Positions 1 through 44,042 of a stretch of DNA of 44,042 nucleotides are shown here, one piece after another; within the stretch, counting starts at the first letter, position 1; each line of letters starts with the position of its first letter. The stretch lies in IMG/VR virus record IMGVR_UViG_3300012205_000001, positions 1 to 44,042 of that record, one strand, 5' to 3'. Both the position numbers and the translations under genes were made by a program. The DNA is from a virus. The notes below the pieces were generated by a model. The model did no database searches. It saw nothing but the letters and a program-made list of their open reading frames with translations, and was not told where the DNA came from.

Positions 1-123
1 CGCTCGATGGAGCGTCCGGCCTCACGCGACCATTGGCCGGTCAATCGTCAGCAGCGGGGCGCCCGGATGGATGATCGCCCCCACCGATCGCGCAGATTGA
101 CCCCACTGCTCGATTTGCGTCTC
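1..123. repeat. Terminal direct repeat; identical copy at 43920..44042 (circular assembly overlap or terminal redundancy)
   Basis: Read directly: the first 123 nt of the window recur exactly as its last 123 nt. The repeat contains the 3' end of the minus-strand peptidase gene. Confidence 0.85.
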
Positions 124-542
124 CAGCCACCGGCGCCAGTCGTCATCACCGCCGGCGGGAAACGACCCAGCTTGCAGCAGATGCAGGACCGCGGGAAGCT
201 CCAGGTGCGGAATCTCGAACGATAGGGCTCGCAGACCGAGGCCGGTTCCGATCTCCTGGTACCGCTGCCACATGCCGGCGTCTGGCTCGGACCACGTCCA
301 GCCGTCGTCGACCTTGAAAACGTAGTCCACCGCCAGCCCGTATTGATGGAAGCTCTCCCAAGCGCGGGCCCGCGTAACGTGCCGGCCCGGCCGACGGCGT
401 AAAGCTCGGCTTGGCGGAACGGTGTGCGGCAGCATTCATAGGGCTGCAGCGGAATGCCGGCCTTATATAATTGCAGGTCGAGCTCGGGCAGTAAACCGCG
501 CAGCGCCGGGTGCAGAGTCAAGGTGCTAGGGTCGCGCGCCAT
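22..542 (-). CDS. Peptidase M15 (VanY / L-Ala-D-Glu peptidase-like) endolysin, apparently split by a frameshift near 360-380
   Basis: Track ORF 22..435 carries SFHQYGLAVDYV (SxHxxGxAxD zinc-binding signature) and FEIPH (ExxH). The N-terminal half RTPFRQAELYAVGRAGT lies in the overlapping frame of ORF 48..620, beginning at the Met at 540-542. The span 22..542 is 521 nt, not a multiple of 3. Confidence 0.6.
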
Positions 543-1243
543 CAGCGCAGCCCACGGCGGTGGGTACGGGATAGCGGATCGGCGGCCTTGCGATCCATGC
601 GGGCCGCCATGTGGTGCCAATTCGGGTCGAGCTCGCGCCCGAAATCGCTGCTGATGAACCCGTCAGGATCGCGGATCAGCCGATAGCCGCCCCCAGTGCG
701 ACTCAAGCAGAATGGCGCATCGACCGTGTCGAGATACGTGTAGGGCCGTGCTGCGCCGGCGACGAACCACGCCGGCAGGACGAAATCCGAGACCCAGATC
801 CGCCGCGTCTCGGATCCGATCGTCACCTCGATGTCGTAGCGGTCCCGCTCGCATGGGTCGCACAATTCGCGCGCCACCTGACGCCCGTCGGGCATCGGCA
901 GCCAGAGGTCGCACCTGGGGTCGGCGCGCAGCTCCAGGGCCTCATGGCTGAGCGTGGTAGCGTCCAGCGGGTCGACTGATGCCAAGACACGGCCGAACGC
1001 GAGGCCAGCCACGTCGTCGTGAAACCCAAGGGCGCCCATTTTGTCGATGTCATCGAGGATCGCCAGCGGCCAGAAGGTCCCCGCCGGCAGCCCGCTGAGC
1101 GTCGCGTAGGACCGCACGGGCCACGGCTCCTCGGCGAAGGCCGGTCCCCAATGCTGCTCCATCTGGATGTTGATGGCCCGCGCCTGGAACGCAAAATCGG
1201 CCGGCGTCAGGAGGCGGCTGCTGGCCTGGCAGGCGATTTCCAT
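542..1243 (-). CDS. Hypothetical protein (233 aa) between lysis membrane proteins and endolysin
   Basis: Track ORF; its stop overlaps the start of the downstream peptidase gene (TGATG) and its start overlaps the upstream stop, suggesting translational coupling. No motif recognised. Confidence 0.45.
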   Translation of the reverse strand: MEIACQASSRLLTPADFAFQARAINIQMEQHWGPAFAEEPWPVRSYATLSGLPAGTFWPLAILDDIDKMGALGFHDDVAGLAFGRVLASVDPLDATTLSHEALELRADPRCDLWLPMPDGRQVARELCDPCERDRYDIEVTIGSETRRIWVSDFVLPAWFVAGAARPYTYLDTVDAPFCLSRTGGGYRLIRDPDGFISSDFGRELDPNWHHMAARMDRKAADPLSRTHRRGLR

Positions 1244-1848
1244 CAGGGCAACTGATGGGTCGAGAGCCAGATTTCGGCATGATCGATCTTGAGCTGCGCG
1301 AGCCCATCCTCAGCGGCGAACGACTTGTCCTGGATCGCTTCGCCACGCAGCTGCGCGACCGCCTTGTTGACGACGCAGAGGCTGTATTTGATCGCCAGCG
1401 CTTCGAGCTGCGCGACGTAGTCCTTGACGACCAGCGCGGTTTCGACCGCAGGAAGGATCCCGGGCGACACCGCCTTCGCGCAATCGACGACGACGGGCGT
1501 CACATGGGCGCAGGAGGCCAGCGTCAGGAAGGTGATGATATACAGCTTTGCAAATAGTTGCATGATGAATCCTTTCACTCGGCTTCCAACGCGAGACGTA
1601 GTTCGTTCCACGTGTCTGGATCCGGTGATCGCCCACGCGACGCTGCGTAGCCGTTCCTCGACATCGAGGAGGGCGGCGGCCCGTCCTTCCGGGTCCAGTC
1701 CATCCGCACGGCGCGCAATCTCCAGCAGCGTGCATGTGATTCCACCAAATTGACGGGCATAGGCGTGGATGACGTCATACTCTGCCGACCTCCCATCATG
1801 ATGCGGAACCGGATCGCGAGACGGCGTAGAATGGTCATCATCGACCAC
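1243..1848 (-). CDS. Hypothetical protein; C-terminal part (from internal Met near 1563) has a lipoprotein-type signal peptide, possible outer-membrane lysis lipoprotein (o-spanin-like)
   Basis: Internal sequence MQLFAKLYIITFLTLASCAHV is a hydrophobic stretch ending in lipobox L-A-S-C, preceded by an AAAGGA-like RBS. Track ORF starts at GTG 1848. May be two genes (1564..1848 and 1243..1563). Confidence 0.4.
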   Translation of the reverse strand: MVDDDHSTPSRDPVPHHDGRSAEYDVIHAYARQFGGITCTLLEIARRADGLDPEGRAAALLDVEERLRSVAWAITGSRHVERTTSRVGSRVKGFIMQLFAKLYIITFLTLASCAHVTPVVVDCAKAVSPGILPAVETALVVKDYVAQLEALAIKYSLCVVNKAVAQLRGEAIQDKSFAAEDGLAQLKIDHAEIWLSTHQLP

Positions 1849-2100
1849 TGGCGCCTCTCGGTGGCGTGATCGCCTTCAGCACGGCAATCTCCTCCCCGTG
1901 TGTCCCCAGTCGCGCCATCGCATGGGCCAGCGTCGCGGCCAGGGCGGCATCACCCTCCTTCGACTCGCGTCGCATCTCGGTCACCTCGTTCTTGAGGCTC
2001 GTGAGCTCGGTCTCGAAGCGACCCCATATCCTCGCCAGCGCGAGGCCATAGATGATGAAACCGGCACCGGTCGAAAAGGCACCGATGTCGGCAATCGTCA
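1838..2100 (-). CDS. Small membrane protein: N-terminal TM helix plus coiled-coil region (holin/antiholin or i-spanin-like)
   Basis: From internal ATG: MTIADIGAFSTGAGFIIYGLALARIW, then charged helical ELTSLKNEVTEMRRESKEGD. The track ORF 1838..2290 extends upstream from a TTG with an Arg-rich, implausible N-terminus. Confidence 0.4.
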
Positions 2101-2283
2101 TGGCGACGTCACAACCGATGTCTTGGCCACCGCGCGGACCGACGGGCTGAGCGCCAGCGCGGCGCCGCCTATGGCCTGACAAAGGATGATGAGCCATGTC
2201 GGCGCTCCGCCCGCCACGGTGGCGATGGCGACCGATTGAGCGGCGCCGCCCAGGGCCAACATGATGCGATCGAAAGGTCCCAT
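2098..2283 (-). CDS. Small two-TM membrane protein, holin-like (61 aa)
   Basis: MGPFDRIMLALGGAAQSVAIATVAGGAPTWLIILCQAIGGAALALSP: two hydrophobic segments and a short polar C-terminus. Stop overlaps the ATG of the next membrane protein. Confidence 0.4.
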   Translation of the reverse strand: MGPFDRIMLALGGAAQSVAIATVAGGAPTWLIILCQAIGGAALALSPSVRAVAKTSVVTSP

Positions 2284-2286
2284 GAT

Positions 2287-2532
2287 TCAATCTCCTTTGT
2301 GGCTGCGAATCACGAGCGTCCGTTCATCGAGTATAGCGATGTTCTTTGCGCAATGGGTGACACGCTTTTCAAGCTCATCCATATCGCTCTCGATTTTCGT
2401 CAGACGCGTCTCTGAGGCCTCAAGATGGGACGTCGATCGACCATCACGCCAAACCCGCATCAGGACCATGACGGCGAAATTGGCGAGGAGTCCCACGACA
2501 GCGACGACTGCGGTGATGCCCTCCCAGTGCAT
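2287..2532 (-). CDS. Small membrane protein with N-terminal TM helix and coiled-coil (lysis-associated)
   Basis: MHWEGITAVVAVVGLLANFAVMVLMRVW then charged ETRLTKIESDMDELEKR. First gene of the small-membrane-protein run, downstream of motif copy D. Confidence 0.45.
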   Translation of the reverse strand: MHWEGITAVVAVVGLLANFAVMVLMRVWRDGRSTSHLEASETRLTKIESDMDELEKRVTHCAKNIAILDERTLVIRSHKGD

Positions 2533-2545
2533 TTATCTCGCACCC

Positions 2546-2577
2546 CGTCACCTGCCAGCAAAGCTGGGTCCTGTCAC
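2546..2577 (-). promoter_or_regulatory. Copy D of conserved 32-bp bipartite motif (GTGACA-N17-CAGGTGACG on minus strand) upstream of the lysis cassette
   Basis: Read directly; same length and spacing as copies at 6812..6843, 25473..25504 and 27706..27737. Confidence 0.4.
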
Positions 2578-4601
2578 GCGGTGAAGCTATCGGAGCGCCA
2601 GCGCACCAGAAAGCGCGTCTCCCATATTTCCCCACGCCGAAAAGTCGCCGCGCGGGTGCAGCCCTGGTAACGCACTTCGCTAATCCCACTCGTCGGCCAG
2701 GCGTAGCTGTCGGGGCGCTCCAGCACATCGCTGAATCGCTGCCCATCGCCCAGCGCATCGCGCATGACGGATTGCCGGTCACCGCCCCCCGCGTCGCCGC
2801 CGCCGCGCTGATACGCGACCCGAATGACGATCGTCGCCTCCCAATAGGCCTCCCCGATGGCCCGATTGCGCATCACGGGCGTGATGGCTTCGACGTCGGT
2901 GAAATAGTCGCCGTCCATCTTGCTGAGCGGCTCTTTGTCGAGTGTGAATCTGCAGCCGGACCGCAAACCGCCATCCGTAGAACTGGCCGACATGACAGCC
3001 GCCAGGCGGGCATCGATCTGAGTCAAGACGGCCGACAGGGGACAGAAGCGATTGTTGGTGGGCCCCGGCGTCACGCCGCCGCTGGTTGTGACGATCCCTG
3101 GACTGGCGGTCAGCCCGACGCCGCTGAGCGCCACCGCAAGCGACGGAACGATGCTGCCGGCCGCTGCGGTCGCGGCTGCGCCCGAGACGGCGACCGCTGT
3201 GCCGAACTGCAGGGTGCCGGCCAACGCGCTAGCCGCGTTGCCGGTGAGCGCCAGGGCCATCGCCAGTGCCACGCTGCCGACCCCGGCGGTCGCATTGCTC
3301 CCGACCGCCGGTACGTCGGTGGATGGCGTGACCGAGCCCGCCGAGGCAGTCGCCGCCTGGCCGGATAGTGCCACGGTGACATCCGAGCCGGCCGCGACCG
3401 TCGCGGCCCAATTGAGGGGGAAACGCGGCCGCCCGCCGATGGCCTGGGGTCGGCCGGGCCCGCGCAGAATAAACGGTACCGCTGCCGTGCGGCTGTCGGA
3501 GAGCAGGATCTGCGACCCAACATTACCGGCCGCCGTAGTGGCGGCCGCGCCCGTCAATGCGACATCGATGGCCGGCACCACCGTGCCGGCCGATACGGTC
3601 GCCCCCACGCCCGAGACCGGAACGGCCGTCGATGGTATGACGGTTCCGGCAGCGGCGGTTGACGCCTGGCCGGTCGCGGGGACATCGATCGCAATCGTGA
3701 CCGACCCTGCCGCCGTCGTGGCGGCCGAGCCCGTCAGTGCGACTGTGACGTCGCCCCCCGTCGGACTGGTCCATGTCAGGGGCTTAGCCGACGGCCCCAG
3801 GATGGGCATCGGCTTGCCGGGGCCACGCAGCAGGAAAGGTACCGCCATGGTGCGGGTGTCGAAGCCGGTGACCGGCGCGAAGAGATAGTTTTTTCGCGTC
3901 ATGGCCCGCATCAGGCGCGGCTTGGCGAGCGTCACATTTGGAACCGTCCGGATGATCGGTGCCCGCTCGCGAATGCTCAGGGTGCCGGTGTTGACGCCGA
4001 GGCCAGCGACCAGATCAACGCCGTTCAGATCATTGAGCGGATCGAGGAGGAGTGCATCATCACGGCGAATCTTGGTGAAGTCGGCGCCCCGGGCCAGCGC
4101 ATCGATCTCGTCCGGCCTGAGGCAGGTTCTCCACCAGCCGAATTGCTCTAACCAACAATCGGTCGTCGCGATCGTTGCATCAGTCCGCATCCAGAGCCGG
4201 ATATTGCTGGTCGTCGTCTGGCTGAAAGTACCGACCGGCGAACTGCTGGCCTGCTGTCGCCCGTCGATGTAGACGCGCATTGCCAGTGCGGCGCCGTCGT
4301 AGACCTGACAGACATGGATCCAATTCTTGTTCGTCCACTGAGCGGTCGTTGCCACCACCTGGCTACCGCTGCCGGTGATGACTTGCGCGCGGACGAGGTT
4401 GAATGCGCTGGCCGAGGGCGTGCCGACTGTAAAATCACCACTGACCGTCCCAACTCCGCGAGCGATGAATGCCCACTGAGCGACCGGCGTTATCTGAGGC
4501 TGGACCCAGATAGAGAGCGTATGGGACGTCGAGATGTCGAAGCGCCCATTGTTCGCATATTCGCGAAAGTTGGAACCGGAGGCGCCATTGTAGAGCGACA
4601 C
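2574..4601 (-). CDS. Tail fibre / receptor-binding protein: N-terminal LamG-like jellyroll domain, internally duplicated Ala/Thr/Gly/Val-rich shaft, C-terminal ~130-aa domain paralogous to gene 18515..19000
   Basis: N-terminus NKNWIHVCQVYDGAALAMRVYIDG resembles the LamG/concanavalin-like core. Two ~100-aa segments both begin AVPF(L/I)LRGPG. C-terminus aligns with the 18515 protein (FxLDKEP, VAYxRGGGDA, EVRYQG, GEIWExRF, WRSD). Starts at GTG. Confidence 0.6.
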   Translation of the reverse strand: MSLYNGASGSNFREYANNGRFDISTSHTLSIWVQPQITPVAQWAFIARGVGTVSGDFTVGTPSASAFNLVRAQVITGSGSQVVATTAQWTNKNWIHVCQVYDGAALAMRVYIDGRQQASSSPVGTFSQTTTSNIRLWMRTDATIATTDCWLEQFGWWRTCLRPDEIDALARGADFTKIRRDDALLLDPLNDLNGVDLVAGLGVNTGTLSIRERAPIIRTVPNVTLAKPRLMRAMTRKNYLFAPVTGFDTRTMAVPFLLRGPGKPMPILGPSAKPLTWTSPTGGDVTVALTGSAATTAAGSVTIAIDVPATGQASTAAAGTVIPSTAVPVSGVGATVSAGTVVPAIDVALTGAAATTAAGNVGSQILLSDSRTAAVPFILRGPGRPQAIGGRPRFPLNWAATVAAGSDVTVALSGQAATASAGSVTPSTDVPAVGSNATAGVGSVALAMALALTGNAASALAGTLQFGTAVAVSGAAATAAAGSIVPSLAVALSGVGLTASPGIVTTSGGVTPGPTNNRFCPLSAVLTQIDARLAAVMSASSTDGGLRSGCRFTLDKEPLSKMDGDYFTDVEAITPVMRNRAIGEAYWEATIVIRVAYQRGGGDAGGGDRQSVMRDALGDGQRFSDVLERPDSYAWPTSGISEVRYQGCTRAATFRRGEIWETRFLVRWRSDSFTA

Positions 4602-4613
4602 GCGCTCTCCCGC

Positions 4614-5090
4614 CTATTGCGCTTCCGGGTTATTCCCGATCCAGCGAAGCCAATGATTGGAACCGGTCGTATCGGTATTGACGGCAGTGTCATGATAGAA
4701 CATGACGCCGAAGCTGGGGCCGGGGTTCACGATGAACGCCTCGACATAAACCACGTCGCCCGTCGCTGGCGATGCCAGATTGCGCGCTACACCGATGAAT
4801 TCCGCATTGGCGCGTGTCAGCGCGCCGGCGGTCGCGGCGGCATTATCCGATCGGTGGGCCGTCCCGCCAGCATCACCGCGAATAGCATAGAGATAGAAGC
4901 CTTTGTTGCCGGTCGGTGAAGTGCCCTGCTTGAATTTTCCAAAGACGTGAATCAGAGAGTAACGCGTCACTGAATTATCGACCATGTCCGACTGTTGGCC
5001 AGCAAACGTCGTCGATGATGCGATATTCGCGATGGTGATCGTGAAGGCCGCGGATGCGGAGTATGTATCGAGGATGGCTGATTTTGCCAT
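4614..5090 (-). CDS. Hypothetical tail/fibre-associated protein (158 aa); same frame as the downstream fibre, separated by one TAG
   Basis: Track ORF. Both ORF starts are congruent mod 3, and only 4 sense codons lie between the TAG at 4614-4616 and the GTG at 4599-4601. Confidence 0.45.
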   Translation of the reverse strand: MAKSAILDTYSASAAFTITIANIASSTTFAGQQSDMVDNSVTRYSLIHVFGKFKQGTSPTGNKGFYLYAIRGDAGGTAHRSDNAAATAGALTRANAEFIGVARNLASPATGDVVYVEAFIVNPGPSFGVMFYHDTAVNTDTTGSNHWLRWIGNNPEAQ

Positions 5091-5534
5091 TTAGGTCGGC
5101 ACCCCCGTCGCGCGGCCCATGTCCCAAGTCGTAATCACAGTCCCGGTGCCGAATAAGATTTCGGCGCGACTCGCCGAGCGGTTGACGAATGCGATCAGAT
5201 TGGCGCGCGTGGTTGGCGCCGTGAGAGACGGAAACATGGCAAGAAAATTGGCCTGGACGGTCGCATTGCTGGCATCGATTTGCATGCAGGCCACATAAGA
5301 CATAAAAAGATTCTGGTTCGGTATTGATAGCAGAACGAACTCAGATTGAACGATTTGATTCATCAGCTGATAGCCGGCAATCACACCGGACCCAATCGTT
5401 TCGCTCGAACCACCGAGCGCGTTGATCAGCGCGACTCGTTGGGCGACGGTCTTGCCCGCATAGCCGAGCAGCTTCGGATCGTTGGTGATCTCGTTGCCGA
5501 GTGCCGTCAGCTGGCCGTTCGTGAGATCAGCCAT
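5091..5534 (-). CDS. Hypothetical tail module protein (147 aa)
   Basis: Track ORF, tightly packed with neighbours on the same strand; no motif recognised. Confidence 0.45.
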   Translation of the reverse strand: MADLTNGQLTALGNEITNDPKLLGYAGKTVAQRVALINALGGSSETIGSGVIAGYQLMNQIVQSEFVLLSIPNQNLFMSYVACMQIDASNATVQANFLAMFPSLTAPTTRANLIAFVNRSASRAEILFGTGTVITTWDMGRATGVPT

Positions 5535-5538
5535 CGCA

Positions 5539-6102
5539 TCAGTTGGGGCTAACGATCCTGAACTGATGGACCAGAATCGAATTGCTGGCGTTCGCGACCG
5601 ACCAGGTGCCGAACAGATCCACGACCGCAGATCCGGTGTTGTCGAAGCCGGTGCCGACGGCGGGGGCGCTGGCCGGGATGAGCAGGACGCCAGAGCCGCC
5701 GGTGCCGGGAACGGGCGAGCCGATGACCGCCTCCGAACTCCAGATTCCGGTATGCATCAGCGTGCAGGCCGTGCCACCGCCCACTGCACGACAGGTCAGG
5801 TCCCAATCGAGTTTCCAGGTCACGTTGGTTTTTGCCACGATGTTGAGCGCAAACGCGCCGCTGGTCGCTACAATGACCGAGCCGAACTTGAGATCGAATG
5901 TGAACGTCCCGGGCGTCGTGACGACCGTCGACATGCGGCCCGCCGCCTGGACCTTCAGCTCTTGGCCAATGGAGGAGAAGAAGCCGGGGAACAGCGTGAA
6001 TTTCGAGCCGGCATGCAGCAGACTGGTCGCCGTCGTGGTATTCGTGAGGGCGGCGCCATCGACCTGCGAGGTCCAGAGCGTTGAAGTGAATCCTTGCGAC
6101 AT
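5539..6102 (-). CDS. Hypothetical tail module protein (187 aa), Thr/Gly/Ser-rich
   Basis: Track ORF with beta-rich, fibre-like composition. Confidence 0.45.
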   Translation of the reverse strand: MSQGFTSTLWTSQVDGAALTNTTTATSLLHAGSKFTLFPGFFSSIGQELKVQAAGRMSTVVTTPGTFTFDLKFGSVIVATSGAFALNIVAKTNVTWKLDWDLTCRAVGGGTACTLMHTGIWSSEAVIGSPVPGTGGSGVLLIPASAPAVGTGFDNTGSAVVDLFGTWSVANASNSILVHQFRIVSPN

Positions 6103-6110
6103 GGGTTCTC

Positions 6111-6569
6111 CTATGCGATGCGAACGAGACCATTCGATGCGTCGTTGACCGGCATCGTGATCGTGAAGGTCCCGGCGGTGATCGTCTGACTGCCGAACGT
6201 GTAGACACCGATGGCCCGATTACTCTGCGTGCTGTTGTAGATCGTCACGCAATCGAACGCGGTCGTCAGCGTCACGGTCGTGTAGACGATGCTCGCGCTT
6301 GGCGTCCAGAATGCCGTTGTGCCGCTCGTCGTCGGCGCAGTTGCGTTCGTGACTGTGACGCCACCGGCCGAATATCCGGTGCCACTGACTTCGTTCGTTG
6401 CGCTGTAGGCCGTCGTCGCAGCGCCCTGGGTACCGGCGGTGGCGACATAGAGTGCCGCCTTCACGGTATCGGCGCCCGTGCCGCCACGCGTGACGGTCGT
6501 GCCCAGCGCGTGGAGTGCGGTCATCGCCTCGGACTTGAACGACGTGCAGATTGCCTGAACATTCGCCAT
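6111..6569 (-). CDS. Hypothetical tail module protein (152 aa), Thr/Ala/Gly-rich
   Basis: Track ORF; composition typical of fibre/baseplate proteins. Confidence 0.45.
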   Translation of the reverse strand: MANVQAICTSFKSEAMTALHALGTTVTRGGTGADTVKAALYVATAGTQGAATTAYSATNEVSGTGYSAGGVTVTNATAPTTSGTTAFWTPSASIVYTTVTLTTAFDCVTIYNSTQSNRAIGVYTFGSQTITAGTFTITMPVNDASNGLVRIA

Positions 6570-6572
6570 CGG

Positions 6573-6806
6573 TCAGCCCCCTACGGTCCCGGTCAATGCC
6601 GCCGCCAGCTGGCCGGCCTGCTTGAGCACCACATGAGCCGACCGGTGGACGATGAGATCACTACCCGGCAGCCGATACTCGACCCAATTCGTCAACTCGT
6701 TGTCGTTTTCGACCTGGCCCGTCAGCTTGACCAGCATCTCCTCGGGCACAGCGCACAACACGACGCCGCCGGGCTCCGGAGCGTCGAATTCATTCGGCTG
6801 ACCCAT
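6573..6806 (-). CDS. Hypothetical small protein (77 aa)
   Basis: Track ORF; ATG at 6804-6806 sits 5 nt downstream of motif copy A, whose AGGTGA serves as the Shine-Dalgarno. Confidence 0.4.
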   Translation of the reverse strand: MGQPNEFDAPEPGGVVLCAVPEEMLVKLTGQVENDNELTNWVEYRLPGSDLIVHRSAHVVLKQAGQLAAALTGTVGG

Positions 6807-6811
6807 ATAAG

Positions 6812-6843
6812 GGTCACCTGCCCAAGTCGAGACGGCCTGTCAA
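6812..6843 (-). promoter_or_regulatory. Copy A of conserved 32-bp bipartite motif (TTGACA-N17-CAGGTGACC on minus strand)
   Basis: TTGACAGGCCGTCTCGACTTGGGCAGGTGACC on the minus strand; 24 of 32 positions identical to copy B, including CGACTTGGGCAGGTGACC. Confidence 0.45.
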
Positions 6844-6994
6844 CAGCACTGAACGGCAGGTCAGCTTGCGGGAATTTTCGGGAGGTGCGAACGTTTCAGA
6901 TGCAGATCAGCTCCCGGCCTCATGAACCGTGGGTGGCGCTGGCGTCCCCGGCGCTGGGTCTGCCTAACCAGGGGACGGATGAAGGGACGGCATC

Positions 6995-7384
6995 ATGATG
7001 AAGCAACTCGGATTGATCGGGGTTTTGCTGACTGCTGGCTGCTTCGGCAGCCTGATTCTGATGACGGTCGGATGCGGAACGATTGATGAGCAGCCGACCG
7101 ATGAGAACGGGCAGCCCCTCACCTATTGCCCGCAGGATATCCCGGTGAACGTTTTCTCAGCTGGTGGTTGCCAGAATTGGATTGGCCCGAATCGTCCTCA
7201 ATGGCCAGCCGCCGGCATGAAGAAAGATGGTCGGTTCTGCGCGACGTGCTCATGGTTCACGAAGCCCAGCCCTGAAAATGGATTCACGCCTGGACCGACG
7301 ATTGGAATTGCCGATTGCATGATTGGCGGTCCGGATGCCTATCGTGGCGTACTCTGCGTCGCCTCCTGCGATGAATGTCAGTAG
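6995..7384 (+). CDS. Cys-rich secreted protein or lipoprotein (129 aa), opposite-strand insert (moron-like) in the tail module
   Basis: MMKQLGLIGVLLTAGCFGSLILMTVGCG is a signal-peptide-like N-terminus with Cys after the hydrophobic core; about 10 Cys in the mature part. GAAGGGA RBS before the ATG. Only plus-strand gene within 1-42 kb. Confidence 0.55.
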   Translation: MMKQLGLIGVLLTAGCFGSLILMTVGCGTIDEQPTDENGQPLTYCPQDIPVNVFSAGGCQNWIGPNRPQWPAAGMKKDGRFCATCSWFTKPSPENGFTPGPTIGIADCMIGGPDAYRGVLCVASCDECQ

Positions 7385-8815
7385 CTAGAACGGCGCGCCG
7401 AACGCGATCAGCGTGAAGGCTCCGATTCTGACAGAGTCAGTCGTGCCGTTCGATTTCGCGCAGAGCGCGATCCGGTCATAGGCTGCCCCAGCCCCAGCGT
7501 AGCCGAGAAAATAGGGCGCGCTGGTGAAATTCAGGCTCGCGGTGCTGGAACTCGCGACGTCGGGATACCATTTGAACGTTGCTCCGCTGATGGTCGGCGC
7601 GTTGGTAATGGCCGTCGCGGAGCTGGACATTGAGCCGGCCGAATCGCGGTTCGCCACGCCGATAGTACCGGTGTCCGTCGCGCCGTTCATCGCCGCATAT
7701 ACGAAGACGTAGATCCGTACCTGCGTATAGAGCCCCGCCGCCGAGTATCTCAGCGGCAGCGTGATGGCCGGCAAGCTGGCGGCGAAGCTGGTGCCGCCAG
7801 AGCCATAGGACTGGTCAAAGATGTAGCGGAAGTTGCTCTTGCTCGTCGTGAAGGCGACGTAACCGGTGCCGGTTCCGGGTCCGATCGCCGACCAGCCGAC
7901 CTGACCGCGGCGATATGTCAATGTGTCGACATAGTTGACTCGCATCTTTTGAAGAGTATCGCTTGAGTCGGCGGTCGCTGTGATGGCGACTACTTCGCCG
8001 CCCTGATGAAGCCGCTGCGTCCCGACGTATGGGCTCTTGCCCGCGACGGTGCCGGTCGAATCGATGTAGGCGCCAGTACTCGTCTGATCGATGAGGTCCT
8101 GGGGTTGCTGATAGACCATGCCGGCATATAGGATCGGACCATTCGAAAAGGCACCATTCTCCGGTCCTGAAAAGAATTGCATCTCGGCATTCGGCGCCAC
8201 AAAACCGCGCGCACTGATGATTGTGTCGGTCTGGATATTCGTCGGATATGGAATCTGCGGCATCGTCGTATAATTCAAATAGTTCGCGAACGTCGTATCG
8301 AAATATTTCACGCCCCAGCCCTGATTCGCCTGTTGGTTGAGCGGCGGTGAGGCCCAATGGATTTGCGCGCCTTCGGCCACATTGCCGAAATTACGCCCGC
8401 AATAGACCTGCCGGAACGCGGGCCCATAGTTCGGGTCAGAAGGCAACAGCACATGGCCAGACGTCGTCGAGACGCCGCCGGTGAAGAAGTTGAAGTAAGG
8501 TTTGCCCGAGAAGGCAAGTCGATTAAGGGCATCAGTTTCGCGCTTGATCAGCGACGCGAGTGCCGGCGCGCCGTTCCGACCCTGGGTCCTCAGTGTGTCG
8601 TCGAACAGGATCGGTGCTGCGCTGCCGCCGACCGCAATCGTCGCGCCCTGTGAGCCCGGCGTGATGCCGGTAGATGTGCCGGATCTGCCGCCAGAGCCCG
8701 TGTCGCCGCCCACACCGGATGTCCGGCCCCTGGCGCTGCCTGGGGTTGAGCCCGGCGTACGGATCAGGGCGGGGCCGAAGCGGCGGAGGCGGGGGATCAT
8801 TCGTAGCCGAACCAA
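7385..8815 (-). CDS. Tail fibre-like protein (476 aa) with Gly/Ser/Thr-rich N-terminus
   Basis: Track ORF; N-terminal GDTGSGGRSGTSTGITPGSQG low-complexity stretch, then beta-rich sequence. Its stop abuts the stop of the plus-strand gene (TAGCTA). Confidence 0.5.
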   Translation of the reverse strand: MVRLRMIPRLRRFGPALIRTPGSTPGSARGRTSGVGGDTGSGGRSGTSTGITPGSQGATIAVGGSAAPILFDDTLRTQGRNGAPALASLIKRETDALNRLAFSGKPYFNFFTGGVSTTSGHVLLPSDPNYGPAFRQVYCGRNFGNVAEGAQIHWASPPLNQQANQGWGVKYFDTTFANYLNYTTMPQIPYPTNIQTDTIISARGFVAPNAEMQFFSGPENGAFSNGPILYAGMVYQQPQDLIDQTSTGAYIDSTGTVAGKSPYVGTQRLHQGGEVVAITATADSSDTLQKMRVNYVDTLTYRRGQVGWSAIGPGTGTGYVAFTTSKSNFRYIFDQSYGSGGTSFAASLPAITLPLRYSAAGLYTQVRIYVFVYAAMNGATDTGTIGVANRDSAGSMSSSATAITNAPTISGATFKWYPDVASSSTASLNFTSAPYFLGYAGAGAAYDRIALCAKSNGTTDSVRIGAFTLIAFGAPF

Positions 8816-9447
8816 CAGCTGAAGTCAGCGATCCCAGGCAGTACGGCAGCCGACGAGCCACCTATCATGGTCACGGTTACGATTACGTTCGACGTATAAG
8901 CCGCGCCCGCGCCATTGCCGACGAGATTGAGCGCCGCCAGATAATTGGTTACCCCCAGGATCGAATCGTCGACGAGAAAATATCCGGCCGTCGTGAAATT
9001 GATCGTCACCGTGCGCGCGATCTGTTGCCCCGCCGCGCTGCCGCCGACATTCAGCTTCGTCGGGACGAAGGCCGCCCCCTGCGCGCTGGCGACATAGGGC
9101 GTCGTCGATAGGTAGACCGAGCAGGCGGTCATGGCATTGCCGCTTGCCGTGTCGCGGATCAGACCCGCAGCCCATAGCATCCTGACGGCGCCAAGCGGCA
9201 CGATGATCGGGCACTGCATCAGCGCGTACTCGCCCGCCGCCGTGACAGAGACCGAATATGTGCCGCCGACCGCGCTTTGGATGTATTGTGCCCACGGCTG
9301 GACATAGGTCGCCGCATTGTTGAGGTGGCGGACGAGATCCAGCGGAACGATGGAATGCATGCCCTCGCCGTCGTTCAACCAATCGTCGAAACCGCCGCCA
9401 GTAGCCGGGGGCCAGAGCGAGACCTGCTCCTTGAGCGTTACTGCCAT
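8797..9447 (-). CDS. Hypothetical tail/baseplate protein (216 aa)
   Basis: Track ORF between the large tip protein and the fibre-like protein. Confidence 0.45.
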   Translation of the reverse strand: MAVTLKEQVSLWPPATGGGFDDWLNDGEGMHSIVPLDLVRHLNNAATYVQPWAQYIQSAVGGTYSVSVTAAGEYALMQCPIIVPLGAVRMLWAAGLIRDTASGNAMTACSVYLSTTPYVASAQGAAFVPTKLNVGGSAAGQQIARTVTINFTTAGYFLVDDSILGVTNYLAALNLVGNGAGAAYTSNVIVTVTMIGGSSAAVLPGIADFSCWFGYE

Positions 9448-12335
9448 TTGAAGAGACTCGTCGTCGTGACGGTATCGACGCGCCGAGTGGATCCGTTGCC
9501 CTGCCAGGTCACGGATGTCGCGCCACCCTGCTTTCGGGATGTGGACGCTAGATGATACTTGTCCAGCAGCATGACATACTCGACGGCGCCGGCCAGCGCC
9601 GCGATGCCGGTCGTCAGCGTGACGGTGCGACCCGCGCCAGCCTTAGACGCAATCGTGTCATTCGAGGTGAACTGATAGCCCGAATCATTGTGCCGGGAGA
9701 CGATTCGCACCTTGTCGCCGACCGCGAAGTCAACCCCGTCATAGTTGTTCGCGGATTTTGTATAGTGGCTCGCCAGCGTCAGGATCTTCGTCCCGGTGTC
9801 ATAGCCGTTGGTGGCGGCGGTATGATCGACGAGCGCGCAGGGCGACCAAGGCGAAAAGGCGCGGGTATTCGATGAGCCCAGCACGTAGAGCTCGGCCGTA
9901 CATTCGCCGGTCCGATAGTTCTTGGAGATGCCACCGAGAATCGCGTAGACGCCGTCCGCTGCGGTGATTCCACGCGCGCCCGTGAATGGATTGGCGAGTG
10001 TGTTGTCAACGATTTGATGAAATGTCCCTGGACTGAGCATGAGCGCGGTTTTGTTCACGCTTCGATGCCAAACGGTCCATGGGAATTGATAGATAACCGA
10101 GTGGGACGTGATGTGCGGGATCAAAGCCTGCACCTGTGATCCAGTTCCGCCATGCACGCGCGCACCGAAGCTCTTGTCGGGAATGTCTTCCTGTCTGATG
10201 TCATTGGGGAAGAAACTACGCGTGGTCAGTGAGTTAACGATGATATCGGGGGCTGTGAAAGCGCCAGCCAGATTGTCCCAGCCTGTCTGAACCTTCCAGG
10301 AGCCACGCATACTGGTGCGGTCCTGCTTGGCCAGCGTTCGGTCTTCAATCTTCGCCCGATTCGCTTCGGAGAAGATGAACGATGAGCCCTGCGCACTATT
10401 GGCCGCCGCGGCGGCAGTCGGCTGCTGGATGTAACGCAGTCTGATCTTAGAGATGCTCGGATCCCAAAGGATGAATAAGCCGAACTCGCGCGCGATCGCC
10501 TGATAGTAATCATTAAACTTCGTGGTGCGATCGATGACGAATACGCGGCCGACGACTGGATCAATCGGCACGCGAAAATCATCTTTCGAGACGACATTGT
10601 TCCAGCCGATGCCGGCGCCTTGCACCCAATAGTTGAATATCGCATCGGTCGGCGCACCGGTTGACGAACAGAGCATCCGCCCAAGTGAGGCGGCGGCATC
10701 ATCATTTTCTGCAATGACCTGCTCGACGGTTCCGACCGCCCCCAGCGCATTCACATAATACGACTTCGCCCCAAGCAACGAAGCTGGCGTTACTGTGAGT
10801 GAATTCGCGATACTACCCGGCGAGAGAGATGCTATCAGTGCGGCGATACTGCCTCCAACATTGGTCGTATTATTCACAACCAATAGAGAGCCATTTCCCA
10901 GACGAACCAGATACAATGTCGCCGGAACTGACTGCGTATAGGGAATGAATTCCGCAGATGAGCCAGCTGTGCTGAGCATAATAACCAGTGATGAGGCGAG
11001 TTGCAAATAGAGTGGGACATAAATAGATGCTACCGATCTAATTCCCGTCAATGTAGAATTGCTCTGTAGCTCAATGTCCATGCTCTGTGAGTCAGGCTCG
11101 ACAGCATTGTAGGCGAAGGCATTGCGTTCCATCCCCAATGCATCGCCAATATCAGCGAAATCGCCGTCATTGCCCTGGATCAAAATAGTGAATGTGTTAT
11201 TCGTTGTCGTCGGCATTAGTAGACGGAAGTATTCCAGGCCATCCGATTGATTGATGATCGTTTTGAGTGTCAATGATAATTTGACTGCAGACATTGCTGC
11301 GTTCATCGCAGTAATTAACGCCGCCTTTGTATATATCTTTTGTGGAATTTGGAATGGTGGATCAGATGGATTACTGCTATTGCCCAGGCTGCCCCAATAC
11401 GAACTAGAACCGCCGCCGATGGCACCTGTGACGACTTTCCAGCGGCACATTTCTGGCTGCAGTAGATAGATCCCAGGACTGATAGTATCGTGTGCGAGGT
11501 CGGGCGCCACCAATGCCTTGTCGAGATCGCTCGTTATGCTGTCAATCGTCATCTGGAATCCGGTGCCATCATTGCTGGTATCGATGGCCGTCACGCGGCC
11601 CAGCATGATGCAAGTGCCATCGCTCTCGATGCCGGGTGTACTACTCGGGCCAATGCTCCCCATGTAGACTGCGGCGACGCGACCATAGATGTTCATGATG
11701 TCATTGGCGACCCACGTCCCCTCGGTCGGCTGGAGAGCGGAATCGTAGCCACCGATCCGATGATAGGGCGTCGCCGGGAACGTCGAGGAGGCATCGGACG
11801 TGGTCCCCATTGCCGGGTATTTGTTCCGGGTGATGATCTGCATGGTCGTCGTGCCGGCACCGTCATCATAAATTAGCGAGATTCCAACCGCCTCAGCCCC
11901 GACGTAAACGTCGGACTGTGCCGTCCAAGGGCCACCGCCACGGACGAAAAAGGTCGAGGTCGACCCGTCCGCGGCGATGTTGCTAGCGAGTTGGCCGACT
12001 CCATTGGTGAGACTGGAGAGCACGCGCCCTGGGGCGAAGAGTCGCGAAAAATAACCGATGCCCGGATGGGCTGGATCGTCGAAATCTAGCAGCGTCAACT
12101 TCATTCGCTCGGGACGCGCCACGCCGCCGATCAGATCGTTGAAGCGCTGCTCGACATGGTCGTCTGGGATGATAAGTCCGCGCTTGGCCCAGATGGTCGG
12201 GTAGTTCGCCGGCCTGGTGAATGGGTCGGCCGTCCCGGCGATGTTGCCGAAGATGTAGAACGGCACGCCGCTGATCCGCAGCCAGAAATAGGGCTGTAGC
12301 GCCTGCCGGTCGGTGACGTCGGTCTGCACCGTCAT
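9438..12335 (-). CDS. Large tail tip / central fibre protein (965 aa; Tal or gpJ-like by position)
   Basis: Largest ORF; lies two genes downstream of the tape measure protein, the usual position of the tip protein in siphovirus-type tail modules. No catalytic motif recognised. Confidence 0.5.
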   Translation of the reverse strand: MTVQTDVTDRQALQPYFWLRISGVPFYIFGNIAGTADPFTRPANYPTIWAKRGLIIPDDHVEQRFNDLIGGVARPERMKLTLLDFDDPAHPGIGYFSRLFAPGRVLSSLTNGVGQLASNIAADGSTSTFFVRGGGPWTAQSDVYVGAEAVGISLIYDDGAGTTTMQIITRNKYPAMGTTSDASSTFPATPYHRIGGYDSALQPTEGTWVANDIMNIYGRVAAVYMGSIGPSSTPGIESDGTCIMLGRVTAIDTSNDGTGFQMTIDSITSDLDKALVAPDLAHDTISPGIYLLQPEMCRWKVVTGAIGGGSSSYWGSLGNSSNPSDPPFQIPQKIYTKAALITAMNAAMSAVKLSLTLKTIINQSDGLEYFRLLMPTTTNNTFTILIQGNDGDFADIGDALGMERNAFAYNAVEPDSQSMDIELQSNSTLTGIRSVASIYVPLYLQLASSLVIMLSTAGSSAEFIPYTQSVPATLYLVRLGNGSLLVVNNTTNVGGSIAALIASLSPGSIANSLTVTPASLLGAKSYYVNALGAVGTVEQVIAENDDAAASLGRMLCSSTGAPTDAIFNYWVQGAGIGWNNVVSKDDFRVPIDPVVGRVFVIDRTTKFNDYYQAIAREFGLFILWDPSISKIRLRYIQQPTAAAAANSAQGSSFIFSEANRAKIEDRTLAKQDRTSMRGSWKVQTGWDNLAGAFTAPDIIVNSLTTRSFFPNDIRQEDIPDKSFGARVHGGTGSQVQALIPHITSHSVIYQFPWTVWHRSVNKTALMLSPGTFHQIVDNTLANPFTGARGITAADGVYAILGGISKNYRTGECTAELYVLGSSNTRAFSPWSPCALVDHTAATNGYDTGTKILTLASHYTKSANNYDGVDFAVGDKVRIVSRHNDSGYQFTSNDTIASKAGAGRTVTLTTGIAALAGAVEYVMLLDKYHLASTSRKQGGATSVTWQGNGSTRRVDTVTTTSLFKWQ

Positions 12336-13219
12336 ACGGTCAATACGCTTTCGCCGTTCTCGGTCACGAGTAGCGGCACGCGGATGTCCCAGAAATTCAG
12401 GTTCGGTGGCACCATCGGGGTGGCGAGCAGCTGGCCCCGCAGCTCATCGGCCGGGAAATATTCGATGTAATTGTAGGGCGAGAAACTGCCAGCGCTGGGC
12501 GCGCTGCTGGTCAGCACTGTACGATCGCGCCACATCAGCAGGCGGCGTCCGAGCGCGGGGCCGTTCTGCCACCAGGTTTCGAAGTCTTCATTGACATGGG
12601 CGCCGCTATTTGCGCGTGCCAGGTAGTAGCCATCCATGCCGTTGAAGCGATATTCGGCGGCCCACTGAACGCCATTGCTTACGGCGGCGGCGGTCATGTC
12701 GGGGGCACGCTGGACGGCGCCGGCGCTTGTTGGGATGCCGTAGTTCAGCGCGGGATCGAAAAGTTGCGGTCCAGTCATGCTGATCGGCATCCCCGGCGAC
12801 CAGAGATATGGGCTGGCGTACGTCGCTGGCGTCGTTCCCCCGCCTACGTCGAATTGCGCCCCATCCCCCAAGGCATATTCCGCTGGTGTCGTCATTCCGG
12901 TGGCGAATGCCAGGGCCGCGCTTGCCTGAATGGTCAGCGTTCCGGGCGCCGTATGCGAAAATGTCACCTTTTGCGGGAATGTCGACGTAAGGGAGACGGT
13001 CCAGATCGCGGCGGTTGTGCTTAATGACGATGCGTCGAGCTGTGTCTTGATCTCCCTGAGAAGGGACTTTCCATTCGCGGAGGTTGTCCGATTGGAGACG
13101 AGATAATACCAAATCGCCGTCGAGACGGTTTCATATGTTCCGTTGTTGTCATAAATGTAGGCGTCTGCAGTAGTTGGCGGGAACCACTGCGAGACGAACG
13201 CCGGAATCGGAGTCGCCAT
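12332..13219 (-). CDS. Distal tail protein-like (295 aa), by position
   Basis: Immediately downstream of the tape measure protein; coupled by overlapping stop/start to neighbours. Confidence 0.4.
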   Translation of the reverse strand: MATPIPAFVSQWFPPTTADAYIYDNNGTYETVSTAIWYYLVSNRTTSANGKSLLREIKTQLDASSLSTTAAIWTVSLTSTFPQKVTFSHTAPGTLTIQASAALAFATGMTTPAEYALGDGAQFDVGGGTTPATYASPYLWSPGMPISMTGPQLFDPALNYGIPTSAGAVQRAPDMTAAAVSNGVQWAAEYRFNGMDGYYLARANSGAHVNEDFETWWQNGPALGRRLLMWRDRTVLTSSAPSAGSFSPYNYIEYFPADELRGQLLATPMVPPNLNFWDIRVPLLVTENGESVLTV

Positions 13220-15205
13220 CTACGCCGCCGCCTTTCCGGTAGTCAGTGCCGTGATGTCGCTGCCTGACTCGCGTGTATAGGCGCCCAGTGCCTTGACGAT
13301 TTCGCGGCCGATTTGGGCCTCGGTGCCAGGCAGGACGCCGCTGATGTTGATCGTGATGGGCGGCTTGTCGGCATTGCTGCCGCTACTGCTGCCAGATGAG
13401 CGAGGGCCGCTGGTAAATCCGCCGCTTCCGGCGCTGCTGCCGCCGCTCGCCGCAGATGATGAGCCGCTTGTGCCGACAGCGCGCGCCCCCAGTCCTGCAC
13501 CGACACCGATGGCGCCGAAGAGTGCTGCTGATTCGAAATGAAGGGCAGCGGGTCCGGGCATGAACATCGCCAAATCAGCGATACCGGCGGCGGTCTCGTA
13601 AAGGGCCCGCCCGATGGCCTGCGCTGCCAAGCCTTCCAATATATCGTGTGTCGCTTGCCTGACGGACGTCGAATGCGCCTTGTCGCCGGCAATCGATGCG
13701 GCGATGCTGGCTCCCAAGGCGTCGGCCATTTTCTTACCAGCGCCCGCGATCATGCTCGATGTATCAAGGGCATTCTTTTGGAATTCATCGAGATGCTTGT
13801 ATGTCTCATTCGGACCATTTGGACCAAATAGCAATTGGGCCATGAGACCGCCCGGTACTCCGCCGCCGCCTTTGTCGATAATTTCCCGCAGATTCTCGGC
13901 GCGTTTTTTTACGATCTCCTCGAAGTCCTTATCATTTCGACCAGCGAAGTCCTTCTCGGCTTTGTCCATGGCCGCGCCCTGCTCGCCCATATCGGCGCCA
14001 CGCGCCTGATATTCGCGTTCCTGCCCGCCGGCAGACTGTTTGCCGTATGGCGAATAATTGTCGTATGGATCCTCGCCGCCATTCCATTGCGATAAATCAA
14101 ACGGCTTCGGCTTGTCGGGCTCATGACCGACGACACTAAATCCCTTGCCATAGCTATTTCCAACGGCAAGCCGTTTCCGTTCTGCCTCCCACATGGCATC
14201 TTCGGCGGCTTGTTTCGCGGCAGCTTCCTCTTCTTTGCGAAACTCGGACTGAGCTGCTGCGTAGGCTGTCGTATCACCATAGGGGGATACAGAAGCGAAT
14301 GTCGCAAGGCGAATACTTCCAATCGATTTCTTCGTCTCGGTACCAAGGTTCTTGACGCCAGCGATGAGGCGCTCCAGGGCACTGGCCACCGTCAGACTTT
14401 TCTCGCCCCATTTCTCGGTTGCCTCGCCTATGGATTTGAGTGCGGCCTCTTGAACCGCCAGGACCTTTTGACCGTCAGTCAATTCGGAAGTGACAAGGCC
14501 ATGCGCCTGTGCAAATGCCGCCGCCGCCTCGGTTGCGCTACCCATCACGCCAACATGCTGCAACATCTTCGTGCGACCGGTAGCAAGGCCATCAATCAGA
14601 CCGTCAAGCGCTTCTTTGACATTCGTTCCAGTGACGTCCGCATAATGTTTCGCCGCCGCAGCAACCAGGCCATATTGCTCATCTGTGAGTGTAAGTTCTT
14701 TTGCGAATCCGCGATTCTTCGCCGAGATGAGATCGATATCTGCAACCTCTCCCCGCGTGGCCTCACGCATCTGATTGATTGATCCGCGAAGCCCTTCATA
14801 GATTTTCGTATCGACGATGATTTCCTCGCCAAACCGTTTGAAGCGCTCCCAGCCCTCGGTCATTACGTCGATTACACCACGTGCAACCGTTGTAATATTT
14901 TCGAGATCCTCGGCGGTGCGTCGCCATTCAGAGGCGGCACGATTCGCGGCTATCTCATGTGCACGCTGAACTTTATTGACCGCGTCGACTTGATCCTGAA
15001 GGTCCTTGATTTGTTCCTGGGCCGTATCCTTCGCCGATTTCGTCGTCGCGTCGTTCGCCTGCTTGTGCAGGACAACCAGCTGATCGAGATAGGCCTTAAT
15101 TCGCGCATTTAGTTCGCCTTGGGTCGACGCCGCCAGCTGCTGGACCTCGGCCGGATCCATGCCCTTGATGACGAGCTTGAGCAGGATCTGATCTTCCGTT
15201 GGCAT
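13220..15205 (-). CDS. Tape measure protein (661 aa)
   Basis: Long charged, helical, Ala/Glu/Lys-rich protein with Gly-rich C-terminus (GAGLGARAVGTSGSSSAASGGSSAGSGG); flanked by putative chaperone ORFs upstream and tip proteins downstream. Confidence 0.55.
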   Translation of the reverse strand: MPTEDQILLKLVIKGMDPAEVQQLAASTQGELNARIKAYLDQLVVLHKQANDATTKSAKDTAQEQIKDLQDQVDAVNKVQRAHEIAANRAASEWRRTAEDLENITTVARGVIDVMTEGWERFKRFGEEIIVDTKIYEGLRGSINQMREATRGEVADIDLISAKNRGFAKELTLTDEQYGLVAAAAKHYADVTGTNVKEALDGLIDGLATGRTKMLQHVGVMGSATEAAAAFAQAHGLVTSELTDGQKVLAVQEAALKSIGEATEKWGEKSLTVASALERLIAGVKNLGTETKKSIGSIRLATFASVSPYGDTTAYAAAQSEFRKEEEAAAKQAAEDAMWEAERKRLAVGNSYGKGFSVVGHEPDKPKPFDLSQWNGGEDPYDNYSPYGKQSAGGQEREYQARGADMGEQGAAMDKAEKDFAGRNDKDFEEIVKKRAENLREIIDKGGGGVPGGLMAQLLFGPNGPNETYKHLDEFQKNALDTSSMIAGAGKKMADALGASIAASIAGDKAHSTSVRQATHDILEGLAAQAIGRALYETAAGIADLAMFMPGPAALHFESAALFGAIGVGAGLGARAVGTSGSSSAASGGSSAGSGGFTSGPRSSGSSSGSNADKPPITINISGVLPGTEAQIGREIVKALGAYTRESGSDITALTTGKAAA

Positions 15206-15540
15206 CAGTGCCGTCCCTTCGCCTTGCGCTTCTCGCTGTCATAATCATCGCGGGACCGCTTTTCTTTGAGCCAAATATGGACCAGGTCGATGGCCATGGG
15301 CGACAGCGTCTCGACGTTGCGCGAGCCGGATTCAATTTCGAATGCCCATTGTGAGACGAGCCGCGCCGGATGGATGCCACCGTCAATCAGATAGGGCGCC
15401 GGGAGGCCCATGCCGGCCGTGCGCAGATAGAAGGCCGGGCAATCGTCGAAGACCTCCTGCGAGCCCGGGATCGGATTCCAGGCGCCGTCAGGCCGCTTGG
15501 CGCTGATGTCCGGGCATGCCCATTGCCGTCGCATGCTCAC
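15205..15540 (-). CDS. Putative tail assembly chaperone, second ORF in the -1 frame (111 aa)
   Basis: Sits in the -1 frame relative to 15537..16199 and immediately before the tape measure protein, matching the conserved G/GT arrangement. Starts at GTG, overlapping the upstream stop (GTGA). Confidence 0.3.
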   Translation of the reverse strand: MSMRRQWACPDISAKRPDGAWNPIPGSQEVFDDCPAFYLRTAGMGLPAPYLIDGGIHPARLVSQWAFEIESGSRNVETLSPMAIDLVHIWLKEKRSRDDYDSEKRKAKGRH

Positions 15541-16199
15541 TGGACACCCGACGCAGCCTCCGGCGCGGGAGACGGCTCCATAATGGCCGTCGTGGACGCC
15601 GCCACCGATGATGGCGTCTGCGTGGACGGCGGCGATGATGCTTTTTTTACGGCGTCCTCTGGATAGGTGGCGCGGTAGATGAGGCCGCCATAGAAGGCGA
15701 CCATGCCGGGGTAGCGCGTTTCCAGATCGCTGATGAACTCAGGCGCCAGCATACGCACCCCACGCTCCTTGACCACACGCGGGTGTCGAATTTGGTCAGG
15801 CGTCTGAATCTCCTCGGGCTCGCCCGGGAAGTCGACGCCGATGCGGAAGCACACCAGCGTAGCCCTGCCCCAGCTTTCGACATTGTTGGCCGCCTCATAC
15901 CAGTAGGCTGAGGCCATGCGCGCTTCATCGGGCGTCAGATTGCGGAAGGTGATGATGCTGGCCTTGCCGGCGGATTCAAATGGGCGAAGGTGCATGGCCT
16001 CGCCGTCCTCACGCCAGCTGGCCAGTGCGGCGGCGCTGATATTCGCCAGTGCAGGATCCTCGCGCCAGATGCTCTCCCTGACCTCATGAGGCCTCCAACC
16101 GAAGCTAAGAGCCATCGCGCGCTCCCTTCGCCCACCCAGGCTTCGGGGTGGAAGAGGAAGGCGAGGGGGACGACGCGATGGCAGCAATCTGGGCGGCAA
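15537..16199 (-). CDS. Putative tail assembly chaperone (likely starts at internal MALSFGW)
   Basis: Track ORF; N-terminal 28 residues are Pro/Arg-rich and implausible. Position upstream of the tape measure protein. Confidence 0.3.
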   Translation of the reverse strand: MPPRLLPSRRPPRLPLPPRSLGGRRERAMALSFGWRPHEVRESIWREDPALANISAAALASWREDGEAMHLRPFESAGKASIITFRNLTPDEARMASAYWYEAANNVESWGRATLVCFRIGVDFPGEPEEIQTPDQIRHPRVVKERGVRMLAPEFISDLETRYPGMVAFYGGLIYRATYPEDAVKKASSPPSTQTPSSVAASTTAIMEPSPAPEAASGVQ

Positions 16200-16331
16200 G
16201 AAACGTCAGCCGCACCGAACAGCCGCACATCACCTGGACATCGCCACTTTCGGGCGCCTCCACCACCTGATGCCCAGCGTGCGGAACGTGATCGGGCGCG
16301 AGGGCCCCGACAAGGCCGATGAGCGAGTCCA

Positions 16332-17984
16332 TTACATCCATCCGACGTTGAAGCTGGGCAGCGTGGCGGCGAAGCTGTTGCCTCGGACGGCCTGCGGATG
16401 GATGGCCTGCCCATCGAGCGCGAACTCCCCTTGGCCGCCATTGTAGGTGAAGACCGCTTTGGTGAGCTGCAGGGCAGGCGCGCCGATGCAGAACGTCTCC
16501 TTCGGGTTGCCGCCCTTCTGGTAAAGGAAGTTCACCACGTCGCCGGCATGGAGGCGGTCAACCAGGTCCTTGAATGAGGCCAGATCGTCATTGTCGGCCA
16601 GGGCGGTAAAACTCATCGACACGGGCTCGACGTCCATCGCCATGCCGTCCATTTGATTGAATGCGTTCAGGCTTGGGCGTGGGATCGGCTTGAGACCGAA
16701 CATCACCTTCAGATCGCCGCAGATGACCTGTGTCCCGTCGATGCAGAGGCGGGCCCCCTTGCCGTCGACCGGCACCGTCGTGTCGAGCAGCGGAACCGGG
16801 AAGGAGGCCGACGTGATCGGATTGGTGATGTTGTATTCGATGCCCTCGGCAGCGACGTATTTCATCAGGAACTTGATCACCTGATCGCGTGCCACGTCGA
16901 GTTCGATGGTCGGCATGCAGCCATGGAAGACCTGTCGATAGAGCCCGCCGCGATAGAAGTCGAAGGTGCGGGTCCGGAAGTCGGTCGTCTTGAAACTGTA
17001 CCAGGCCGAAGCATAGATCGTGCTCGCCGCCGCCACCGACCCGGTCGTGATGACGCCGTTCTGCACGGTCAGTGTATTGGTGCTCTTGTTCAGCACCTGG
17101 AACGCCTCACCGGTGGCCAACAGGCCGAAGCCGCCGATGCTAAAGCCCGCCCCGCTGGCGGCGACGACCGTCGTTGCAGTCGAGCTGCTGACCGTCGAAC
17201 CGGTGTCGAGCGTCTCGGTCATGTGGTCGCCCAGAAGGCCGCCCATCTCCTGGGGCGGGACGGCGGCGGTGGCATTGCCGGCACTTGCCGTGAGCGGCCG
17301 CTGGGGCAGGATGATCTCCAGGGTCGATTCGGTGGTCACCGGCACGGCCGCGTCGGCGGCCTTCAGGCCCACAATTCGGCGCTGGACCACCTTGTGGGTC
17401 ATCGTCGCGGTGGCGGGCGCCTCCGGACGTAGCAGGGAGCGCAGCAGGTACAGCGCGCCGTCCCCGCCGGCCGCCGCCATGGTCGGCGTCGTGGTGAAGG
17501 TCCCGGTGCTGCTCAGAAAGCTCGCCACCTGATAGGCGCCGCCCGCATTCGTGCCGCCCTTGCCGACTAGGAACATGCCGCGATTCGTCGGAAAGCTGTC
17601 GGGCTCGTTCGTGATGCTCTGATGGGCCGAGCTGGTGACGGTTGTGGTCGTTGCCGTCGCAGTCGACCGCACAGGCACCTCGGCCGGCTGCCAGAGGGCC
17701 AACGTCGTCACGTTGGTGCCCGACGTCCAGGCGGCGTCGATCGTCGCCGTGGTCGTGCCGAGCACGAAGCTTTTGACCTGCCGCACCTGGCCGCGCGCGT
17801 CGCCATCCAGCGGCACGACGTAGTTGCCGATGCATGTGCTGGTCAGCGTCGCGCCGACGAATGTCGTCGTGGTGACCGATGAAGGGGTGATGGCGCGCGC
17901 CGTGGCCTCCTGGGAGGCTCTATACTGCGCCTCCGGGGCGGTCAGCAGTAGGTCGCGTGTTTGGATCCTTGGCTCGTTCGGCAT
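16332..17984 (-). CDS. Putative major tail protein (550 aa), Thr/Ala-rich
   Basis: Large structural-looking ORF directly upstream of the chaperone pair; assignment by gene order only. Confidence 0.35.
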   Translation of the reverse strand: MPNEPRIQTRDLLLTAPEAQYRASQEATARAITPSSVTTTTFVGATLTSTCIGNYVVPLDGDARGQVRQVKSFVLGTTTATIDAAWTSGTNVTTLALWQPAEVPVRSTATATTTTVTSSAHQSITNEPDSFPTNRGMFLVGKGGTNAGGAYQVASFLSSTGTFTTTPTMAAAGGDGALYLLRSLLRPEAPATATMTHKVVQRRIVGLKAADAAVPVTTESTLEIILPQRPLTASAGNATAAVPPQEMGGLLGDHMTETLDTGSTVSSSTATTVVAASGAGFSIGGFGLLATGEAFQVLNKSTNTLTVQNGVITTGSVAAASTIYASAWYSFKTTDFRTRTFDFYRGGLYRQVFHGCMPTIELDVARDQVIKFLMKYVAAEGIEYNITNPITSASFPVPLLDTTVPVDGKGARLCIDGTQVICGDLKVMFGLKPIPRPSLNAFNQMDGMAMDVEPVSMSFTALADNDDLASFKDLVDRLHAGDVVNFLYQKGGNPKETFCIGAPALQLTKAVFTYNGGQGEFALDGQAIHPQAVRGNSFAATLPSFNVGWM

Positions 17985-18044
17985 CTTGTTCTCCTCGGCA
18001 CTTGTTGTGTCGGTCCCCGCCCGTCGCTGTCCGCCCCGGAACTG

Positions 18045-18518
18045 CTATCGAATCTTGTCCACCGTCACCCGGAGCCCGCCCAGAAGGTCATTGGTGGCCT
18101 TCAGGATTGGCGCGATGAAACCGTATTTTCGCTGCTTGTAGGCGGCGTAGGCCTTCGACAGGGGCGCGAAGGCGCCGCCGCTCTTGTCACGCTGCCGCTC
18201 GACGTTGTGGGCGATGGCCGCCAGCATGAGCTGGCCGATCGTGGTGATGGCCCGCTGGCGCACGCTGGCGTCCGCGCTGCCGAGCGCCTTGGCGACGAAT
18301 CGGATCGGCTCCATGTCATCGCGGTCGATGTACCAGGGCGAGCGCTTGAGGCCCGCCTGGACGCGCGCGATGACCGCGTTGCGCTCGGGGCCGCGCGCGC
18401 CGGTGGGGATGACCGAGATACGCGTGCCGTCGAGGGCCTGGCTGACCTTGGCGGCTTTCAGCTTGACTGCCTGGGCAATCTGGTCGCCGATGCCCTGAAG
18501 TTCAGCGCCCGCGCTCAT
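18045..18518 (-). CDS. Hypothetical head-tail joining region protein (about 157 aa from internal MSAGAELQ)
   Basis: Track ORF 18045..18665; the internal Met at 18516-18518 overlaps the upstream stop and removes an implausible N-terminus. Confidence 0.4.
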   Translation of the reverse strand: MSAGAELQGIGDQIAQAVKLKAAKVSQALDGTRISVIPTGARGPERNAVIARVQAGLKRSPWYIDRDDMEPIRFVAKALGSADASVRQRAITTIGQLMLAAIAHNVERQRDKSGGAFAPLSKAYAAYKQRKYGFIAPILKATNDLLGGLRVTVDKIR

Positions 18519-19000
18519 GACGTCATCACGTCCGAGCGCCACTGCGCCCAGAAGCGGTGCTCCCAGATTTCGCCCTTGCCGCGGTCCAGGATGCGCCGGC
18601 TGCCCTGATAGCGGACCTCGCGGATGCCGCTGGTCGCCGTAAAGTAGTTCGCCGGCAGGTCGCACACGTCGGCGATGTGCATGCCGTCGTCACCGGCGTG
18701 GCGCAGGGTGGCGATCCTGTCGTCGGCCGCCGCGTCGCCCCCGCCCCTGAAGTAGGCGACGTTCACCGCCACGGTGGCCGCCGTGATGTTCTCGACGGTG
18801 CCGTAACGCCGCTCATGCGGGTCGACGCCCAGCACGTCGACGAAGTAACGGCCGTCCAAGGCGCTGTCAGGCTCCTTGTCCAGCTCGAAGCGGTAGCCGC
18901 TGGGCACGAGCTTGCCGTCGATGGAGCTGGCGCCCATGATCAGCGCAAGATTCACGTGGAACGTTGCCAGCACGGCGGCCGGCAGGAAGGTGCTCATGCG
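18515..19000 (-). CDS. Hypothetical structural protein carrying the ~130-aa domain shared with the tail fibre C-terminus
   Basis: Track ORF 18515..19192, likely starting at internal MSTFLPAAV near 19000. Shares FELDKEP, VAYFRGGGDA, GIREVRYQG, GEIWEHRFW and WRSD blocks with the C-terminus of 2574..4601. Confidence 0.45.
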   Translation of the reverse strand, partial: RMSTFLPAAVLATFHVNLALIMGASSIDGKLVPSGYRFELDKEPDSALDGRYFVDVLGVDPHERRYGTVENITAATVAVNVAYFRGGGDAAADDRIATLRHAGDDGMHIADVCDLPANYFTATSGIREVRYQGSRRILDRGKGEIWEHRFWAQWRSDVMTS

Positions 19001-19857
19001 CGCTCCAGGCGGCCGACCGTGAATCCAACGTCGTTGCCGCCAGACGTGATTCCGTCTTGGTCGGCGTCGATGGGCAGGTTGGCGATGATCTCGGTCTTGC
19101 GCTTGTCGTACTCGGCTTCCAGCTTGTCCATTTGGGCCGACCATTCGTCGCCGAACGAATACCGGCGTAGCAACCAGAACTTCAGCGCGCACTGGCGACG
19201 CAACTCGGCGAAGCCAAGAAACGCATGCGCCCGGTTCTTCCCACCGAGGTCCAGCAGCGTCTCATCGCGCGCTTCGCGCAGGGCGGCGACCATGTCGGTT
19301 TCGGCATCCAGGTTCAGGCCCAATTTCGGGAAAACCAGGCGCAAATCTGACTCATCGCACAGGAAGTCTGGAATCTTGGTCAAATAGCACTCAACTGCTT
19401 CGGTCAGCGTGTCGCCGGCGGGCGGCGTGAAGGTCGCCCATCCATTGGTCCAGACCGCATCGGCCTGGGTGCTGGTGACGGCATAGCTGACGCGCGTCCC
19501 GCGGAAGGTCGCGCCCGACACATGCGCCACACCGAGCGGCGCCCAAAGCGTACAGGTGCTGGCCGTCAGGCTCTTGACCGTGACGACTTCGTCGGCCTCG
19601 GTACCGTTCGGGCCGCCGAGGCGATACCGCCGACCGACCACGATGCTGGTGGCGCTCGTTACATCGACAGTCCTGGCCCGCGCAGCGGCGGCACCAGACA
19701 ACGTGGTATTGACCGTATCGACGACCGCGGCGGCGGAGCTAACCTTAAGCGCGCCGGTCGATGAATAGACGCTGACCATACAGGACGCGGGCTGCCGATC
19801 AAGAAACTGCGTCTCGACTGTGCCACCGATGCCCTTGACCAGTGTTTGGAATGCCAC
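18994..19857 (-). CDS. Hypothetical structural protein (287 aa)
   Basis: Track ORF in the head-tail module; no motif recognised. Confidence 0.45.
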   Translation of the reverse strand: MAFQTLVKGIGGTVETQFLDRQPASCMVSVYSSTGALKVSSAAAVVDTVNTTLSGAAAARARTVDVTSATSIVVGRRYRLGGPNGTEADEVVTVKSLTASTCTLWAPLGVAHVSGATFRGTRVSYAVTSTQADAVWTNGWATFTPPAGDTLTEAVECYLTKIPDFLCDESDLRLVFPKLGLNLDAETDMVAALREARDETLLDLGGKNRAHAFLGFAELRRQCALKFWLLRRYSFGDEWSAQMDKLEAEYDKRKTEIIANLPIDADQDGITSGGNDVGFTVGRLERA

Positions 19858-19860
19858 GAC

Positions 19861-20319
19861 TCACTCAGTGGGGAACCCGATGAAGGTGCTGACCGTCGGC
19901 GCGGTGCCGGACGGGACCAGAGAGCGGGTGACGAAGCGGCTGAAGTTGTCGCCCGAGACGTTGAAGGCCTCGGTGCTCAGGACGCGCAGAGCACTGACCT
20001 GCGAGCCGCCCGCGCCGGTGGCGGCGATGGGCTGCCCCTTGTTCATGGCGCCCACCCACAGCCAGCGCGGCGAACTGGCAAATACGCCTTGGTCGGCGTA
20101 GCCCAACAGGTCGATGCGGCAGGAGACCGCACCCACCGTGTCGGCGTAATCCACGGCCACCCAGATGCGGTTGGCCGCCATGAGCGGGGCCACGCCGCCG
20201 GTCATGATGTCAGACAGCGCCTTGCCGGCCGCGCCACCAGACGGATAGGCGGTCGTGGTCGTTGAAGCGTTCAGGTCCTGGACCCAGCGGATCCCGCCTT
20301 CTGCGGTTTGGTACCCCAT
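19861..20319 (-). CDS. Hypothetical structural protein (152 aa)
   Basis: Track ORF; start abuts the stop of the upstream glycosyltransferase-like gene. Confidence 0.45.
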   Translation of the reverse strand: MGYQTAEGGIRWVQDLNASTTTTAYPSGGAAGKALSDIMTGGVAPLMAANRIWVAVDYADTVGAVSCRIDLLGYADQGVFASSPRWLWVGAMNKGQPIAATGAGGSQVSALRVLSTEAFNVSGDNFSRFVTRSLVPSGTAPTVSTFIGFPTE

Positions 20320-21152
20320 TACGCGGCCTCTTTGCGCTCGGCCTTGGCCTGCGCGTCAGCGAGCAGTTGCGGCACATGGTCCAGCGCCACGAACCCGTTG
20401 ATATAACGGACCTCGGTCGCGCCGACGGCGCCGCGCAGAGCGGCGGCCTGTTCCTTGAGCGTCGGCGAATCGTCCTTCCAGCTGTCTTCCCAGTGCTGCC
20501 AAGAGAAGGTAAGTGGACCAGTGTCCTTCATGTGCACGGTGCGAAAGCGCGGGTCGGCCAGCACCTTGAAGCCGGCCGCGCGCAGCCGCGTGCAGAAATC
20601 GTAGTCTTCGCCCACCTCGGACACGCTGCCGGTGAACGTTCGCTTGATGGCGAAGCGAAACCAGGGCAGGTCGTCGCGCGTGGCCTTGAGCGCCGAGACG
20701 CGGATCATCATGAAGCCCGTCGCCACCGTCGCTACTTCGACCGGCTGGAACGGAAAGCCGCTGATGACATGGCAGCACTCCTCCGGGTGCTCCTCATGCG
20801 CCACGGTCACCGTGGGGACCATGGGGCGCTCGCGCAGGTAGACCGCGCCGATCGCGCCCACCTCGGGATGCTGATCGAACAGCGCGTGCCAGACATCCAG
20901 CGGGTTGCCGCCGGGCCCGCCCGCCTCAATCCATAGATCATCATCATGCATGACCAGAAAGTCGTACCCGTCGTTGACCGCCTGGTCGGCGATTCGAGTG
21001 CGCGCCATCTGCACCGGGCCACACGTGAACGCGAAGCTGTCCCGGCCACGCTCGAACGTGCGGCAGCCCATCTCCATGTCGCGCATGCTTTTGACGTACG
21101 CGAGGGTTGGGTGTCGCCCGCTCGGCGTGGCGTAGAACAGCCGGTCGGCCAT
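20319..21152 (-). CDS. Glycosyltransferase-like protein (GT-A fold, DxD) embedded in the head-tail module
   Basis: DFLVMHDDDLWIE (DxD-type motif) and GEDYDFCTRLRAAGFKV, reminiscent of family-2 glycosyltransferases. Lies between capsid-proximal and tail genes on the same strand. Confidence 0.5.
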   Translation of the reverse strand: MADRLFYATPSGRHPTLAYVKSMRDMEMGCRTFERGRDSFAFTCGPVQMARTRIADQAVNDGYDFLVMHDDDLWIEAGGPGGNPLDVWHALFDQHPEVGAIGAVYLRERPMVPTVTVAHEEHPEECCHVISGFPFQPVEVATVATGFMMIRVSALKATRDDLPWFRFAIKRTFTGSVSEVGEDYDFCTRLRAAGFKVLADPRFRTVHMKDTGPLTFSWQHWEDSWKDDSPTLKEQAAALRGAVGATEVRYINGFVALDHVPQLLADAQAKAERKEAA

Positions 21153-21517
21153 CAGTAGCCCATCAACTCCACGATGAGGGACGTGTTGCTGATGTTCGCG
21201 ACGGTGTTGTCGACCCAGGTTCCGACGGCCGTGGTGACCGGCAGGCCCGTGTTCAGAAACTGCAGCAGCAGGGAGGTGGTGCTGGCCGTGGTAGCGCGGA
21301 TGACGCCGCTGGCGGCGATCCCAGCGTTCTGGATCGTAACTGACGGGTTGACGGCCAGCACCTTGCCGCCCATGAAAACCTTGTTGAGCGTGTGGGTGAA
21401 GGCCTCGCCGCCCGTGGAGTACGGGTTGGTGCAGCTCACGTTGTAGCGAAGGCGCTTAATGCCGTCGATGCCATTGGCCGAGTAGGTATCGTCGATGATT
21501 GTCCAGGTCGTAGTCAT
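21152..21517 (-). CDS. Hypothetical small structural protein (121 aa)
   Basis: Track ORF; beta-rich composition. Confidence 0.45.
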   Translation of the reverse strand: MTTTWTIIDDTYSANGIDGIKRLRYNVSCTNPYSTGGEAFTHTLNKVFMGGKVLAVNPSVTIQNAGIAASGVIRATTASTTSLLLQFLNTGLPVTTAVGTWVDNTVANISNTSLIVELMGY

Positions 21518-22119
21518 GGTCGTGCCTCAACGGGCTTGGCCGCCCGCGGTTGGGTCTGTTTCGGTGCTTCGCCCTTGAGCCGCTCGTACAGGGCTTGGAT
21601 CTCGCGGTGCTCCTCGGTCGCGCCGGGCTCGGCGGCGGCTCTTTCGAGCCAGCGCCACTCCACGATGTGACCGACAGAGCCGCTACGGCTCTTGATATTG
21701 CGGATGGGCCAGCCGGCTTTCAGCAGCAGACGCCGCGCCTGTCGCCCGTTGTCCTTCGTGTCATCGATGACGGCGTCAGTGCCGTGATCGACAACGCGCT
21801 TGATGGGCTTGGCGCGCAGATTCGTGCCGGGGATTCTCGGCTCATACCATTCTGACGACTTCATCGGCTGGCCATCAATGGAAACCAGGCGAACCGGCCC
21901 GACGTTGTAGATCTTTTCCGCCCCATACTGGGGCACATTCTGCGGCGAGGTTGAGACACCGTCCAGGACTTCGAACGCCATGGTCTGCAGCGCTTCATCC
22001 TGGAGCATGAGCTCCGTATAGGTGAACGTTCCCGCCTCCATGGCGCCGATGATGGCCCCTCGGACAGCAGCAACGCGGCCCTCTCTCGTCGGCAGTTGCA
22101 AGATCGAAATGTCGAGCAC
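21514..22119 (-). CDS. Hypothetical head module protein (201 aa)
   Basis: Track ORF directly downstream of the putative major capsid gene. Confidence 0.45.
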   Translation of the reverse strand: MLDISILQLPTREGRVAAVRGAIIGAMEAGTFTYTELMLQDEALQTMAFEVLDGVSTSPQNVPQYGAEKIYNVGPVRLVSIDGQPMKSSEWYEPRIPGTNLRAKPIKRVVDHGTDAVIDDTKDNGRQARRLLLKAGWPIRNIKSRSGSVGHIVEWRWLERAAAEPGATEEHREIQALYERLKGEAPKQTQPRAAKPVEARP

Positions 22120-22134
22120 GGTTCGCCTTTCTGG

Positions 22135-23082
22135 CTATGTGGCGGAGTAGCCGGTGATCTTCCAAAAATGCTTCGGGTTATCCGCGCCGATCCCGAACGC
22201 CATGGTGATAAGCCATTTGTCCGAGTCGTCGGTCTTGCCCAACAGGTCGACCTTCATCTGCCGGCGCCATGACATGAACAGATCGCCCGTCTGGACGCCG
22301 AGAAAGATGCTGTTATCCAGGTCGCGGATCGGCGTCAGTGGCCGCCCGGCATAGGTGATGCCGGAGCTGTTGCCCTGCAGGTCGATGCTGTTGTTGCCCG
22401 ACATGATGCGGATCGAATTGTTTGCCGAGCCGGCCAGGCCGATGGCACCGCGCGCCTTCTGGATCTGCTTCGGCGACACCCATACCTGGTCGTAGCTGGA
22501 CGCATAGTCCGCGTCGCGGCTGAACCGGTCGGCGGCGTCGATGTCGGCCAGGGTCACCGTGGTACCGCTGCCCGTGGTCTCATATGCCTGAAACCAGGTA
22601 TAGGTGTTGCGGTCCAGGCCAGCGATGGTGCCGGCGCTGTCGCAGATGCCCTGGATGCCCACCGGCGACACCAGGCCCGTGCCAAGCGCGTCCGTGGATG
22701 CCAGGTCGATGACGTCGGCCATGCCCTTTTCGAACTCCTGGGCGAACTGGTCGAAGAACGCGGCCTGCGGATTGCCGTTGTTCAAAGTGTCGCGGGCGTG
22801 GCCCGTGATCTGAACGACGACCTTGTAGTAGGTGAATGGCCACTGCGCCGTGACGTATGACTGCGAGCCGGGAGCGCCCGCCGCGTCACCCTCGACGTAT
22901 CGGGTGACCGACGTGTTCTTCCCGTACTGCATCTTCCGGTTGAGCGTTGTGCCGCCGGTGTCGGGGCGCAGATTGAAGCGCCCGAGTACCTCACTATTGC
23001 GGAACGTGGTGTCGACCAGCCCGGCGATCGCCTGGGTTTTGGTCGCCGCGTCGATGGAACTAGCTGCCGTTACGCCTGCCAT
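22135..23082 (-). CDS. Putative major capsid protein (315 aa)
   Basis: Position immediately downstream of the scaffolding-like gene, with size typical of HK97-fold capsid proteins; by gene order only. Confidence 0.45.
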   Translation of the reverse strand: MAGVTAASSIDAATKTQAIAGLVDTTFRNSEVLGRFNLRPDTGGTTLNRKMQYGKNTSVTRYVEGDAAGAPGSQSYVTAQWPFTYYKVVVQITGHARDTLNNGNPQAAFFDQFAQEFEKGMADVIDLASTDALGTGLVSPVGIQGICDSAGTIAGLDRNTYTWFQAYETTGSGTTVTLADIDAADRFSRDADYASSYDQVWVSPKQIQKARGAIGLAGSANNSIRIMSGNNSIDLQGNSSGITYAGRPLTPIRDLDNSIFLGVQTGDLFMSWRRQMKVDLLGKTDDSDKWLITMAFGIGADNPKHFWKITGYSAT

Positions 23083-23091
23083 GGGACTCTC

Positions 23092-23805
23092 CTACGGACC
23101 GCCGGTGCCCTTCGGGCCTGTCAACTGGCCGCTCGCGACCATCTCGTTGACCATTGCCTGCCCGAGAGACAGAGGCTGATCCTTGCCGTCGGCGCCCTTC
23201 GGCGGGACATACGGCACTTTCACTTTTGGCTGCGCTGACCCGGTGCCAGCGCCGGCCTTGAAGTCGGGGTTTGCAAGGTAGCTTTCGGTCTTCAGCAGTT
23301 CGTCGACGAGCGCTTCGACGGTCTTTCCCTCGGGTCCGGTAACGGTGCCGTCTTCGCCCACCACCAGCTGGTGCTCCAGCATGGCGGAGAGCGCTTTCGT
23401 GCTCCGCACGCGGCCGGCGAACGGCATGAGCGCATCCCGCTTGGCAACGCCCTGTAGCTTGCCCGTCAGGTCAGCGGTGCGCTTCTGCTCTTTCGCCAGT
23501 TCCTTGGCCGTCTTGTCGTTCATCGCCTTGAGCTTTTCGACCTCGGTCTTGGCTGCCCCGGATTCATCGAGCTTGGCCTTGATCTGTTCGATCTCGGCCG
23601 GATCGGTGATCCCGAGCTTCTCCAATAGTTCGGCAGTCGCTGCCTCGCGCGCGGCTTGCTCGCGTTTCTTGGCCCTCGGTTCCCACGATGCCAGATAGGC
23701 CCCGTCGTTGTCGAAGTGCGAGCCAGTCTCCAGGGCGTCTGGGAATTCCCCCTTGCCCTCTTTCCACGCATCGAGTGCGGCCTTGATCGTCTTGGAGAGT
23801 GCCAT
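23092..23805 (-). CDS. Putative scaffolding protein (237 aa)
   Basis: Highly charged, Ala/Lys/Glu-rich helical sequence (ELLEKLGITDPAEIEQIKAKLDESGAAKTEVEKLKAMNDKTAKELAKEQKR) between portal and capsid genes. Confidence 0.5.
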   Translation of the reverse strand: MALSKTIKAALDAWKEGKGEFPDALETGSHFDNDGAYLASWEPRAKKREQAAREAATAELLEKLGITDPAEIEQIKAKLDESGAAKTEVEKLKAMNDKTAKELAKEQKRTADLTGKLQGVAKRDALMPFAGRVRSTKALSAMLEHQLVVGEDGTVTGPEGKTVEALVDELLKTESYLANPDFKAGAGTGSAQPKVKVPYVPPKGADGKDQPLSLGQAMVNEMVASGQLTGPKGTGGP

Positions 23806-23815
23806 CCGTCTTACC

Positions 23816-25465
23816 TCACCCCGGCTCTGCGGCGCCGGTAGCCTGACCGGGATTGTGGCTCCCGTTGCCCTGCCCAGGTGGTGCCGCCTGGTTCGGTTTC
23901 TTCGTTGTCACCTGCCCGGTTCCGCTGGTAGTGTCAACTGGCGGCGCTTCGACGTTCTGGAGGCTGTCGAGTAGCGGGGCCAGCTTATCTGGCGGCATGC
24001 CGGCGAACTTGCGCGCCACCATCTGGCGGCGGAGCTCCAACATGACCGCTGGCGACAGGCCAAGAAGCCGCATGGACACGACCTCATTGATTTCGTCCTG
24101 CAGGGCCTGGAGGTCGAAATCCTGCGGGTACTGGATGTGAGGTAGGTCGGCAATCGAAGCCTTGATGCCCGACGTCCGATAGGCCAGCACCAAGACGGCG
24201 AGGCGTTTTTCAAAGTCCTCAGCTGCTGATGCGATGTCACCCAGGATGCTGCGCTTGTCCTCGTTTTCCAGCTCCATGGCGGCGGCGGATGATTTCTGCA
24301 TGCTGCGCCCGAGCGTGCCGCGGCCAGTGCCGAGGCTCTCTTTCATCTGGTCCATGGTGGCCAAGATGCCTTCGGACAGGACGCGCGCCTGCTCGGGGTC
24401 AGGAGAGACGTACTGTGGCATCGCGCTGGTGCCCTGCGGATTGAACCCGAAGACCGTATTGACGCCGGCCTGCAGGACGTCGACATTCGGATCCGGCACA
24501 CACAACCAGCTGAAGGTCTGCTTGTAGTAAATCTCATCCAGCAGTGACCCGTAGTTATAGACGCGGTTCGCGCCCTTGCAGAAGTCGGCCACCAGTGCCT
24601 CGCCATCGGGAAAATCGGTGTCATCACAGCGCGTGATATAGAGCGGCTCGAACGGCACGCGGCCGAGTGGATTCGGCCTGTCGGGCAGTCTGGTCTCGCC
24701 GCCTCCGCCCGGAACGACATCATATTCCTCGACGTGATCGCGATACCAGATTCGAAAGCGATGGCCGGACTTCATTTGCTGGCGCGGCGTGCGCGCCAGA
24801 TCCAAGCACACGAACTGCTTCAGCCACTCGATTTCGCCGTCTTCGTCGACACTCCAATCGAAGATGTCGAGCGGGCTCACCCAGTAGGCATAGGGCAACC
24901 CATCGGCGTCAGGATCGGCGCCGCCCGCTGCTTGCACATCGACGCAGGCCCACATGATGCCCATCGTCAGCACGGGGCGCAGCCCATCGCGAACGAACGT
25001 GTCAATATCCTGGGAGCGATCTTCGTCGACCTCGCCCCAAAAGGTCGTTAGGTCAGGGTTGCCTTCATCGCGCGTGACGCCCTTTTTAAGCGTATGTGAG
25101 ACCAAGCTGTTGACCGTCGGCCGCACCATGTTGTGATATGTGGCGCGCTTGCGGCGATTCTCGAACTCCCACGACTGCTCACGGTTGTGGCGGAACAGTA
25201 AACAACGGGCCGCATCGTCGGCGATGCCGCTGAACGCTTTCTGATTCGGATCGATGAGCTGCCCATTGGCGTTTCGGGCCGCCAAGATCGGATATTGGAA
25301 ATCGACCGACAGCAGCGATGGCCGATGGTACTCGCGCCCGCCCACGTAGCTGACGCGGCCGAACTCGCGCCACCACCATGTCAGGTCATAGCGCGGATGG
25401 CGGTAGTACAGCGAGCCGGGGCGCGGGGTCCCCGTGATCGCGTCGATTGTGACATTCGGAAGCAA
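23816..25465 (-). CDS. Putative portal protein (549 aa)
   Basis: Large ORF immediately downstream of the terminase large subunit and upstream of the scaffold, with acidic C-terminal tail. Starts at TTG 9 nt after the AGGTGA of motif copy B. Confidence 0.55.
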   Translation of the reverse strand: MLPNVTIDAITGTPRPGSLYYRHPRYDLTWWWREFGRVSYVGGREYHRPSLLSVDFQYPILAARNANGQLIDPNQKAFSGIADDAARCLLFRHNREQSWEFENRRKRATYHNMVRPTVNSLVSHTLKKGVTRDEGNPDLTTFWGEVDEDRSQDIDTFVRDGLRPVLTMGIMWACVDVQAAGGADPDADGLPYAYWVSPLDIFDWSVDEDGEIEWLKQFVCLDLARTPRQQMKSGHRFRIWYRDHVEEYDVVPGGGGETRLPDRPNPLGRVPFEPLYITRCDDTDFPDGEALVADFCKGANRVYNYGSLLDEIYYKQTFSWLCVPDPNVDVLQAGVNTVFGFNPQGTSAMPQYVSPDPEQARVLSEGILATMDQMKESLGTGRGTLGRSMQKSSAAAMELENEDKRSILGDIASAAEDFEKRLAVLVLAYRTSGIKASIADLPHIQYPQDFDLQALQDEINEVVSMRLLGLSPAVMLELRRQMVARKFAGMPPDKLAPLLDSLQNVEAPPVDTTSGTGQVTTKKPNQAAPPGQGNGSHNPGQATGAAEPG

Positions 25466-25472
25466 GCCATGC

Positions 25473-25504
25473 GGTCACCTGCCCAAGTCGGATGTCGGTG
25501 TCAA
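25473..25504 (-). promoter_or_regulatory. Copy B of conserved 32-bp bipartite motif (TTGACA-N17-CAGGTGACC) upstream of the portal gene
   Basis: TTGACACCGACATCCGACTTGGGCAGGTGACC on the minus strand, in the 227-bp terminase-portal intergenic region; A/T-rich stretch just upstream. Confidence 0.45.
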
Positions 25505-25692
25505 TTGTATCAGGGTTTTTACCCACTTGACCTCACATTGGCAGGTTTTAGGCTTCCGGATCATGCTGGTTTTCCAACAGCGGGACGGTTTCGGGCCGTG
25601 GGTCGCGGTTCGGCCAGATTCACCACCCAAACGATTACCAATGGCCTGGTGTATCGGCTGCGCGATGCACCACCTCTGCCGCTTGGGCGGCG

Positions 25693-27039
25693 TTACGCAA
25701 TCGCACGCAGCAGTGGCCCACGCTCGACCGTGCTGGCGACGTAGCGCGCGACCGTGACGGCGTGGTCCTTTTGATGCGGGGCTGGCTGTTCAAGCTGCAA
25801 CCCGGCGGGCGTCAGCTGCCAGACGTAGTTCTCGAATTCGCTCGTCAGATTTGGGCACCGCGGGCCCAGGATCCGGATCCGATCCTGATGGAGCAACGAC
25901 GACAGCGTTCGGATTCCGGACAGCACAGAGCGTGCGTGCTCGTCGAACGTCCCGGCACCATAGTTGCGATGTTTCGAAACCCTGATCCCCGCGCGCTGAA
26001 AGCGGACCAGATTGTCCGGTTCAGCCGGATCGGCCACCCATTCATTGAAGCGCCACTTTTGCTGCAGCTTGATCGCCTCCGGCGCCCAGAAGTCTTCGAC
26101 CAACAGCGATGCAGAATAGACCTCGTCAAGAAACCACAGTACTGGTCGCTCGCCGAACGTCAGGCCGGCGACCAACAGAGCGCCCGGGTTGCTGAAGCCC
26201 CAGTCGCAGCCGCCCAAGATGCGCTGGAATTGGATCCCGTCTGGCAGTTTCGAAACCGAAACCCGCGCCCGCGCGAAACCCCGGTAGACCTGGCCGATGA
26301 ATGCCTGCCGGCTCGCCTCCCATTCGCGCTCGAAGTACTCGGGCGCCAGCGTCGCGCGCGCATGCGCGACCTCGGCCTGCAGGCCAGGCGCGCGGGTGTT
26401 GGCCGCCGTAGGCCACCAGTGGGATGAATATCCCGGCACATGGTCATTGGCCGGCCGCTCGAAGGCCTCCCACGTCCAATCGCGACCCAGCGGCGTCGTG
26501 GTGGCAATACACCAGCCCTGTTTATCGGCGAGCGCCGGCCGTAGATAGAGCGGCCAGGCATCGGCGCGGACGCGGGCGGCCTCCTCAATCCACATGCCAT
26601 CGAGACCACTGCCGACCTTTTTTTGTGGATTCCGAACCGTCTTGAATTCGATCAGGATATCGCCCTTGAGCCACCAGCGGCCCTTCGCGTTGTCGACATG
26701 GTCGATCAGCTCCTCTGGCAGGAACTGCAGCAAATAGCGCTTCGGCTCATCGAGCAGCTCATATGTATCGGCGCAGATCCAATAGTGCAGCCGCGCGCGC
26801 CGCTGCCACCAAAGGACGGTTCCGCGCCGCGCGGCGCCGGGCAGATAGAGTAGCTGCTTCCGGCGCGCGAAGTCATCCCAGACGCGCTGAATGAACTTCT
26901 TGGCGGCCGTATAAGTCTTGGCTCCGCGGCGGCCGGCCAGACCCAAGACAAAGCGCGCCGGGTCGATGAAAAACCGGTAGGCCGGCAGGTGGAGCGGGCT
27001 GTCAGGGCCGAATAGCTGGATCGTGAGCGCAAGCGACAT
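25693..27039 (-). CDS. Terminase large subunit
   Basis: N-terminal Walker A P-loop LAGRRGAKTY; C-terminal acidic nuclease-type region (GGCDWGFSNP, ADPAEPD); about 450 aa, upstream of the portal. Confidence 0.8.
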   Translation of the reverse strand: MSLALTIQLFGPDSPLHLPAYRFFIDPARFVLGLAGRRGAKTYTAAKKFIQRVWDDFARRKQLLYLPGAARRGTVLWWQRRARLHYWICADTYELLDEPKRYLLQFLPEELIDHVDNAKGRWWLKGDILIEFKTVRNPQKKVGSGLDGMWIEEAARVRADAWPLYLRPALADKQGWCIATTTPLGRDWTWEAFERPANDHVPGYSSHWWPTAANTRAPGLQAEVAHARATLAPEYFEREWEASRQAFIGQVYRGFARARVSVSKLPDGIQFQRILGGCDWGFSNPGALLVAGLTFGERPVLWFLDEVYSASLLVEDFWAPEAIKLQQKWRFNEWVADPAEPDNLVRFQRAGIRVSKHRNYGAGTFDEHARSVLSGIRTLSSLLHQDRIRILGPRCPNLTSEFENYVWQLTPAGLQLEQPAPHQKDHAVTVARYVASTVERGPLLRAIA

Positions 27040-27241
27040 TCAGGCGCACCGCCGGCTCCCTGGTATCTCCAGGTGTTGGCCTTCTGATAGCCTGACGTTG
27101 ATGGGACGCTTATCGAGGACGTTCATCTCGTGGTCACCCGCCTCACGACGCAGGAGCCGGCTTTTCTGCATGCGCCGGGCGACCGCACAGGTTACTGCCT
27201 GGGTCGTCGCCTCGCTTCGCCGTCGCTGGGTCTGGCCTTTG

Positions 27242-27700
27242 TCACGACAGTTTGTCAGCCGTCGTGGTAGTCGTTTCGGTCATCGGCGCAAGTTGGCACT
27301 GTAACTCGGGTGGCGGTGGCATGTGGGTGTGAACGTGGATTTCGGTGGGCACCACGGAGTTCGCATCTTCGATGTCGGGATCAATCGCGATCACGGCGCG
27401 CACCAGCACGTCAAGCACCTTCGCTGCATCGACCGCCAGTGATGAATGCTCCGTACCGCAATTCCTTGGCTTGAGCACCGAGATGAGCGGATTGATCTGC
27501 CCTAAAAATTGCGTCGCCAGATCCGCGCGTATGGAACGACGTATGCTGACAAGGTCATCGGTCTTGAGCCGGCTAACAATCTGTACCACCGTCATGCGTG
27601 GCATCTTGAAGTGCTGGCCCGTCTCGCTGAAGTTCTGGCTCAGCAAATAGTGCGCATAAACCGCCTCTTCCTTGGCCGGCGGTGTTTTTCTGCCCTTCAT
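27242..27700 (-). CDS. Putative terminase small subunit (likely starts at MKGRKTPP, 27698-27700)
   Basis: Gene immediately upstream of the large subunit. The track start at 27718 lies inside motif copy C; the ATG 5 nt downstream of the motif is more plausible. Confidence 0.35.
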   Translation of the reverse strand: MKGRKTPPAKEEAVYAHYLLSQNFSETGQHFKMPRMTVVQIVSRLKTDDLVSIRRSIRADLATQFLGQINPLISVLKPRNCGTEHSSLAVDAAKVLDVLVRAVIAIDPDIEDANSVVPTEIHVHTHMPPPPELQCQLAPMTETTTTTADKLS

Positions 27701-27705
27701 TCCTC

Positions 27706-27737
27706 GGTCACCTGCCACCAGCAGCTACCGCGGTCAA
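27706..27737 (-). promoter_or_regulatory. Copy C of conserved 32-bp bipartite motif (TTGACC-N17-CAGGTGACC)
   Basis: TTGACCGCGGTAGCTGCTGGTGGCAGGTGACC on the minus strand, directly upstream of the putative small terminase start. Confidence 0.4.
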
Positions 27738-28073
27738 ATGCCGCCACAACTGGGGCCGCACTCTCTTGATCGCCAGTCGCGACGTCACGATGCGCATGCC
27801 GTCGACAAACTCCACCGTAATGCGGTTCGCGGCGCCATCCGGAACCCAGCCCTGCTTCTGGGCCTCATACACGACGCGGCAGAGCTGGCCCTTGCGTTGT
27901 GGCAGTACGCGTCGTAGGAACCAGCGATAGGCAAATTCCGATGCGGGCGGCGGCGCGATGGCCGCTGGGGTCAGTTTGTTTTTCCCCAAGGGGGCCATTT
28001 CTCCGGATGGAAGGTCTCCTGTGTTTCGCCCTTCTTGAGCATCCAGATCGGGCGGCCGAGCTCGAATCGCCAC
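27708..28073 (-). CDS. Hypothetical protein (probably starts internally, about 95 aa)
   Basis: Track ORF; N-terminus implausible. Overlaps 27971..28282 in another frame, so one of the two may be spurious in the overlap. Confidence 0.3.
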   Translation of the reverse strand: MAIRARPPDLDAQEGRNTGDLPSGEMAPLGKNKLTPAAIAPPPASEFAYRWFLRRVLPQRKGQLCRVVYEAQKQGWVPDGAANRITVEFVDGMRIVTSRLAIKRVRPQLWRHLTAVAAGGR

Positions 28074-28282
28074 AGGCGGCCCATCAGCATGCGCGCCGGC
28101 GGCCGGATGCAGATGTCGCTCACGGCCCGATGCGCGACTCCCATGCTGCGCTCGACCTTTTCGTCGCTCGTCATGGCGCCATGCTGGACCACAACCTTGA
28201 CGTGTCCGTGGTGCTGGCAGTCAGGGCAGGCCCAGGGCAAGAACCATTCGATCGGGCCCTTTTGCGGCATGGTGCCTACCAC
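27971..28282 (-). CDS. Hypothetical small protein with Cys/His cluster (103 aa)
   Basis: PWACPDCQHHGHVKVV suggests a metal-binding motif; stop/start is close to the upstream glycosyltransferase. Confidence 0.35.
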   Translation of the reverse strand: MVGTMPQKGPIEWFLPWACPDCQHHGHVKVVVQHGAMTSDEKVERSMGVAHRAVSDICIRPPARMLMGRLWRFELGRPIWMLKKGETQETFHPEKWPPWGKTN

Positions 28283-29148
28283 GGGATTTCACCAAAGCGA
28301 CTCAGCATCTGTCGGTGCTCCTCCTCGCTCTGCTGGCGCGCGCCAAGGTCGCCCTGAATCATCGCCATCCCGCCGGCGGGATTGGTGGTCCGGATAACGA
28401 GTGGCTCACGGTCGCCAGAATTGACGATAACTGAATGCCGAGAGATATTCTGCAGCCAGCCATGGCGGACGGTCAATGGTTGGCCATAAAAGTAAACCAC
28501 GGGCGCGTCCTCGTCTACTAGGTGCGCGCGCTTCACGCCGTGCTTGTTCGCGCGCCCCAGCCATTCGGTGTCGACGTGGAATCGAAATCCCTCGTCCATC
28601 GGGCCGATCTCGTCCCATACGGCGCGATGCATGAGCCAGCCCGACGGCGTGGCGAAGTCATTGACGCGCTGGAAGTTGCCGGCCACGTCGACCTCGCGCT
28701 GATTACTGGTCACCATGTCGACGCGGGAGAGCCACGGGATTTGTGCAGCCAGCTTTTCGGGGCACCAGATGTCATCGTCTTCCAGGAACGCCAGCACGTC
28801 GCCGGTGGATGCGCGCACAGCGGCATTGACGGCGGCAGCTTGGCCGCCCGCGCCAGCGAATACCTGCGTAACGCCCTTGAAGCGCTCAGGTAGCAGCCCT
28901 GTGTTCAGCTGATCGCGAAAGGCTTGCATACCCATCGTCGCTGCCGCGATCGGATTGGCTGCGTTGACCTTTATCGGCGAATCCATTCCCACGACGAATT
29001 CAATTTCATGTTCGCCCGCGGCCGACTGCCGGTGCACCGACATCAGCGCGCGGTCGAGATAGAGATTCCCAGTCTCGCTCATAGGATTGACCTGCAAGCG
29101 ACTAGGTGTAATGACGCTGATTTTCACCGGCACACATCCGGAATCCAA
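28276..29148 (-). CDS. Family-2-type glycosyltransferase (GT-A fold)
   Basis: N-terminal ISVITPS, then GQAAAVNAAVRASTGDVLAFLEDDDIW (nucleotide-sugar binding region with DxD-type EDDD), typical of GT2 enzymes. Confidence 0.65.
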   Translation of the reverse strand: MDSGCVPVKISVITPSRLQVNPMSETGNLYLDRALMSVHRQSAAGEHEIEFVVGMDSPIKVNAANPIAAATMGMQAFRDQLNTGLLPERFKGVTQVFAGAGGQAAAVNAAVRASTGDVLAFLEDDDIWCPEKLAAQIPWLSRVDMVTSNQREVDVAGNFQRVNDFATPSGWLMHRAVWDEIGPMDEGFRFHVDTEWLGRANKHGVKRAHLVDEDAPVVYFYGQPLTVRHGWLQNISRHSVIVNSGDREPLVIRTTNPAGGMAMIQGDLGARQQSEEEHRQMLSRFGEIPW

Positions 29149-29422
29149 TGGTCATCGTCAACGCTGGGCTGCCATGGTTCGGACGTCTCAAGACGCGGCG
29201 GGGCGCACTGAAGACAGGTACAGCCAACAGAATGCGGGGATGTCATCAGCGCGTTTTCTTTGACGGCCAGGCGCAGGCGGCCAAGTGCATGATCGATTGT
29301 GTCTGCGGGTCGCTTCTCAGCAACGGACGTTGACATATGCGGCAGCGGGCCGTCTACCGTCTGTTTGCCATGCCACCATCCATCTTGATGAGGCCATTTA
29401 CATCCAACAAATCCACACATGA

Positions 29423-30868
29423 TCATCGCTGCCGCTCCAGTTCTTCGACGTACGGTCGATAGATAATCTCTCCCTGCCGCTTGGTCACTTGGTATTCGGG
29501 CCGCGTGATGACCGTGTGGCCATCGGCCAATTCGCGGTATCCCGAATAGTGAAAAGCCACGAGCGAGCGGTTGCCGAAGTACGGAACGCCGCCCCGGACA
29601 TCAAGCGCGCGGCCATGGATCGCCCACGGGCCAAGGTTTGCTCCTGGAGCCATAACCACATGCGCGCCATGCTTTTCCGGCCACGCGTCAAGGTATTTTT
29701 GGTCGCCATAACGCAACTGCCTTTCGGGAATTGGGACCTGCTCCACACGGTCATAACACCACTCTCGGCATTGCGCCGCCCACTCTTCGACAATCTCACG
29801 ATTCGCGATATAGACGAGGCCCACATTGTATTTTCCAAATACCTCATGCGTCTCAACTGTCGGCCCCGGTAACCCGTGCGATGCGCTGGCGAAGTTGTGC
29901 GGGAACACTGCCGCAGGTGCGGCGCCAATTTCTGCAAAGACTGGCTCTGGCGATGAATGGAACATTATGTCAGCATCGACGTAACAGACGGGACGGCCGG
30001 TCGACTTCATGACCTCTGCGATCCACCACGGACCGAGCGTCCACATCGTCTCGACCCTGGTGCGTTCCGGTCCAGGCAGGATGCCGATCGTGCCCGGCAG
30101 CTGCGTCGGGCATCCAACTGATTCTGCCCAATCACGCACGCCTTCGTCCCACGACAGAATATGCAACTCGAACGGCTGGCAGTGTCGCAGCATTGAGGCG
30201 TGGAGCGCCTTGAGGCGAGTGAGATAATTGCTATCGGCATATGTGGCGTAGACGCGCGGCCGCGCACAGACATAGGTCGTCGATCCACCGTCAGCTCGGA
30301 AAAAATCGCGACCTTGGAATCCAGTCTCCGCCATCGCGGCCATGAGGTCCATATGATTGACGTCCCAGGCCCGGAACGTCTGCCCGTAGCCATGCGTCTC
30401 GGTGCGTTTTGTCGCTATCGCCAGCGGCACACGATGAAGAATCACCCAGCGTCGCGACCGCGCGCATAGATCGGCAAGATGTATCTTCCAGTCGTCGGCA
30501 TGCATGAGGGCGCAGCCGTCGATCACGACGTCAAACGAACTCGGCAATCCGCATAAATCAAATGGCGGACGATCATGGCTGGCGAAGCAAACGAATTCGC
30601 TCTCCGGGTATCGCTCGAGCGCAACCTTGATCGCCGCTGGGCTGATGTCACAGCCGCCATAGCTTCGATATGCTATCCCCTGCCGATCCAGGACCTCACG
30701 GTTGTACCCGCTCGCGCAGCCGACCTCCCATAGCTCGCCGGGGCATTGCGTGGAGCGCACCGCATCGGCCAGGGCGCGAAACTGGATCGGCAGCGGGTCT
30801 TGCTGCAGCTGCTGATCTACCAGTTCACGCTGGGCGGCGGCGATCTCAGGCAGCATCCAGGGGTTCAC
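29423..30868 (-). CDS. Two-domain protein: N-terminal class I SAM-dependent methyltransferase-like, C-terminal nucleotide-sugar transferase-like
   Basis: LWEVGCASGYN (glycine-rich motif I-like) and DVVIDGCALMH in the N-terminal half; CYVDADIMF (DxD-like) in the C-terminal half. Confidence 0.5.
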   Translation of the reverse strand: MNPWMLPEIAAAQRELVDQQLQQDPLPIQFRALADAVRSTQCPGELWEVGCASGYNREVLDRQGIAYRSYGGCDISPAAIKVALERYPESEFVCFASHDRPPFDLCGLPSSFDVVIDGCALMHADDWKIHLADLCARSRRWVILHRVPLAIATKRTETHGYGQTFRAWDVNHMDLMAAMAETGFQGRDFFRADGGSTTYVCARPRVYATYADSNYLTRLKALHASMLRHCQPFELHILSWDEGVRDWAESVGCPTQLPGTIGILPGPERTRVETMWTLGPWWIAEVMKSTGRPVCYVDADIMFHSSPEPVFAEIGAAPAAVFPHNFASASHGLPGPTVETHEVFGKYNVGLVYIANREIVEEWAAQCREWCYDRVEQVPIPERQLRYGDQKYLDAWPEKHGAHVVMAPGANLGPWAIHGRALDVRGGVPYFGNRSLVAFHYSGYRELADGHTVITRPEYQVTKRQGEIIYRPYVEELERQR

Positions 30869-31872
30869 AAACTCCTCGCCAGCTCGACGAGCCGCGGAAT
30901 GCGCGATTCATAGGTGTGCGCGAGCAGAACATCTTGGGCCGCCTTCTCATCATCACCATAAGCGGCCTTCATGATCCAATCGCGCGCGTGCGCGGCGCTG
31001 ACAAACTCATTCGGCCCCCACCAGAATTGATCGATGAAAGCTTCGCCATCGCTCACCGGCTCAGCTCCCATCCCGGCCGCTTCATAGAGTCGCATGGCAT
31101 TCGCCGCGCCCTTCGTCCATTCGGCATGGACGTTAAAGACGGTCCTTGCTCGCGCCAGCGTTTTGAAATATTCGCGCCCAAATACCGGCGGCATCACGGT
31201 GACGATATCTTTCAGCTCCTCCAGCAACTGCGTCCGGCGTACGTGGTTAGGCCCGACGGTCCCGACAAAGATGCAGGCTAAGTCACGCTGGACGCCCATG
31301 CCGCAGGCCCGCGCACGGGTATCGAACGCGAGTGGCATATATTCACCCCGACAGCCCTTCGCATGCGCTTCGTCGATCATCCAGGGAATCGATGAGATGA
31401 CCAGGTCATAGGCGGGCGATCCATCGCGCTTGCGGACATCCCATGGCATCGGATTGCAGATGGCGGCAACCTGGGCGATCCGCTTGCCCTGCCCCTTTAT
31501 CGGCATCCCATAATTGTCGAGCACGAAGGCGACGCAGTCAGGCCCATCGATCTCAAGCGCAAACGCGCCGCCCGATACATTCACTGAGGTCGCATCCTCG
31601 CCGAACTCCCGCAGATAGTGCGAATAGCTATCCAGGTGTGAGCAGAAGAACGCCTCGTGGCAATAGAGCGAATCGGCAACTAGCCATCTCATCGCGTCCT
31701 CACGAATGTCCACGCATCGGAATATGCTTCGGGCATCGCCTCGTCTCGAATGCCGAAAAACATCCGCTGCGAGTCGGCACTCGCAAAGCCGATGCATTGC
31801 CTCGCAGCGCCGTTGATTATGACGGCGGCATTTAGATGCCGACCATCGTGGTCGAGTTCGCCGGTGATCCAA
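30865..31872 (-). CDS. Glycosyltransferase-like protein (GT-B/CgeB-like C-terminal region); likely starts at internal Met near 31692
   Basis: ACIFVGTVGPNHVRRTQLLEELKDI and NAMRLYEAAGMGA resemble the C-terminal domain of group-1-type glycosyltransferases. N-terminal 60 residues are Arg/Cys-rich and overlap the upstream gene. Confidence 0.4.
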   Translation of the reverse strand: MDHRRTRPRWSASKCRRHNQRRCEAMHRLCECRLAADVFRHSRRGDARSIFRCVDIREDAMRWLVADSLYCHEAFFCSHLDSYSHYLREFGEDATSVNVSGGAFALEIDGPDCVAFVLDNYGMPIKGQGKRIAQVAAICNPMPWDVRKRDGSPAYDLVISSIPWMIDEAHAKGCRGEYMPLAFDTRARACGMGVQRDLACIFVGTVGPNHVRRTQLLEELKDIVTVMPPVFGREYFKTLARARTVFNVHAEWTKGAANAMRLYEAAGMGAEPVSDGEAFIDQFWWGPNEFVSAAHARDWIMKAAYGDDEKAAQDVLLAHTYESRIPRLVELARSL

Positions 31873-32090
31873 TAGGTCGTCTCGCCATCGGCAGTCGGCC
31901 CGATGCTCATCGAGAAATTTGGGCCTGATGCCTTGATTATGGCCCGCACCTGGACTTTCGCGGTCGCGCTATACCAGACGCCGACGAGCGGCGTGGCGAG
32001 TTGCTCCCTGGTGGCGGCCGGAATATCGTCGCCACAGCCAAATACCAGCGGCCCGCACCAAAACAAAATCATCAACATCAATGCTCTCAT
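31689..32090 (-). CDS. Secreted protein or lipoprotein (about 133 aa from MRALMLMILFWCGPLVFGCG)
   Basis: Hydrophobic signal-like N-terminus followed by Cys; track ORF 31689..32120. Confidence 0.4.
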   Translation of the reverse strand: MRALMLMILFWCGPLVFGCGDDIPAATREQLATPLVGVWYSATAKVQVRAIIKASGPNFSMSIGPTADGETTYWITGELDHDGRHLNAAVIINGAARQCIGFASADSQRMFFGIRDEAMPEAYSDAWTFVRTR

Positions 32091-32274
32091 GTTTCTCCTC
32101 CTGCGCTCGCCCCCGCGCACAAAATCACGCGCATCGATTCGGTCACCATGCAGAGCCCGCAGTCACAGCCCGATGGGCGCTGGTAGGTCTCCATGCGGGC
32201 GCTGCCGCATTCTGGGCAGTTGAGCAGGATCCCGACGGTCCGCAGATCGCAGCTTAGGCAGCAAGACATGGCGG

Positions 32275-32601
32275 TCACTCGCCACGCTCCGCGCGCTCGG
32301 CCAGCAGCGCGATCTGATGATTCACAAACCCCTCGACCACCGAGAATGCGGTGCCAGCACATTTGTCGCAGACGTCGCCGTCCGACCATTCGCAGTCCCT
32401 GTCCACGATCACCATCGCGAAACACTCGGCGCAGATGGCGTCATTGTCCTCGCCGGGTGGCTCATGGCTGGGGAACTTCTCGGCGACCTCGCGCAGGGTA
32501 GCCGCCCGCACCTCGCGGTCACGGGCTTCAATCAGCGCCGTTCCCTGAATGTCGCCTTCGCAATCGACGACGGAATCGTAAAACTCCCGCGCCGTTTTCA
32601 C
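32275..32601 (-). CDS. Hypothetical protein with C-terminal Cys cluster (108 aa)
   Basis: CAECFAMVIVDRDCEWSDGDVCDKCAG suggests a zinc-ribbon-like motif. Confidence 0.4.
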   Translation of the reverse strand: MKTAREFYDSVVDCEGDIQGTALIEARDREVRAATLREVAEKFPSHEPPGEDNDAICAECFAMVIVDRDCEWSDGDVCDKCAGTAFSVVEGFVNHQIALLAERAERGE

Positions 32602-32888
32602 AGTCCCACCTTTTCACGCCGATAGGCATCGATGGCGCGCAGCATAACTCTCGCATCTTCTGTGACAATTGCGTTAGTTCCAAATAGCTCCCGCAACTCA
32701 TCGACGATGACAGATGCCAATGCGTCGTCATCCGCCAGCCCCGGCGCGGCCCGCATGGCGGCCAGGGCTTCGGCGCTCCCGGTGGTCATGATGCCACCGC
32801 GAAATAGAGGTCGACCGCATCCAGTCGTGTCCGTTCCCGAATCTCGGCCAGCCGCGCGGCGATGCGATGTCGTTTCTGAGCAGGCCAA
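32598..32888 (-). CDS. Hypothetical protein (96 aa)
   Basis: Track ORF overlapping neighbour stop/start; no motif. Confidence 0.3.
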   Translation of the reverse strand: MACSETTSHRRAAGRDSGTDTTGCGRPLFRGGIMTTGSAEALAAMRAAPGLADDDALASVIVDELRELFGTNAIVTEDARVMLRAIDAYRREKVGL

Positions 32889-32952
32889 TGAATTCGTCTC
32901 GCCATCCTGAAGAAATGATCATAGCGCCACCAGAAATCAATTTCATTTTCGG

Positions 32953-33306
32953 TCACAGCCCAGCCCCCATCGCGACCAACTCCACGCGGCCGACGACCGC
33001 GGTGAGTAACCAGAGTCGCCCCATCCAGTTCCCGACTATCTCGCTCGCCGGCGCCGTCGTGAACCATTCCCGTTTCGCCTCCATCAGCTTGGCCAGCCGC
33101 CGCAGGCCGGTCAGCACCGTGGTATGATGGAGACCGCCGAGCGCTTGCCCAATCTCTGGCAGCGACAGACCGATAACCCTCAGCCTGAACATCGCTTCCC
33201 ACCGCACCAACACGCGGCGCCGGCAACGATTTGGCGCCAGCATCGCGCTGACCGACAGCCCATGGGAGGCGGCCACTGCCCGGACGATGGCGCGCGTGTC
33301 AGTCAT
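32953..33306 (-). CDS. DnaA C-terminal (domain IV)-like helix-turn-helix protein
   Basis: LSLPEIGQALGGLHHTTVLTGLRRL matches the conserved DnaA domain IV DNA-binding signature (S.P.IG..FG.RDHTTV). Confidence 0.5.
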   Translation of the reverse strand: MTDTRAIVRAVAASHGLSVSAMLAPNRCRRRVLVRWEAMFRLRVIGLSLPEIGQALGGLHHTTVLTGLRRLAKLMEAKREWFTTAPASEIVGNWMGRLWLLTAVVGRVELVAMGAGL

Positions 33307-34202
33307 GTCGTTCCTTTCGCGCCCGCGTGGCGCATTCGTCGCATCTCGGCCAGTTGTTCAGGCGTCATCGCCTTCGTCGGCTTGGTCAGCCATTCTGGCT
33401 CTGGTGCCGGTGGATCCTCGCGCATTGGCGGGCGCCGGAAGGCGTCGAAATTTTTCTCTAGCAGCGCGAGTGGGTGTCTCTTCTCGATGTAGAGCTTCTC
33501 GGTCGACCGCAGGTAGCGCTTGATCGCCGGCTCCAACTCGGCCAGGTCGGGTAGCCGCATCAGCGCGTCGCCGGTCGCTTGATCCCATCGCCCCTGCCGC
33601 CATGGTAGATGCCAGCGCAGCTTCCAGTGGTGTTCGTACAAGCGGAGCAGTTCGGTCGTTGTCCTGGGCGGCCTATCTCCTGCTGTTGCGTCACGCGTTG
33701 CACCGTGTCCGTCACGCGTGTCAGAAATTGGGGGAGACTCCGGATCCGGATCTTCTTTGATCTGGATCTGATCTGATCTGCTTGGGCTGACCGCGGCTGA
33801 CGATGGCTGACTCTGCTGACTTGTCCTAGACAGCTTGGCCCGTTCGCGTTGGCGGCGCTTGTTCAGCCTGTTCCCCTCGCGCCGCAAATCTTCATCGCGC
33901 ATCTCGCGGAACCGGCGATAGTTGATCAGCGTCCAGCCGCGCTCCGCGACCGCTATGCGGCGTCCTTCGTGCTCTTGGCTCCGACTGCGCCGGTCGGGTG
34001 CCAAGAACGCAGCCAGCGCGCGCTCCGTGGCCTCCAGCGACACGTTGGCGCGGCGGGCGAGACCGTCAACGCTGGCCCCAACGTAACCGGTCCCGTCGCA
34101 CATGGCCAACATCGTGATCCACACCAAGCGCGTCTCGTTGTCCTGCGACCAAATCGTCGAATCGGTGATCGACGAGAATAACTTGGTGAAGGTTTCTGAC
34201 AT
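33303..34202 (-). CDS. Hypothetical early protein, possibly replication-associated (299 aa)
   Basis: Track ORF; N-terminal globular region followed by a charged low-complexity linker; upstream of the DnaA-like gene. Confidence 0.4.
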   Translation of the reverse strand: MSETFTKLFSSITDSTIWSQDNETRLVWITMLAMCDGTGYVGASVDGLARRANVSLEATERALAAFLAPDRRSRSQEHEGRRIAVAERGWTLINYRRFREMRDEDLRREGNRLNKRRQRERAKLSRTSQQSQPSSAAVSPSRSDQIQIKEDPDPESPPISDTRDGHGATRDATAGDRPPRTTTELLRLYEHHWKLRWHLPWRQGRWDQATGDALMRLPDLAELEPAIKRYLRSTEKLYIEKRHPLALLEKNFDAFRRPPMREDPPAPEPEWLTKPTKAMTPEQLAEMRRMRHAGAKGTT

Positions 34203-34267
34203 GTCCCAGACAGTCTCAGACGATTACACGATTGGTGTCAACCGAAATCGCTGCGTCATCCCGCCAC

Positions 34268-35290
34268 CTAGCAGAAGAGCCCACGCTGCGCGGTCCGCGC
34301 GCGCGCCAGCTGCGCGTACTCGGGCGAAAGCTCGATGAGGATCCACTGCCGGCCGAGCGCCTCGGAGACCTGGCCGACGGTACCGCTGCCGCCGAACGGA
34401 TCGAGCACGATGCCGCCGGCGGGGCAGCCGGCGAGAATGCAGGTCTCGACCAGCTTGCGCGGAAAAGTCGCGAAGTGGGCGCCGCCGTAGGGCTCGGTTG
34501 CGATCGTCCAGACGGATCGCTTATTGCGCTCGTCGACCAGACCAGCGATGGCCCCCGAGAAGGAGGCGTTCTGCTTGACGCGGAAGCCGGCGCCGCGCCC
34601 GAACCGCGTCGACGGCTTGAGGCCCTGATCGTCTCGCCCTTCGTCCTTGGGGCCGGCCTTGGGGTTGACGCCGTCGCCGCGCGGATGAGCTCTGCCCGTG
34701 ACCGGCTCCTTGATCGCCGCAGCGTCGTAATAGTACCGCTCGCTCTTCGACAACAGGAACACGAACTCGTGCGCCTTCGTCGGACGATCGGTCACCGCCT
34801 CGGGCATCTGGTTTGGCTTCGACCAGATGATGTCGCAGCGCAGGTACCAGCCATCGGCCTGCAGCGCGAAGGCGACGCGCCAGGGAATGCCGACCATGTC
34901 CTTCGGCTTGAGGCCGTGGATCGGTATGCGGTTCGGCTGGGTCATCGGGCCCATGGCCGCCATCGCCGTGTGCTTGCCGGCGTGCGATCCGTCGCGCAGG
35001 GCCCGCGTCTTCTTGCGCAGGATCGCCGCGCCGGTTGCGTAGCAGTCGCCGAGGTTCAACCAGAGCGTACCGTCTGGGCGCAGCGCGCGCCGCACCTCGC
35101 GGAACACCGCCACCAGCTCGGCCATATACTCCTCGGGCGTCGCCTCGAGTCCGATCTGGTCGGCCACGCCGTAGTCGCGCAGGCCCCAGTACGGCGGGCT
35201 CGTTACCACGCAGTGGATCGAGTCGTCTGGGATCTCGCGCAGCAGAGCACGGCAGTCGCCGACGTGGATCTCGCGGGTGGCCAGCGTCAC
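34268..35290 (-). CDS. DNA methyltransferase (N6-adenine or N4-cytosine, beta-class amino-methyltransferase)
   Basis: Catalytic motif TSPPYW near the N-terminus and SAM-binding DPFGGSGT near the C-terminus, the order typical of beta-class enzymes. Confidence 0.85.
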   Translation of the reverse strand: MTLATREIHVGDCRALLREIPDDSIHCVVTSPPYWGLRDYGVADQIGLEATPEEYMAELVAVFREVRRALRPDGTLWLNLGDCYATGAAILRKKTRALRDGSHAGKHTAMAAMGPMTQPNRIPIHGLKPKDMVGIPWRVAFALQADGWYLRCDIIWSKPNQMPEAVTDRPTKAHEFVFLLSKSERYYYDAAAIKEPVTGRAHPRGDGVNPKAGPKDEGRDDQGLKPSTRFGRGAGFRVKQNASFSGAIAGLVDERNKRSVWTIATEPYGGAHFATFPRKLVETCILAGCPAGGIVLDPFGGSGTVGQVSEALGRQWILIELSPEYAQLARARTAQRGLFC

Positions 35291-35434
35291 GCGGCGCGCT
35301 CCGCGGGCCGAAGTCGCGTCATCGCGTCGATCTCCACAGTTCCCGCGCCGCCCAGTCGACGAGCCCGGCGAACGCGAGAATCGTGCACGCGCCGACGAAT
35401 AGGAGAGCGAGGAACGGGATGGGGGCGCGGGTGG

Positions 35435-36331
35435 TCAAGCCCGCATCTCCAGAAGTTCTTTCAGGATCGCCGCGATCTTTGGCCAGTATTTTTCATCCGA
35501 CGCGGCCATAGCGGCCCGATCGGCCCGAGCGGCCCGAGCGGCCCGAGCGGCCAGAGCGGCCCGATCGGCCAGAGCGGCCAGATCGGCCAGAGCGGCCCGA
35601 GCGGCCCGAGCGGCCCGATCGGCCCGAGCGGCCAGAGCGGCCAGATCGGCCAGAGCGGCCCGATCGGCCAGAGCGGCCCGAGCGGCCAGAGCGGCCCGAG
35701 CGGCCCGAGCGGCCCGAGCGGCCCGATCGGCCCGAGCGGCCAGAGCGGCCAGATCGGCCAGAGCGGCCCGATCGGCCAGAGCGGCCCGAGCGGCCCGAGC
35801 GGCCCGAGCGGCCAGATCGGCCAGAGCGGCCCGAGCGGCCAGAGCGGCCAGAGCGGCCAGAGCGGCCAGAGCGGCCCGAGCGGCCCGAGCGGCCAGAGGA
35901 GGATGCTTTCGAAGCTCTCCTGCCAACCGCGACAGTTCTCGCGTGTGTTCACTGTCGCCGTCGCAAAGCGCAACCGTCGCATCGATCGCATCGGGTAGGA
36001 TCTCGCGCAGGCCCCAGTCAACGAGACGGACCGCGCGCTTCTCCTCGATCTCATCCGTCGACCGAGAGAACAGCAGCGCTGGCCCGAACTCTGGCGCGAG
36101 ATGCTTTCTCCAAGCCGCGCTCGCGTCCTGAATGCCGACAGTGAACCCATGTAGGACCTGCGAGGCCGTCTCTGGACACGAATACAACCTCGGGTCGAGG
36201 TCGACCCATGCGCGGAATTCCTGCCATGCGCAACGGTCACCAGGCTTACCCGTGCCGCAACCCGCGCGCAGATTCAGCGAGTCAAGATACTCGGGAGTCA
36301 CGTAAGCTGGTAGCTTCTGGATCTCGGTCAT
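35435..36331 (-). CDS. Hypothetical protein with a tripeptide repeat tract A-(A/D)-(R/L) of about 130 aa
   Basis: N-terminal non-repetitive domain (MTEIQKLPAYVTPEYLDSLNLRAGCGTGKPGDRCAWQEF), then AARAALAALAALAAL...ADRAAMAAS encoded by the 9-bp repeat array, then a short C-terminal tail. Confidence 0.5.
   Translation of the reverse strand: MTEIQKLPAYVTPEYLDSLNLRAGCGTGKPGDRCAWQEFRAWVDLDPRLYSCPETASQVLHGFTVGIQDASAAWRKHLAPEFGPALLFSRSTDEIEEKRAVRLVDWGLREILPDAIDATVALCDGDSEHTRELSRLAGELRKHPPLAARAARAALAALAALAALAARAALADLAARAARAARAALADRAALADLAALAARADRAARAARAARAALAARAALADRAALADLAALAARADRAARAARAALADLAALADRAALAARAARAARADRAAMAASDEKYWPKIAAILKELLEMRA
35500..35897. repeat. 9-bp tandem repeat array (about 44 units; variants cggcccgag, cggcccgat, cggccagag, cggccagat)
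   Basis: Read directly from 35500-35897; in-frame within the gene 35435..36331. Confidence 0.85.
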
Positions 36332-36546
36332 GGGTTGGTCCTTTCGTCTTTATGGAAATTGCATCTGTCGCACGGCCAGCCGACTACCACCTTGCCAACC
36401 CGCACGGTCGCGCCCTTCGCCCGCCAAGCGGCGATGTGCTTGGCGCACAACCACTCGCAGAGATCGAACGCGTGGGTGATTTTGCAGATGCGGACCACAG
36501 TTAGAACGCGCGATTTATCTGCAGATGGCGCAGACGTCGGCTTCAT
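36328..36546 (-). CDS. Hypothetical Cys-rich small protein (72 aa)
   Basis: Track ORF; CEWLCAKH and WPCDRCNFH motifs. Confidence 0.4.
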   Translation of the reverse strand: MKPTSAPSADKSRVLTVVRICKITHAFDLCEWLCAKHIAAWRAKGATVRVGKVVVGWPCDRCNFHKDERTNP

Positions 36547-36730
36547 CCGTCCCTCTTCTTCCCCTCACCCCGGAGCCCGCCAGGTGGTGGCGGCATCGGG
36601 ATGAAGCGCGGACAATAGCAGTACAGTGCGGGATTGTTAGTCCCATGCCGCTCTAATACCGGCGATACCATCTCGCGTCAATGACCAGTAAAAGTATCAT
36701 GGCGTGCGAACTGATGGCCACAGACGCAGG

Positions 36731-36892
36731 TCACGGCAAATACCTGCGCAGCCACGGCACAGTCGCAATCTCAGACAGGAATGCCGAGAAGGCTGCCACA
36801 ACGTCGGGGCAACTCTCGCGTGCTTGCTTGGCAATGGCGCCCATCACCCAACGGTTCAGCAATAGTTCAGCGACGTTTCGTGGCCGCTTCAT
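36731..36892 (-). CDS. Possible small ORF (53 aa) not in the track
   Basis: By eye: ATG overlapping the stop of 36892..37179 (TGATG), protein-like composition MKRPRNVAELLLNRWVMGAIAKQARES. Below the track length cutoff. Confidence 0.25.
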   Translation of the reverse strand: MKRPRNVAELLLNRWVMGAIAKQARESCPDVVAAFSAFLSEIATVPWLRRYLP

Positions 36893-37179
36893 CACGTCGC
36901 CTCCCTCGCGGCCCGCGCGCGCGCCATCCGGTCATGGTATCGCTTCGCCTCGCGACAGGCGGCTAGATGCTCGCGTGTCAACTGCCGTTGGTGCGCCTCA
37001 CTCTGCGCGCGACCGTGGGCATCGCAAAAGACGCAGACCCAAAGGCGTAGTGGATTGCGGCGGGTCTGCGTGCCGACGGGCGGCGTGAGGCGGATCATCG
37101 CAGCCACCAGTGCAGCCATAGCCCCACCACTACGCCGCCTCCACAACCGGAGCCGAAAAATATCATGGCTCGTAGCCAT
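36892..37179 (-). CDS. Hypothetical protein (95 aa)
   Basis: Track ORF. Confidence 0.35.
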   Translation of the reverse strand: MATSHDIFRLRLWRRRSGGAMAALVAAMIRLTPPVGTQTRRNPLRLWVCVFCDAHGRAQSEAHQRQLTREHLAACREAKRYHDRMARARAAREAT

Positions 37180-37204
37180 GATGGCAGCACGTCTTCATGG
37201 TCAG

Positions 37205-37402
37205 TCATAGCTTCCGGTTCCTGCCTATCTTGCGCGCCGCCCACCAGGCGGCCTTACAGCAGCCAGCGCAGAGCCTCACATCAACAGGGATGTCGCTGTC
37301 TTTCGGCTGCACAACCAATAGCGCCAACCGCGTGTCCGTCTCGCATGCGTGACACCATCCGCTGCGATTGGCGTGACTGCGAGCTGCGACGATGACCCGC
37401 AT
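37205..37402 (-). CDS. Hypothetical Cys-rich small protein (65 aa)
   Basis: CHAC and CAGCC motifs suggest a zinc-binding mini-protein. Confidence 0.35.
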   Translation of the reverse strand: MRVIVAARSHANRSGWCHACETDTRLALLVVQPKDSDIPVDVRLCAGCCKAAWWAARKIGRNRKL

Positions 37403-37618
37403 TCAGTTCACCATCTCTTCGCCGCCACTTTGAATCAGCGCCCGAATCCGCGCAATCAGCAACGATGACGTCTGCGCGGTTAGCAATAGCTTCTGCCTCG
37501 GCGTCTTGCCCGCCAGTAGCGTCGAATATTCGCGCTCGGTTTCCATTACGAGTTGGTGCGCTTGCTCGCGGATGGCCGGCGTGATGACGGCGCAGTCGAT
37601 GCGGATACGGGTTTTCAT
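37403..37618 (-). CDS. Hypothetical small protein (about 71 aa from internal MKTRIRIDCAV)
   Basis: Track ORF 37403..37678; internal Met at 37616-37618 overlaps the stop of the upstream ORF. Confidence 0.35.
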   Translation of the reverse strand: MKTRIRIDCAVITPAIREQAHQLVMETEREYSTLLAGKTPRQKLLLTAQTSSLLIARIRALIQSGGEEMVN

Positions 37619-38211
37619 CGCCGCCACCCGGTCTCGGCATCGGGCAGCAGATCGTACTCGTCGACGGTCGGCCGCCACGGCTCGCGCGCCTGCGTGACGG
37701 CGACGACGGATGGGCCGGCCTCATCTGACATGCGCAATATTCTCCTCTTTTCCGCTTCGGTTAGAAGACGGCTGCGTGTAGTAACGGCCGCTTCCCCTCC
37801 ACGGGCGGCCTCCGTGTCTGCTGAGGCGTTCGCCGCCGGCGGATGAGGCGAGACGAAGTCATGATGTTCTAAGCGATGCGTCGATGCAAGGCGCTGAGTA
37901 TGAATGGTGCAATTGATCATCCTGCACGACCCATGCACCGAATCTGTGCGCTTCCATCCACATGCGCATTCATCCTCGGGTGACACCGGCGCTGGCGCGA
38001 GGACAGGCTCTATTAGCTCCGTCTCGATCAACTCGGCGTATGTGTGCTCATGCTGATTCTCGATGCGCGTTGCACCGTCATGGCAGCAGTTTCCAAAGAC
38101 GAGCGCGGTCTTCTTGTCAATTGATTGGATCTGGAATGAATGAGCGAAGACGATGTTTCGCCCATCAGGGCGAAAGCGCCGAATCTGCCCGACTTCGAAG
38201 GTGATTGCCAT
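37615..38211 (-). CDS. Hypothetical protein (198 aa)
   Basis: Track ORF starting next to the stop of the Sak4-like gene; Cys/His-containing. Confidence 0.35.
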   Translation of the reverse strand: MAITFEVGQIRRFRPDGRNIVFAHSFQIQSIDKKTALVFGNCCHDGATRIENQHEHTYAELIETELIEPVLAPAPVSPEDECACGWKRTDSVHGSCRMINCTIHTQRLASTHRLEHHDFVSPHPPAANASADTEAARGGEAAVTTRSRLLTEAEKRRILRMSDEAGPSVVAVTQAREPWRPTVDEYDLLPDAETGWRR

Positions 38212-38213
38212 GA

Positions 38214-39212
38214 TCAGTCCTCTCCTGGTTGTCGTTGGTCAACGCCGTCCGCGATGGCGAGAAGCGCGGTCACCACGTTGGCGGCCTGCTGTTCGGTCAG
38301 TTCGGCGCGCGTCTTGACGCCATACTTCGTCCACAACCAATCCTTCGCCAGCGCCGGCCGCCAGCCGAGGCGTTCGATTTCGCGGCCAATCTCTTCGATC
38401 TGTTCGCGGCGCGCCGTCGGCGTATCCGGCAGTGATGCTGACTTTCCGTTGCTGACCGCCGCCCCACCGGCCGCCCAGCGCGCAAGCTGCTCGCCGGTCT
38501 CTTCGCTGAGTGGCGCCGTCTCTTTAAACATGCCGCGGAATTGCCCCGGCAGCTTGATGATTGCCTTCTCGCCCATCTCCTCACTGTGCCATGTCGGTAC
38601 GCCATCGCTGCCAGGATAGAGCAGGCAATTCGCCGTCATCTCATAGACAAATTCCTCGCCCGCAATCGGCATCCAGCCGCGCACCTTCGGCTTCGCGCCG
38701 CTGAGGTCCATCTTCTCTTTCGCGCGAAAACAGAACACGAAATTGATCGGCATCTGAAGAATTGTGTTCAGCAGGCGCCTCCGCTCGGCCTTCGGCTTCT
38801 GCCATCCGCTCATTTGCGCTTTCTCGGGCGGCACGCGCCAGAGCGCCGCGAGTCGCTGCGTCTCGGCGTCGTGCATTTCCAGCACGCCGCCGGGGCCTTC
38901 ATGCTCATGGCTCGCGCTGTCGATGACGATGGTCTGGGCCCCCTTGGCGGCGCAATGTTCAATCGCCGCCAAGTAATCCAGGGGCCCGAAGGGGGCGGCG
39001 AAGGGCAGATGACGGAATTTGAACTTGTCGGCATAGTGCAGCGCGCGACGGGCCTCCGTATCGATGACGTAGATGTCGCCACCGGCAACGCGTTGGATGC
39101 CGGTCGCCAGGCGCAGAGCGGAGAAAGTTTTCCCGGCACTTGAACTTCCAGTCAGGCCGATCAACAGCGGCGTCCGTTCTCTTTTGGCCTGGAAGTCTTC
39201 AAACGCTCGCAT
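38214..39212 (-). CDS. RecA-fold ATPase, Sak4-like (AAA_24-type) recombination protein
   Basis: Walker A LIGLTGSSSAGKTFSAL and hydrophobic strand plus acidic Walker B TIVIDSASHEHEG; size and neighbourhood (nuclease, HNH) typical of phage Sak4-like proteins. Confidence 0.6.
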   Translation of the reverse strand: MRAFEDFQAKRERTPLLIGLTGSSSAGKTFSALRLATGIQRVAGGDIYVIDTEARRALHYADKFKFRHLPFAAPFGPLDYLAAIEHCAAKGAQTIVIDSASHEHEGPGGVLEMHDAETQRLAALWRVPPEKAQMSGWQKPKAERRRLLNTILQMPINFVFCFRAKEKMDLSGAKPKVRGWMPIAGEEFVYEMTANCLLYPGSDGVPTWHSEEMGEKAIIKLPGQFRGMFKETAPLSEETGEQLARWAAGGAAVSNGKSASLPDTPTARREQIEEIGREIERLGWRPALAKDWLWTKYGVKTRAELTEQQAANVVTALLAIADGVDQRQPGED

Positions 39213-39681
39213 GTGCTCTCCTCTTTGTCCACGGCTTCCATGTCAATTCCATACCAGGAATTCCAAGTCCATGACGGCGCATGTGCTCTCCCTGGGTAAT
39301 CACTTCCAGGTTTGCCGGGGAATTGTTCGACTTGTTTCCATCGCGATGATGAACGATCTCGCCAGCGAGAAGCTTCCGCCCGAGCATCTCTTCGGCAACT
39401 ACCCTGTGTTCGTGTCGGCCCATGCGTTTTACATATCCGTCGCCCCGTCCACGTCCGCGTTGCAAGTCGCCACGTTGGGCGGCGCTCACCCGCGCCCGTC
39501 TGCACATCTCTGCGCTTCCGATAGAATGATGCCAAATGCACGACTTCGAACAGAACTTAGCCACTGGTTTGCGAGTAACAAACCCCCGAGCGCACTGGAT
39601 GCATTCACGCTCCTGGTAAGTGCGACCGTCGTCGCCCTTGAATATCCGGATTACGCGCGCCAGCCTAGAAGGGATGCTCAT
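39199..39681 (-). CDS. HNH endonuclease (likely starts at internal MSIPSRL)
   Basis: EIVHHRDGNKSNNSPANLEVITQGEHMRRHG carries the His-Asn-His catalytic arrangement. Track ORF 39199..39891 has an Arg-rich, implausible N-terminus. Confidence 0.6.
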   Translation of the reverse strand: MSIPSRLARVIRIFKGDDGRTYQERECIQCARGFVTRKPVAKFCSKSCIWHHSIGSAEMCRRARVSAAQRGDLQRGRGRGDGYVKRMGRHEHRVVAEEMLGRKLLAGEIVHHRDGNKSNNSPANLEVITQGEHMRRHGLGIPGMELTWKPWTKRRAHASV

Positions 39682-40489
39682 CGGAGACCTCCATCGCTGC
39701 GATCTGCTGGTCCATCTCCTCGGCGAGCTGCCATGGCTTGGCCTCCAGCGGCGCGGTGTTCTCGTAGCCGGGCCACTGCCGGGACCGCACGCAGGCCGCC
39801 CAACTGGCCTTTGCCCGCTTCCATTTGCGCGCGCCCAACTCACGCAGACTGCCGCCCAGGGACCGGATGTTGACCGCGTGAGGCGGCTCACATTCGACGA
39901 AAATGAACCGCATCTTGACCAGCCCGGCGAGCTCGGGATTGTTCGTTTCGACGCCCTCGACGTAGGCCGCGTGCTGGATATCGGCGCCGTAGGCCACGAT
40001 TGATCGCGTGATCGATTCGTCGCTGGCGTCGTCGCAGGTCTTCAGGTCGTAGATGATCCCATCCGGCATGATCAGGTGGTCCAGCACACCCTTGCATTCG
40101 CAGCCGTCCGATTCCCACACCTGCGTGACCTGACTCTGCCCGCGGAATTCGAGCCCGCGCGCTACGAGTCGATCGCGAATGGCCTGGACGGTCGCAGTCG
40201 CCGCCTCGAATTTATCGACCAGCACCGCAATCCGCCCAGCCGCCTCGGCGGCATCGCGCTGGTCCTTCGCCGCGTTGGTGCGCCAGTCTTTCGCATTGAT
40301 GACTTCGAGCTTGGGACCGCTGCCCAGAAGCATGGCATCGATCAATCGCCCGCGGCGCGTGGCGTCTGTCTGCTCGCCCTCCTCCGCGCCGCCGAGACGA
40401 TGTCGCTGCCACGCATGCAGCGGCGAGCGCCGCAGCAGAATGCTGGCAATCGACGGCGAGAGACGCATTGGTTCCGTTGTTTGATCCAT
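39665..40489 (-). CDS. Putative PD-(D/E)xK-type nuclease (likely starts at internal MDQTTEP)
   Basis: GIIYDLKTCDDAS resembles the D...(D/E)xK core; adjacent to the Sak4-like ATPase, as in phage recombination modules. Track ORF 39665..40798. Confidence 0.4.
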   Translation of the reverse strand: MDQTTEPMRLSPSIASILLRRSPLHAWQRHRLGGAEEGEQTDATRRGRLIDAMLLGSGPKLEVINAKDWRTNAAKDQRDAAEAAGRIAVLVDKFEAATATVQAIRDRLVARGLEFRGQSQVTQVWESDGCECKGVLDHLIMPDGIIYDLKTCDDASDESITRSIVAYGADIQHAAYVEGVETNNPELAGLVKMRFIFVECEPPHAVNIRSLGGSLRELGARKWKRAKASWAACVRSRQWPGYENTAPLEAKPWQLAEEMDQQIAAMEVSDEHPF

Positions 40490-40491
40490 GA

Positions 40492-40761
40492 TCACTCTCC
40501 CAATTCGTAATCGCCGACGAGTAGCATCTGCACCAGGTTGTTCGTCAGCTCGTCGACCTGCGCGTCGCTGATGGCCAGCGAACCGTAGGCCGGATCGCGC
40601 CGTTTCTCGATCAGCGCGCTGACGTCTGCGATCAGGCGCGCGACGAGGCGGCGAGGGCCTGGCCGTTCCATCGCCGCAATCGCAGCGAGCACGGGGGCCG
40701 ATTCGCGGAAGGGGTTCACTGACGCACCGGCCGCTTCGGACAGATGCCTTTGTGCGCACAT
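40492..40761 (-). CDS. Hypothetical protein (89 aa)
   Basis: Track ORF; its stop abuts the start of the nuclease gene. Confidence 0.35.
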   Translation of the reverse strand: MCAQRHLSEAAGASVNPFRESAPVLAAIAAMERPGPRRLVARLIADVSALIEKRRDPAYGSLAISDAQVDELTNNLVQMLLVGDYELGE

Positions 40762-40894
40762 AGCGACCGTTTAGCGCCCGCCAGACCGCCATGCACATCG
40801 CAGCGGAAATAGGTGTCGCTGCAATACGGGCAGCAGACGCATGACGTGTTGGGCGAGCAGGGCTTCTTTATGCTGCCCTTGTTACAGGGGCGCA

Positions 40895-41110
40895 TCACGA
40901 TTGCACCCCCATCGCCGCCGGTTGCCACTCGCCCAGGATGATCATGCCCTCCCAAAATAGCGCACATCGCGCGTGGACCCTGGTCCCGGCGACGATCAGC
41001 AGCGCGCCATCGATGTCGGTCAGGCATGCTTCGCAGGTGTCGGGTATGGCGAGTGAGCAAACGCCGCAGCTGGTACCGCAGCAGGACGGGGCGCAGTCAG
41101 CGTAGGTCAT
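40895..41110 (-). CDS. Hypothetical Cys-rich small protein (71 aa)
   Basis: CAPSCCGTSCGVCSLAIPDTCEAC; overlaps 40716..41060 in another frame, so only one is likely real. Confidence 0.3.
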   Translation of the reverse strand: MTYADCAPSCCGTSCGVCSLAIPDTCEACLTDIDGALLIVAGTRVHARCALFWEGMIILGEWQPAAMGVQS

Positions 41111-42273
41111 GTGTCACTCTCCGCCGCGCATGCCTTGATGTCTTCCAACGCCCGTTCATTGCTCGCGAAAAAATGCGGCACGCGGCCGGTGGATGCGCGA
41201 TAGATCATCGTCGCCGCACGCTGCGAATCATACTTCGCCTCCAACTTGGCCCCCGCTTCGCCCGCATGGACTATCGCCCAACCGCCGATACAGTGTGTCA
41301 TTGTGCAAGAGTGCCAGGTAGACATTTCGAGCCGCCCGCCGCCGCCAGTGACAGATTCCAGAATCTTGGCGTCCAGTCTATCAACCACAGGCACGTCCGG
41401 GTTGCGCTCGCGGTATTTCAGCATCCGCGCGCGACGGGCCGCCTTGACTTCTTCGGGCGTCGTCGGGCGGACGTATGGCTTCGCTGGATCTGAGACCGGA
41501 ATGGTTATGCCTATGGCGCCGTCGAGGCTGGCGCCGACGAGGCTGGCGCCGTCGAGGTTGGCGCCGACGAGGCTGGCGCCGTCGAGGTTGGCGCGGCCGA
41601 GGCTGGCGCCGACGAGGCTGGCGCCGACGAGGCTGGCGCCGTCGAGGTTGGCGCCGTCGAGGCTGGCGCCGACGAGGCTGGCGCCGACGAGGCTGGCGCC
41701 GACGAGGCTGGCGCCGTCGAGGTTGGCGCCGACGAGGCTGGCGCCGACGAGGCTGGCGCCGACGAGGCTGGCGCGGCCGAGGCTGGCGCCGTCGAGGTTG
41801 GCGCCGTCGAGGCTGGCGCCGACGAGGCTGGCGCCGACGAGGTTGGCGCCGTCGAGGCTGGCGCCGTCGAGGTTGGCGCCGTCGAGGTTGGCGCCGTCGA
41901 GGTTGGCGCCGTCGAGGCTGGCGCCGACGAGGTTGGCGCCGACGAGGCTGGCGCCGTCGAGGCTGGCGCCGTCGAGGTTGGCGCCGTCGAGGCTGGCGCC
42001 GTCGAGGTTGGCGCGGCCGAGGTTGGCGCGGCCGAGGCTGGCGCCGTCGAGGTTGGCGCCGTCGAGGTTGGCGCCGTCGAGGTTGGCGCCGTCGAGGTTG
42101 GCGCCGTCGAGGTTGGCGCCGTCGAGGTTGGCGCCGTCGAGGTTGGCGCGTTTTCCGCCAACCTCGTCTCTGCGCCACATGTCGTGTAGCCGTCGGACTT
42201 CGGCCAGGTCGGCTGTCGATATCGTGCGTAGTTCCATGGTCACTCCTTGATCAAGTGTGAAATCAGCCGCCAA
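41107..42273 (-). CDS. Pentapeptide-repeat protein (about 43 consecutive A-(N/S)-L-(D/V/G)-(G/R) repeats) with C-terminal globular domain
   Basis: ANLDGANLDGANLDG...ASLVGASLDG tract; pentapeptide-repeat family signature A(D/N)LXX. C-terminal ~130 aa are non-repetitive and Cys/His-containing. Confidence 0.7.
   Translation of the reverse strand: MAADFTLDQGVTMELRTISTADLAEVRRLHDMWRRDEVGGKRANLDGANLDGANLDGANLDGANLDGANLDGANLDGASLGRANLGRANLDGASLDGANLDGASLDGASLVGANLVGASLDGANLDGANLDGANLDGASLDGANLVGASLVGASLDGANLDGASLGRASLVGASLVGASLVGANLDGASLVGASLVGASLVGASLDGANLDGASLVGASLVGASLGRANLDGASLVGANLDGASLVGASLDGAIGITIPVSDPAKPYVRPTTPEEVKAARRARMLKYRERNPDVPVVDRLDAKILESVTGGGGRLEMSTWHSCTMTHCIGGWAIVHAGEAGAKLEAKYDSQRAATMIYRASTGRVPHFFASNERALEDIKACAAESDT
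41510..42150. repeat. 15-bp tandem repeat array (units ggcgccgacgaggct / ggcgccgtcgaggtt and variants) encoding the pentapeptide repeats
   Basis: Read directly; more than 40 consecutive 15-nt units. Confidence 0.85.
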
Positions 42274-42377
42274 GCCTCGACCGCCAATTCGGCGCGTTCG
42301 GCATCAGTGCGATGCTGCTCCAGCGAGCGGATCGTCAGACTCAGGGCGCGGGATAGGATCGCGTCGGTGGTCACCGA

Positions 42378-42587
42378 TTAGTCCTCCGAGTCGACGGGGA
42401 ATCGCCCCGAATGCCCCACCCGCAGCCGGCGCAGGTCGGCATACGTCCTCACCCCGCTCTGCCATGCGACCTCGGCGACCTGACCATTGATTGCGACGAT
42501 CTCACCCTCGTCGTACTGCACCGTGTATGGCGTGCCGCCCTCGACCTTTTGCCCGATGACCATCTCTGACGCTGTGTTGTTTTTCAT
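42378..42587 (-). CDS. Hypothetical small protein (69 aa), first gene of the minus-strand early operon
   Basis: Track ORF; ATG at 42585-42587, with an A/T-rich putative promoter region just upstream. Confidence 0.4.
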   Translation of the reverse strand: MKNNTASEMVIGQKVEGGTPYTVQYDEGEIVAINGQVAEVAWQSGVRTYADLRRLRVGHSGRFPVDSED

Positions 42588-42883
42588 GATTAGAATGTAT
42601 ACCTCCCGTATAACGGCGTCAACTATTTTTCCAAACTATTTTCGGCACCGAAGATTCGCGTGTGGATCCAGGTCGTTAGGGTGACATTCTCTCGCCACGC
42701 TGATTCACGGATAAAGGCCTCATGTCGCGGGCTGCGGGCCCGGAATGCGATCAGGCCACCGGTCGTCTTGGGACGCGGGGATTTGCGTTTTTGCGGCATA
42801 CCTCATGTATTACCTTTGTCGTTGACATCGTCAAGCGGTCGTGGGACAAAAGAAACATGAAGCTACGGCGAGATAGGTGAGAC
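42588..42883. promoter_or_regulatory. Divergent intergenic control region with A/T-rich stretch and palindrome TTGACatcGTCAA (42822..42834)
   Basis: Lowest-GC non-coding stretch in the window, between the minus-strand early operon and the plus-strand genes. Candidate -35/-10 on the minus strand (TTGACG ... TATACA) and an inverted repeat with a TTGACA half-site. Confidence 0.35.
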
Positions 42884-43063
42884 GTGCTGCCCGATGCTGA
42901 ACGTGAAACTCTGGCCAGGGCCGCAAAAATCCTGGACTCGCTCCGCGAGCGTGCCGCGATCACGCACCACGGGCGCGGAGATTGCGCTTGTCGTAATTGC
43001 GATTGGGCGGCAAAGGTCGCGCTTTTCCTTCGAGCCTTGGCCACGGCCGAACGTCCGGAGTGA
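42884..43063 (+). CDS. Possible small ORF (59 aa, GTG start) not in the track
   Basis: By eye: VLPDAERETLARAAKILDSLRERAAITHHGRGDCACRNCDWAAKVALFLRALATAERPE with a Cys cluster, preceded by AGGTGAG. Just below the track length cutoff. Confidence 0.3.
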   Translation: MLPDAERETLARAAKILDSLRERAAITHHGRGDCACRNCDWAAKVALFLRALATAERPE

Positions 43064-43133
43064 ACCCTAGGCGGACACACACGATGCGCCGCTATGCCGA
43101 AGGGACTTCGGTTCCAGTCGAGAAACGCAATCC

Positions 43134-43502
43134 TTGGGCGCGGATCAGCCGCGCGCCGAATGGCCTCCCAGGCCTGCAGCAAAGGCAGGGGAAGCTGGTC
43201 CGCTGATGGCGTATCAAACCGACGCCACCCAAGCCGCCATCGTCGCCGCGCTCCGCGCTGCAGGATGTAGCGTCTGCCACATTGCGAGCGCCACCGGTCA
43301 GGCCGGCATTCCGGATCTGCTGGTCGGTCGCCGCAGCGTGAACTACCTGCTGGAGGTCAAGGTCCGCGTCGGCAAGCGCAATCCACGGTCAGCCAGTCTG
43401 TCGCCGGGCCAGGTCGAATGGCACCGGAATTGGCGGGGCGCTCCGGTATGGATCGTCACGACGCCAGAAGAGGCGCTCCGGGCGGTCGGGGTGCGGATAT
43501 GA
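43134..43502 (+). CDS. VRR-NUC domain nuclease-like protein (probably starts at MAYQTDATQ near 43206)
   Basis: GIPDLLVGRRSVNYLLEVKVRVGKRNPRSASLSPGQVEW matches the VRR-NUC pattern (G.PDL ... ExK ... Q..W). Confidence 0.5.
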   Translation: MGADQPRAEWPPRPAAKAGEAGPLMAYQTDATQAAIVAALRAAGCSVCHIASATGQAGIPDLLVGRRSVNYLLEVKVRVGKRNPRSASLSPGQVEWHRNWRGAPVWIVTTPEEALRAVGVRI

Positions 43503-43519
43503 GCACGGGTCGGTGAACA

Positions 43520-43705
43520 ATGAAACGCATCTGCACGTTTTGCGGACGGCGATTCAAACCGACCGACGGCATCGTCGGAATCGAGATGACGATCACGACG
43601 CCGACGGGCGAACCCGCGAAATTGATCATCGCCAATGCTCACGACACATGCGCCGTTGTCGCGATGCCGAAGTGGCCCCGGCGTGTCGGGAATGACGTCG
43701 CATGA
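43520..43705 (+). CDS. Hypothetical small protein (61 aa) with Cys pair
   Basis: Track ORF; MKRICTFCGRRF suggests a possible zinc-ribbon N-terminus. Confidence 0.35.
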   Translation: MKRICTFCGRRFKPTDGIVGIEMTITTPTGEPAKLIIANAHDTCAVVAMPKWPRRVGNDVA

Positions 43706-44042
43706 GCAGCCTGGCATGAAAAGCATAGTCCAGCACAGGATTAGCCGGGTCGTCACGCCCGCATGAACCGTCGCTGCGTGTAGCACCAGACCCATCCGGG
43801 ACCAAACGCGCAAAACGCCCACCGCGCTCTCACCATCATCTCGTCAGGTACGATCGGTCCGCCCTTGATCGCATCCTGGCCGCAGTCCTGGCACACGGCC
43901 CGGGTGGCCGCGTCGTCAACGCTCGATGGAGCGTCCGGCCTCACGCGACCATTGGCCGGTCAATCGTCAGCAGCGGGGCGCCCGGATGGATGATCGCCCC
44001 CACCGATCGCGCAGATTGACCCCACTGCTCGATTTGCGTCTC

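Follow-up and report, generated by a model that had tools for sequence, protein, structure and literature searches.

The 44,042 nt window studied here is the complete genome of an uncultivated soil phage known from metagenomic sequence alone (IMGVR_UViG_3300012205_000001). It encodes four soluble glycosyltransferases (GTs), one of them fused to a methyltransferase, which, judged by their conservation, are one co-inherited set. The reading we favour, with slightly less than even confidence, is a phage-encoded cytoplasmic pathway that would most likely attach a short methylated glycan to virion proteins of the phage itself. The original prediction had named the virion, the host surface or some other role without choosing among them; of these, virion glycosylation now has the best support. 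Three of the GTs are encoded in a cluster between replication genes (DnaA_C-like, N6/N4 DNA methylase) and TerS/TerL, correctly described before as lying between the DNA-metabolism genes and the packaging module, and they stand directly ahead of TerS/TerL on the same strand; the fourth GT is located two genes past the capsid gene. All four minus-strand genes listed for the cluster are found where they had been placed, but a fifth ORF (29124-29426) had been omitted and the GT-B gene is really at 30865-31692. The three enzyme assignments withstood HMM searches, structure prediction and fold search. The cluster genes are coupled by overlapping start and stop codons, catalytic motifs are intact in all four GTs, and TM segments were found in none of them.

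The fusion protein (29423-30868, minus strand, 481 aa) combines a SAM methyltransferase with a GT8/GT24-like retaining GT-A domain. Its N-terminal part (about residues 1-195) is a class I SAM methyltransferase domain, with Methyltransf_12 and Methyltransf_11 exceeding the Pfam cutoffs at residues 48-132 (motif LWEVGCASGYN), a Rossmann-like fold, the GxGxG motif I and an acidic residue after strand 2. The C-terminal part (about residues 200-481) has a GT-A fold with a DxD motif at 298-300 and metal-binding His residues, and D298-x-D300 is invariant across 64 homologs. We name this domain GT8-like and not GT8, because Pfam PF01501 (Glyco_transf_8) did not match it at E up to 0.1 and its PDB profile matches to glycogenin are weak (E 0.003-0.2). 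Its homologs form a family of their own, for which Pfam has no model; PF03407 is found in one distant member. LgtC, glycogenin, GlyE and the UGGT catalytic domain are 10-16% identical to it, and unlike these GT8/GT24 enzymes it is joined to an N-terminal methyltransferase. Methyltransferases joined to one or more glycosyltransferase domains that build and cap glycans are known from Geobacillus WsaE, E. coli WbdD and A064R of chlorovirus PBCV-1, each of which places the methyl group on a sugar that it handles itself. Their pathways are those of an S-layer, an O-antigen and a eukaryotic-virus N-glycan, respectively, A064R acting on the viral capsid glycan; all three differ from the window fusion in domain order and GT families.

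The GT-B gene (30865-31692, minus strand) encodes a compact GT4-type enzyme of the CgeB-like PF13524 family with two Rossmann-like domains, on which PF13524 scores 29.7 bits (cutoff 25). A 335-aa ORF reaching 31872 was rejected as over-extended; the gene caller and the ATGA overlap both give 275 aa. The protein aligns over nearly its full length with a CgeB-annotated family (hhalign probability 100%), whose 24-28% identical members are automatically annotated metagenomic proteins and not Bacillus subtilis CgeB itself. An unusual compactness is common to both enzymes (275 aa here, 317 aa in CgeB). In support of virion glycosylation, CgeB, the nearest named family, is reported to act on a self-assembling protein shell, the proposed target being the CgeA hexamer in the Bacillus spore crust (PMC13577073).

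The third cluster enzyme is a GT2-family inverting GT-A glycosyltransferase (28276-29148, minus strand). Its start is most likely the GTG at 29127 (283 aa), which fits the N-terminus MKLSVIVPS of its homologs and gives a GTGA overlap. PF00535 matches it partially at residues 101-164 (33.3 bits, cutoff 23.3, E 6e-8); the motif LEDDDIW is conserved in homologs, and the window, L001 and L002 all conserve the N-terminal strand KISVITPSRL and FLEDDD. Further partial matches are to the TuaG and rhamnosyltransferase models of NCBIfam, and in the PDB the PglI-type glucosyltransferase 9jma was matched (E 0.003). About 150 homologs were found, chiefly on phage-size contigs. The extra glycosyltransferase of the structural module proved to be real as well: the minus-strand gene 20319-21152 in the head-tail module encodes a second GT2-clan, GT-A-like protein of 277 aa with weak Pfam matches (Glyco_trans_2_3, Glyco_tranf_2_3), a match to PHROG 1574 (E 3e-17) and the invariant residues DDD, E-D-x-D and H207.

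The cluster was detected in every relative with a TerL at least 46% identical, wherever the flanks extend far enough, and also in L059, a phage with unrelated terminase, portal and capsid. The earlier view of accessory cargo is not borne out by such fixation in a whole clade and on an unrelated backbone. The window genome and L059 have only four genes in common, namely the three cluster enzymes and the GT2 of 20319-21152, which indicates that the four GTs are one functional unit. The tie between the cluster and the structural-module GT, already proposed in the original prediction, is strongly supported by their co-occurrence in L011, L012 and L034; this GT2 is also present in L009/L030. In L059 its counterpart lies beside other sugar genes between TerL and portal, in the order TerL, methyltransferase, MT::GT8, GT2, methyltransferase, GT2, portal, GT-B, DegT, MCP. 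Relatives have a fuller module, which adds a DegT aminotransferase and two methyltransferases. The window phage is without these and carries a reduced version of the full module.

For the proposed decoration of virion proteins, the enzymes would take host nucleotide-sugars as donor substrates. The CgeB-like GT-B might attach the first sugar to Ser/Thr of an assembling structural protein, as proposed for CgeB on CgeA, and both GT2 enzymes together with the GT8-like domain would extend the chain. The methyltransferase domain would then methylate the sugar that the GT domain joined to it has transferred, which probably caps the chain. In the relatives, DegT and the two further methyltransferases may add amino and methyl decorations, steps that would have been lost in the window phage, and the resulting glycan coat could alter surface properties of the particle such as stability, adhesion or recognition. 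The position of the module genes within the head-morphogenesis block of L059 speaks for this reading, and several protein-directed enzymes (glycogenin, GlyE, UGGT and Skp1 GalT) are among those structurally close to the GT8-like domain. Against it, the main cluster of the window-type backbone sits at the replication/packaging boundary and not within the head block, GC3 of the cluster (0.67-0.73) is below that of the structural genes, and the capsid alignment revealed no Ser/Thr-rich tail or insertion peculiar to module-bearing phages.

LgtC, an LPS enzyme, is structurally as near to the GT8-like domain as the protein-directed enzymes, which counts for the main rival reading, that the acceptor is a host envelope glycan remodelled during infection. 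Here, the soluble GTs would work on lipid-linked intermediates of LPS core, ABC-transporter-type O-polysaccharide or EPS, extending the chain at the cytoplasmic face of the inner membrane, and the methyltransferase domain would cap it; the altered cell surface would then block superinfection or keep progeny from being trapped on debris. We regard this as rather unlikely, yet several observations point to it. One bacterial GT8-like homolog, in L020, belongs to a locus of the Wzm/Wzt O-PS type, where its neighbours are methyltransferases, a Glyco_trans_1_2::methyltransferase fusion, DegT, GT2 and Bac_transf. Another follows straight after a methyltransferase gene in an EPS locus that also encodes Wzy_C and exosortase. 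Methyl caps made by methyltransferases terminate chains in O-PS-type pathways (WbdD, WsaE), and LPS-core enzymes, too, are typically a set of GT4, GT8 and GT2 and free of TM helices. Tail proteins of this phage group seem to be directed at glycans: a ConA-like lectin domain occurs at 2574-4601, L059 has a pectate-lyase fold and L001 encodes an apiosidase-like protein. A co-transcribed lipoprotein is, moreover, predicted to be exported to the envelope. However, Pfam, PHROG and gene calls in the complete genome gave no priming phosphoglycosyl transferase, flippase, polymerase or ABC exporter, nor was a ligase found; the Wzm/Wzt and priming transferase that surround the L020 homolog are absent from the phage, whose enzymes could still plug into a host pathway. 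By the same searches an integrase, as lysogenic conversion would need, is absent from the complete genome, so that a lasting seroconversion is unavailable. The known phage O-antigen modifiers Gtr and Oac are membrane proteins of temperate phages, whereas the genome has no GtrA-type Pfam match and its GTs have no TM segments. Genes fixed in or beside the head-assembly genes of two unrelated backbones would also be unusual for host-surface morons.

The bacterial homologs in polysaccharide loci equally argue against glycosylation of phage DNA, by which hypermodified bases would protect it from restriction and which we consider very improbable. It is suggested by the adjoining DNA-metabolism and terminase genes, DNA-modifying GT clusters being reported near terminase and structural genes (bioRxiv 10.1101/2023.12.21.572611), by faint homologs of the structural-module GT2 between gp46 and gp45 of T4-like phages, by a sub-threshold TAGT match of its L059 copy (E 0.04), and by C5, Dam or Mom-type DNA modification genes in relatives. 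As in T4 a-gt/b-gt and the GT clusters linked to 5mYOX/ThyS (Pyle et al.), the phage encodes GT-A and GT-B enzymes that descend from polysaccharide enzymes of the host. Applying criteria for DNA-glycosylation enzymes from the same preprint (bioRxiv 10.1101/2023.12.21.572611), however, we found in the complete genome no thymidylate-synthase-like hydroxymethylase, C5-cytosine methyltransferase, TET/5mYOX or JBP-type dioxygenase (Pfam, own scans, PHROGs), and the sole DNA methyltransferase is of N6/N4 type. The enzymes that make 5hmC/5hmU in T4- and 5mYOX-type systems are thus missing, and the known acceptor bases cannot be made. Many generic GT4 enzymes outrank those of T4 as fold matches, and an aminotransferase, three sugar-type methyltransferases and four GTs far exceed the complexity of described DNA glycans.

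An improbable further alternative is some other acceptor, such as a host protein or small molecule (e.g. a defence signal that is disarmed or a metabolite that is altered), or a decaying remnant without function. The loss of DegT and two methyltransferases in the window version and a GC3 below the rest of the genome would fit decay, and the Foldseek neighbours of the methyltransferase domain include the NDP-aminosugar N-methyltransferases CalS10, TylM1 and KedS8 of antibiotic pathways. These fold matches are, however, generic (13-16% identity). The four GT ORFs are intact and tightly coupled with invariant catalytic residues, and the same four GTs have been kept in different lineages, with identities of 30-60%, which speaks for selection on a function that they share.

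To our knowledge, protein glycosylation of phage particles of this kind has so far been shown only for phages of mycobacteria. The word undescribed in the original prediction holds at the sequence level only, since mycobacteriophages have a functionally analogous cassette of a methyltransferase and three GTs, whose reported targets are capsid and tail tube (PMC11600133, PMC12363180); Corndog gp35-38 and Che8 gp108-110 are the actinobacteriophage virion-glycosylation cassettes cited there from Freeman et al. 2023. In Corndog, the one experimentally characterised cassette that we checked, the portal is separated from the protease/capsid genes by an O-methyltransferase gene and three GT genes. 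A methyltransferase and at least two GTs within or adjoining the head genes likewise occur in the window and in L059, in the latter placed in the intervals between terminase, portal and capsid. The likeness comprises a phage methyltransferase with several soluble GTs, a lytic phage and the same proposed target, structural proteins glycosylated in the cytoplasm. The enzymes differ: Corndog has a TylF/Methyltransf_24 O-methyltransferase and GT2-like and GT25-like enzymes, whereas the window has a Methyltransf_11/12::GT8-like fusion, a CgeB-like GT-B and two GT2-clan proteins, to which its relatives add the DegT aminotransferase. Neither blastp nor phmmer gave a match to Corndog gp35-38 better than E 0.05, and tblastn of 50,697 phage records found no match, and no homology in a cultured phage, for three of the four enzymes. 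The proposed pathway would be analogous, not homologous, to that of Corndog. A diderm soil bacterium, not an actinobacterium, is the probable host. It is conceivable, though we would not quite count on it, that phages of Gram-negative soil bacteria coat their particles with a methylated glycan, which in most relatives also contains amino sugar, and that the coat is made by a four-GT module that is unrelated in sequence to the mycobacteriophage one and moves as a unit between lineages with unrelated terminase, portal and capsid genes. In that case virion glycosylation would have had more than one independent origin and would be a trait that phages can exchange, not a peculiarity of actinobacteriophages.

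The signal-peptide protein of the original prediction (31689-32090, minus strand, 133 aa by the gene caller) is real and a lipoprotein, but stands outside the conserved module. A hydrophobic N-terminal stretch (KD19 1.80) is followed by LVFGCG, and the lipobox L-x-G-C-G is found in 12/12 relatives, which were all that 1.84 billion representatives contained. Its stop overlaps the GT-B start as ATGA, an arrangement that marks the two genes as co-transcribed and translationally coupled. Two homologs, P0347 and P0353, come from Logan contigs of 10274 and 8214 bp, and the closest fusion, GT-B and GT2 homologs are likewise on contigs of 10274 and 8214 bp. The lipoprotein was not found in L001, L002, L058 or L059-L064, and in relatives its slot is filled by a methyltransferase; it is limited to the nearest subclade.

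Two small genes of about 99 and 96 aa as called (27708-28282, minus strand) lie between GT2 and TerS. They have tblastn matches (28-43% identity) in L001, L002, L010, L011, L034 and L058-L062, no counterpart in L059 and no Pfam or PHROG match; their conservation as neighbours is limited to the window-type backbone. The Cys-rich ORF of 100 aa between fusion and GT2 (29124-29426, minus strand) is a candidate gene. It was not called by the gene caller and has a GC3 of 0.55, against 0.67-0.89 in the adjoining genes, and it overlaps both the fusion stop (ATGA) and the GT2 start (GTGA). This slot is variable and holds unrelated small ORFs of 55-123 aa in relatives.

The four genes of the original prediction are present at 28276-32090, each where it had been placed, and the assignment of three of them as a GT2 enzyme, a methyltransferase-glycosyltransferase fusion and a GT-B-like protein is correct. 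The GT2 protein (28276-29148, minus strand; likeliest start a GTG at 29127) scores above the Pfam cutoff and retains a conserved 'KISVITPSRL' strand and a 'FLEDDD' motif. In the fusion (29423-30868, minus strand), the methyltransferase domain exceeds the Pfam cutoffs, and its motifs are kept in all full-length fusions (32/32). The C-terminal GT8-like domain matches no Pfam model; D298-x-D300, H324 and H440 are invariant among 64 homologs. The GT-B-like gene exists, but encodes 275 aa (30865-31692) instead of the 335 aa of the maximal ORF, whose first 60 residues overlap the neighbouring lipoprotein gene and occur in no homolog. The protein with the predicted signal peptide is this 133-aa lipoprotein (31689-32090), which has a conserved lipobox.

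A fifth ORF of 100 aa (29124-29426, minus strand) is located between fusion and GT2 gene, and 4-nt overlaps (ATGA, GTGA, ATGA and GTGA) link all five ORFs. Since these overlaps coincide with the lack of convincing internal promoters or terminators in the cluster, the five ORFs form one tightly coupled transcription unit, continuing into TerS and TerL. A small ORF occupies the slot between fusion and GT2 in six loci, namely the window and five comparison loci (L001:11470-11748, L002:11446-11619, L058:14683-15054, L059:3513-3680 and L060:15957-16298). These ORFs comprise 55-123 aa and are mutually without detectable similarity. Coupling by 4-nt overlaps at both ends was found in the window and in L001, where boundaries were checked. 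The GC3 of the window copy is atypically low (0.55).

The window begins and ends with an exact direct repeat of 123 bp (1-123 and 43920-44042), and the same genes were found in independent assemblies of about 43.9-44.1 kb. It therefore represents a complete phage genome from soil metagenomes, assembled as a circle of about 43.9 kb, with almost every gene on the minus strand. A replication and recombination block (PD-(D/E)XK nuclease, AAA_24 ATPase, N6/N4 DNA methylase and a DnaA_C-like HTH protein) is followed by the sugar cluster, two small conserved genes, TerS, TerL (with a PHROG terminase match) and the portal gene, then by the genes for scaffold and a SU10-like capsid protein, and finally by head-tail genes, tape measure, tail and lysis genes. 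The capsid gene occupies 22135-23082, and the head proteins next to it are encoded at 21152-22119. Gene calls as well as Pfam and PHROG scans of the window revealed no integrase, DNA polymerase or thymidylate-synthase-like gene.

In 50,697 cultured-phage records, searched at nucleotide and protein level, the region, the fusion, GT2 and GT-B had no match, and a further GT2-clan protein encoded in the structural module (20319-21152, minus strand) had only faint ones. Roughly 50-150 homologs each were found for fusion, GT-B and GT2, nearly throughout on phage-size metagenomic contigs. Loci around TerL relatives were gathered from IMG/VR, JGI metagenomes and public assemblies. In every relative with a TerL at least 46% identical and with enough flank (L001, L002, L010/L032, L011/L033, L012, L031, L034, L058 and L060-L064), the fusion and GT2 are located upstream of TerL. 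A homolog of the structural-module GT2 follows the capsid gene wherever the contig is long enough (L009/L030, L011/L033, L012 and L034). At TerL identities of 42% or less (L013, L037, L041, L042 and L050), fusion, GT2 and structural-module GT2 are all missing. This distribution identifies the module as a fixed trait of the clade and not as sporadic cargo, a question for which comparison with related phages had been proposed.

In all those relatives with a TerL at least 46% identical, the module is larger than in the window. Its order is a Methyltransf_24-like methyltransferase, a zinc-ribbon-like 70-aa protein, GT-B, a second methyltransferase-like protein, a DegT/DnrJ/EryC1 aminotransferase, the fusion, the small variable ORF and GT2. 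Missing from the window genome are the aminotransferase, the two additional methyltransferases and the zinc-ribbon protein. L058 and L060 encode the two parts of the fusion as separate methyltransferase and glycosyltransferase genes. The relatives' module has repeatedly taken up HNH homing-endonuclease genes (L058:13320-13814; L060:11029-11622 and 12502-12918; L061:11758-12294 and 17262-17711), and the one in L058 parts the methyltransferase half from the glycosyltransferase half of the fusion.

The slot of the relatives' first methyltransferase is held in the window by the lipoprotein. This family is rare, with 12 representatives among 1.84 billion, all of them (12/12) carrying the lipobox. 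Two homologs come from Logan contigs of 10,274 and 8,214 bp, and contigs of equal lengths carry the closest homologs of fusion, GT-B and GT2. A link between lipoprotein and module is probable for the nearest subclade only; the protein possibly acts as an exclusion factor or has a role unrelated to sugars.

The same enzymes were detected on an unrelated backbone in L059, a 45-kb contig with Terminase_6N, SU10_portal, Phage_capsid_4, an adaptor and a pectate-lyase tailspike, none of which resembles its counterpart in the window. Here, the sugar set sits within the head-morphogenesis block, in the order TerL, methyltransferase, methyltransferase::GT8-like fusion, GT2, methyltransferase, structural-module GT2 homolog, portal, GT-B, DegT and capsid gene. 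A blastp comparison of all ORFs of the 20.8-kb L059 locus with the whole window showed that exactly the four glycosyltransferases are shared. The suspected link between the cluster and the extra glycosyltransferase at 20319-21152 is thereby borne out: it belongs to the same functional unit, which has moved between unrelated phage backbones and has its home among head-assembly genes. The L059 and window copies of the structural-module GT2 are 30% identical; GT-B shows 60% identity to the L059 copy versus about 50% to most copies on the window's own backbone. No further members of the L059 backbone turned up when IMG/VR was scanned with its portal and fusion.

To our knowledge, virion glycosylation has been experimentally shown only for a few mycobacteriophages, in which it alters antibody recognition. 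For cluster O mycobacteriophages, two reports describe an O-methyltransferase followed by three glycosyltransferases, with capsid and tail tube as their substrates (PMC11600133; PMC12363180). We verified that the corresponding genes of phage Corndog (gp35-38) have the portal (gp34) on one side and the protease and capsid genes (gp39 and gp41) on the other. L059 shows this same layout, and the window comes close to it; the Corndog and window enzymes share no sequence similarity, so that the likeness is one of analogy and not of homology. We tentatively favour cytoplasmic glycosylation of virion proteins, at slightly less than even confidence, and the distribution of the module points to the virion as its target, short of proof. 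None of the four glycosyltransferases contains a membrane-spanning segment. Gene set, folds, motifs, co-inheritance and positions are established; acceptor and order of reactions are inferred: the CgeB-like (PF13524) GT-B would prime Ser/Thr, the chain would be extended by both GT2-clan enzymes together with the GT8-like domain, and the fused methyltransferase would cap it. For CgeB itself, glycosylation of Thr112 in the CgeA hexamer of the spore crust was reported (PMC13577073).

Several observations weaken the virion reading. An alignment of capsid proteins from module-bearing phages with that of a module-free relative revealed no module-specific Ser/Thr-rich tail or insertion. The GC3 of the cluster genes is lower (0.67-0.73) than that of structural and replication genes (0.77-0.89), with 0.85 for the structural-module GT2, a sign that the upstream cluster may have been imported more recently. 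Finally, the structural-module GT2, whose alignment gave no match in a PDB profile search, has faint homologs of about 25% identity (PHROG 1574) in replication modules of T4-like phages. These are unannotated genes of Stenotrophomonas phage DLP_6 (L067, 4959-5816), just upstream of the sliding-clamp gene, and of Sinorhizobium phage phiM12 (L068, 4962-5939), between gp46 and the gp45 sliding clamp. The search for an acceptor found none; L059 and the window have no non-enzymatic protein in common. Other acceptors or decay appear improbable.

The main rival is remodelling of host LPS, O-PS or EPS, which we regard as unlikely, if well ahead of the minor alternatives. The GT8-like domain has bacterial homologs in surface-polysaccharide loci: one in a Wzm/Wzt-type locus that shares its enzyme families with the module (methyltransferases, a PF13524::methyltransferase fusion, DegT and GT2), another in an EPS locus with a methyltransferase gene directly before it. 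Clearly, the module enzymes derive from envelope-glycan machinery, and they could still act on it. A GT2 homolog in Vineibacter terrae is an orphan among catabolic genes and gives no information. In the Wzm/Wzt-type locus, which is of O-polysaccharide type and belongs to Candidatus Solibacter, a 649-aa protein (L020:12910-14859) joins a CgeB-like PF13524 glycosyltransferase to a methyltransferase, the same two families as in the phage but in a different fusion arrangement. Gtr-type seroconversion requires membrane proteins and lysogeny and is ruled out, as the genome has neither the membrane components nor an integrase.

Glycosylation of DNA requires an enzyme generating 5hmC or 5hmU, either ThyS-like or a C5 methyltransferase together with 5mYOX (Pyle et al.). 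The complete genome encodes no such enzyme, and because the acceptor-base pathway is absent, DNA glycosylation is not the main explanation and seems most improbable. The relatives carry assorted DNA methylases (C5, Dam and N6/N4), so DNA-modification content varies within the clade. A Mom-like DNA-modification gene (PF25680) was observed in L060 (116-772), upstream of the replication genes.

The module is a phage-encoded glycosylation cassette of glycosyltransferases plus methyltransferase, a type already known, built from enzyme families apparently not seen in cultured phages. It is a fixed feature of one soil-phage clade, occurs also on an unrelated backbone, and contributes new enzymes in the form of a methyltransferase::GT8-like fusion and a minimal GT-B of CgeB-like type. 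If virion glycosylation holds true, it would be a second, non-homologous module, and glycan-coated phage particles would be more widespread in nature. If the host envelope is the target, a seemingly virulent phage with a multi-enzyme pathway of surface-glycan remodelling would be an unusual case. With only four enzymes, the window's reduced version is a minimal set well suited to reconstitution.

Among 185,579 species genomes scanned with TerL, the only matches were two distant ones (36-37%) on short MAG contigs (Casimicrobiaceae and Polyangia), too weak to name the host. At 1243-1563 and 22-435 (both minus strand), a second lipoprotein, with the lipobox 'LTLASC', is encoded close to an endolysin-like gene and three small membrane proteins (1838-2532); it resembles a spanin-type lysis gene, and this suggests that the host is diderm. 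A 298-aa gene (35435-36331, minus strand) with no Pfam or PHROG match contains a 9-nt unit in 44.6 tandem copies with 88% matches (35497-35898), which reads as Ala-Arg-Ala/Ala-Leu-Ala triplets, and as a collagen-like Gly-Pro-Ser/Gly-Gln-Ser repeat on the opposite strand. A 388-aa pentapeptide-repeat protein of the early region (41107-42273, minus strand; Pfam E 8e-58) may be a DNA-mimic or anti-defence protein. A tail protein of 675 aa (2574-4601, minus strand) carries a ConA-like lectin domain at its N-terminus (Laminin_G_3, E 3e-12), has internal repeats rich in Ala/Thr/Gly and is likely a glycan-binding receptor protein.

Follow-up and report, generated by a model that had tools for sequence, protein, structure and literature searches.

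A perfect 9-bp tandem array in a viral gene encodes the variable Ala-rich tract of a large unannotated phage protein family

A perfect array of 9-bp repeats in a 44,042-nt viral sequence (IMG/VR record IMGVR_UViG_3300012205_000001, positions 1 to 44,042; hereafter, the window) encodes the central part of a protein that, by sequence homology, is a member of a phage family related to gp58 of Burkholderia phage BcepB1A. The reading we favor, with moderate confidence, is that the array encodes a hypervariable, Ala-rich, probably α-helical arm that separates a conserved helical core into two parts. These would be an N-terminal domain (N-domain) and a C-terminal helix for which folding back onto that domain is predicted, and the repeat protein would act as an accessory protein of the phage early region. 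Coding tandem repeats are well known; here, they occur in a family of thousands of sequence clusters without annotation in any library, and all that is conserved in the middle third is the presence of a short-period Ala-rich repeat, the unit, period, and length of which have been replaced repeatedly.

In the coding-frame parse, the array consists of 42 perfect in-frame units of the form GCC-G[C/A]T-C[G/T]G (Table 1). Only four unit types occur: GCCGCTCGG (AAR, 17 copies), GCCGCTCTG (AAL, 15 copies), GCCGATCGG (ADR, 6 copies), and GCCGATCTG (ADL, 4 copies). Variation is confined to position 5 (C/A) and position 8 (G/T), the remaining seven columns being identical in 42 of 42 units. Tandem Repeats Finder (TRF) reported 44.6 copies of period 9 (35497..35898, score 571), exceeding the count of perfect units because of degenerate units at the edges (PL before the block, AAM-AAS after it). 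A two-unit probe matched 42 times within the array and once elsewhere, with 0.27 matches expected by chance. These data bear out the coding array of four 9-bp variants described in an earlier note made from the sequence alone, as well as its Ala-rich tract of about 130 residues (126 perfect residues, or about 132 to 137 with the edges); the minus-strand reading frame, whose interruption would have spoken against that description, is intact.

Superimposed on the 9-bp period is a higher-order duplication in which 10 units recur at a 12-unit offset, and the longest exact repeat, in the array length as assembled, spans 98 nt, its copies being offset by 108 nt. An assembly artefact, in which an array exists but its length and unit order were collapsed or expanded, could leave such an exact repeat, and it would fit both the restriction to four 9-bp unit types and the recurrence of exactly 42 units in a second array of the window. 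No identical sequence in other collections offered a cross-check; a megablast of 33-43 kb and tblastn of the whole repeat protein against GenBank phages returned no match, and the array flank had no exact match in IMG/VR. We nevertheless judge this explanation decidedly improbable. Equally regular arrays are found in independent assemblies of relatives (locus L003), family member P0014 came out the same in the JGI (L004) and Logan (L005) assemblies, which are independent of each other, and reads of at least 150 nt span the longest internal repeat. Both the frame and the conserved C-terminal helix are kept across the array, whereas a random mis-join keeps the frame one time in three.

Table 1. 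Features of the repeat-gene region and the second array of the window
Feature	Position	Strand	Evidence or description
N6_N4 DNA methyltransferase	34268..35290	-	Pfam PF01555 E=5.6e-46, phrog_67 E=6.7e-73
Repeat-protein CDS	35435..36331	-	Intact ORF, 298 aa + stop, ATG start
C-terminal tail, aa 273-298 (AAMAASDEKYWPKIAAILKELLEMRA)	35438..35515	-	Two decayed units, then the family's conserved C-terminal helix; alignment, AlphaFold2
Tandem array, 42 x 9 bp	35516..35893	-	Encodes aa 147-272 as A-[A/D]-[R/L] tripeptides
Conserved all-helical N-terminal domain, aa 1-146, motif LRAGCGTGKPGDRCAWQEFRAW	35894..36331	-	Alignment A3, AlphaFold2
72-aa Cys-rich ORF, upstream	36328..36546	-	Stop overlaps repeat-gene start (ATGA); marginal PHROG match E=0.008
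Pentapeptide-repeat protein, 376 aa	41107..42237	-	PF00805 E=6.8e-58

The window protein carries all three features of the family, namely, the N-domain, an Ala-rich tract right behind it, and the C-terminal helix. Its N-domain is homologous to that of P0001 (E = 5.5e-23) and contains the core G-x-G-[ST]-G-x-x-G-D-R-C-x-x-Q-E-x-R-A-W, the columns of which are invariant or nearly so in alignment A3 (invariant N-domain residues: L21, G26, G28, G31, C34, Q37, R40, and P53). At the other end, KIAAILKELLEMRA aligns with PVALIAELLAM.E of the family, an amphipathic helix of the pattern ..[IL]..LL.M..; the ..PVALIAELLAM.. motif is kept in nearly all complete members. Profile searches yielded 29 relatives and, on a larger scale, 3,648 cluster representatives at E ≤ 1e-3 (1,787 at E ≤ 1e-10); a further 237 hits were all named hypothetical and all lacked a Pfam domain. 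The window protein had no match in Pfam (E ≤ 0.01), NCBIfam, or PHROG searches, and the family had none in Pfam or NCBIfam, with weak PHROG matches only, to PHROGs of unknown function. Literature searches returned no description of the family, and a scan of the genome-contig collection found no relative. Members always lie in small-gene early or replication regions, on phage contigs and in two isolated phages. We suggest that the family merits a name and a profile model.

Gp58 of BcepB1A (YP_024894.1) and XDQ96087.1 of Ralstonia phage RS-CA1, two entries annotated as hypothetical proteins, from phages whose hosts are soil proteobacteria, have the same three-part layout. Their N-domains match family members by tblastn (E = 7e-5 and 2e-22, respectively), and both proteins have an Ala-rich periodic tract (AARAAAD... 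and AAWDAARDAA..., respectively) and the conserved C-terminal helix. The window protein had no direct tblastn match to either. Their tracts differ from that of the window in length (about 55 to 75 aa), in unit and period, and in being degenerate at the DNA level (for BcepB1A, 77% matches and 16% indels by TRF). In RS-CA1, the family gene sits between the endolysin and holin genes.

Across the family, an N-domain of about 145 aa, predicted to be helical, is followed by the short-period Ala-rich tract and the conserved C-terminal helix, and nearly every full-length member inspected has the tract at the same place together with the helix. Nearly all of the 171 members surveyed have the tract; its median length is 53 aa, compared to 137 aa in the window, where it is the longest of all. 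The earlier note had proposed a comparison with homologues and had regarded the array as a substrate for copy-number change, and this expectation held: tract lengths vary widely among relatives, and cluster-mates differ by indels within the tract. Its description of the protein as otherwise ordinary looking undersells it, given that the flanks define a large unannotated family in which the repeat tract is a constant architectural feature. The dominant period is four residues in 78 members, three in 54, and two in 16, and the unit, period (2, 3, or 4 residues), and length are different in nearly every member. Every inspected tract combines Ala with a small selection from D, R, L, Y, S, W, and G. 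The unit DNA likewise varies by locus: L003 has a different 9-bp unit, L001 and L008 have 6-bp units with one NNC codon per residue, and L004 and L019 are degenerate.

The closest relative, P0012 (flanks 56 to 63% identical), repeats the same A-[A/D]-[L/R] tripeptide 26 times, with unit codons GCG-G[C/A]T-C[T/G]C versus GCC-G[C/A]T-C[G/T]G in the window. The two arrays share the same four tripeptides, with synonymous codons fully replaced at two of the three third positions, and this retention of the tripeptides despite codon replacement requires selection on the amino acid pattern. P0025 carries a decayed version of the same array with mixed codons. These comparisons point to array turnover by concerted DNA evolution under protein-level constraint. 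With units replaced and DNA homogenized while the amino acid pattern is kept, they also point to selection for having a variable arm rather than for a particular sequence.

Alternatively, the tract could be a neutral low-complexity linker, grown from a slippage-prone GC-rich (GCN)n seed, whose length and sequence are functionless. The retention of the four tripeptides in the window and P0012 across synonymous-codon replacement argues against neutrality, as do the near-universal presence of the tract among the roughly 170 members inspected, in a family of thousands of clusters, and its constant composition. On the other side, unit, period, and length appear unconstrained across the family, the unit order gives no sign of amphipathic design (see below), and the CCG/CGG-rich array strand, as single-stranded DNA, folds slightly better than shuffles (z = -2.64), which fits a purely mutational origin. 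Moreover, three members (P0011, P0009, and P0018) are almost without a tract, which implies that the fold does not need the arm and that the arm could be neutral. On balance, we consider a neutral linker unlikely, yet an alternative to be taken seriously.

Under the favored reading of a hypervariable arm, either slippage during replication or unequal recombination among the units would account for changes in length and unit order. The DNA encoding the tracts forms tandem arrays with one codon per position, and the in-frame indels of close relatives are confined to the tract. In four pairs of cluster-mates at ≥90% identity, the indels inside the tract are 12, 41, 42, and 42 aa, and 0 to 13 substitutions lie outside it. 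Two of these indels are exactly 126 nt, near assembler k-mer sizes; some tract polymorphism could thus be assembly collapse, a point in favor of the artefact explanation weighed above. The 108-bp internal duplication in the window array may record one slippage or recombination event. A uniform short-period Ala-rich helix would tolerate any unit number because it could pair with itself in any register, and such register-free self-pairing would explain the persistence of low-complexity periodic sequence in the tract. Coding variable-number tandem repeats (VNTRs) in bacterial and fungal surface proteins vary by slippage and unequal recombination. The family shares with them a unit that is a multiple of three, near-identical units, whole-unit indels, length polymorphism among close relatives, and concerted evolution. 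Unlike in those proteins, the unit in the window is only 3 aa, the protein looks like a cytoplasmic phage early protein, without signal or anchor, and the repeat unit in the family is replaced, not merely altered in number. The family is a clean natural case in which to study how slippage drives the evolution of phage proteins.

AlphaFold2 with the family alignment predicted three long helices for residues 148-295, with a pLDDT of 49 to 78 in the middle. Confidence was high over most of the N-domain (pLDDT 91 to 97) and for residues 271-298 (pLDDT 90 to 96), and the C-terminal helix was predicted to dock on the N-domain. A Foldseek search of the N-domain fold against the PDB returned no match. 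The long helical spacer proposed earlier is plausible as a predicted helix, but with low confidence in mid-tract, where pLDDT falls as low as 49 to 66; AlphaFold is prone to calling any Ala-rich sequence helical. In the dipeptide-period tracts of some members (e.g., LDLALDLA), helicity is not obvious. The hydrophobic moment at 95, 100, 103, 105, and 110 degrees did not rise above that of unit-order shuffles (z = -1 to 0.5), and an excess appeared only at 108 and 132 degrees, where the block duplication produces side-bands. The lack of an amphipathic signal at 100 degrees relative to these shuffles means that there is no positive evidence for specific packing, and an amphipathic or coiled-coil design (hydrophobic periodicity near 3.5 to 3.6 residues) found no support in the unit order. 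Ala-based packing of the tract may nonetheless occur. Ala-rich helical hairpin proteins, such as the hyperactive type I antifreeze protein Maxi (PDB 4ke2), are a near system. Pentapeptide-repeat proteins (PF00805; Qnr and MfpA type) likewise have a short-period tandem repeat, although the window protein has period 3 rather than 5 and is predicted by modeling to be helical rather than a β-helix.

We considered whether the array is a DNA-level element (iterons of an origin like that in lambda O, a signal for recombination or packaging, or a decoy that attracts DNA-binding proteins) that is in frame by chance. It lies in a replication/recombination module, with a DnaA_C-like HTH protein, AAA_24, a PD-(D/E)XK exonuclease, and an HNH endonuclease nearby. 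Origins of the lambda type reside inside the linker-coding region of an early gene, as with the iterons of ori-lambda in O. The window resembles lambda O in that a gene of the phage replication region has DNA repeats between its domain-coding parts. Unlike at ori-lambda, however, the unit DNA is unconserved among relatives with no co-variation of a DNA-binding domain (the N-domain stays strongly conserved where the unit differs), the flanks are not AT-rich (GC is 0.72 across 35-36 kb), and the 42 units far exceed known iteron numbers. In addition, degenerate tracts retain the amino acid composition while losing the DNA repeat. A DNA-level element is thus extremely unlikely, and replication-origin iterons were rejected as an identity (no AT-rich unwinding element; unit sequences unrelated among homologous loci).

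Two further identities were rejected. A collagen-like Gly-X-Y protein on the plus strand would consist of GPS, GPI, GQS, and GQI, only within a 588-aa ORF antisense to the Pfam-supported methyltransferase; the opposite strand at L003 reads PRE/PRD plus SAR/AAR instead of Gly-X-Y, and homology backs the minus-strand frame. Codon-position GC did not discriminate between the two antisense frames. For a diversity-generating retroelement, no reverse transcriptase domain was found in any scanned ORF and no second repeat copy in the window, and on the coding strand the bases that vary are C/A and G/T, versus the template-adenine variation expected.

As to function, we tentatively propose that the arm serves in phage-host conflict as an interaction surface or spacer that evolves fast, with its diversification favored by selection. 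If the arm is indeed an interaction surface, it would constitute a new route to phage-encoded diversity without a dedicated enzyme.

The second array of the window lies 5 kb from the repeat gene, in a pentapeptide-repeat gene whose repeat part (41518..42147) is a perfect array of 42 units of 15 bp (TRF 41514..42149, period 15), so that both arrays count 42 units. At locus L007, pentapeptide-repeat genes are interleaved with family members. The association is limited to the window and L007 among about 13 distinct related loci (L001-L018, some of which are the same contig), which makes it a lead rather than a finding; the pentapeptide-repeat protein is a possible thematic partner of the repeat protein. 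The window repeat protein was itself rejected as a pentapeptide repeat (A[D/N]LXX), having no PF00805 match at E ≤ 0.01; only the second-array protein fits. In a bolder proposal, which we consider improbable, the family would be an "accordion" diversity module: the conserved core would display an arm rewritten by slippage from a tiny residue alphabet (Ala plus D, R, L, Y, S, and W), one close to the minimal Tyr/Ser/Ala/Asp codes that are enough to build synthetic binding surfaces, giving standing variation in a binding or decoy surface against a host defense or target, and the gene pairs at L007 would, with the pentapeptide array, form two arms of a repeat-based counter-defense.

Finally, the earlier note had raised a functional link to the adjacent DNA methyltransferase. 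The methyltransferase gene lies 144 bp transcriptionally downstream of the repeat gene and on the same strand; the gap has no terminator-like site, and the two are probably co-transcribed. As a methyltransferase partner, the repeat protein might serve, for instance, as a specificity or regulatory subunit, with methylation tuned by its length. This adjacency is not conserved: among about 13 distinct loci, a verified methyltransferase is the direct neighbor only in the window itself and in none of the relatives, other neighbors being found at L003, L004/L005, L006, L008, L013 (BcepB1A), L014, L015, L016, L017/L018, L019, and L020. At L001, an upstream ORF with DPPY and FPGTG motifs is the one candidate, but Pfam, PHROG, NCBIfam, PDB, and BLASTP searches did not back its assignment as a methyltransferase. 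The D-type units carry GATC, six of them within the palindrome CCGATCGG; GATC is, however, over-represented across the window (6.5 per kb versus 3.4 expected) and not avoided, which gives no signal of a methylation or restriction target, and GATC/CGATCG was rejected in that role. A role as methyltransferase partner is therefore very unlikely; as judged from gene neighborhoods, the methyltransferase is not a conserved partner of the family, and the link should stay out of its annotation. On the other side of the repeat gene, the short Cys-rich ORF has no family match beyond its marginal PHROG match (Table 1), and translational coupling between it and the repeat gene is possible.

When the repeat region is parsed in the minus-strand coding frame, the single period-9 array reported by Tandem Repeats Finder in the window resolves into an unbroken run of 9-bp units that come in only four kinds: GCCGCTCGG (Ala-Ala-Arg, 17 of the 42 units), GCCGCTCTG (Ala-Ala-Leu, 15 units), GCCGATCGG (Ala-Asp-Arg, 6 units), and GCCGATCTG (Ala-Asp-Leu, 4 units). 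Variation is confined to unit positions 5 (C/A) and 8 (G/T), the other seven of nine being fixed across the array, and the two surplus copies counted by the program are decayed units at the array edges. The four-variant coding array described in an earlier note from the sequence alone thus holds, with 42 perfect in-frame units as assembled, and the reading frame is free of interruptions as that note supposed. A two-unit probe gave 42 matches within the array and one elsewhere, against 0.27 expected by chance. One 10-unit block recurs 12 units further on as a 98-nt exact repeat (offset, 108 nt), apparently left by a recent duplication of several units.

Coordinates of the repeat gene, its neighbors, and related features
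Sequence	Feature	Coordinates	Strand	Details
Window	Repeat gene	35435..36331	-	298 aa, ATG start
Window	Period-9 array (Tandem Repeats Finder)	35497..35898		44.6 copies, score 571
Window	In-frame 9-bp units	35516..35893	-	42 units
Window	ORF with collagen-like reading	34232..35998	+	588 aa
Window	Cys-rich ORF	36328..36546	-	72 aa
Window	ORF beyond methyltransferase	33303..34202		299 aa
Window	GATCTG/GATCT-rich tandem repeat	33743..33780		Period 16, 2.4 copies
Window	HNH_3 endonuclease ORF	39199..39891	-	Listed from GTG start
Window	DUF3799 exonuclease ORF	39665..40798	-	
Window	Pentapeptide-repeat protein gene	41107..42237	-	376 aa; PF00805, E = 6.8e-58
Window	Second array	41518..42147	-	42 perfect 15-bp units
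Window	Glycosyltransferase-like and SAM-methyltransferase-domain genes	20319..21152 and 28276..31872	-	
L003	P0012 array	2120..2358		26 units
L007	Alternating genes	6373..10699		
L007	Pentapeptide-repeat genes	6373..7806 and 8800..9951		
L007	Family members	7870..8709 and 10001..10699		
L020 (RS-CA1)	Family member XDQ96087.1	3977..4633		

Codon-position GC gives no discrimination between antisense frames at the array, so the frame assignment rests on homology. A collagen-like reading on the plus strand (GPS/GPI/GQS/GQI) occurs only within an ORF that is antisense to the neighboring methyltransferase gene, whose minus-strand assignment is strongly supported by Pfam (PF01555, E = 5.6e-46). The opposite strand of the array in the closest relative (P0012, from locus L003) has no Gly-X-Y reading, and the minus-strand product has homologues matching on either side of the array. 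On the minus strand lies the one long ORF here that fits the order of neighboring genes, and we judged the plus-strand reading to be spurious.

The N-terminal 146 residues alone retrieved one relative, P0001 (44% identity, E = 5.5e-23), which also carries a repeat tract in the equivalent position, made of 6-bp units. A profile of these two proteins found 29 proteins, and searching 1.84 billion cluster representatives with a 30-sequence profile yielded 3,648 at E ≤ 1e-3 (1,787 at ≤ 1e-10 and 48 at ≤ 1e-30). Another 237 proteins, every one "hypothetical" and without a precomputed Pfam domain, were added by the profile of a divergent subgroup. Neither Pfam nor NCBIfam matched the window protein or sampled members, and PHROG matches were weak only, to function-unknown families 3416, 13065, and 8332. 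Two isolated phages encode members: Burkholderia phage BcepB1A (gp58, annotated "hypothetical novel protein") and Ralstonia phage RS-CA1. The RS-CA1 gene is flanked by annotated endolysin and holin genes; elsewhere the context is early/replication. Nearly all full-length members read share a three-part build, in which an N-domain of ~140 aa is followed by an Ala-rich tract of short period and then by a PVALIAELLAM.E-type helix at the C terminus; conserved core features are a Gly-rich loop and a D-R-C-x-x-Q-E motif. The array is coding, and such a tract is a defining feature of a large phage protein family that lacks Pfam and NCBIfam annotation.

The comparison with homologues suggested by the earlier note revealed a tract in nearly all members of this large family, differing in sequence in almost every one. 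Tracts of the A-[A/D]-[L/R] type occur in the window protein, P0012, and P0030; others are built of [L/R/I/S]-[A/D/G] dipeptides (P0001 to P0009), AAS[Y/D/R] (P0015, P0017, P0031, and P0058), AA[Y/D] (P0019 to P0022), AA[W/G/R][A/D] tetrapeptides (P0026, P0034, and P0114), or A/D runs (P0013 and P0016). Across 171 surveyed sequences, the tract repeats mainly with period 4 in 78, period 3 in 54, and period 2 in 16, and the low-complexity stretch had a median of 53 aa and a maximum of 137 aa, the latter in the window protein. The window tract is the family's extreme example, both longest and most regular, and in a few members (P0011 and P0009) the tract is almost absent. Slippage-driven coding repeats are already known; what is unusual here is that the family appears to keep a repeat of some kind without keeping any one repeat sequence.

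P0012, whose flanks are 56 to 63% identical to those of the window protein, has the same four tripeptides written GCG-G[C/A]T-C[T/G]C, compared with GCC-G[C/A]T-C[G/T]G in the window. In all units, whichever of the four types they belong to, codons 1 and 3 thus end in a different synonymous base in the two arrays, whereas both amino-acid-changing polymorphisms are retained. This requires array homogenization and, to keep the A/D and L/R mixture, selection (or recurrent mutation with selection). Every middle codon in the two arrays is GCT or GAT, even though no Ala codon is used less than GCT in the window's genes (8%), which fits D and A units descending from one another. Elsewhere, P0025 (L019) has a decayed period-3 tract, [A/G][A/D/T/V][L/R/P], with mixed codons; the L001 and L008 tracts use one NNC codon for each residue; and the L004 tract is degenerate in DNA yet Ala-rich in protein. 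Amino acid composition thus outlasts the DNA repeat, and this speaks for a role at the protein level. Judged from these sequences, the arrays evolve in concert under amino acid constraint.

Copy-number change, also proposed in the earlier note, finds its best available support in the family. Unequal lengths occur within four clusters at 90% identity, and each of the four aligned pairs differs by one in-frame indel, always within the tract: 42 aa in P0104/P0166 (232 and 274 aa) and P0066/P0167 (238 and 280 aa), both with 0 mismatches outside the indel; 41 aa in P0097/P0165 (242 and 283 aa; 13 mismatches); and 12 aa in P0034/P0168 (234 and 246 aa; 5 mismatches). The difference of exactly 42 aa, or 126 nt, shared by two independent pairs could reflect assembly collapse at k-mer scale instead of real indels of a higher-order unit; assemblers commonly use k-mers of close to this length, and part of the length polymorphism could accordingly be repeat collapse, although P0014 is identical across two independent assemblies. 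Real changes in tract length would be generated by replication slippage or unequal recombination, as suggested by the CCG/CGG-rich array strand, which has a slightly stronger predicted fold than shuffled sequence (z = -2.64), and by the recombination genes that the phage itself carries.

A single-sequence structural model of the window protein was poor (pLDDT 54), but a model with a 30-sequence alignment reached a mean pLDDT of 81.8 (pTM 0.67). It predicts an all-helical N-domain (pLDDT 91 to 97 over most of its length), a confident last 28 residues (pLDDT 90 to 96), and a tract of three long helices (residues 148 to 186, 188 to 220, and 224 to 295) with a mid-tract pLDDT of only 49 to 78. The high-confidence ends and their co-conservation suggest that the C-terminal helix packs on the N-domain, in which case the tract would loop out from them as a hairpin or a three-helix arm instead of joining two separate domains as a linear spacer. 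Of the long helical spacer proposed in the earlier note, the model thus predicts the helices. Unit order carried no amphipathic signal at 95 to 110 degrees relative to shuffled orders. A uniform Ala-rich, short-period helix could accommodate any number of units by pairing with itself in any register, which would explain the persistence of such sequence between the N-domain and the C-terminal helix. A speculative reading makes the arm an interaction surface or ruler that diversifies rapidly in the conflict between phage and host.

The window is apparently a phage genome, with nearly all genes on the minus strand (including those for a portal-like protein, an SU10-like capsid protein, glycosyltransferases, and a Laminin_G_3 tail-type protein) and without near-identical sequence in GenBank phages or IMG/VR. 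The repeat gene sits within a replication and recombination module, downstream of genes for a DUF3799 PD-(D/E)XK exonuclease, an HNH endonuclease, and an AAA_24 ATPase. The HNH_3 ORF as listed overlaps the exonuclease ORF by 227 nt; its HNH domain spans residues 161 to 205, and the true start is therefore likely to lie farther into the ORF. A Cys-rich ORF (C21, C30, C34, C59, and C62) ends on the start codon of the repeat gene, stop and ATG overlapping as ATGA. This ORF matched no family, and relatives show no obvious small gene like it upstream. An N6/N4 methyltransferase gene follows 144 bp downstream, with no terminator-like site in the gap, and beyond it lie a 299-aa ORF, which contains a small tandem repeat, and a gene for a DnaA_C-type HTH protein.

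A functional link to this methyltransferase had been suggested, and the relatives do not bear it out: a verified DNA methyltransferase adjoins the family gene in the window and in none of the relatives' loci examined. Farther from the family gene are a C5 methyltransferase ~3 kb away in L007, a methyltransferase ~2.5 kb away in RS-CA1, and a weak MTS match three genes off in L006. An ORF upstream in L001 has DPPY and FPGTG motifs, with no support as a methyltransferase from family libraries or PDB. Methyltransferases are common in phage early regions, and the adjacency in the window is best read as coincidence. GATC sites in the D units were ruled out as special, since GATC is over-represented across the whole window.

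The second array encodes A-[N/S]-L-[D/V/G]-[G/R], with six unit types that vary at 3 of 15 positions only and the same unit count as the 9-bp array. It belongs to a pentapeptide-repeat protein that also has a C-terminal domain of ~130 aa of no assigned family. Among the other fetched loci, pentapeptide-repeat genes were found in L007 only, which makes their pairing with the repeat-arm family a lead and not an association. There, two such genes alternate with two family members, with a leader peptide and upstream sequence in common, reused among them. P0046 looks like a chimera, starting as a pentapeptide-repeat protein and continuing into the family N-domain. Elsewhere in the window, three glycosyltransferase-like genes and one for a 481-aa SAM-methyltransferase-domain protein suggest modification of DNA, virion, or host surface.

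What the first reader, a model, noticed from the sequence alone, without database searches (positions are those of the whole stretch)
38214..40489. Recombination module: Sak4-like ATPase, HNH endonuclease and PD-(D/E)xK-like nuclease, with a VRR-NUC protein on the opposite arm
A RecA-fold ATPase (Walker A GLTGSSSAGKT), an HNH nuclease and a putative D...(D/E)xK nuclease are adjacent in the early region, and a VRR-NUC-like gene lies at 43134..43502 on the plus strand. The HNH here is far from the terminase, unlike the common HNH-terminase pairing in cos phages. Its role may therefore be in recombination or as a selfish endonuclease.
Basis: partly seen in the sequence, partly recalled or inferred. 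Interest (0 to 1): 0.45.

Follow-up and report, generated by a model that had tools for sequence, protein, structure and literature searches.

The report
Homing endonuclease splitting a phage recombination module
A phage carries an ordinary two-gene DNA recombination unit (a RecE-type exonuclease and a RecA-like ATPase), and a small selfish HNH nuclease gene has inserted exactly between the two genes, a spot that related phages leave empty or fill with other mobile genes.

Summary
Three overlapping minus-strand genes lie at 38214-40489:
- a RecE-family PD-(D/E)xK exonuclease (DUF3799; family profile matches RecE structure 3h4r, E=6e-25);
- an HNH_3 endonuclease with an N-terminal four-cysteine motif;
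- an AAA_24, RecA-fold ATPase.

A 98-aa VRR-NUC/Hjc-like nuclease lies at 43209-43502 (+).

Comparison with 168 non-redundant related loci decides the HNH question. Of these, 147 have the exonuclease upstream of the ATPase, and in 94 the two genes directly abut. The closest relative (77% and 75% amino-acid identity) has no HNH. Aligned to it, the window shows a clean insertion of about 455 nt.

Orthologous HNH genes occur at the same junction in at least six other lineages, and the nearest relatives of each lack them. Their identities (51-65%) do not follow those of the flanking genes (ATPase 27-67%). Other HNH_3 architectures occupy the same junction elsewhere.

The HNH is therefore best read as a free-standing, site-specific homing endonuclease, not a conserved part of the module.

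The ATPase is Sak4-like only loosely. It belongs to AAA_24, but it is distant from characterised Sak4, is 332 aa with an extra C-terminal domain, and has no SSB gene beside it.

The VRR-NUC-like gene is not linked to the module in relatives. This is a new member of a known kind, of modest interest.

The parts
39665..40489 (-). RecE-family (exonuclease VIII nuclease-domain, DUF3799) PD-(D/E)xK exonuclease, 274 aa. Catalytic motif D137 ... D148-L-K150 ... Q172xxxY176. The C-terminus ends ...SDEHPF*.
   Evidence: Pfam DUF3799 8e-17 and PDDEXK_1 4e-6. phrog_412 'exonuclease VIII' 1e-40. Family profile A3 against the PDB hits RecE 3h4r, E=6.2e-25. Conserved D/DxK/Q columns. NCBIfam exodeoxyribonuclease VIII gives a local match at 2.5e-7, far below the full-length cut-off.
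39199..39681 (-). Free-standing HNH_3 endonuclease gene, 160 aa. It has an N-terminal CxxC...CxxxC motif (C27, C30, C44, C48) and the HNH core HHRDGNKSNNSPANLEVITQGEH. It overlaps the exonuclease stop by 17 nt and the ATPase start by 14 nt.
   Evidence: Pfam HNH_3 3.1e-13. 13 PHROG 'HNH endonuclease' families. Orthologues of 51-63% identity sit in the same position in other loci.
39207..39665 (-). Inserted cassette of about 455 nt relative to HNH-free relatives; the boundaries are ambiguous by a few bases. The HNH start codon and Shine-Dalgarno sequence align with those of the ATPase in the closest relative. A new SD (GAGGAG) and ATG for the ATPase lie inside the HNH 3' end.
   Evidence: DNA alignment of the window with L249 and L250 shows a single clean 454-nt block present only in the window, between alignable flanks. 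Junction sequences of eight empty-site loci.
38214..39212 (-). AAA_24 / RecA-fold P-loop ATPase, 332 aa, the putative ssDNA-annealing recombinase. The core spans residues 1-250 (Walker A G22-T29, Walker B-like VIDS 96-99). A disordered linker (254-262) leads to a C-terminal three-helix domain (269-321).
   Evidence: Pfam AAA_24 1.8e-9. phrog_1366 7.5e-51. Profile A1 against the PDB has RecA as best hit. AlphaFold pLDDT 92. Foldseek matches RecA, RAD51, RAD51 paralogues and KaiC with probability 1.0. Viral structural matches are annotated 'AAA domain' or 'RecA-like recombinase'.
43209..43502 (+). VRR-NUC/Hjc-like PD-(D/E)xK nuclease, 98 aa, with motif G-I-P-D37 ... E50-V-K52; probably a Holliday-junction resolvase. 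It is in the same genome but is not a conserved neighbour of the module.
   Evidence: Pfam Hjc 21.2 bits against cut-off 21.1. phrog_93 'endonuclease' 4e-10. Profile A2 hits VRR-NUC structures 4qbn and 4qbo at 1e-3 and 2e-3, then Hjc. Fold search ranks 4qbn and 4qbo first. JGI names many homologues 'Holliday junction resolvase' and 3 of the 120 listed carry PF08774. It is absent from the flanks of about 170 related loci.

Best explanation
The region is a two-component phage recombination module with a mobile gene inserted between its two genes.

The first gene encodes a RecE-type 5'-3' exonuclease, expected to resect double-strand ends. The second encodes an AAA_24 RecA-core ATPase, expected to bind the exposed single strand and anneal it to a complementary strand, as shown for Sak4.

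The HNH_3 gene between them is a free-standing homing endonuclease. It sits exactly between the exonuclease stop codon and the ATPase start codon. It reuses the translation start that the ATPase has in HNH-free relatives, and it supplies a new ribosome-binding site and ATG for the ATPase from its own 3' end.

The inferred mechanism is as follows. During co-infection the HNH enzyme cuts an HNH-free relative at or near this junction. Its four-cysteine motif may supply DNA binding, though this was not tested. The break is then repaired from the HNH-carrying genome, possibly by the flanking exonuclease and annealase themselves, and the cassette is copied in.

Shown here: the gene families, the clean insertion, the patchy distribution, and the mismatch between HNH divergence and the divergence of the flanks. 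Inferred: the enzyme activities, the cleavage site and the homing itself.

The VRR-NUC/Hjc-like gene 2.7 kb upstream on the other strand is most likely the phage's junction resolvase, acting independently of the module.
For: Families: (see parts).

Synteny. Of 168 non-redundant ATPase loci from IMG/VR, JGI metagenomes and GTDB genomes, 147 have the RecE-like exonuclease upstream. In 94 of these the two genes are within 150 nt, usually overlapping.

Empty site. The closest relative, L249 (exonuclease 77%, ATPase 75% amino-acid identity), has the two genes overlapping by 20 nt with no HNH. The DNA alignment shows one clean 454-nt block present only in the window.

Patchy distribution. HNH orthologues (51-63% identity) lie at the same junction in L206, L073, L074-76, L077-78 and L233, with a more divergent copy in L070. 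For the five of these lineages tested, and for the window, the six nearest ATPase relatives fell at 41-82% identity; only two of them, at 69-70%, carried the HNH, and for L077 all six were below 50%. L206 was not tested because its ATPase is cut off by the contig end.

Incongruence. HNH pairwise identity is flat at 51-65%, while the ATPase ranges over 27-67% and the exonuclease over 22-43%. Spearman correlations are HNH against ATPase -0.60, HNH against exonuclease -0.63, and ATPase against exonuclease +0.75.

Other occupants. HNH_3 is the commonest Pfam family among the junction inserts, with 12 of 104 insert ORFs. The architectures are varied: with AP2, with NUMOD4, with an HTH, and with zf-His_Me_endon. 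The HNH of Microcystis phage Mwe-JY08 at the same junction is related to the window's only at the HNH motif.

Other contexts. More distant members of the same HNH family lie next to other repair genes: YqaJ with an SbcC-like ATPase, and a polynucleotide kinase-phosphatase (PNKP).

Literature. AAA_24 is the Pfam family used for Sak4, and homing nucleases of HNH_3/NUMOD type beside annealase modules have been reported (PMC8093625). Phage homing endonuclease genes cluster next to essential genes (PMC10448857).
Against: No cleavage, target-site or homing assay exists for this HNH family, so mobility is inferred from comparative data only.

The HNH ORFs are intact, keep their catalytic residues at about 60% identity, and are translationally coupled to both neighbours. 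This is also what a domesticated, useful gene would look like.

The flat HNH identity could partly reflect strong constraint on a small domain. The 15 pairwise comparisons come from only six loci and are not independent, so the p-values are nominal.

For the ATPase, profile comparison with the characterised HK620 Sak4 is weak (hhalign probability 18%; phrog_124 'Sak4-like' E=0.017). The protein exceeds the under-290-aa 'core-only' criterion of Lopes et al. 2010 (PMC2896510). [quoted passage not shown]

Most related sequences are metagenomic contigs of unknown host.
Confidence: 0.72

Rival explanations
1. The HNH is a domesticated third component of the recombination module. It would make programmed nicks or breaks, in phage concatemers or host DNA, that the exonuclease and ATPase then process, for example to start recombination-dependent replication.
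For: The ORF is intact with conserved catalytic and cysteine residues across orthologues of 51-65% identity. It overlaps both neighbours, so it is co-translated with them. Relatives of this HNH family recur beside other recombination and repair genes: DUF3799, YqaJ, an SbcC-like AAA_23 ATPase and a polynucleotide kinase-phosphatase (PNKP).
Against: It is absent from 94 of 147 loci where the two genes abut, and from the closest relative at 75-77% identity. Only about 8% of junctions hold any HNH_3, and those belong to several unrelated architectures. HNH divergence is uncoupled from the divergence of the flanks.
Confidence: 0.13
2. The AAA_24 protein is not a strand-annealing recombinase. It has another DNA-metabolism role, such as a helicase loader, a replication initiator partner or a motor regulating the exonuclease. 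'Recombination module' would then be only half right.
For: Its best PHROG, phrog_1366, has no assigned function. Its similarity to characterised Sak4 is weak. It has an extra C-terminal three-helix domain, and family members run to 300-500 aa. Some deposited phage genomes annotate homologues as 'putative replicative DNA helicase'. There is no SSB in the window.
Against: It scores higher on AAA_24 (38.2 bits) than HK620 Sak4 itself does (30.0 bits). Its best sequence and structure relatives are RecA, RAD51 and RAD51 paralogues. It is coupled to a RecE-like exonuclease in 147 of 168 loci, the classic exonuclease-plus-annealase arrangement. The closest relative has an SSB gene immediately downstream.
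Confidence: 0.15
3. The HNH works in DNA packaging, as in the HNH-terminase pairing of cos phages, despite its location.
For: HNH proteins assist terminases in many cos phages (general knowledge). It was the only HNH motif a simple regex found in the window.
Against: It lies 12 kb from the terminase gene, in the early region. It belongs to HNH_3, the family typical of homing endonucleases that also carry AP2 or NUMOD domains. Its orthologues always sit at the exonuclease/ATPase junction, not next to terminases. Close relatives lack it.
Confidence: 0.02

Closest known systems
RecE/RecT and lambda Red exo/beta type phage recombination modules, in the variant that pairs a RecE-like (DUF3799) exonuclease with a Sak4-type (AAA_24) RecA-core annealase (Lopes et al. 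2010, PMC2896510; Hutinet et al. 2018, PMC5928155; Steczkiewicz et al. 2021, PMC8093625)
   Same: The two genes are adjacent and co-oriented in the early region. The exonuclease profile matches the RecE nuclease domain (3h4r, 6e-25). The ATPase is in Pfam AAA_24 and has a RecA/RAD51-like fold with Walker A and B motifs. The closest relative carries an SSB gene directly after the ATPase.
   Different: The ATPase belongs to a separate subfamily (phrog_1366) only remotely similar to HK620 Sak4. It has a C-terminal three-helix domain (332 aa against about 226-245 aa for characterised Sak4). The window has no detectable SSB gene. An HNH gene interrupts the pair.
Free-standing HNH homing endonucleases of phages, such as T4 MobE and the other Mob and Seg genes (PMC2790892, PMC2988022), and HNH_3/NUMOD homing nucleases next to annealase modules in lactococcal phages (PMC8093625); also homing endonuclease genes beside essential genes (Barth et al. 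2023, PMC10448857)
   Same: It is a small intergenic nuclease gene between two conserved genes. It is present or absent among close relatives with a clean empty site. The same junction is occupied in divergent backgrounds. Several unrelated endonuclease lineages use the same spot.
   Different: The domain layout, an N-terminal CxxC...CxxxC motif followed by HNH_3, differs from the AP2, NUMOD or IENR types. The cassette takes over the downstream gene's start codon and provides a new one. The target site and cleavage are untested.
Stand-alone bacterial and phage VRR-NUC domain proteins (PDB 4qbn, 4qbo) and archaeal Hjc Holliday-junction resolvases
   Same: The size is the same (about 95 aa), as is the alpha-beta PD-(D/E)xK fold (TM 0.64-0.68) and the G-x-P-D ... 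E-V-K catalytic motif.
   Different: Pfam VRR_NUC does not reach threshold on this sequence, and Hjc does so only marginally. The gene is not linked to the exonuclease/ATPase module in related phages.

Membership tests
Sak4 / AAA_24 annealase | Match to Pfam PF13479 (AAA_24) above the gathering score | tested here: met
   38.2 bits against a cut-off of 27. HK620 Sak4 itself scores 30.0 bits. Nearly all of the 120 listed homologues carry PF13479.
Sak4 / AAA_24 annealase | RecA/Rad51-type ATPase core with Walker A and B motifs | tested here: met
   Walker A GSSSAGKT and VIDS are read directly from the sequence. The family profile has RecA as its best PDB hit. Foldseek matches RecA, RAD51, RAD51 paralogues and KaiC with probability 1.0 but low TM (0.3-0.4).
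Sak4 / AAA_24 annealase | 'Core-only' protein shorter than 290 aa, without an extra C-terminal domain (operational rule of Lopes et al. 2010, PMC2896510) | tested here: not met
   The protein is 332 aa. AlphaFold predicts a separate C-terminal three-helix domain at 269-321. Family members are 300-500 aa. The extra domain did not resemble a RecA or DnaB C-terminal domain in the searches run.
Sak4 / AAA_24 annealase | Detectable homology to an experimentally characterised Sak4 (HK620 HkaL) | tested here: inconclusive
   hhalign probability is 18%, over the Walker B region only. phrog_124 'Sak4-like' gives E=0.017. HK620 Sak4 falls in phrog_2872 and the window protein in phrog_1366.
Sak4 / AAA_24 annealase | Cognate SSB gene next to the recombinase | tested here: not met
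   Neither the L249 SSB nor the HK620 SSB has a homologue in the window, and the downstream 198-aa ORF has no family match. The feature is met in the closest relative L249, which has PF00436 directly downstream.
Sak4 / AAA_24 annealase | ATP-dependent ssDNA binding and annealing; recombineering activity | not testable with these tools
   Requires biochemistry or genetics.
RecE / exonuclease VIII nuclease domain (DUF3799) | Family HMM match and homology to the RecE catalytic domain | tested here: met
   DUF3799 62.2 bits against a cut-off of 26. phrog_412 1e-40. Profile against 3h4r 6.2e-25.
RecE / exonuclease VIII nuclease domain (DUF3799) | PD-(D/E)xK catalytic residues and the QxxxY motif | tested here: met
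   D137 and K150 are invariant, and D148 and Q172 nearly invariant, across 18 family members.
RecE / exonuclease VIII nuclease domain (DUF3799) | Processive 5'-3' dsDNA exonuclease activity | not testable with these tools
   Requires an enzyme assay.
Free-standing HNH homing endonuclease | HNH nuclease domain with catalytic residues intact | tested here: met
   HNH_3 49.6 bits against a cut-off of 24.8. The motif HH-DGN-NN-NL-EH is conserved in all orthologues.
Free-standing HNH homing endonuclease | Presence/absence polymorphism among close relatives, with an intact empty site | tested here: met
   L249 (75-77% identical flanks) and L250 lack it, with a clean 454-nt indel. In 94 of 147 loci the two flanking genes abut.
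Free-standing HNH homing endonuclease | Evolutionary history different from that of the flanking genes (horizontal spread) | tested here: met
   Of the six nearest ATPase relatives listed for each HNH-bearing lineage tested, only two in all carry it. Spearman correlation of HNH against the flanks is -0.6, whereas the flanks correlate with each other at +0.75. Small sample.
Free-standing HNH homing endonuclease | Site-specific cleavage of the endonuclease-free allele, and gene conversion in crosses | not testable with these tools
   Requires in vitro cleavage mapping and co-infection experiments.
VRR-NUC | Match to Pfam PF08774 (VRR_NUC) | tested here: not met
   There is no VRR_NUC hit at E<=0.1. 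Only Hjc matches, at 21.2 bits against a cut-off of 21.1. 3 of the 120 listed homologues carry PF08774.
VRR-NUC | VRR-NUC fold and the D...ExK active site | tested here: met
   Profile A2 hits 4qbn and 4qbo at 1e-3 and 2e-3 with PD...EVK aligned. The AlphaFold model (pLDDT 90) has 4qbn and 4qbo as top matches, TM 0.64-0.68, with Hjc next.

The most novel reading that the evidence does not exclude
The exonuclease/ATPase junction of this large, uncharacterised AAA_24 subfamily (phrog_1366, more than 4,000 members) may be a dedicated 'landing pad'. Several homing endonuclease lineages would compete for it, and it would also collect anti-defence cargo (a Tad3 anti-Thoeris gene sits there in one relative). 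Under this reading the HNH cassettes exploit the flanking exonuclease and annealase as their own repair machinery. HNH-driven breaks would then drive the exchange of recombination-module alleles and neighbouring accessory genes between otherwise unrelated phages.
Probability: 0.2. Interest if true: 0.55.

Novelty: new member of a known kind. Interest (0 to 1): 0.33.

Why it matters
The result gives a clear comparative example of an intron-less homing endonuclease placed between the two genes of a phage recombination module, with matched empty and filled alleles that could go straight into cleavage and co-infection experiments.

It also flags a very large AAA_24 subfamily that is almost always paired with a RecE-like exonuclease. 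This subfamily is annotated inconsistently as 'helicase', 'RecT', 'ABC ATPase' or 'RecA-like', and has never been tested. It could be a source of new recombineering pairs.

None of this changes current concepts. Exonuclease-plus-annealase modules and free-standing HNH homing genes are both well known.

Tried and rejected
- Nucleotide search of the phage collection found no close relative, only an 89-nt match in a Gordonia phage exonuclease.
- The HNH was compared with the HNH genes of Mwe-JY08 and Brucella phage BiPBO1, which lie in or beside the same module. Similarity is limited to the motif, so they are not orthologues.
- I looked for an SSB gene in the window with the L249 SSB, the HK620 SSB and a C-terminal 'IPF' tail search. 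Nothing was found.
- The ATPase C-terminal domain was tested for homology to solved structures, including the idea of a Red-beta C-terminal-like domain. Only designed coiled coils matched, which is not informative. A weak NCBIfam 'slr1353' match was far below its cut-off.
- A single-sequence PDB search with the exonuclease gave only spurious hits. The family profile was needed to reach RecE.
- I tested whether the VRR-NUC-like gene travels with the module. It appears in none of the related loci, so I dropped it as a module component.
- The packaging-HNH idea was rejected on location and family.
- My HNH regex missed several HNH_3 inserts, so the counts rest on Pfam scans.
Full report
**1. What is in the window**

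The window is a phage genome or genome-length contig of about 62% GC. The large terminase subunit (25693-27039), portal (23816-25465) and major head protein (22135-23082) are on the minus strand. The same proteins are on record from a public 44,058-bp contig.

Three overlapping minus-strand ORFs fill the reported interval:
- The exonuclease, 39665-40489, 274 aa, preceded by the Shine-Dalgarno sequence (SD) GGGAG.
- The HNH, 39199-39681, 160 aa, with SD GGAGG. Its ATG lies 17 nt inside the exonuclease gene.
- The ATPase, 38214-39212, 332 aa, with SD GAGGAG. Its ATG lies 14 nt inside the HNH gene.

The plus-strand ORF 43134-43502 most likely starts at the ATG at 43209, giving 98 aa. This is the version held in public collections (P0042).

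**2. Family assignments**

*Exonuclease.* Pfam gives DUF3799 ('PDDEXK-like') at 8e-17 and PDDEXK_1 at 4e-6, both above their cut-offs. PHROGs gives phrog_412 'exonuclease VIII' at 1e-40. A profile of 18 family members hits the RecE nuclease-domain structure 3h4r at E=6.2e-25. The residues D137, D148-x-K150 and Q172 are invariant or nearly so.

*HNH.* Pfam gives HNH_3 at 3e-13, with 13 PHROG 'HNH endonuclease' families. A CxxC...CxxxC motif precedes the HNH core and is conserved in all orthologues.

*ATPase.* Pfam gives AAA_24 at 38.2 bits against a cut-off of 27. This is the family used in the literature for Sak4 (PMC8093625). For comparison, HK620 Sak4 scores 30.0 bits on the same model. The family profile finds RecA as the best solved relative. 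An AlphaFold model (pLDDT 92) matches RecA, RAD51, RAD51 paralogues and KaiC with probability 1.0 but low TM (0.3-0.4). Among viral models it matches proteins called 'AAA domain' or 'RecA-like recombinase'.

Several results limit the 'Sak4' label:
- The best PHROG is phrog_1366, which has no assigned function (7.5e-51). The Sak4-annotated phrog_124 reaches only E=0.017.
- hhalign against HK620 Sak4 gives 18% probability.
- The protein is 332 aa, with a disordered linker (254-262) and a C-terminal three-helix domain (269-321). Lopes et al. assigned Sak4 only to core-only proteins under 290 aa (PMC2896510).
- Family members are 300-500 aa with variable tails.

*VRR-NUC-like protein.* Pfam VRR_NUC does not match. 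Hjc is just above its cut-off, at 21.2 against 21.1 bits. A 43-sequence profile hits the VRR-NUC structures 4qbn and 4qbo at 1e-3 and 2e-3, with the PD...EVK residues aligned. The AlphaFold model (pLDDT 90) has 4qbn and 4qbo as its top PDB matches (TM 0.64-0.68), followed by archaeal Hjc.

**3. Is the HNH part of the module or an insertion?**

I collected related loci with the ATPase as probe, from IMG/VR, JGI metagenomes and GTDB genomes. I collected further loci through the HNH and ATPase homologues.

*Junction occupancy.* There are 168 non-redundant ATPase loci.
- 147 have the RecE-like exonuclease upstream on the same strand.
- In 94 of these the two genes are within 150 nt, typically overlapping or a few bases apart.
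- 45 have a gap of 150-1000 nt.
- 8 have a larger gap.

The ancestral, dominant state is therefore exonuclease directly followed by ATPase.

*Closest relative.* L249 has an exonuclease 77% identical and an ATPase 75% identical at the amino-acid level. Its two genes overlap by 20 nt, it has no HNH, and an SSB gene (PF00436) follows the ATPase.

DNA alignment of the window with L249 and L250 shows alignable flanks and a single 454-nt block present only in the window. The window's HNH ATG and its GGAGG align with the ATPase ATG and SD of L249. In the window, the ATPase uses a new SD and ATG that lie in the last codons of the HNH ORF. Eight further empty-site loci show the same pattern. For example, L079 reads ccgttcTGAggagagaccATG, where the window reads cccttcTAG[insert]gaggagagcacATG.

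*Orthologues elsewhere.* HNH genes 51-63% identical to the window's occupy exactly this junction in L206, L073, L074-76, L077-78 and L233. L070 has a copy with a divergent N-terminus. Each overlaps or abuts both neighbours.

I checked the nearest ATPase relatives of five of these lineages and of the window. L206 could not be tested, because its ATPase is cut off by the contig end. The six nearest relatives were 67-82% identical, except for L077, whose nearest were 41-48%. Only two of them carried the HNH, both at 69-70% identity (L233 as a neighbour of L070 and of L074-76). In the other direction, the loci in that set whose ATPase is closest to the window's (67-71%) all lack it.

*Divergence pattern.* Among six HNH-bearing loci, HNH identity stays at 51-65%. 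ATPase identity ranges over 27-67% and exonuclease identity over 22-43%. The window and L077, for example, share 63% in the HNH but 27% in the ATPase.

Rank correlations:

| Comparison | Spearman rho |
|---|---|
| ATPase against exonuclease | +0.75 |
| HNH against ATPase | -0.60 |
| HNH against exonuclease | -0.63 |

These rest on 15 non-independent pairs. The two flanking genes co-diverge and the HNH does not.

*Other occupants of the junction.* HNH_3 is the most frequent Pfam family among the inserts, matching 12 of 104 insert ORFs. The architectures are several:
- the four-cysteine type found in the window;
- HNH_3 with AP2 (L164);
- HNH_3 alone in L123 and in Microcystis phage Mwe-JY08; the Mwe-JY08 protein is related to the window's only at the HNH motif;
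- NUMOD4 with HNH_3 (L208, L182);
- HNH_3 with an HTH (L186);
- HNH_3 with zf-His_Me_endon (L151).

Other inserts include a Tad3 anti-Thoeris gene (L171), GapR-like proteins, DnaA_C-like HTH proteins and SbcC-like ATPases.

*Other contexts.* More distant members of the window's HNH family lie next to other repair genes.

Taken together, these are the standard comparative signatures of a free-standing, site-specific homing endonuclease gene. There are clean filled and empty alleles, a sporadic distribution, a history that does not match the flanks, and independent endonuclease lineages converging on one junction beside conserved genes. Similar associations have been described: HNH_3/NUMOD nucleases next to annealase modules (PMC8093625), homing endonuclease genes beside essential genes (PMC10448857), and T4 mobE (PMC2790892).

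**4. Mechanism, and what is inferred**

The gene families, the insertion and its distribution are shown here. The following steps are inferred.
- The RecE-like enzyme resects double-strand ends.
- The AAA_24 ATPase anneals single strands, as Sak4 does (PMC5928155).
- The HNH cuts HNH-free alleles near the exonuclease-stop/ATPase-start junction.
- Repair from the HNH-bearing genome copies the cassette in.

The flanking recombination genes are plausible providers of that repair.

The main rival is that the HNH is a useful third component of the module. The intact, conserved, translationally coupled ORFs keep this alive. The absence of the gene from most relatives, including the closest, weakens it.

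A second uncertainty concerns the ATPase. Its role as an annealase rests on family membership, fold and synteny, not on close homology to a tested protein. The window also lacks the SSB gene that accompanies the ATPase in its closest relative.

**5. The VRR-NUC-like gene**

This gene lies in a short, divergently oriented plus-strand cluster 2.7 kb upstream of the exonuclease. It is probably a junction resolvase. A tblastn search with it found no copy beside the module in any of the roughly 170 related loci, most of which carry up to 5 kb of flank on each side. The single hit was in an unrelated locus. It should therefore not be counted as part of the module.

**6. Verdict**

The open question about the HNH is resolved in favour of a selfish homing endonuclease, at about 0.7 confidence. 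This is a new member of known kinds: an exonuclease-plus-annealase module and a free-standing HNH homing gene.

Its main value is as a well-documented pair of empty and filled sites, and as a pointer to a large, untested AAA_24 subfamily.

Noticed in passing
window 39665-39700 (exonuclease C-terminus); also L080, L079, L160, L121: The exonuclease ends in an acidic tail finishing ...SDEHPF*. Several relatives also end in PF*. This resembles the C-terminal tip of bacterial SSB (DDDIPF), which recruits partner proteins, so it might be a docking tail for the ATPase C-terminal domain or for host proteins.
   Followed up: no
window 38214-38420 (ATPase residues about 263-332): The ATPase has a confidently predicted C-terminal three-helix domain after a disordered linker. 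The tails in the family are variable in sequence and length (proteins of 300-500 aa). No known domain was matched.
   Followed up: partly
L249 2135-2560; window 37615-38211: The closest relative has a canonical SSB gene directly after the ATPase. In the same position the window has a 198-aa ORF with no family match, and no SSB was found anywhere in the window.
   Followed up: partly
L171 4432-4995; L215 2665-3150; L221, L149, L132; L004, L092, L096, L140: In relatives the exonuclease/ATPase junction also holds non-nuclease cargo: a Tad3 anti-Thoeris inhibitor, GapR-like DNA-binding proteins, SbcC-like AAA_23 ATPases and small DnaA_C-like HTH proteins. The junction is a general hot spot for accessory genes.
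   Followed up: partly
window 41107-42273 (-): A 388-aa pentapeptide-repeat protein (Pfam Pentapeptide 8e-58) lies just upstream of the module. Proteins of this type can mimic DNA. Its C-terminal region has a weak match in relative L003.
   Followed up: no
window 35435-36331 (-), about 35480-35900: A highly repetitive ORF (AARAALADL-type repeats) reads as collagen-like GPS/GQS repeats on the opposite strand. It has no Pfam or PHROG match, so which strand codes is unclear.
   Followed up: no
window 34268-35290 (-), 32953-33306 (-), 28276-31872 (-): The early-to-middle region also encodes an N6_N4 DNA methyltransferase, a DnaA_C-like HTH protein, two glycosyltransferases and a SAM methyltransferase. 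The ORFs scanned included no recognisable helicase, primase or polymerase.
   Followed up: no
L002 (Brucella phage BiPBO1) 3063-5753; L074 2372-3067 and 5146-5739; L073 1-239: Relatives often carry further HNH genes of other families (PF01844/HNH_5) a few genes downstream of the module. In BiPBO1 an HNH follows the ATPase instead of preceding it.
   Followed up: no
public annotations of ATPase homologues: Homologues of this ATPase are annotated inconsistently in public records, as 'RecT', 'putative replicative DNA helicase', 'DarB-like antirestriction protein', 'ABC-type oligopeptide transport ATPase' and 'EcfA2'. These names look unreliable.
   Followed up: no
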